Below, piece by piece: positions 1 through 32,177 of a DNA stretch of 32,177 nucleotides. The stretch comes from Danionella cerebrum. Its lineage: Eukaryota. Positions within the stretch are counted from its first letter, which is position 1. Each line of letters starts with the position of its first letter. The stretch spans positions 491,535 through 523,711 of the forward strand of contig SRMA01025353.1 of the NCBI GenBank assembly GCA_007224835.1, written 5' to 3'. Position numbers and translations under genes: made by a program. The notes under the pieces are model-generated. The model saw only the letters and a list, made by a program, of their open reading frames with translations. It made no database searches and was not told the origin of the DNA.

Positions 1-1439
1 GAGCAGAGGTTATCACATCTGGGCCTTGAGATGATTTTCTCCAACTCAAAGCAAATACAGCTGAGTGAGCTAATAAAGGCTGACCAATCAATGTACTAAA
101 ACCACACAGCGTTTTAAATTTGATCATGGTTTAAAGTATATATTTAGTTTGACTTCTGTTACATGTAGATGGTTGTGTTTGCGTGTTTTGGCTTTTTAAG
201 CCAGAAACTGCTGTTAATTTGAGATTTTGTTAAAGAAGTTTCAAATTATTCAGTCACAGCCATTTATGATGTATAGAAATTATCGATGACGGAATTTCAT
301 CTTTTTTTATACATTGACGTACATATTACATTGATTTTCGTGGTTTAAATAAATTAATAAAAGATTATATATATATATGAGCATTTGTATTCATCTTTGG
401 GGGTCTTAGAAGCAAAATGTGAATTTATGTTTTATCAAACATTTAAATGCATCACATGCTTGTCTTTTACCAGCAGGTGGCAGTAGACACCAAGTCACAG
501 TGATTAACATTTTATCTTTCCACAAATTTCCTAATTAAGGGACAGTGGAAGTTTGAGAACACAAAACATTTTTGGTCAAATAATTGTTTTGATTAAAAAT
601 ACATTTCAATAGGTGCTTCCAGTAGAAACACGTGAAAATGTTAAGCGACCAAAGGTTTTGTTTTTCGCTCAAATTAATGATTTATTAAATCTTTTAATTG
701 CTTTTTTGACTGCCAAGATATTTTTCCGTCTACATTCAGGAAAATCTTGCATGACCAGCTCAACATATGGACCGTAATATATTTTAAATATTTTATTATA
801 TTACCTCAATTATTTATTAGTTTAATTCGTTTTTTTATTCATACTTATACTACCTTATGATTAAAGGTAAGCTCATGCAAATATACACCTCATGCAGTCA
901 CCTTTAGTTTAAAGTAATGACATGCACAATAGAGGGATATTTTGATCTTCCTGCCTGATCCATGATGGATCATACAGGCGCTCATCGGCGACGGGACGCA
1001 AATCGCGCGGATCCACACGTGTGCGCCGTTCTCAGTCGGTTCTTCACCTCAGCAACAGCTCCACGGAACCCGGACGAGGCAGGGCACAAACGCGAACCGA
1101 CCGCATTATGGGTGAGCACCAATGTCCAAAAGATGAACACGATGAACATGAAAATATTTTGTCTACGTCATTTGTGCGCAATGTTTGCATACGTTTTAAG
1201 AATGGTTCGTCCTATAGATAGACTTGCATGGTTGTCCTTGCTGTCCATTGGTCACCTCATCTGTCAAGAAAATATTTATACAATGTCGCATAGTAAACGT
1301 TCAATTAAAAGGATTACATATCTGTTGGGCGAAATCATGTCTTTAATAACAATTCCTATCCATAAAGTAAAGCAAACTCGCGTGTCGTTACATATTTTAT
1401 TCAAGTGGTAGCGTCCACTGATGAGCTTGTTTGTGGGAC

Positions 1440-1561
1440 TAGTAGTCTTTAAAATATTCTTCATGCATTAACGTCATTAATGCAACGCGTCCAGAGAACT
1501 ATATTACCCACAATTCGTGGTGAGAAATTTTGCGTCAAAATTTGTCCGTAGCATTTTCAAG
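1440..1561 (+). promoter_or_regulatory. tmem11: tmem11 proximal promoter / 5'UTR (CpG-containing, ACGTCA half-CRE-like site at 1468-1473)
   Basis: Lies immediately upstream of the tmem11 ATG. Local CpG enrichment in an otherwise AT-rich region. Confidence 0.4.
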
Positions 1562-1608
1562 ATGGCGTCGCTGGGAAGGAGGCGCGGTGTCCCAGTCAAC
1601 AGGGAGAG
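1562..1608 (+). CDS. tmem11: tmem11 coding exon 1 (MASLGRRRGVPVNRE + 2 nt of Arg codon); donor GTCAGT at 1609
   Basis: ATG in Kozak context aagATGG. The peptide MASLGRRR..RER resembles human TMEM11 N-terminus MAAWGRRR..ARER. Donor ag|GTCAGT joins in phase to the acceptor at 3465-3466, giving ..NRER GVMAATECYIVHE. Confidence 0.7.
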
Positions 1609-3300
1609 GTCAGTTAGCCTAAAACCTAGTATTATTTAATTAAACACTTCATTAAATGTTACCGCTTTATTTACGGTTTTAAAAAGAATATTACTGGTGG
1701 TGTACATGGTTTGTTTGAACCATGGTCATTGCAATACATGTGCATTGAACTCATGTGTTGTTTTGATTAGCCTTCTGAGTCTGTGGGGGCCTCCACTGAT
1801 CATAGACTAAAGAGCTGCAAATGTGCATATTTATTGCGTTTTTATCAAAATTATAAAAATTTTGGGAGTAAACCTTTAAGAGGGAATGTGTTTGCTCCTT
1901 TGACAAGTAATCAGCAAGTTAAACTATCTGTTGACAGCGAGCATCGAGCAGAGATGCAAAGTTAGCATGCGCTTACATTACTATAAAACCTATTTGTTAT
2001 TTAACGCAAGTGTCTCGTTATAGTAGCAATATAATTTTAACACCTTTTCTAAAATTTCTCCAACTTTTACTGTCAGAAATGGGATAAAGTTATTGCAATG
2101 TTCGCAGAACTTTGTAACTCCGTGTTTTCGGTAATCATCTTATCAAAGTAAGGTGTTGTTAATTAATCCACAAAATATGATTCAACATTTTTTAAGTTTG
2201 TCTTTTAACTTCTTTTATTGTGTTAAAGTTTTTTTTTTTTGACTAAGTTCTGTCCACAAACGGTCTACCTCATGTTGATAACGCTAGTCACGTGGTCTCG
2301 CATTAAAACAGTTTCTGGTTCTTTTTTTAACCCCCCCCCCATTTATATTTCAGCTCAAGGGAGACATCTGCTGCTCTCTAACGTTCACACATCTTTAAAA
2401 CCCTCCCAAAATTTGCCATTTCTGCAGTAACAAAACTTTTAATAATACGGTTGGAAGTCGCATACTTCCTTTCAGTTTAGTAGGTGAAGCAGAGAGTAAC
2501 TAGTAGTAAATGAAGTGGAAATCCATAAGCAAAGAAATGCCTGGGTGCACTAATGTGTTTACAAGATACTCGTTTCACCACATGATTCAATGTGAAAGCA
2601 ATGAGTTGCAACTGATGTAGGCAGGTCACATGATTGTGATTGTACACCCAAACTTGATTCATTCTACCCATATTAGTGTGTTTGTAAAGGATACTTTGGG
2701 TTAAAAAGTAGTATTTATTCTTTTTGTTTGTTTGTTTTCATGTTTTCCTCTGATTAAAATCCATTGAACAGTTCTTTACTTTTAATTTGTACCACTCTGA
2801 TGCTCTACTATGCGATGGAGGGCAAGGTTAAATGTTTACAAAAAAAAGTTTCCACCCCCCAGGAATGAGTTCAAAGTGAGTTTCTAATAAAATAAAACTA
2901 CTATTTATATAAATTTTTAAGAAAATGCTATAAATACATGGCCCCTTTCACCCACTAAAAAAGCCATACATTACAATTTCAATTTTTATTAAGTGTGAGA
3001 AGTTCAAAAGTTAAACATAAACAACTATATTAGACCACAGCTTTCTTAAAAAGAAGGCTAAGTTCACACATTACTTGGCTTCAAATTAATTAATTCAAGT
3101 GCAGCATAAAAATGTAATTTAAAAAACTGTGAATGAACTAAAGATGAACTCACCAAGTGCTGGACCAAAAGTTGCTTTAGAGACAGTTCAGAAATCAGCT
3201 TGGCATTTTTCTTTGGTGGGGAATTACATGCAAGCTGCTGTTTATGTGCACAGAGAAACTTGCATCTACAGGACTAGACTGACAAATGCAGATTTTCTTT

Positions 3301-3320
3301 GCGTGCGTGCGTGCGTGTGT
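3301..3320. repeat. (GCGT)n/(GT)n microsatellite in tmem11 intron 1
   Basis: gcgtgcgtgcgtgcgtgtgt. Confidence 0.8.
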
Positions 3321-3466
3321 TTGAAAAAGAGTAGAGCCAATGCCGAGCTGAGTCGCCTCGCTACCAACTTCGGTTTGAAAAGTGGGAAAACGCACCTTAA
3401 TAGGTGCTCGTTAAGAAGCCTGTTGATGAAATAAAGATCAGAAGTGCTCTCTCTGTCTGTGTTTAG

Positions 3467-3983
3467 GGGAGTGATGGCGGCCACGGAGTGTTACATCGTC
3501 CACGAGATCTACAACGGTGAGAATGCACAGGAGCAGTTCGAGTACGAGCTGGAGCAGGCTCTGGAGGCGCAGTATCGATACATCGTAATCGAACCCACAC
3601 GCATTGGAGACGAGACGGCCCGTTGGGTGGCCGTGGGGAACTGCCTGCACAAAACCGCCGTTCTGGCTGGGGCCGCCTGCCTCCTGACGCCCCTGGCCCT
3701 CCCTGTCGAATACTCTCGTTATGTGGCTCTACCTGCGGGCGCACTGAGCCTGGCCTGTTCAACGCTGTACGGCATCTCCTGGCAGTTTGACCCCTGCTGC
3801 AAGTATCAGGTGGAGTACGACAGCCAAAAGCTCTCGCGGCTCCCGCTGCACACGCTCACCTCCTCCACGCCGGTGGTTCTGGTTCGACGGGACGACGTGC
3901 ACAGAAAGAGACTGCACAACACGATAGCGTTGGCGGCCCTTGCCTACTGTGCCAAGAAGATCTACGAACTGTACGCTGTATGA
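3467..3983 (+). CDS. tmem11: tmem11 coding exon 2 (to stop TGA 3981-3983); transmembrane protein 11, mitochondrial
   Basis: Acceptor tgtgtttag|G at 3466. The translation TECYIVHEIYNGENAQEQFEYELEQALEAQYRYIVIEPTRIGDETARW...HRKRLHNTIALAALAYCAKKIYELYAV is near-identical to human TMEM11. It matches ORF track entry 3444..3983. Confidence 0.92.
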
Positions 3984-5454
3984 GCGCTTCACACACATGG
4001 ATACAGATACTGATTTATCCGACACGTGGCAGGGAGGTGAGAAGCACTAATAAACACCCCACACCGGCATACACGCGCACACACACATCAAAAACCCACG
4101 GATGGACCGATGGAGAGACGGATCAAAGAGTCTCTTTCTCTCTCTCTCTCAAGAATTTTTGTCGTTTTGCTTTCAACGGGTTAACGTTTGGATGGATTGA
4201 CTAATGAACGAAAGAAAGGATGAATCAATGGCAAGAAGGGACCGAGGCTAACAATTGTGAATGAATTTTCCCCTTCTCTTTGTACTTTAAAAGTGATCTC
4301 ACCAGTGCACTTGAGCCTCTCCTTTCTGCTCCGGTCCTGCACCTTCTCCATCCCCTGAACCCACCACATGGAGCTTCCGCAAAGTGATAGGCTGAACGTG
4401 TGCCAGACAGACCGGTTTTAAGAATGACCTTTGAATCCTTTTTTTCTCCCTCTGTGTAGTTTTACTGTACCCTGCCTTTGGTGCGTCATATTTTCATTAA
4501 ACAGTAGGAGATTTAACCTCACTCGCATCTTTGACTGCATTTATTTGATGCCGCACGTGATGCCTCGTTGTTGTGAAGCCTCTGCATTTAACAGTTTGCA
4601 GTAATTCAAGGTTCCAACTGTTGTACATCATATCTTTAGTTATTTTATTATATTTAAGGCAAATGTTGTGCAAGTTTTACGTAACACTTGTTCAGAAGAC
4701 TCCTTGGTGCTTTGTTATTATTGAAAGTCTTAAACTTATCTATAAAATTTCTACTTCAAAATTTATATATAGCCGTGTTCGTAATCAAATGCTTTTCTTT
4801 TAAATTGGTTACTTTTCTATAACATAAAAATAAAAAGGAAACCAGTACGCAACAAATGAAGAATAAAATGGTTTCCAACAGAACCTTTTCGGTCTTCCAT
4901 CAAGTCTGTGGAATCTCAAGCGCCGTAGACTTTGGATCTTAGAGTCTGGTGATGCGAGTTGGGCACAGGTTTTTATACCGTGATTTACGTCATTTGTTTC
5001 TGTGTCTTTCTGGAAATCCCCCCAAAAAAGTCCCAGTTTTTTTATGGTTAACCAGCAACAGTACGGGAATCTTTAGTTTGACATCATGCGGCACTTCCAG
5101 GGCTTGGCGTTGACACAAAGGACAAAAGGTAGACTGATGTTTTTCTTTGGCTGATATTTCTAATTCTTCTATGAACGTCTTCCAAAAATAATGTTTTATT
5201 CCAGTTTTTCCCCAATTGCATCTCAAGAGTGGGGATATATTGGTTTAAACTCATGATATTAAAACCTTAGTTGCTCTAATAATTTAATTAAAAGAAATTT
5301 TAACAGTTTGTGAGTCAAATTTTGAAGAAAAGTGAATTATTTCGCTATATTCTAAAGCCACACGTTTGTTATACTTTGTTTAATAGTTAATCCAGTGGAA
5401 TTTGAAAATGTTGCAACTTTGACCAATCTATAATTCTTTCATTTTCCAACCCGC

Positions 5455-5790
5455 TTATTTCCTTTCGGGGTCATGGGTGTCATAGTCTGCCGGTGCCTAT
5501 CTCCAGAGCACATTGGGCAAGAGGAGGGTGTACATCCTGGACCGGTCCGCTGTCCATGGCAGGGCAACATACACACACATTCAAACCTAAGTGGAATTTA
5601 GATTATTCAATTAACCTAACCGCATGTCTTTGGGATTGTGGGGGAAACCGGACAAAACCCACGCAAGCACGGGGAGAATGTGCAAGGAAGGTCACCAGCG
5701 AGCCTCGAACTGGCAACCCTCTAACTGGAAGGCTACAGTGCTACCCACTGTGCCATTTTGCCGCCGCCCCCCCAATCTATTATGCTCATT
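5455..5790 (+). mobile_element. teleost tRNA-derived SINE copy (conserved core ..tgtctttgggattgtgggggaaaccggacaaaacccacgcaagcacggggagaatgtgcaa..)
   Basis: Recognisable conserved central domain shared by widespread fish SINE families (ctttgga.tgtgggaggaaaccggag..gaaacccacgc..acagggagaacatgcaaactcc). It lies in the convergent tmem11/dhrs7b 3' intergenic region. Confidence 0.6.
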
Positions 5791-6604
5791 CCAATTTGTA
5801 AAAAGAAGAAATTCTGTAGTGAAGTCCCATTGGTGTAATGCATCAGTGTAAGCATGACTAAAAGTCATGCAAATAATTCAAAGATGGATTAAAAGCTGCC
5901 ATTAATTTCTTTCTGCTTAGACTTGCTGTCTCATTCCAATGCCGCATTGACTATTGAATTTGTGAATAACTCTGTTTATATATAACACGCTATAATCAGA
6001 AGCCCACTAGAGGTGAGAAATTAATGCCAACATTACTACTGTTCTTTTAGAGAAAGTCTGCATGAAGTTCTCTCTTCATTAAAATAGATAACTGAAAAAC
6101 CCATTTCTGTTTATTATTACAGGATACACTTGTAAATGTTAAGATAATCGCACGTTGCTATTTAACAACCAGCAGAGAGAACAACCAGAACCTGGCTGTA
6201 GTTATAGTGGTTGGTAACAGTTGTAAGAAAAATAGAGTATCTTGAAATGTGTTTTATTGTGAGAAGTGTGTATCTTTGCACGCCTAACATTTATGCACTT
6301 AGAAGACACATCCAAAGAGGCTTACATTTAAAGGAATGCTTTCGCTGGGGCTAAAACTCTGAATGTTATGTTCAATAAAAACAGATAATGTTGGGGTAGT
6401 ATTATTTTAAGCACACTGTATTTTACTATTGTTGTGACTTAGATGAAGACCAAGGATTTTTATTTATTAAACAACATTTTTTTTCATTCTGAATTCAAGA
6501 TATTTCTTAAGTACAATACACTTCATGATCAGTCGCATTTAATAATCAGACTTCCTGCCATTTTGGAAATCACTCACCAAGTGTTTTCCTCGATTAATGT
6601 TCTC

Positions 6605-6810
6605 TCATTCTTGTTTCGGTCTCTGTTCTTTTAAAGCTCGTGATGCCATCAGTCTGAAAAAGAGTTCAGGGCAGAGAGTTCTCAGATAGATGGCTGCCGT
6701 CGGCAACATCCCGGCCAGAGTCACATCCTTCTGTTTCTGACAGACAGCCTTTAGAACCGTGTTCGCCACCTCTGCTGGATCCGAGCCCGTCGCGGTGGTC
6801 TTATCCATTA
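6605..6810 (-). CDS. dhrs7b: dhrs7b terminal coding exon (VMDKTTATGSDPAEVANTVLKAVCQKQKDVTLAGMLPTAAIYLRTLCPELFFRLMASRALKEQRPKQE*)
   Basis: Acceptor ggctctgaag|TA. Stop TGA at 6607-6605. Matches human C-terminus [69 protein letters not shown]. Overlaps ORF track entry 6605..6928 (-). Confidence 0.85.
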
Positions 6811-6895
6811 CTTCAGAGCCAAAGAGAAGTGTGTTACAGAGTAAACATTCCACAATGATATATAAGTGTGACTGACGGCAACAGAACACCCCCAC

Positions 6896-7048
6896 CTCCA
6901 TATCTGGCACCATCCCCGGTGACGGCATTAACAGAGAGGTTTGTTCTGATGTAACCTGGGCTTATGACGGAGACCTCCAAACCAAACCTGTCCACCTCCG
7001 CTCGCAAACAGTCAAAGTAGGCCTGTGTTGCATGCTTGGATGCGGAGT
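6896..7048 (-). CDS. dhrs7b: dhrs7b coding exon 5 ([18 protein letters not shown]...[24 protein letters not shown])
   Basis: Acceptor tttctatcag|AC and donor GGAG|GTGGGG. Contains the YxxxK active-site context (YAASKHA in human) and matches human ..[22 protein letters not shown]. Confidence 0.8.
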
Positions 7049-7679
7049 CTGATAGAAAGCAAAGACGTCAGTAGCTGCGTTTCCATCCACCCTTTTTTAT
7101 CATTACGTCTACGTAAAAAAAAAAAAATCCTATTGCAGCAACTTTTGCCACCGATTTATCAGGACTGATGATTTTGTTCTCTCGGACTCGTTGGATAAAA
7201 CGGTGATTCAATCACAAATATTTTATGCAATATTTCATTTTTTCGCATGGAAACGTGGCGCATGACAGAAATGAATTTTCGAATTGAATGTTGTGTGATT
7301 GATTCATCGCTTAGTAGACGCTCTTAACAATAGATAAATGTCAATTGTTTACAAATAAACTTAAGACCGTTTTAAAATTGATTACTCACATTGGACTTTT
7401 GACCTTTACCCAATAAAACCTTTAGACCTTTCAAGAAAAAAAAAAGTTAACCACTGCTGTAAACTTTTGATTATTTCACTCCATTTTGGCCGCCATGTTA
7501 CAATTGATTTGGAAGAAATAGTATGAAGTAAATGTTGTGTAAGTTCCTATTTCGATGCTGTAGGAATGCGTTGGAGTCAGACTCATTATCTGACCAATAA
7601 TGTAATATATTTAAGAGCAACTGCTGGGATTTCATGACCTGTTAAGCTTGAAGTAATCGTGTACGAAGTGTATACTCAC

Positions 7680-7772
7680 ATGCTGATCTATACGGTATGG
7701 AAATCTTTCCCTGCACGCTGCTGATCACAGCAATATGCCCTTTCCGTCTCTCCACCATTGAAGGGAGAATAG
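7680..7772 (-). CDS. dhrs7b: dhrs7b coding exon 4 ([30 protein letters not shown])
   Basis: Acceptor ctccgtccag|CT and donor GCAT|GTGAGT. Matches human [30 protein letters not shown]. Confidence 0.8.
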
Positions 7773-7977
7773 CTGGACGGAGAAATGAGAAGAATATTGT
7801 ATATGATTAAATATATATTCATTTTAAAATTCCATTTACCATTTAAAAAGTTTTTTAAGAAAACAAAGCTACATTACAAATATATTTACCTAAATTTAAT
7901 CTGTATTTGGTTACAGTTTGATTAAACATTTTAAATTAAATAGAGTTGGATTGGTATTTGTTCTTAACTTTCCTCAC

Positions 7978-8188
7978 CTTGCGTAAGAGCTACTGGACCA
8001 AAGTAGTTGGTCTCCATGACATTTCTCTGAATGGAGATGTGGGTGTCCAAGATGTGTCCCCGGTAACTAATACCAGCATTGTTTATGAGGACATCGACGT
8101 GTCCATGGCACCTCAAAATCTCCTCGGCTGCACTAGAAACAAGCGATGTGTTGGAGAGGTCAAATGTGACTGTGCAGGGAGTGTGAGT
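7978..8188 (-). CDS. dhrs7b: dhrs7b coding exon 3 ([12 protein letters not shown]...[12 protein letters not shown]...[15 protein letters not shown] + 1 nt)
   Basis: Acceptor ccttttcag|ACT and donor CAAG|GTGAGG. Matches human ..[46 protein letters not shown]. Confidence 0.8.
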
Positions 8189-8253
8189 CTGAAAAGGAAA
8201 GTTAGATTCAACACATAAATGGAGCTATTTAACATATGACTACATCGATATAC

Positions 8254-8369
8254 CTGTGTCTTTCCATTAGAATTGCTTCTGAGCTCATCAGAGACTTCCT
8301 GCAATCTTTTCTGGTCTCGTCCACAAAGGATCAGCCTTGCCCCGGCCGCATGGAAGACCCGAGCACATT
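8254..8369 (-). CDS. dhrs7b: dhrs7b coding exon 2 (ECARVFHAAGARLILCGRDQKRLQEVSDELRSNSNGKTQ)
   Basis: Acceptor ccatcag|AA and donor CAG|GTATAT. Matches human [31 protein letters not shown]. Phase consistent with exon 1. Confidence 0.8.
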
Positions 8370-8466
8370 CTGATGGAACCCATTTCATGAAGTAAAAAAA
8401 ACAGCAATGTGTTATCTCGTTGATAAAACAATATAATCATTGTAAGTAAATGGACATGCTTGTAAC

Positions 8467-8605
8467 CTTTGCCCAGGCCCGAACTGGCTCCAGTTATCAC
8501 CACCACTTTATCCTGGAGATTCTGTTGCCGTCTCAGTCTCCGGATCAATTTTAGTAAGATCAAGAGACCCAAAGTGCCAGCAGCCAAACCCAACACACGC
8601 TCCAT
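8467..8605 (-). CDS. dhrs7b: dhrs7b coding exon 1 (MERVLGLAAGTLGLLILLKLIRRLRRQQNLQDKVVVITGASSGLGK + 1 nt); donor AAAG|GTTACA
   Basis: ATG at 8605-8603 on the minus strand. It carries the SDR Rossmann motif TGASSGLGK, matching human DHRS7B VVVITGATSGLGK. Confidence 0.75.
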
Positions 8606-8610
8606 GAGTC

Positions 8611-8660
<50 letters not shown>

Positions 8661-8661
8661 A
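8611..8661. repeat. (TG)4(TA)n microsatellite abutting the dhrs7b start codon
   Basis: tgtgtgtgtatatatatatatatatatatatacatatatatatatatata lies directly 5' (minus-strand sense) of the ATG at 8605. Confidence 0.9.
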
Positions 8662-9229
8662 TTTGAAAAATAAATGCAAAAAAAGTTAGAGATAATAGCA
8701 TTGTCCACTGGCATTGGATCTAATGGGTAACACCTGAAAAGCCTCCCGAAGATGTTGCTTTAAAAAAACAACAGTGTTAGAAATGTAATCACAAGACTAA
8801 ACAGTTAGCAATTTTTATAAAATAAAATGATAGCAGTTAGCTAAGTAAATTGTAAGCAAACCATTTAATAACTTTTCATATTGTGACATCTTTTAGGATC
8901 CACCGTCTCAGATCAGAAACAATAAATGTTTTTGAGAAATAAAATATTTTTTCCACAGCTATACAATTTAGATTATTTTGTTTTAGAGTCATTGTACTGA
9001 CCAATAAAAAGCACATGTATACCGATTAAATGGATACAGTATTTAACTGAAATGTATAGCATGTAACCATTTTAGTGCGCAGCGATAAAAAAAAACATGT
9101 ATTATCATTATGTACAGGAAGCATGCGCTTAATTGACATTTTATTTAAACGTTAGCAATTTTTTTTTTTTACAAATAAAAGTCAGTTATAACATACCCAG
9201 GACAACAGTTGACCCAGAGAACCCGGAAA

Positions 9230-9300
9230 TCAATCGCGTCACGTGATCTCTTATGACCAATCACATTCCGTTTGGAAGTAGCCAATGACAATTTCGAAAG
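9230..9300 (-). promoter_or_regulatory. dhrs7b: candidate dhrs7b promoter module: E-box TCACGTGA (9239-9246) plus two CCAAT boxes (9257-9261, 9282-9286)
   Basis: Cluster of NF-Y-type CCAAT motifs and a palindromic E-box about 650 bp 5' of the dhrs7b ATG on the minus strand. A possible non-coding first-exon donor CTGG|GTATGT sits near 9196. Confidence 0.3.
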
Positions 9301-10547
9301 ATTTACTCCAGTAAACGAACTGTAGAATGCAAATTAGCTTCCTGTTTCTTGAAATAACATTTCATTTTAGGTTCCCCAATCTAAAAAATAGTTTTAAGAA
9401 AAATTTTATCCTAGGAAAATTTTCTATCTTATTAAATAAAAGTTTCACCAATAAAAACAGCTAAGGTTTGTGTTATCAGCACCCTTAGAAAGTATTCAGG
9501 CCTGGAGAAATCACTGCAGACTAGAACAAAACTAGTTGTTTGGCCATAGAATTATTTGTGTTTTGGGAAGGAATTGAAGTGTTCAAGTTCAAAAATATTT
9601 CCACAGTTAAGTATCGGGATGGGAGTATGATTCTGTGGTGGTAATGGTTTAAGGAAGCATGAAAAAATTGTTATTTAAGATTTTAAATCTCAGATTGTCT
9701 GCAAAAAAAAAAAAACAGCATTGGTATATATATTATAGTCTTGTCCAAAAAGAAAATAAACACGACACAAAGAGTTTTGATATAGCTCCTTTATACATGG
9801 GTTTAAACCCATTGCATAACATCACAAAGACTTTAAAACAATAGAGATGAGCTCTTAACTGCCTGAATAAGGCTTTTTTTAACAAAAGCCTCAGTGAATT
9901 ATCAATAAATAATTCCAACAACAATAATTTACAACGTTACAAAAGCAGAAACCCTTGCATCAGTTATTCTCTATTTACATATATGCAAACATTGTACTGT
10001 ACAAATACACAAAGTTACAAATCTGACTTCCAATTAGTTTAGAACAAGATGTATCCTAGTGTTCTGGGTATGAAATACGGAAATAATTCAAAGCTGACAT
10101 AACTTAACATCCTGCATTTGTGTTCTCAGTAACTAAGTGTATGTTTGATACACAATCCTTTTAATAATTCTCCAAATCAAGTTGTTTTTAAGTAATTAGG
10201 TTAAAAATGCACCAAAGTTGACGCACTACAATGGCTTGAAGGGCTTTTCCTTGAATGCGTCTTTTGTAACCGAATGATAAACTCAATTTCTGCAGCTGCC
10301 TTCCAGAAGCATGCAACATGCACACAACTGAAACAAAGAGACAGACAAACAATGAGACAGTGATAATTGTTCATATATGGCGGGTTGTATAGTCTGTGCA
10401 TGAGGTTGTGCTGTTAAATTATTTAGGAACCCTGTTAGACTCTCTTTCTCCCGTAGGAGCCGGTTTATTGCACTCAGACTCCCCTTGATCCACATTCTCC
10501 CGTCCAGTATAAAGGAGGCAGGGTAATGCCAGATCCCGCCCCTTACA

Positions 10548-10670
10548 TCAGTCCACAGGATGCGGTGGAAGGGGGGGCTCCGTGACTGAGAGCTCCTGTG
10601 CGAGATCATTGAAACGCGCGATGTAGTCGACACTGCTCTCACTCATCATGCAGGCCAGCTGGGTATCCAC
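10548..10670 (-). CDS. cramp1: cramp1 terminal coding exon (VDTQLACMMSESSVDYIARFNDLAQELSVTEPPLPPHPVD*)
   Basis: Acceptor ttctcttggcag|GTG. Stop TGA at 10550-10548. Matches human VDSQLVCMMNENSIDYISRFNDLAQELSIAEP, but the C-terminal tail differs. Confidence 0.7.
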   Translation of the reverse strand: MDTQLACMMSESSVDYIARFNDLAQELSVTEPPLPPHPVD

Positions 10671-10781
10671 CTGCCAAGAGAAACCAGCCGTTCAGTGATA
10701 AGGAGAAACTAGAACCACTTCCTGTTTGATTCGAAAAATGCAAACTTTAAACTGTTTGAAGAAAAGCTGTGGTTCCTCTAC

Positions 10782-10918
10782 CTCAGCGACGTCCGGCAGG
10801 CCGCGGGAGTGAAAGCAATCGTGGGAGTTGCTGTCCAGTAAACTGGGGCCGAGTAATGCCGTGTTACTGGAAGGGGGCAGTGCTGTCCTTCTCGTCTTAT
10901 CAGGGGATGCCAGACTTG
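10782..10918 (-). CDS. cramp1: cramp1 coding exon 18 (S LASPDKTRRTALPPSSNTALLGPSLLDSNSHDCFHSRGLPDVAE)
   Basis: Acceptor ttctttctttgattggcag|CA and donor GAG|GTAGAG. Matches human ISPEKSRKMLPTPIGTNSGTSLLGPSLLDGNSRDSFVSRSLADVAE. Confidence 0.8.
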
Positions 10919-11803
10919 CTGCCAATCAAAGAAAGAAAAGAAGCAGTTGTCAGTAGAGCGTAGACTGATTAAGGCTTGCAGAGGGAGATCTTCGCTTCAG
11001 CCTTTAGCGAGCTATAAATAAAGCGATCGATTAATTAATCTTTCTAGTGTTCGATTACGTGCTAGTTTCACTTTGTTTTTGGCTAAAGACAAAAGTAGTT
11101 TGAATATTTTCTTTGAATACTTATTCAGGAAAATAGTAGTGTTTGTAAAACTGTTGCTTGAGAGCAGCCTTTAGTCATCTGCTGTACTTTGCCACACATT
11201 TTCTAAGGGATTTGTGCAGCCAGCAGACAAGTTCACTTACTTTGCTCAGTTGGACGTATTTCTTCACCAGAACCAGAGTGCTTTAGGTCATTATCATGAC
11301 GGAAGACAAAATATTGACCTGACCCAAGTCTTTCTGATGTTGGTTTCTTTTTATAGTCTTCCTTTAAATGTTTCTTAAAACATTATAATTTCCCCACACC
11401 ATTATACTCCCACCACCATGCTTAACGGCGGGAATGGTGTTCTTGGAGTTGAAAGCCTCTTCCTTCTTTATCCTTTTAGACAACATCTGTATGGCCAAAT
11501 AAAGCTCTTTTCCACAGGTTGTCTCCTTCAAACTGGCCTCTTCTTGAGGAAATGCAAAGTTCATCAACTTTTTTTGCTGCCTGTCTCCGATGGACAAGTC
11601 ACTAGTCGGTTTGCTTGGGAATGTCACCAATGGCCTCTTTCAAAATGAACATGATGGCTTGACTCTGTTGGTGCGAACCCAACTCACCCAGAGATTTAAA
11701 AATGTATCTTTAATACCAGCATGTAACATTGACTAAATATTCAATCTTGGCTACAATAAATAGCCATTTCCATCCAGTAACGAAAATGAGTTGTGAGACT
11801 TAC

Positions 11804-11956
11804 AAAGCAAGCACCCAAGACTTGAATCGGTGGAGTCATTGGGGTACCACGGAGGGTCATGAGTTGGGGAGGGCAGCCAGCTGCTACATGACGAGGGAAG
11901 GGGCTTTGATCGATCACTCCCATTCAGTTTGGGAGGAGACAGCAATGATCCATCTC
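11804..11956 (-). CDS. cramp1: cramp1 coding exon 17 (G DGSLLSPPKLNGSDRSKPLPSSCSSWLPSPTHDPPWYPNDSTDSSLGCLL)
   Basis: Acceptor ctcttctctttaccag|GA and perfect donor T|GTAAGT. Matches human GEGVPLSPAKLNGSDSSKSLPSP..IASPTHDPQWYPSDSTDSSLSSLF. Confidence 0.8.
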
Positions 11957-12025
11957 CTGGTAAAGAGAAGAGTTGAGTGAGCCAATGAAATAAAAGCTGA
12001 AAAAGGTTCAACCCCTCAGTCGTAC

Positions 12026-12212
12026 CGTAGTGCGAGTTAATGGCAAGTTCAATAATAGAGTCACTGATTTGAGTTTGTGGACCCCCAGATGGAAGAGACT
12101 CCTCCAAAGGGCCCGGTAGAGAAATATCCAGTAAAGAAGCCACACTGGGAGGAGCCAAAAGAGAGTCTCCTCCTCCAGGAGATGGAGGAGAAACACCATT
12201 CTGCAGAGAATC
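12026..12212 (-). CDS. cramp1: cramp1 coding exon 16 (DSLQNGVSPPSPGGGDSLLAPPSVASLLDISLPGPLEESLPSGGPQTQISDSIIELAINSHY)
   Basis: Acceptor ttttgtccacag|GAT and donor TACG|GTACGA. Matches human PLQNGLSIP..SPPDVSALLDISLPGPPEDALSQGEPATHISDSIIEIAISSGQY. Confidence 0.8.
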
Positions 12213-12722
12213 CTGTGGACAAAATGATGACAAAAGTTTGGTTGCTATGGATATAAGGTTTCCTTTATATAACTATAGGTTATATAAAGCAACCCCTATG
12301 TCTTTATCATTAACTAAGGCTGAGATAGGGTCCAGAAAATTTGGTTGCTAGGGTAAAGTTTAGTTGCTAATGGCCATTGTAGAAGTCCGTGGTGCATTTT
12401 AACCCCTCCTAGAGCCAAGAGTTCAAATACTTTTGCACAGTTCTTTGCATGTTCTTGCACAGACTGGTAACCTCCACGAGTGTGGTCTGTTTGAAGTCTC
12501 TGTTTTTGAGTTACAGGTTTGCAAAGTTTCACCCCATGTTCCAGCATTCTCATTGATTTCCCAGAATTCTATATAACAACCTGAGTCAGACTAATTTGGA
12601 TGACCTGGCAAAGTTTGGTGGTTGTGGCTTGAATGCACTACGAGATGCGTTTGGAACTTTTAGAAGCCAACGTTAAGATCTTGAACTAGTCTTCAAGTTC
12701 TAGGGAAGGTGTGGTTTCTTAC

Positions 12723-12892
12723 CTCTGATGGCTCTGGGTCGGTTAAGTCGGGTTCTATCTCAGCCGGAGTAGAAGTTGAGTCCATGGCCTCTTCAGAATC
12801 CATCATGGGCTTGTCTACCCTAGAGGGCTCAACCTCATGACAAGGGCTGCCAGGGATTATACCGGCGGATTTGGCAGCCAGGTCAATTGCAC
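12723..12892 (-). CDS. cramp1: cramp1 coding exon 15 (S AIDLAAKSAGIIPGSP...DSTSTPAEIEPDLTDPEPSE)
   Basis: Acceptor tttttcag|GT and donor GAG|GTAAGA. Matches human SAIDLAATSAGILSGNP. Confidence 0.75.
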
Positions 12893-12969
12893 CTGAAAAA
12901 AATTCAAGACAAATTCGTTGTTGGGCTGGGGGTTCACCTGTTTAACAGATGTATGCTTGAGATTCTTAC

Positions 12970-13080
12970 TGGACAGCTCAGCAACAGATCCAGAACTAGA
13001 TGCAGCAGATAAAGCTTTAGTGGAAAGCTGGCGGCCTCCCGGAGAAAGACGTGTTTGAATTGGACGAAAAGAACCAGTGC
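12970..13080 (-). CDS. cramp1: cramp1 coding exon 14 (G TGSFRPIQTRLSPGGRQLSTKALSAASSSGSVAELS)
   Basis: Acceptor ttttatacag|GC and donor TCCA|GTAAGA. Matches human GRGSFRPIQSSLTKAALSRP. Confidence 0.7.
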
Positions 13081-14508
13081 CTGTATAAAAAAAGAGAGAA
13101 GTCGTGATTGACCCGGTCTTCCTGAGCGTAGAGAGCTTAATGTTGGCTTTACTCCACTTTCCTCCTTTGAAGTCTGATCTGTGATCTAATCTTCTACTAA
13201 ACTACATGACGTCAGAGATGGTTAAAACCAAACCACAAAAATCAGTTGCGACCATTGCGGCTGACCTGGGGTTGTTAGACATGTGCTCTTTGTTCCATTT
13301 CAACCCTTCACCTTCGTTCACGAGCATTCACGTGAGGCAAAGGGCTGTCCCAATTCTCTTTTGTAGACCAATGTGCATTCCTAAGGATGACTAGACCTAC
13401 GCTTTAAAACCAAGGGCTAAGATGGCTTCCAGCTCAACTAAAGAGACAGACAAAAGCTAGTTCTGCCAAAAAATGATAAATTAATTTTATGTCAAATTTC
13501 ATGTCAGCGTGTACTTTTAAAAAAAATCACACAAAAAAGCAAGTTTTGCAGTACTAATGCACCAAATATTAGCCTAATAACATTAACTGTTTGTGTTCTA
13601 TGCACACAACATAGAGGAACCAATGAAATCATTCAGTATTTTCGATAAGTTCAACAAAAGAAAAGCAGGGCTAACATGAAGGAGAAAAGAAAAGAGTAGC
13701 AGTCTGATCATGATTCACAGCAACGCTAGAAAGCACCAGGTGAACACAAAAAGAAATAGCGGACACAAAATGTTAATACGGAGAGTTTATCTGGCTAAAG
13801 AAAAGCAGTATATCAAAGTATATTCCCACAATGTGCCAAAAACCTTTCTTATTGCACATTAATATACTGCACAATCAATATATGTATTGCTATTTTTTTG
13901 TAAAACTTGTATATCATGTTCAAAGTACAACCTTCTGTAAAAATAATAGCAACTGTATATTTAGCCTTATATCCATAGAACAAACATCTGTAAATAATAG
14001 CAATAATCTTTCTATTTTGTACATATCTTTAACTTATGTCCTGCACCTGCTGCTTTTTTGCACTACTGGTTAGACGTAAACTGCTTTTTGTTGCCCTGTA
14101 CTTGTGCAATGATAATAAAGTTGAATCTAATCAAATCTAAGAAAAAAAGACAACTATTACCAAACGGTATGAGTTCAGAAGAGGAGAAGTTTGATAATGG
14201 AGCGATTAAAAGTGAAAAGAGTTAATAAAACTGTTTTGAAATTGGAAGATTAATTTAACGTTTATTGTGCAGTGGCTGTTTTACATTTAGTAAAGGAAAT
14301 TCACTTGGGATAGCTGTTTTCATTTCGGGCTAACAAAACCAGAGCAGTGCATGCTTGAAGGACTAGGTATTTTTAAAGTAATTCTAACGACCAAAACTCT
14401 ACGGTGTATATATTGTTAAAAAGATAAATAATGTGTTTTGTAAATAAACCCTGAACATGTAATTTCTTTATGAAGTGCTTTATATGGTGTGTGCGAGTGA
14501 GTCATCAC

Positions 14509-14590
14509 CTGTTGCAGAAGAATTTGAAAGGATGGAGAAGGAGCAGACGTGAGGTGAAGTGTCTCCCGCTGACCGTGGCAGCAGTGTTCG
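14509..14590 (-). CDS. cramp1: cramp1 coding exon 13 (RTLLPRSAGDTSPHVCSFSILSNSSAT)
   Basis: Acceptor tgtttaacag|CGA and donor ACAG|GTGATG. Matches human RTLLPRPSENQSHNVCSFSILSNSSVT. Confidence 0.75.
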
Positions 14591-14664
14591 CTGTTAAACA
14601 ATTTATTTTATTTATACGATACAGGAAAACATGAAGGACTATTTACAATTCAATCAGCGCTTAC

Positions 14665-14733
14665 CTGAACCACGAGAGGTTTTCTCAGAGGACGCCCTCT
14701 CCCTATTTTCCTTTGCTTTGAAAATATATCTGA
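14665..14733 (-). CDS. cramp1: cramp1 coding exon 12 (SDIFSKQRKIGRGRPLRKPLVVQ)
   Basis: Acceptor tttgtttctcag|TCA and donor CAG|GTAAGC. Matches human SDFFLPKPRKLRNRHLRKPLVVQ. Confidence 0.75.
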
Positions 14734-16100
14734 CTGAGAAACAAATAAAGAAAAAGTGAGGATGTTTCGTTTAGTTTTTCTTCTTATATTGGATTTAAAT
14801 ATAATATAACAAGTTGTATTTACATGTTTGTATCTTACAGGTAAGACAAATAAATATACATTTATAACTTTTACAGGTTTTGTGATCGATTATACAATTA
14901 GGAGAACTATTCAGTTTCAGTTTTAATACTTTTTGAGCTTTTCTGGATAAAGGGAAGGAACATCATTCTATTCTTGTGATGTTCGACTACAATTTACTAC
15001 GGCAAAATAAAAAATATAAGTTGTTACTAGTGTTCTATCTCTGTACCGGTGAGTAAATATCAACTAAATTTGCAGCATTAAGCGAACAAATGCAAAAGGA
15101 AAAACAGTCAGTAATCATTCATTCTTCTTGGTGGCAACTTAATCGGTAAAACCCTCAAGAACCGAGCATTTAAAGATTAATACAGGTCCTGTTACAGCCA
15201 CGCCCCAGTGGATCTAAACAAGTTTGACTAATAGCAGAATACCGCCGAAACTCAAACCATCTCTATTTAATCTTTATACTGTACACAACGCTTGTATCTG
15301 TGGTAAAACTATGAACTTACTATCTCTGTTTAGATTCAGTCCGAGCATGAGGAAGCCTCGGGTCGCCAAATATTTTAGATCTTCTTCAACATTACTAGTA
15401 AAGTTATTGTTTCCAGAGATTAAATTCTCATTTATTTAGTTGTTTTAATAATAGATACTACTAATTAAAAAAAAAAAGATTTAATTTGCTGATGATAAAA
15501 TTGTAATATGTGTCTCGTACACTTACGATTAAAGCATGTTTATTTTGTTCGATTAAATGCAAAGCTGAATTGTTAACATTTTTATAATATCTCAAGCATG
15601 TATTGAAGCATATATTGGTAGATTTATTATTTTATTTTACTTTTGTTTGTGTTTTTCTATTTGTTTTTGGAAACGGTACAGTTTAAAAGCATTGATCTTG
15701 CACAAGAATTCTGAGATGAATCACAAATGAAACGTTCTTTGGTGTGGCTACGGAAGAAACTGATTGTTTTTGTTATTTTGCCAAATGTGAGAGTACTGTG
15801 AGGGGCCAAGAGAGCCTGCAGCCGGCTCCAGACCCATTTTTTAAACCTGACCTATTTCCCGAATTTAAGTCTTTTTAATAACCTGCAAACAACAAAATCA
15901 CTTTATGTACAAACAACACTCAAATATAGAGTTATTAAAATAAATAAACCTTGAATTATAAATGATTGCTGTATTACAACAATGGTCACAGATTTATTTT
16001 CAAAGGTTTTAATTTCACAAAAGTTAGGAAGGCTAATACTGCAGAAAATACGAAAGTCGGTAATTCACTATTGAAGTTATTTATTTAAAACACAACTCAC

Positions 16101-16261
16101 ACTGATGGAGTCCAACTGTTGGCGAAACGCTAGCTCCGCCTCTTTGTTAGGAGAAAACATCCGAAACTGCCGTGAGCTGTTTGGAGGCAGAGTTGTGGGG
16201 ATGGCAAAACCTTCACTGTCCCCTCCGGACCCCAACAGAGCACGGGGTAGGTTCCTTCCAC
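16101..16261 (-). CDS. cramp1: cramp1 coding exon 11 (GGRNLPRALLGSGGDSEGFAIPTTLPPNSSRQFRMFSPNKEAELAFRQQLDSIS)
   Basis: Acceptor ggttttcacag|GT and donor AGT|GTGAGT. Matches human GGLFAVPTTLPPNSRHGKLFSPSKEAELTFRQHLNSIS. Confidence 0.8.
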
Positions 16262-16397
16262 CTGTGAAAACCAAAACAACATCGACTACAGCTTGTTAAA
16301 CGAATATGACGCAGGGATATCATCACTATGCAGATAATGGTGACGCCGTGGTTGCCAGAAGTCTATTCTACAGCATTATCCAAAAGAGTAAACGTAC

Positions 16398-16563
16398 CTG
16401 ATATTGGATAATTTAGATTCATTTTTGAGCGTGCAACATGCTGCTGTCGACCCCAGCTAGGGCTACGGGTTGCCCCGGTGAGGGGTCTGCCTGGAGGAGT
16501 AACAGAGGATTCTTCTTGACCTGACTTGAATGGAGATGTTCCAACCGAGCACACCTCGGGGGT
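16398..16563 (-). CDS. cramp1: cramp1 coding exon 10 (TPEVCSVGTSPFKSGQEESSVTPPGRPLTGATRSPSWGRQQHVARSKMNLNYPIS)
   Basis: Acceptor ttcctag|ACC and donor CAG|GTACGT. Matches human ..RPAQEEQSMTPPGKVVTVSSRSPRCPRNQASLRSSK. Confidence 0.7.
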
Positions 16564-16648
16564 CTAGGAATTTAAACAGATTCCGTTGCTAAAACACTGA
16601 ATTCTGAAAGTAATTGTAAGAAGAAAAAAAAAAAGACATGATCCTCAC

Positions 16649-17476
16649 TGGTTTGGGGTTGACCTCTGATGAGACGAGCCTCAAAAGACACCGAAGCACA
16701 TTTTGAGTGCTGGCAGGAGAGGTTTGCGACTTTGCCTGCCATTCATACTCCAGCTGAAGTTTGCCAGGCTTTCCCAGCATGAGGTAGAGTTCCGCCAGCG
16801 TCACATTCTCTGAGCCCTGCGAGCTCCAGCCTTCTTCTCGTATTTGTTGAGGAGATCGTCCACTCCCAGCTGCTTCCTCAACACGTAACTGAGGTTCTAA
16901 CGGAGGTAGCACCTTTTCTGTTGAAAGCGCTCCTGTTGCTCCAGACTCCTGGGGGTCTGGGACGCCCTGGGACTCTACACAGGTTTCATCCCTCTGAATG
17001 ACTGTCTCGGATTGTTGCTCTAGTCCACCAGCTTCAATCTGAGCCACTGACTCCTGCTCCACAGACCCTGTCGCATTTCCCTCTGCTCCATCAGGAAGTG
17101 AAGCGGGGATGGGTGGGCTGACTGGAGAGCTGATGCTATGGATTGGGTTTGTGCTGGTCTCCAACCCTGGAGCTGAAGTAACGCTTTCAGAACCTTCGGT
17201 GGGTGGTCCTTCGCCTCTTTTAGTGTCCGATTTCCCTGATTTTCCTCTAGCAGGCTGAATTCCCAGTATGTGTGCTGTAGGCAAGTCCCTAATACCCGTC
17301 CGGCCTCGCCCACTCTCCTGCCAGTGCACTGTGCAGGACGCCTTGGAGTGCACGACTCGAGCCACACCAGGCAAAGCTGTAACCGTGCTGTTCTCTGCAG
17401 GAAACAACAACAGATCCTCTGACGGGCGAGACTGGGGAAGAATGTCTAGTGCTTCTCGTTCTTCCAGACTCTGCCG
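16649..17476 (-). CDS. cramp1: cramp1 coding exon 9, large central exon (RQSLEEREALD...PGVARVVHSKASCTVHWQ...TLAELYLMLGKPGKLQLEYEWQ...RLVSSEVNPKP)
   Basis: Acceptor gatgtgcag|CGG and donor CCA|GTGAGG. Matches ORF track 16589..17668 (-). Conserved with human ..PLPGVARVVHSKAFCTVHWQ.. and LTLAEVYLMMGKPSKLQLEYDWL..STEVNPK. Confidence 0.8.
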
Positions 17477-17574
17477 CTGCACATCATGGGTTAAGGTTAA
17501 CAAGTTAAAGCAGACAAATCTATCAGGAAGTCTCTGACGATGGAAGAAAATGAAACTCATGACTGTAAGGATAC

Positions 17575-17656
17575 AATTCGTTGATCCTGGAGAGCCCACT
17601 TTTGCTTCAGGAATTCGATCAGAGTTGAGACTTTTCGATGCAACTCGATGACCATC
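17575..17656 (-). CDS. cramp1: cramp1 coding exon 8 (MVIELHRKVSTLIEFLKQKWALQDQRI)
   Basis: Acceptor tgtgctcgcag|G. Matches human MIVELHRKVSSLIEFLKQKWALHEVRV. The 3' end is placed at AATT|GTATCC because the reading frame must shift before the next conserved block. This boundary is the least certain in the gene. Confidence 0.55.
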
Positions 17657-17857
17657 CTGCGAGCACATGGTTGAGGGAACAAGACAAATTAAGAAGCTTC
17701 ACTTCACTCAAAAAAATCTTCATTAGATGTATAATATTGCAGGTGATGTACGAGTAAGTCTTTCCTTTTAAATCAGACGGCTTCTGGTTTAAATGTGTAT
17801 ATTTGCAGAATGCACCATTGTCTTTTTAATGCTACAAAAACCCAGTTAGCTTTTCAC

Positions 17858-17981
17858 CTGAGCCGAGGATTATGGGCTAGACTCTGAACCCGAGCCCAGG
17901 AGTGATTGCTGCGAGGCTGAAGTTCAACAGCCACCTTCAGGGGTAAGCGCACAGGCTTCTGATCCTCCTCATCACTCACAC
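17858..17981 (-). CDS. cramp1: cramp1 coding exon 7 (GVSDEEDQKPVRLPLKVAVELQPRSNHSWARVQSLAHNPRLR)
   Basis: Acceptor ccttggtttag|GT and donor AG|GTGAAA. Matches human GLSDEEDQKPVRLPLKVPIELQPRNNHAWARVQSLAQNPRLR. Overlaps ORF track 17854..18036 (-). Confidence 0.85.
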
Positions 17982-18158
17982 CTAAACCAAGGGGGAAAAA
18001 AAAGCATCGTATGAAGCAGACAACACCATCTCCCAAATATATTCCCCATCAACACCCATTCTGTAGTAATAACTCTCCATTCTGGGGATCCACGCTACAT
18101 AAATACACCCAGCTTACATCATTCAATCGATTTGAGTTGTTTTACAAGGCAAACACAC

Positions 18159-18244
18159 CATCGGGGTCGCAGATTTTTTTCAGAGCACGGCACATGGGGG
18201 CTTTGATCCTCAGGTTTCTGCCTTTGGAACGCACCGTGGTGGCT
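18159..18244 (-). CDS. cramp1: cramp1 coding exon 6 (ATTVRSKGRNLRIKAPMCRALKKICDPD)
   Basis: Acceptor ccttttcag|A and donor GATG|GTGTGT. Matches human ATTVRYKGRNLRIKAPMCRALKKLCDPD. Confidence 0.8.
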
Positions 18245-18326
18245 CTGAAAAGGATTACCACAGATAAGAATGAACAAATATCACAATAATATTGATTTCA
18301 TGTTTTGCTCCAACACAAACACTTAC

Positions 18327-18375
18327 CCCTGCTGGATGAGCTCGTTTAGCTTGGCCACATTTTTGTCATCCATCA
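18327..18375 (-). CDS. cramp1: cramp1 coding exon 5 (L MDDKNVAKLNELIQQ)
   Basis: Acceptor tgtttcttgtag|TG and donor GG|GTAAGT. Matches human CMDDKNATKLNELIQV. The junction codon gives Leu rather than Cys. Confidence 0.65.
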
Positions 18376-18476
18376 CTACAAGAAACAGGAAGGAATGTTG
18401 GATTCAAAATGTCCTCCCGTACTACCAATCGAATTTACCCCTACAATCAAAACATCTATTTGCCTTATGTACTTAC

Positions 18477-18560
18477 ATCCTCCAACCTTCTTCCTGAGTT
18501 CTGCGTAACAGATGAGGCCGTAGAGCTCCTGAGAGGACTTTTTCAGCACACGTGAATACA
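18477..18560 (-). CDS. cramp1: cramp1 coding exon 4 (YSRVLKKSSQELYGLICYAELRKKVGG)
   Basis: Acceptor gctttctcag|TG and perfect donor T|GTAAGT. Matches human FSRGLKKSSQELYGLICYGELRKKIGG. Confidence 0.8.
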
Positions 18561-18647
18561 CTGAGAAAGCAGATTATGAACTCCAGTTTGGGTTTGTTAT
18601 GAATTCTAATAAGTAGTATGTGCAAATACCAATCATTGTACTCTCAC

Positions 18648-18801
18648 CGTTGTTGAAATCAATGTGTTTGGAAATCTTGTGCCAGGTCCGGTAGTAGAAA
18701 TGGCGCACCTGCTCTTTGTTCTTCACCATACTAGCAGGTTTTCCCTTCTTCTTATATTTAAGAGCGATGTTGTTCTGGATGGCTTCAAAATCCTTCCCGT
18801 G
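18648..18801 (-). CDS. cramp1: cramp1 coding exon 3, SANT/Myb-like domain (HGKDFEAIQNNIALKYKKKGKPASMVKNKEQVRHFYYRTWHKISKHIDFNN)
   Basis: Acceptor ctgctttag|CAC and donor AACG|GTGAGA. Almost identical to the human CRAMP1 SANT region. Confidence 0.85.
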
Positions 18802-18872
18802 CTAAAGCAGTACAGGTGTTGGTTTCATAAGAATCAGCAAGTCTTAAATGATCATGAAAGCAGACAAGTCAC

Positions 18873-19075
18873 CTCATAAAGTCCTTCAAAGAAACTGTTC
18901 TTGTCTTCAGTGCTCCAAGACTCCCATTGTCTGCGCACACGTTTCTGACTGCCTCCTTCCTCCTTATCTGAAGGCCCCTGGCCCTTTGGAGCAGACTTGG
19001 TTGTACCAGCTGGTCCTGAGCTTGCAGCTGAACCCACAGAGGCTGCCACACACAAGGAAAGACCTCCGTCTGCAC
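18873..19075 (-). CDS. cramp1: cramp1 coding exon 2 (..KRVRRQWESWSTEDKNSFFEGLYE)
   Basis: Acceptor gtgcttctcag|GT and donor GAG|GTGACT. Matches human KVRRQWESWSTEDKNTFFEGLYE. Confidence 0.8.
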
Positions 19076-19249
19076 CTGAGAAGCACAGAGGAGTGGACAA
19101 GAGGTTGATATGCATCATTTTCACACAAATTCTGCGATTATTACAAAACTAAAGTCTAACAAGTACTTGCATGAATGTATATTTTGTACATATACATGCA
19201 CATAGGTATTCTTCATTCTATAACATCATGAATAACTGTTTAAAATGTT

Positions 19250-19640
19250 CAAAAGAGCTGCATGCAACAAAAATCCTGTGCGACATCTGTGTTAGTGTGT
19301 ATACTTGTTCATATTGCATGCTGCAGCATGTTTGTCCGGCCTTTGTAACATCTGCAGACCATGTTTTGGTCCCGTGCAACACATTTGTGGGTCAATCCGA
19401 CATCTGTGTCATGTGTCGGCCCTGTGAGACGTATTTGTAAGCCCCATGCAACCTCTGCTGGTCCCATGCAACATCTGCTACAGTTGCCAGTCCGTGCGAC
19501 ATCTTCGATACGTGCAACGTGTGTCTGTCTCTTGCGATATATTTGTCAGCCCCATGCGATATCTGCAACACATTTGTCGGCCCTGTGCTACAACTGCGAC
19601 ACGTGTAGGACCATCCTACATCCCTGACACATGTCGGTCT
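19250..19640. repeat. degenerate minisatellite (~20-27 bp unit, consensus roughly GYCCNTGCRACAYNTSTG) in cramp1 intron 1
   Basis: Repeated ..gtcccgtgcaacacatttgtgg / gccccatgcaacctctgctg / gtcccatgcaacatctgctaca / cccatgcgatatctgcaacacatttgtcg.. The overlapping same-frame ORFs 19171-19688 are artefacts of this periodicity. Confidence 0.6.
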
Positions 19641-20075
19641 CATGTGTTTTTTATTATTACAGTGTTATTATTATTAATAATAAAGTAATTTTCCCATTTC
19701 ATGTTGTGTTTAACTTTAATTTAAAGTACAGTAAGAGTTAGGGTTACTGTCTCAGCTGTTGTCGCTCTGTGTTACATACTATACCAAGCCAGTGGAAAAG
19801 CTCTTGTAGGATCAGAATGAAACTTCTTCCAGACTTGTCTCTTGCTGTGGGTGATTAATACACCGGTGATAAGAAAAAAAAAAGTAAACCATCGTTGAAA
19901 CTAATAATGTATGAAACTGTTCTGAAGTTTACAAGAAGTTAATCTTGTTGGTGTCAAGTGCTCATCAAGGTTCACAGCATTACTTCTGGCTCAACGGGAA
20001 TTGAAAATAGAGTTTAAAAGGCGTGATGCTACTATAAACAGTGACAGGTGACCAGTGGTCGCGAAGGCCACTCAC

Positions 20076-20430
20076 CTTTCGCTTTTGCTCCGCCGTGACC
20101 GTTCAGCGCTGGGGACGAGGCATCTTTCCGTATCCGCTTGCTTGGAGGTCGCACGCTGGAGCGTAGAAAATGATGCTGGTCCTGGTTGCTCGGGGCCGCC
20201 AGAACCGGGGAAAGGGCTGTCGGGTTGAGTTGGACTCCTGGTGGGCTTGATGTTTGGGTGGGAAGGGTGAGAGCACTGTTTGATGGATTAAATGTTTCCT
20301 CTCCGACTCTCTTTGTACTCGTCTCCTCGCTCGCCTGATCTGCGCTCTCTCCATCCTCGCCTCCTTCGGGCTTTCGGTCCAGTTTGCTCGGCCCCTCGAC
20401 ACCCGAACCGCCCCCTTGGCCCACTGTCAT
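20076..20430 (-). CDS. cramp1: cramp1 coding exon 1 (MTVGQGGGSGVEG...DQHHFLRSSVRPPSKRIRKD...GHGGAKAK + 1 nt); donor AAAG|GTGAGT
   Basis: ATG at 20430-20428 in cgcaggATGa context. Matches human CRAMP1 MTVKLGDGGSGEDG...DQHHFLRSSVRPQSKRPRKD. Lies in the CpG island. Confidence 0.8.
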
Positions 20431-21130
20431 CCTGCGTAAACACAAACAAAGCATACCCATAAACATTTTCCGCGACACAAAACAACGATCAACTTGGAAG
20501 GACGACGTTCTGCTCAACTCAACATGGCCGCCGCTGTTTGTTTCAAATCCCCTCTCACAGTCCCGACAAATCGTACCGAAAAAACACCCCTTTGTTTATT
20601 CACGAATGTGATAAAAACCACAAATTCTGCTTTCGTCCCAGCATCCCTTTTAGGTAGTTTCTCGAGCCTCGAGTCGCGAGCTGTCGGTTATTGAGATTCA
20701 AGCGCGAGCGCCTTCACTTTAGCGCCCTGCAGAAACGACAAGACGACGACGCAAATCTTTCGCACATTCGACCTCTATCTAAAGTGCTTGTTTCCCCAGC
20801 TCCCTTACCCATTTTCGGGCTCTTCGGAAGCAGACGTCGTCTTCTTTCTCTTCACCATGAGTTCGGAGGTTTTTGGGGCCGGAAATGGACGAATTTGAAC
20901 ATATTCAAAGCGCAAACGAGGTCAGGCAAAGTCGTCCTCTCCAGGCTGCTGCTCTACTGGGGTTCAACTCCGCGCAACGCAACTAGGCACTCTCGTAGCC
21001 ACAGCAACTCCGACCCATAAACTCACGAGTTTTACCAAAACAGCAACAGAAAACTGTCTATCATCCGTTTACGCTGAAACGCAAGCCGTTTGGATCCGAG
21101 CCTTCTTCGGTACTGCTTTTGAGGCGTTTC
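20431..21130 (-). promoter_or_regulatory. cramp1: cramp1 CpG-island promoter and 5'UTR
   Basis: High CpG density (cgcg, gcgcg runs) continues from coding exon 1 upstream to about 21.1 kb. The track ORFs here are overlapping-frame artefacts. Confidence 0.55.
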
Positions 21131-22899
21131 GAGCCATGCAAACGTAAATGCGTCCACTGCTACTATAACTGGACTTTGCTTACTCTACGTCATCATAACC
21201 TACAGAGCTAAAGCTGGTTAATTGTAAATATTTACACTTTGCTTTTTGACCACTAGTCCCAAACTAATCCTAGTTGGTTGATTTCATCAGGAAGACTAAC
21301 CCATCAGTGATGGAGTTAGTATAAATCACGTACACAGGAGGGGTGTGGTGAGGCATTTGCATGCCATGCAATATATTTAAACATTACACATGCCATCTCA
21401 TAGCTCACACCCCTACATGCATTCCTATATTTTGCATTAAAAAGTCTTTTTTTAGTCAATTCAAGCAATGCTTCTTGATTTGCACAGTCCTCTGCAGAAA
21501 ACATTGATTGTCAAGACACAATAAATGATGAATGGAATTCAGTGGAGAAGATTTGAAGACATATTGTAGCCAACACTATGCAATATATACCCTGTGTACA
21601 AAACAACTTCCAGATGAATATTGTCTTGAAATACGACCCAACATCAGCTGCACAACAACTGTCACCAACAGCTGCAGCTATTACTGGCCAGCAAAACAGA
21701 TTTATAACACTTTTCATTCACTCCCTTGCTCTCTTACGGTCACATCATTACATTCATTCCTAGACTAGCTCACAATTTGGCTATTTTTTTAAAGCAATCT
21801 TCTGTACATCAATTACAAACAATCTTACTGTAACAACTTGGGTTTTACACAAAAATGTAAATAAATAAAAAAAAACTAACCCTGGTTGACAATTGTTCAG
21901 TTAATAAAAACTCTTTTAGGAAACCCATACATGTAGTAAGTATACTTTTGAATTGTATTAAATCCTCCAGGATAAGCAATCCAACTGACCTTAATGTTGA
22001 GAAAGTAAGCTAACTTGCTAGCTAAAAGGTTCCCTTTTCGATGGCGGCAGGTGTACATTATTAGATTAGAGTGTTACCAATAATCACAGCTTGTTGAGAA
22101 AAGATTAAAACATAGTCTGTACCTATTTAGGAGACTTATTTTGGCCTCGAAAAACTCCACGTTATCCTGAAAGACCAAGCCAGATGGAACACTGGAGAAC
22201 CACTGAGCACAGCATCTCTTCCTGTTTTCCTCTGCTTTTAGACACGCCCACCACAACCAAAAACAAACCATCAGATTGGTCGGAGGAACGAGCGTTGCCC
22301 TTGGTGTCGACGTGTAAGTGACATGATTGACATTTAAACCATCCAATCAAACACGCTAGCGTGGTGGGAGCTGTTTACGCGTCCAATCAAACAATAGTAG
22401 AAAGTCTCTCTCCACCCATTGCTTTTAAACAACGGTCCCACCCAAAATGAACAAAGACGTGGAAACTGTTAAAAATGTATGTTTGACCCCGATGTTTATA
22501 CTTTCGTTTCTTTTTCAAATAGCGTGCATATTAATTTGTCTTCAACAAAATCAAAAGAAGGCGATTTTTAAAGGAACAATTAGGCCGTTAACATTTAAAT
22601 TAATGTGTCTAATCAACGCCAAAAACTAAGCATTGTTAGCTTACACATCACATTCAACATTTCTTAAACAAAGTCATACTGAAACAAAACAACGAAACCT
22701 GGTCTTTTTAATAACAATACAACATATCCTCTTAAAGTAATTATATTAAAAAAAATGTTTTACGTTATAAAAATTCTGTAACACTTAAACGTTTCTTTCG
22801 GTTTTTATTTATTTTTTGTTTACCATGTGTACGTTTTTAGAAAAGGAACATAAAATTACGTGAGTGGAAGTGTGGATTTAATATAATAGTTAATTTTTA

Positions 22900-23219
22900 T
22901 TTTAGATTTGTCTTTTCGTTACGAAAAAAGGAGCAGTGACGTCACCCGTCAGCAAACCAATAAACATCGACCATGGCGGTCATTTATGATCCCACAGCCA
23001 ATAGAATTGCAGTCCATGCAGATTGGTTTATCAGACAGCCATTCATAATCATATTTTCGGTTCTGCCTTAAGTGTATTTGTGCCGTGGAAGTCTTTCTGG
23101 GCGTGGTCGGTTAGACCTCACGCTTTTTTGGGACGACCGAAGACTTCAGCACAGTTTTCTGCAGGAAGAAGAGTCAGTGTTTAAGCCGGGGGTTCGCGGC
23201 GCCCTAGATAGAAATAATC
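22900..23219 (+). promoter_or_regulatory. jpt2: jpt2 CpG-rich promoter with perfect CRE palindrome TGACGTCA at 22937-22944
   Basis: Sequence gagcagTGACGTCAcccgtcagc about 280 bp upstream of the ATG. CpG-rich block 23090-23220. Confidence 0.5.
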
Positions 23220-23275
23220 ATGACTTCCACCAACATGTTTCAAGGACTTGATAGTAGCGGGAAATCAAGTTCAAG
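23220..23275 (+). CDS. jpt2: jpt2 (hn1l) coding exon 1 (MTSTNMFQGLDSSGKSSS + 2 nt); donor AAG|GTACAG
   Basis: ATG at 23220. A second in-frame ATG at 23235 (MFQ..) corresponds to the human JPT2 start MFQVPDSEGG. It lies downstream of the CpG-rich promoter and CRE. Confidence 0.7.
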
Positions 23276-24002
23276 GTACAGTTATATTGAGCAAACAGGG
23301 GGTTGAGGGTAATTTTGTGTTGACGTTTACAGCAGGAAGAAAGAGGAACTTTAGCGTGGACAAGTGCTAACGTTTACGTTACATGCTAACTCGTATGAAC
23401 TAACATTAGCGTCAAGCTTGACTCGAAGAAAACTCATCGAGGGCATGTTATGACTTACAATATTAACTCTAATTATTAAGAGCTCAGATGTTTTTATCAA
23501 TACCAATCTGTAGTGTGTAAACGGTTGGAATATGTTAAACGCGATGTTAATTAGTGTGTTGTCCGTTCGCGGCTTATGCGCTTATGGGTAAATAGATTAA
23601 GTTAACCGTTTTAACGGTCACTTTGACGTGTTTTGCTCAACCGTTATCTGTTTGAAACGAGATTTTTTTATATGTAATGCTCGATTTTTTTTTTTTTAAA
23701 GGAATTTTCTCTCAAAGTTGTTTTTAAAGCCCAAGCAAACTGAAGATATGTGATTTCAAAGTTTTGATGCGAACTGTTCAAACAAAAGGTTTTCGACAGT
23801 TAGACGTGCCAATTGTCATACATCTAGAGTTTGTTATCTCTGGGCCATAAAGTATGACCTTCCATACTTTTAACTGCAGTTTCGCTAATAACACATATGG
23901 GGGCGCTCTCAATCACTGCAATGTTTAGATTTATCATCTTCGCCTTCATTAAATATAGATTAAATTGTTAAATTGTTAAATTGTTTCTTCATTTGTTTGC
24001 AG

Positions 24003-24151
24003 AGTGCTGAGACCTCCTGGAGGAGGCTCTAGTAATATCTTCGGTGGTTGTGACGATGATTCTTCTGCCAGACGCCCAAACAAAATGTCCTCATCTATAT
24101 TTTCCCCTCCAGAGGAACCTCAGGCAACTTCTAGACGTTCCAATCCCCCTG
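24003..24151 (+). CDS. jpt2: jpt2 coding exon 2 (R VLRPPGGGSSNIFGGCDDDSSARRPNKMSSSIFSPPEEPQATSRRSNPP)
   Basis: Acceptor tttgtttgcag|AG and donor CTG|GTGAGC. Carries the JPT/HN1 motifs LRPPGGGS.NIFG and RPNKMASNIFG.PEEPQ. Confidence 0.85.
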
Positions 24152-25049
24152 GTGAGCTTTCAGTACACAGTTTTTCATCCTCTAAGTGAAAACCATCACC
24201 TGAGTGCCAGTCAATGTGAAGTGTTTGAACTTCTCATGTACTATGCAAACATTGGCACTTTGCATTTGTCACTTGGCACCTACGCAAGTTAGAGATGTAA
24301 ACTGAGATGATCAAATTGTAAATGAAGAATAGAACTCTCTAAATGCACCTAGATCTCTTAATTGTTGTATAGAGTGGAGTTTTTACGGTTAATCTGGAAT
24401 AAATGCCATATTCCAATGACTATTGGAGCCATAATGGTCTCTGGCAAAGCGGTGAAGATGCTGTTATGGGTGTTGTAAAGAATTTAAGGTTGTTTTGTGT
24501 ACTTTTGTGTTAATTGTGTTGAACATGTTCTGCGGTTAGTTGTAGTTGTATATTCTGGTCACCTCTTGAAGAGTATTATCATCAACGCTTGTGCATTTCC
24601 TTGAGCAAATTCCAGTGCTCTAGTTTCATTTGCAATATTTTTGTTACCATGGTCAATTCTCAGGAATGTTTTTGTTTTAAGTGACTCCTTCTAGGACCAG
24701 AATTTTTTTTATTTCCTTATACATACACAGGGAAGAGTGATAAAAGCAACATTAATTTGGTGAAATGTAAACGGTGTAATAAAGCTGAACTGTTAATGAA
24801 ATTAATGATAACGTTTAAGATACGAGACTAGAAAATGTACAGTAATTTTGAATTGGAACATAATGCTCTGCTCGCCTACCAATTAGTATGTAAACGTGCT
24901 GTTTTTAATGTCCTTAGGACTAAGGAGGAATTTTTCTTTACATAAGAAAGTTCCTTATTAGTGAAAAAATAATTTATGGTAAGCTAACTTTAATTAGGTT
25001 AATTGGAATATTCCTAAAACATTTTCTCAGGTTATTTTTCTTGTTTCAG

Positions 25050-25195
25050 GTGGAAAGAGCAGTGGGATATTTGTGGAGCCAGAAGCTTCTTCGGTTCAGA
25101 GCCGGCCCGTTCCCTCTGTTCCTGCTTCCAGTAACATCTTTGGAGGTGCGGAAGCTTCCCAATCACCTGCGAAAAGTCACCCCAACAAGCCAAAG
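25050..25195 (+). CDS. jpt2: jpt2 coding exon 3 (GGKSSGIFVEPEASSVQSRPVPSVPASSNIFGGAEASQSPAKSHPNKPK)
   Basis: Acceptor tcttgtttcag|G and donor AAAG|GTAGAA. Matches human NPPGGKGSGIFDE...[25 protein letters not shown]. Confidence 0.85.
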
Positions 25196-25776
25196 GTAGA
25201 ACTCCATCACACTTGTACAATTTTTGATCAGAGTTATCGGATGATGTATCGTGAGCTAATGTAATGCCTTTTAGCAGATTTTTCAGTAATTAAAAACATA
25301 TGAGGAGTTTGGCTCCTAAATGCAGCGCATACGTACATACATTTTATTTGTTATTTTCTTCCCTACAAATGGATTTGCATAAAGAATGCATATAGGCAAT
25401 AGTGGAAAACTACACTTTTATTAAATTATTAAATTTTGCACTTGGCTTAGGACTTAAGAAAGACCTCATCCTGTAATTATCTTACAAGTCTTTTTCTCCA
25501 CTGTGTTGGTCTCTTTAAATATTTGGATCCTTTTATTCCCTGCACTTGAGACAATCTTCAAACTAATCTTTTTTTTCTAGCCTTTAATTTCACTAACTGT
25601 TTAGCAAGAAACCAATCCTCAGTTTAAAGTTAATTTAGCAGTTGTTTGTTTCAAAGCAAATCCAAGTAATAATAGTTTTTTAAGGTCAGTACAACTATAC
25701 AAAAAAAAAAAAATGATAGGAATCAATGTCAACATTCCCATGCTCTGTTAAATCTAACTTTTTTTTTTTCCCACAG

Positions 25777-25819
25777 GATAATTTAAGTGTTGGTGTGCCT
25801 GCTACCCCTGAGCCTCCAG
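25777..25819 (+). CDS. jpt2: jpt2 coding exon 4 (DNLSVGVPATPEPP + 1 nt)
   Basis: Acceptor ttttttttcccacag|GAT and donor CCAG|GTAAAG. The phase is required to link exons 3 and 5. Confidence 0.65.
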
Positions 25820-25905
25820 GTAAAGAAACATGCTCTATATGTTTCCCTTGCAAACCTTTGTTCTTTCCAGTCCATGTTTAGTTCCCATCCCGTAATCTCT
25901 TACAG

Positions 25906-26138
25906 CTGTAGTTCCCAAGCCAGAGCCTGTTGTTGAAGCGAAGGTGGAGACGGTCACCCCTCAACTAACACCTGTAAAACAGCCTGCAGCTGCTGCACCT
26001 GAAACCAACCAGAGTTCTGATCCAGCAGCCCCACAACCATCAGAAAAAGACCATGAGCCCCGCCTCGGACCCCGCCCTCGTTCCCACAACAAGGTGCTCA
26101 ACCCTCCTGGTGGAAAGTCTAGTGTGGTTTTCTATTAG
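25906..26138 (+). CDS. jpt2: jpt2 terminal coding exon (..[28 protein letters not shown])
   Basis: Acceptor atctcttacag|CT. Stop TAG at 26136-26138. The C-terminus is nearly identical to human JPT2 [28 protein letters not shown]. Overlaps ORF track 25944..26138. Confidence 0.9.
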
Positions 26139-27431
26139 CCATGAGGGCTTCTCTCAAGCTTTTAACATCCTGAATCTCATGCTTTCTCATTTATTTGGTC
26201 CCTCTTTTGTTATTCATTCCTTATTTCCTTTTGCACTTGCTTTTGATTCATTCCTGGCTTTTTGTGTAATATGGAAGTCACCCCAGCAACTGAAAGGTTG
26301 TTGTGTTTAAAAACGGTTGCAAGGTTATGTTCACTTAAACCCAGTTTTCCTCACGGACTTCAGCACAGTCCCTGCAGTGTTCAACTGGAAACACGGATGC
26401 CAAGACCTTTGTGTCTCCATGGTCCTGTTAAACTCATTGAGTTGGTCCTGATCGCAGTTACTGTTTTCATTTGTGACTAATCTCTTCTATTCTTCCATTT
26501 CTTCTTTCATTGCTTGAGACAAAGCCAAATGCACAGTAGAATCTCGATGCCAAGGGTGCATTTGTTATTGATCACCAAAGCTTATGTGCTAGACAATGTG
26601 TGGGATAAAGTGTCATTGAGCACCTGGGAATATAAAAATCACAATCAACGCTTTTGAATGTAACCAGAGACTTTAAAATCCAGGTAGACCTGATTGTGGA
26701 TTTTGGAAAGTCATGTGTCTGTAAACATCTTTTTGTATTTCTCTCATAACAGTTTCCATCTCTCCTCAAAGCACTGTGCATCAGTGGTTTAATAGAAGGG
26801 ATAGGATTCCGTAATTTCTCAGAGGAAAGTTTCTTACAATGCAATACAACTGCGAAGTATTGGTTTTTGTGCTTTTTCTGTACTCGTTATTTTTCAAATG
26901 AAAGAAGTTTTCATAAGAAACTTTCTTAAGAAATTATGTTTTACAGATTTTGTTCAAAATAAAATATCAGACGTTTTCATTAAATATACTTATTGTCTTT
27001 TGTTTTATCTTTAAGGGTAAAACCACTTAATGGTATTAAACTATGAATTTGATTATAACAGACATAATTTTAACTGATGCTTCCGCTCAGACAGAAAGTT
27101 AAGCTGGGCGGAACTTTGTCTTTTGATATTGCATCACATGATGCGACTTGAGTCACCAAATTAGAGAGGTCAAATGCGTGAGCTTTGTGATGACTCAATT
27201 AAAAAGTTTGAGGATGTCAGTATTGCTATAAGGTCATTCTAACCCTGTTAGAATTTTTTTGAATTTTAGAATCCGCTGAAATGCTGCATTTTTTGAAAAC
27301 CAGACTTGCTTTTGTGAAGGAAAGAACCACTCTTGGGAGTGTAGTAAATTTCAGCACGGTACTTTGGTAGGATGCACTCCAGGTGTGAAATATACTTATA
27401 TTGTTTGTGGTACTTTGAAAGTCAAAATGGC

Positions 27432-27436
<5 letters not shown>

Positions 27437-27468
<32 letters not shown>
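27437..27468. repeat. (TA)16 microsatellite
   Basis: Perfect tatatata run, 27437-27468. Confidence 0.9.
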
Positions 27469-27471
<3 letters not shown>

Positions 27472-27999
27472 TAAAATATAATACTCTATATTTGTGTGTG
27501 TGCAATATAATTTTTTTAACACCCCAGAAAGCCTTTTTCAAGACATTACCATGCATATATGGGTAACCTGAACCATTAACGTTATAAACGTAAAAGATGC
27601 ATCGTTTTCTTTAGGCTTGGCACTAATTTGGTATCTAATTACTAAACAAATTAAAGGAGCATATTTATTGTCGAAATCAAAATGTCAGAAAAGCAATAGT
27701 CAGTCAGTTCCGCTTTCTGCAGCTGGGGGAGCTCTAGAGTAGCCGGTAAAATCTGATGGGCTTGGCCATCGACTAAACAACTTGCGTTCGAATGAACACT
27801 TTTTATACTGAAAATTAAACAATTTCTGGTATAAAACGTGAACGCTGTGACCACAGGCCTTCGGCATATTTCACTGCGCTTTATGATAGATATTGCGGTT
27901 AATTTCACCTCACGTGACACATGATTACAGCCCTAGCATTGCAGCTAGCATATGTTATTAACGGTATTTCCACCAATCCGTGGTGCAGCAAGACAGCAG

Positions 28000-28621
28000 C
28001 GATGAGACATCACTTTTCAGGCTTCCTCCATGCAGGCGCCGTGACGTCAGTTGCCGCTTCATCATCATCATCATCATTTTCCTCCTCTTCAGAATCCAGC
28101 GAAAGCCTGACGGAAACAGCATCACGAACCCCCGTCGCCCTGTCAGCCACCGGATTGATTTCTAACGCCGAAACAAGCAAACTGCCATAACGCTTGAACA
28201 TTCAGGAGAATCAGGACGGTATCTACTTCCTCTTTACATATTTATTTGTCTCCCGGCTGTTTTCACGGTTATGGCCGAGCTCTCGTGCCTCGATCGTTGA
28301 AGACACAGGCAGGTGCGCCTTCTGACTGCGCGATGATGTGATTTTCAAGCGATCGGTCTCGGTCCAGCTCCGGTGCAGCAATGAAACCGGGAGATTCCCG
28401 CGGAGCAGCGGTGCGCGAGTGATCGAGCCGCCCGCACTGTGGCGCGGGAGACTGTAGGCAAGAGTGACCGTTATCTCGCTGTCAAAAATAACGAACATTT
28501 GTAACGGCTGTGAAGTGACATCATGTCCACCTGATGACACGGTCGTGGTCTCGTCGAAACCGTGTCGCCATTTCAGTTTGCGATTGATTCATTCATTAGT
28601 CTCGGATCAAACACCGCGAAG
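28000..28621 (+). promoter_or_regulatory. mapk8ip3: mapk8ip3 CpG-island promoter / 5'UTR with perfect CRE palindrome TGACGTCA at 28042-28049
   Basis: Dense CpG over 28260-28620. ccgTGACGTCAgttgcc at 28042. (ATC)6 at 28061-28078. Confidence 0.55.
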
Positions 28622-28921
28622 ATGATGGAGCTGGACGAGGTGGTGTATCAGGACGACTACGGGGCCGTGTCCGTGATGTCGGAACGGGTGTCGGGCCTGG
28701 CCAGCAGCATCTATCAGGAGTTCGAGCGGCTGATTAAGAGCTACGACGAGGAAGTGGTGAAAGAGCTCATGCCGCTGGTGGTGACCGTGCTGGAGAACCT
28801 GGACTCGGTGCTGACGGAGAACCGAGAGCACGAGGTGGAGCTGGAGCTGCTCAAGGAGGACAACGAGCAGCTGATAACGCAGTACGAGCGGGAGAAGGCT
28901 CTGCGCAAACAGGCCGAGGAG
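28622..28921 (+). CDS. mapk8ip3: JIP3/JIP4-family scaffold gene, first coding exon ([100 protein letters not shown]); donor GAG|GTAAAC
   Basis: Near-identical to the RH1/JIP N-terminal region of human MAPK8IP3 (..[80 protein letters not shown]). The SPAG9 paralogue is not excluded. Synteny with cramp1-jpt2 favours mapk8ip3. Confidence 0.75.
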
Positions 28922-29327
28922 GTAAACACTGACATCACATCATCCCTTCATAAACTCCTGAAGAGAGGGGTTTTATTTTTAACAGGGGCATGAAGTGGAG
29001 AATTGAAGTGGAAATAGAAATTTTTACTTTAAAAACATTGTTGATACCGTTGGTTGTTCCCAAAGTCTTCTTCCAGATATGTTCTTCCAAACACTGGCTT
29101 GCTCTCTTCTTTCCAGAATAGGCTCTGGTTGTATTTTAAAAAGTCGTTTTGTTTGTAGTTAGCTTTTGTTTGACTGATAGTGTTAACAAGATGAATCCGT
29201 GTGTATAGCTTGTCACTACCGCAAGATGCATCTTTTAAATAAAGCGAAAACATTTTGAGCATTTGAGCATTCGCTGTAGCTTTATTATTCCATCCACTGT
29301 TAGCAATGTTTGGCAGTCTCAACAGAC

Positions 29328-29346
29328 CCCCCCCCCCCACCCCTTA
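29328..29346. repeat. poly(C) homopolymer tract C14-A-C4 in mapk8ip3 intron 1
   Basis: ccccccccccccccacccc. A second C10 run lies at 2331-2340. Confidence 0.8.
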
Positions 29347-30914
29347 AAAACCAACAATCCGAGGGGAAACACTCCACAGAATAAGCGGATTACTGGCAAA
29401 GCACTGATTATTACAAAAAAAAAGTTTTGTATAAATTAGTTCAGCAGCTTTGCAGAAAACCACATTTATTTGAGACTTAAGGTTTTCCAGATTTCTTCCA
29501 GGCCGTGATGTCACAGACCAAACACCAATATTAGAAAACATCACAAAAACTGTTTTTTTAGTCCTGCATTATAGTCCTGTGGTCATTTTCCAACCCTACC
29601 CCTCGCTCTCAATGTATTATCCATTCCAAAAGTTGGTTTAAATGCCCATAAATTAAAAAATGCATTATATATTACAGCAAACTGTGGGAGATATTTTGTA
29701 TGCGCATGTTAAGCATGGAAAGTGAATTATGTAAAAATTCAACATTTATGGTTATGTTTCCGAAACAGACAGAAACCATTGTTTACCACCTAGATTGGGC
29801 CATTGACTGAAACGGCAGATACTATTATTTTCATGCAGTAGCCCTAAGAGTGAAAGAGAGGCTCCAATGGGAAGACACCCAGAAATAGTGTAATGAAAAA
29901 GGATGTCTTACTCCTGATCACCTTTCCCTTGAAATACGTTATATATACGCCTTTTGATCTGATCTGTTCACGTTGAGACACAAGAATGAGACAAGCACAC
30001 TTCTAATACTTAAAAAGTTTTACCTTTAATAAAGACCCGAGGTTTGGCCATGGGAAAAGGCCTCATTATCTTTGACCTAGTGAAATCGCTACAAACTGCA
30101 GCTAGCAAATAGAGATCTTTCTGCGAGTGAGTACTGTCGTTTGCCCAGAAACGTCTCCCTCACAAAGAAAGTGGTATTTGTTGATTGCTGCATGAATCTC
30201 TAGGTCCTGTTTGAAGTTATGCACATGTTTGTAACTCAACACAGGCATCAACTTTGACTAGCATCAGTTCTTTATGCTAACATTTGGAAAACATTTTGCG
30301 ATGCTAACTCAGTCAGAACTTTACTCGGATTCTTGTCCATGGGGTTGTAGTTTAAAACCACGTTTTGCTGTTTTCCCTTTATTTAAGAACGTTTGACCAC
30401 TGTGAAGGTGTCTTGTTTGAGAAAGAGCAAAAGAAAAAACACAGAAGAGAAAATGGAATTTATTTCTATATATTTAGCACCTTTTAAATGTAAAATTTAT
30501 CCAGTACTGTATCTGATCAATCCTCAAAATCTGATGTGCTGCTTCTTGGAATATATTTTGTTGAGAAGGTAATATAACTTTCAATACCAATAGCCCAACA
30601 TTATTAGCATGAATCAAACGCATATCTTACTGCAACCCTGCACATTTCTATTTCCTTGGAGTCCAGTGGACGAGAGCGGGAGGATGATAGGCAAGGAGGC
30701 TGATTACGGATAATCAATTATCTCATAGAAGAATGCTGGCTGGTGCTGCAACCTGATTCTGGTGCTATGAGATGGAGAAAGAAAGAAAGTAAACAGCATT
30801 CTCCTATTTCACATCCTCTGGGATTGGCAGTAGTCTATAATGGCCCAAGAAAGAACTCATCTCACTGGTTCTGCCTCCTAGTCTTTAACCAATAACATAA
30901 AATCATCTGATTTA

Positions 30915-31080
30915 TTCAATCTTGTATTTTTTTTTTTTTTTTTGCTTTTTTTATTGGGCTGCCTCCTGAATGGAGTTTGCATTTCTCTGGTGCATGTGAG
31001 AGTTTCCTCTGGGTTTTCAGTGTTTCTCCTAGGTTTACAGGTTTGGAATACGGTCCAGTAGCTACATTATACGTATTGTT
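30915..31080 (-). mobile_element. possible diverged SINE fragment, same core family in reverse orientation, with poly(T) = reverse poly(A) tail at 30915-30952
   Basis: ggagtttgcatttctctggtgcatgtgagagtttcctctgggttttcagtgtttctcc resembles the reverse complement of the SINE core (ggagtttgcatgttctccctgtg..gggtttcctccgggt). A T(17) run precedes it. Confidence 0.35.
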
Positions 31081-31126
31081 ACATCCCTAGTAGGTGCTAA
31101 GCTTTAAATGAATTAAATACGCAACA

Positions 31127-32177
31127 ATAAAAGGCTTACCATAGCATTCATGTTGTTGTATGCCCCGTCCAGGATTCGAACCCCGGTCTCCCATGTGAAG
31201 GATGGCAGCATTACCACTATACTATCCTTGGATTGGTCTGGATGTCTTGGCAAAGATTGTTGTTAGGATGGTCTTTAAGGTTTTTTTTTTTTTGTTACTG
31301 CTGCCTTTATAGTCAACAAAAAAAGCATAAAATTAATGTATTTTAAATAACTAGTTCAAATTATATTTGAACAACACAAACCAAACCAAGGATAGTATAG
31401 TGGTAGCGCTGCTGTCCTTCACATGGGAGACTGGGGTTCGAATCTTGGTTGGGACATACGACAACATGAATGCTATGGCAAGCATTTTGGTTTCGTTTAA
31501 AAATGGTCATACATATATGTATAGTGGTAATATATGTATAGTATGGTTGGATTATACTATACGTAGGATAGTACAGTGGTAATGCTGCTGTCCTTCACAT
31601 GGGAGACCGAGGTTCGAATCCTACGACATGACAACACAAATGCTATGGCAAGGGGGAGCCGTAGGTGAGTGGGCAGGGGGCAGGGGGCCATATAATTATA
31701 TATGAATATAATTATTAAAATAATTATTAAGCAACAATAAAATGCTTGCCACAGCATTCGTGTTATCGTATGTCGCAACCAGGATTCGAACCCCGGTCTC
31801 CCATGTGAAGGACGACAGCAAAACAACTGCACTATATCCTACATTTAGAAAATCCCACCATACTATACATATATTACCACTATATGTATGACCATTTTAA
31901 GCAACAATAAAAAGCTTACCATAGCATTCATGTTGTCGTATGCCCCATCCAGGATTCGAACCCCGGTCTCCCATGTGAAGGACGGCAGCAACACCACTAT
32001 ACCATATCCTACATATAGTATATCCCACCATACTATACATATATTACCACTACACTTATATGTATGACCATTTTTAAACGACACCAAAATGCTTGCCATA
32101 GCATTCGTGTTGTCGTATGCCCCATCCAGGATTCGAACCCCGGTCTCCCATGTGAAGGATGGCAGCAACACCACTAT
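31127..32177. repeat. inverted/convergent tandem array of ~175-bp units, each with a tRNA-Asp-like Pol III element (A box TAGTATAGTGG, B box GGTTCGAATCC) plus conserved tail acgacaacatgaatgctatggcaagc and T-run
   Basis: Six copies are visible. Copy A is on the minus strand at about 31160-31230. Copies B (31382-31453) and C (31566-31630) are on the plus strand. Copies D (31767-31840), E (31940-32010) and F (32117 to window end) are on the minus strand. B/C and D/E/F converge on a centre near 31640-31730. ORF track entry 31863..32174 shows the protein-level internal duplication expected from a tandem repeat. Confidence 0.6.

Follow-up and report, generated by a model that had tools for sequence, protein, structure and literature searches.

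The window, by which we mean the whole 32,177-nt stretch of the Danionella cerebrum genome analysed here, contains TMEM11, an exact match to D. cerebrum TRY95601.1, and coding exon 1 of mapk8ip3 (JIP3), which matches the N-terminus of human JIP3 at 79% (tblastn) and the Pfam RH1 domain (E = 1.8e-18). Exon 2 is absent from the window and lies 5.7–6.8 kb further on in relatives. Intron 1 carries a conserved element and, from about position 31115 to the window end, an array of related repeat units (Table 1). The array is open-ended: it continues to the window end, where its last copy is cut.

Searches of the whole window with one unit (blastn) and with an nhmmer profile recover six copies of the unit, here called A to F, and no further copy elsewhere in the 32,177 nt. 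The copies are mutually 82–97% identical and in register, with start-to-start spacings of 170–177 nt (176 nt from B to C), and thus show the head-to-tail order and constant period of a tandem repeat. Their orientation is not uniform: A and B are divergent and stand head-to-head, and the plus-strand copies B and C point towards the minus-strand copies D, E and F, with a centre between them in which a G-rich block is followed by an AT-rich one. A sequence-only reading made earlier had placed this array in mapk8ip3 intron 1 and had described units of ~175 bp, a copy A divergent from B, the convergence of B and C on D, E and F across a G-rich/AT-rich centre, and a large imperfect palindrome. All of these points are borne out; the number of copies, given as seven, is six.

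Table 1. Positions of the array, its parts and its neighbours within the window.
Feature	Position	Strand	Details
mapk8ip3 (JIP3) coding exon 1	28619–28922	+	GT splice donor at 28923, read directly
Conserved intronic element	30649–30872		
Copy A	31115–31239	-	nhmmer 135.7 bits; Rfam tRNA 19.3 bits, model positions 8–63
Copy A boxes	A box 31214–31224; B box 31172–31182	-	
Inverted repeat I2	31129–31240 / 31377–31488		arms of 112 nt, 88% complementary, 136 nt apart
A/B loop	31240–31377		unrelated AT-rich sequence of ~138 bp separating the heads of the two copies; read directly
Copy B	31378–31504	+	nhmmer 135.0 bits; A box 31393–31403; B box 31435–31444
Long imperfect palindrome	31397–32177		inverted repeat I1, 156-nt arms, 91% complementary
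Copy C	31503–31652	+	blastn unit positions 1–157, 84.8% identity
Copy C boxes	A box (TAGTACAGTGG) 31569–31579; B box 31611–31621	+	
G4-like motif	31652–31687		G4 regular expression; GGGCAGG x2.6
Centre	31653–31726		G-rich block, then AT-rich block 31688–31726; TRF rows 31671–31688 and 31690–31730
Copy D	31723–31895	-	blastn 86.9% over unit positions 1–175; nhmmer 128.3 bits; B box 31782–31792
D–F tandem	31723–32177		TRF period 170, 2.6 copies, 88% match
Copy E	31895–32071	-	full 177-bp unit; reference copy; blastn, nhmmer, inverted-repeat search
Copy E boxes	A box (TGGTATAGTGG) 31994–32004; B box 31952–31962	-	
Copy F	32070–32177	-	cut in the D arm by the window end; B box 32129–32139

The unit consists, in order, of an AT-rich spacer, a tRNA-Asp-like core, a 35-nt tail (...GACAACATGAATGCTATGGCAAGC) that is conserved among the copies, and a T4–T5 run. 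Copies D and E are full units; D has a T4 run, and the T5 run of E lies at 31909–31913 (A5 on the plus strand). Copy F is 96.6% identical to E in core and tail. Copy A has core, tail and T4 without the AT-rich spacer, and its 5' leader (...CCAATCCAAGG) is common to B only. Copy B has core, tail and T4, followed by a segment (GGTTTCGTTTAAAAA) behind the T-run; its best partner is copy F, with which this segment agrees at 22 of 23 positions. Copy C contains the 61-nt AT-rich spacer and the core, has lost 6 nt after the T arm, and its tail ends early at ...GCTATGGCAAG with no T-run. The conserved tail with a T-run described by the sequence-only reading therefore holds for every copy but C, where it is truncated. 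Between A and B, the loop carries a T13 and an A7 run. A match to Rfam MIR5048 (56 bits against a gathering score of 160; E = 3e-11), like matches to further plant miRNAs, reflects the A/B hairpin, not homology.

Compared with ten tRNA reference sequences, the consensus is closest to vertebrate tRNA-Asp-GTC (80% identity), and the nine others reach 63–75%. Copy A aligns to the Rfam tRNA model over the positions given in Table 1, and in this alignment it retains paired D, anticodon and T arms and lacks only an acceptor stem. The spacer holds an exact copy (GTATAGTGGTAAT) of a D-arm segment. Variation in core and tail falls in a CpG context at 13 of the 27 variable columns, as expected for methylated, drifting DNA. 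A 17-nt stretch (TCCTTCACATGGGAGAC) is invariant across the copies, and so is the B box, including its CpG, in all six. This invariance could reflect selection, for TFIIIC binding or for an RNA function, or it could reflect recent common ancestry; six copies cannot separate the two.

The resemblance to tRNA-Asp genes is close enough to mislead by eye, and the core, with its 80% identity and its A and B boxes, could suggest an ordinary cluster of functional tRNA-Asp genes. The remaining evidence leaves that reading practically no credence: (i) ARAGORN finds no tRNA gene; (ii) the Rfam tRNA model (RF00005), the search with which had been proposed together with the sequence-only reading, scores only 19.3 bits for copy A and 16.4 bits for copy F (a match truncated at the 5' end), both below the gathering score of 29, and does not match B to E at E <= 10; (iii) there is no seven-bp acceptor stem, as in copy A two of the seven bases 5' of U8 (CCAAGGA) pair with those of the 3' strand (ACGGGGC); and (iv) the anticodon loop is CCUUCAC, with C33 instead of U33 and no GUC anticodon (Rfam alignment and direct reading). 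Together, these results rule out a functional tRNA-Asp gene cluster and support the view that the units are a tRNA-Asp-derived repeat, not tRNA genes. The sequence-only reading had likewise concluded that the units were tRNA-Asp-like without being bona fide tRNA genes, and its label of SINE-like satellite was close to the mark. It had attributed the non-cloverleaf cores to disrupted acceptor and anticodon arms, of which the acceptor stem is indeed missing while the anticodon arm pairs in copy A.

The Pol III signals are largely preserved. All six copies carry the B box, GGTTCGAATC(C). Copies A and B have an exact A box, TAGTATAGTGG, the same as in tRNA-Asp; C and E each deviate from it by one base, D has a broken version (TAGTGCAGTTG), and in F the window end removes it. 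The perfect B box claimed for the units thus stands for all copies, and the near-consensus A box for A, B, C and E but not for D. The two boxes are 42 nt apart from start to start (31-nt gap) and not about 38 nt as previously estimated. This is one nucleotide less than the 43 nt of tRNA-Asp, so that the anticodon region is not expanded, contrary to the same reading. The T4–T5 run follows the tail in five of the six copies. By Pol III promoter architecture we mean an intragenic A box resembling TRGCNNAGTGG, a B box GGTTCGANNCC spaced from it as in tRNA genes, and a downstream run of at least four T; the units have this architecture at the sequence level. A scan for bacterial promoters and terminators was uninformative for this eukaryotic locus.

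Accordingly placed boxes raise a further question of function. TFIIIC binding and Pol III transcription of the units are plausible from these motifs, and the array might be, along the lines proposed by the sequence-only reading, an active cluster of tRNA-like small RNA genes, a tDNA- or ETC-type barrier that binds TFIIIC within mapk8ip3, or both. The perfect B boxes, the A boxes of A, B, C and E, the near-native spacing and the T-runs all point in this direction, as does the B-box CpG, which is undecayed while other CpGs have decayed. We nevertheless regard this reading as unlikely. Other cypriniforms do not share the array at the orthologous locus; substitutions in CpG context dominate, which suggests germline methylation; and some copies are truncated or damaged. 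Moreover, the putative ~100-nt transcripts fold no better than shuffled sequence (z from 0.08 to -1.45), their minimum free energy structures differ between copies, and no stable or common fold beyond the T-arm hairpin was found. The six copies are so close, and differ so largely by CpG transitions, that they offer no usable covariation. Insulator and fragile-site roles of the array, as raised by the sequence-only reading, are speculation.

A stronger structural signal comes from the opposed orientation of the copies. In the long palindrome, B and the spacer of C pair with F and the spacer of E, the core of C pairs with that of E, and copy D and the centre form the loop. The predicted hairpin of B–C against E–F is ~270 bp long. 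The palindrome folds as single-stranded DNA at -304 kcal/mol, and the RNA of 31377–32177 folds at -451 kcal/mol compared to -207 +/- 6 for shuffled sequences (z = -38). Formation of dsRNA by the intronic array is plausible as judged by these predictions. The inverted repeats detected (I1–I9) give long arms of subrepeats around a loop, which is one of the hallmarks of foldback transposons.

Inverted copies of this kind could also arise in an assembly, as fold-back chimeras of long reads. The published D. translucida/cerebrum assembly is a Nanopore–Illumina hybrid (PMC6710283), and the array stands at the very end of the window. However, a fold-back artefact would give near-identical arms, and the arms here are only 82–91% complementary and not in simple mirror order. 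An independent locus with the same convergent junction, described below, also argues against an artefact, which we consider very improbable.

The repeat is not confined to this intron. When the open reading frames of the array were translated and searched against 5.8 billion and 1.84 billion proteins, they matched only two D. cerebrum 'hypothetical proteins' encoded on other contigs (TRY92832.1 and TRY54685.1), which are repeat-derived. One of the two contains two tandem sense copies, ~81 nt closer together than D and E. The other reads from a sense copy into the C-rich centre and on into an antisense tail, with 11 of 12 residues matching the junction in the window; in TRY54685.1, the C-rich strand of the centre and the antisense tail of copy C recur. 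A whole-library HMMER search returned the same two D. cerebrum proteins and two long proteins, the latter probably low-complexity matches. The repeat family is thus present at at least two other D. cerebrum loci, one of which has the same convergent junction and G/C-rich centre. A search with the open reading frame that spans the centre gave no candidates, pattern scans of metagenomes and a literal sequence search of the literature for the repeat found nothing, and the Danionella genome papers do not describe it.

At the orthologous loci of other cypriniforms the situation is different. The conserved element of intron 1 is retained in six of them, and none of the six has a repeat unit within 10 kb. 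Absence of the array from the orthologous intron is evidence against a conserved role of the array here. We infer that the array is a recent, non-conserved insertion in intron 1 that drifts mainly by CpG decay.

Several known repeat systems resemble the array in part, and it has no sequence similarity to the named repeat families compared here. Tandem repeats derived from tRNAs or SINEs are a known class, with SINE-derived satellites in squamates (Vassetzky et al. 2023, PMC10702118) and tRNA-derived satellite DNAs noted in Harttia catfish (PMC11955569), and they offer a precedent for the reading we prefer, a tRNA-derived satellite-like or foldback-like repeat. Like these, the array has a unit derived from a Pol III gene with a tRNA-like promoter, amplified head-to-tail at the DNA level into short to moderate, lineage-specific arrays. 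Unlike these, its progenitor appears to be a tRNA-Asp gene with its own 3' flank and no recognisable SINE, and it is partly inverted around a G-rich centre. TRNA-derived SINEs (SINE2) share the tRNA-related head and the A and B boxes without tRNA function. By contrast, the unit here terminates in a Pol III T-run and lacks a tail of the LINE-related or poly(A)/simple-repeat type, and its copies are contiguous and in register, not independently inserted; direct reading and alignment of the array show neither an A-rich or simple-repeat tail nor duplicated flanks.

A comparison within the same fish order is with the Helenus TRIMs, non-autonomous LTR retrotransposons whose LTR contains a tRNA-like Pol III promoter with conserved A and B boxes, and which are spread across Cypriniformes (Kojima 2024, PMC10886601). 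In Cypriniformes they are known as LTR-11_DR, which is reported to form tandem arrays, and the internal part is short, at 43 bp (PMC10886601); the array could be read as such a tandem series of LTR, internal part and LTR. Both have tRNA-like Pol III boxes in repeated blocks of ~110–200 bp, tandem arrays, an occurrence in the same fish order and little likelihood of tRNA coding, and the alternation of a ~115-bp tRNA-like block with a ~60-bp spacer is superficially similar to LTRs around a short internal part. However, direct blastn with the published sequences (LTR of ~190 bp, TGTAAC...GGTTACA, and internal part; Data S1 of PMC10886601) largely refutes this origin, which we hold to be a slim prospect. 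Similarity between the window and the LTRs of Helenus-1_CaAu and Helenus-1_CCa is confined to 16 nt around the B box, and nothing in the array matches the 43-bp internal part, which carries a tRNA-His primer-binding site (TTGGTGCCGTGACCCGG...). No TG...CA termini are common to all copies, and the homology of copies A and B to the others starts and stops inside any candidate LTR. By eye, the spacer (TGGTCATACATATA...) contains neither a polypurine tract nor a complement to the 3' ends of tRNA-His, -Lys or -Leu. Finally, recombination between LTRs is not expected to invert copies.

Foldback (FB-like) elements and MITEs with long inverted repeats, such as the zebrafish Angel element, resemble the array in architecture. 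The array may be part of a non-autonomous DNA transposon of this type, with arms of tRNA-like subrepeats and the G-rich/AT-rich centre as its loop, in which the palindromic module moves as a unit. In line with this, the arms consist of tandem subrepeats around a central loop, A and B form a second inverted pair (112 nt), and the junction of sense copy, C-rich centre and antisense tail recurs on a different D. cerebrum contig. Recurrence of the same convergent junction at a second locus means that a mobile foldback-type element fits this observation at least as well as passive duplication at the DNA level. On the other hand, no termini, target-site duplications or transposase-related sequence are seen, with the right end lying beyond the window; the arms are asymmetric, with B corresponding to F and C to E, and D left over without a partner; copy spacing differs between loci, more like satellite-style turnover than a fixed element; and only one other junction is known. 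Overall, we consider such a transposon possible but rather doubtful.

Our preferred reading, which we think probably correct without being secure, is that the array is a short stretch of a largely neutral tRNA-derived repeat, satellite-like or foldback-like, that is specific to one lineage (Danionella, as far as visible). Its history may have been as follows: (i) the ancestor was presumably a tRNA-Asp gene, or a pseudogene of one, that included the 3' flank and the Pol III terminator; (ii) the unit would have lost the 5' strand of the acceptor stem and gained the AT-rich spacer of 61 nt, with a partial copy of its own D arm and A box and probably a second, more degenerate one; (iii) amplification at the DNA level would have produced head-to-tail copies through unequal exchange or replication slippage; (iv) fold-back or template-switch inversion could have produced the mirror-image copies, with the G-rich/AT-rich centre as the junction; and (v) blocks that include this junction would have been copied to other sites in the genome. 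The array encodes no functional tRNA. Likely by-products are a ~270-bp imperfect dsRNA hairpin in the mapk8ip3 pre-mRNA and a DNA segment prone to cruciforms or hairpins; a possible one is binding of TFIIIC, or weak Pol III transcription that would run from the preserved A and B boxes as far as the T-run and yield ~100-nt RNAs.

So read, the repeat is a further member of a known general kind and leaves current understanding unchallenged. It is a compact example of a tRNA gene and its terminator turned into a tandem and inverted repeat, and if fixed ends exist genome-wide, the catalogue of fish repeats would gain a foldback element built from a tRNA. For the host gene, the consequence would be the predicted dsRNA stem of ~270 bp in the pre-mRNA and a hairpin- and G4-prone DNA segment ~250 bp from the conserved intronic element. 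The nearest functional analogy, and an analogy only, is with inverted Alu pairs in mammalian introns, where opposed Pol III-derived repeats in one intron likewise pair into a long dsRNA stem of the pre-mRNA; those belong to another repeat family and another taxon, and the hairpin here is a predicted one.

A bolder proposal would be that Danionella keeps a tRNA-Asp-derived Pol III family in palindromic arrays, that its B boxes recruit TFIIIC as an intragenic barrier, and that hairpin dsRNA from convergent units or from the pre-mRNA feeds small-RNA or RNA-editing pathways. If true, intron 1 of this neuronal transport gene would harbour the array as a regulatory module, beside a conserved non-coding element, but we see little prospect of this. 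A more immediate effect of the repeat concerns genome annotation, as it is already behind at least two spurious 'hypothetical proteins' of D. cerebrum, TRY92832.1 and TRY54685.1.

What the sequence-only reading observed of the array in mapk8ip3 intron 1 is largely right. Positions 30600-32177 were read directly, and the block was delimited by TRF, a repeat finder, an nhmmer profile and a blastn search of the whole window with a single unit. It contains exactly six copies of the unit (A to F; see the table), and both blastn and nhmmer find no trace of it in the rest of the 32 kb; the proposed seventh copy is not present in the window. Alignment of the copies in tRNA-sense orientation shows that the full unit E has an AT-rich spacer (61 nt), then a tRNA-like core (~70 nt) and then a tail (CATACGACAACATGAATGCTATGGCAAGC), after which come T4-5 and ~15 more bases. 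The D-arm segment GTATAGTGGTAAT recurs exactly inside the spacer, where a third, more degenerate segment is recognizable by eye. This suggests that the 5' end of the unit was partially duplicated and gave rise to part of the spacer. Copies A and B instead share a different 5' leader (13/15 positions identical). Core and tail identity among the copies is 82-97%; it is highest between E and F, and C and D have diverged most.

Array copies and protein-coding features in the window
Feature	Position	Strand	Remarks
Copy A	31115-31239	-	without AT-rich spacer
Copy B	31378-31504	+	without AT-rich spacer
Copy C	31503-31652	+	truncated tail
Copy D	31723-31895	-	full unit
Copy E	31895-32071	-	full unit, 177 bp
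Copy F	32070-32177	-	cut by window end
mapk8ip3 coding exon 1	28619-28922	+	tblastn, Pfam RH1, GT donor
TMEM11, single exon	3474-3983	+	Pfam PF14972 (Mito_morph_reg), E = 1e-75

The units are tRNA-derived rather than bona fide tRNA genes, as had been proposed: ARAGORN finds no tRNA genes in the window, and the Rfam tRNA model (gathering score 29) gives sub-threshold matches to two copies, one local to copy A (19.3 bits, model positions 8-63) and one truncated to copy F (16.4 bits), while copies B to E have no match even at E <= 10 (651-nt search). As aligned by Rfam, copy A retains a paired D arm and, each with a single mismatch, paired anticodon and T arms; the acceptor stem is absent and the anticodon loop is CCUUCAC. 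The disrupted cloverleaf of the earlier reading therefore applies to the acceptor stem, but not to the anticodon arm of this copy. The consensus is closest to tRNA-Asp-GTC (80%, against 63-75% for the others among ten vertebrate tRNAs), in agreement with the assignment first made for the core.

Most of the Pol III signals of the array survive. All six copies have the B box (GGTTCGAATC(C)), which is perfect, as first described. The A box (TAGTATAGTGG), described as near-consensus, is exact in A and B and one base off in C and E, but broken in D; F loses it with the window end. Likewise, the reported T-run after a conserved tail (T4-5) is found in every copy except C, in which the tail is truncated. 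The A and B boxes lie 42 nt apart (start to start), compared to 43 nt in tRNA-Asp, so the anticodon region is not expanded as had been claimed. Preservation of both boxes and of the T-runs makes Pol III competence of the units plausible from sequence.

Copies B and C run rightwards and D, E and F leftwards, as originally described, and they converge on a 74-bp centre (31653-31726) in which a G-rich block is followed by an AT-rich block. The G-rich block fits a G-quadruplex pattern, and its motif (GGGGG-N14-GGG-CA-GGGGG-CA-GGGGG, 31652-31687) lies exactly at the inversion point. Copies A and B lie head-to-head, separated by an unrelated 138-bp loop. The best arm pair joins B and the C spacer to F and the E spacer (156 nt, 91% complementary; repeat finder); in the folds, the cores of C and E pair, and D stays in the loop as an extra, unpaired unit. 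The large palindrome suggested earlier is present, with imperfect mirror symmetry. The RNA fold of the plus strand at 31377-32177 reaches -451 kcal/mol, compared to -207 +/- 6 for shuffled sequences (z = -38). The arms differ by 9-18% and the junction occurs again at another D. cerebrum locus, both of which argue against the inversion being a long-read fold-back assembly artefact. Rfam also reports plant miRNA precursor families at 31128-31489 (MIR5048, 56 bits, E = 3e-11; MIR2630, MIR2619 and MIR4208). All score far under their gathering scores; they reflect the long hairpin of A and B, not homology.

Accidental ORFs of the array served as protein-level probes for the family elsewhere. A 103-aa ORF over E-F matches only two proteins among 5.8 billion, TRY92832.1 and TRY54685.1, and these two are again the only clear matches among 1.84 billion representatives. 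Both come from D. cerebrum contigs other than that of the window, where MAKER annotated them as 'hypothetical proteins'. TRY92832.1 encodes two tandem sense copies, spaced ~81 nt more closely than D and E. In TRY54685.1 a sense copy is followed by a C-rich stretch and then by the antisense tail; its APPCRSICVVMS matches APPCHSICVVMS of the window, so that it carries the convergent junction seen at C/centre/D. This indicates that the family is dispersed in the D. cerebrum genome and that the inverted junction is a recurrent module. The C-rich stretch at this equivalent junction is related to the G-quadruplex-type motif. Because they translate this repeat family, both proteins are almost certainly spurious gene models; one is labelled 'Secreted protein' in UniProt. 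Pattern scans did not find the family in a metagenome collection that includes cypriniform host DNA (L005).

Six orthologous mapk8ip3 loci (L001-L006), with exon 1 80-88% identical at the DNA level, were drawn from other cypriniform assemblies, metagenome contigs and sequencing-run assemblies. The exon 1 to exon 2 distance is 5.7-6.8 kb in L001-L004. An intronic non-coding element (30649-30872), which lies on the upstream side of the array and ends only ~250 bp before it, is kept in five loci (L001-L005), the sixth contig stopping before that point; another non-coding element upstream of exon 1 (26005-26142) is kept in four (L001-L004). Both are 80-86% conserved and are probable regulatory elements. 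By contrast, the unit is absent within 10 kb from all six loci. Conservation of the flanking element without the unit indicates that the array is a lineage-specific insertion.

Among known families, the most specific candidate was Helenus, a group of TRIM retrotransposons whose LTR holds a tRNA-like Pol III promoter; its representative in Cypriniformes, LTR-11_DR, reportedly forms tandem arrays (PMC10886601). Published Helenus consensus sequences, aligned directly to the array, match it solely over 16 nt at the B box; their 43-bp internal part, which has a tRNA-His primer-binding site, is absent, and no TG...CA boundaries are common to all copies. On these grounds the array does not belong to Helenus. 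The units also lack the LINE-type or A-rich tail that defines SINEs, and SINE-type independent insertions with target-site duplications are absent at the array. The array fits a broader class, tandem repeats that derive from tRNAs or SINEs (PMC10702118); in Harttia, satDNAs of tRNA origin have been noted (PMC11955569). In two traits, inverted arms and a recurrent junction, it resembles foldback-type elements. The repeat goes unmentioned in the Danionella genome papers examined.

Several observations are signs of drift, not selection: 13/27 variable columns of the core and tail are in CpG context, as expected for methylated, unconstrained DNA; C has a 6-nt deletion besides its truncated tail and D a degenerate A box; and the putative ~100-nt RNAs, spanning head to T-run, are no more stably folded than shuffled controls (z 0.08 to -1.45), with minimum-energy structures that differ from copy to copy. 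On the other hand, none of the six copies varies in the B-box CpG or in a 17-nt stretch (TCCTTCACATGGGAGAC), a pattern that, among so few recently related copies, is indistinguishable from shared ancestry. The most likely history starts from a terminator-bearing tRNA-Asp gene or pseudogene that lost its acceptor stem; DNA-level amplification produced tandem and inverted copies, and the repeat spread in blocks within the Danionella genome, the mapk8ip3 array being a young, drifting intronic insertion. Realistic effects would be a predicted long dsRNA stem in mapk8ip3 pre-mRNA and a predicted hairpin-prone and G4-prone DNA segment in intron 1; the units might also bind TFIIIC or be weakly transcribed by Pol III.

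Elsewhere in the window, the 169-aa TMEM11 product exactly matches TRY95601.1 of Danionella cerebrum (formerly D. translucida). A neighbouring minus-strand ORF at 8288-8701 looks like a DHRS7B exon, and those at ~11751-20517 (also minus strand) look like CRAMP1-like exons. A T26 run and, after it, a fragment (GGAGTTTGCAT...GTTTCCTCTGGGTTT...) lie immediately upstream of copy A (30927-31060); the fragment resembles the conserved body of teleost DANA-type SINEs. GCA_977065575.1 has two mapk8ip3 exon-1 loci, L001 and L002, which lie on separate contigs and whose conserved elements are near-identical, as would fit a polyploid cyprinid or unmerged haplotypes, and DDE_3 transposase ORFs occur in intron 1 of L001 and L003. 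(TA)n microsatellites are present at 8619-8660 (21 repeats) and 27437-27473 (18 repeats).
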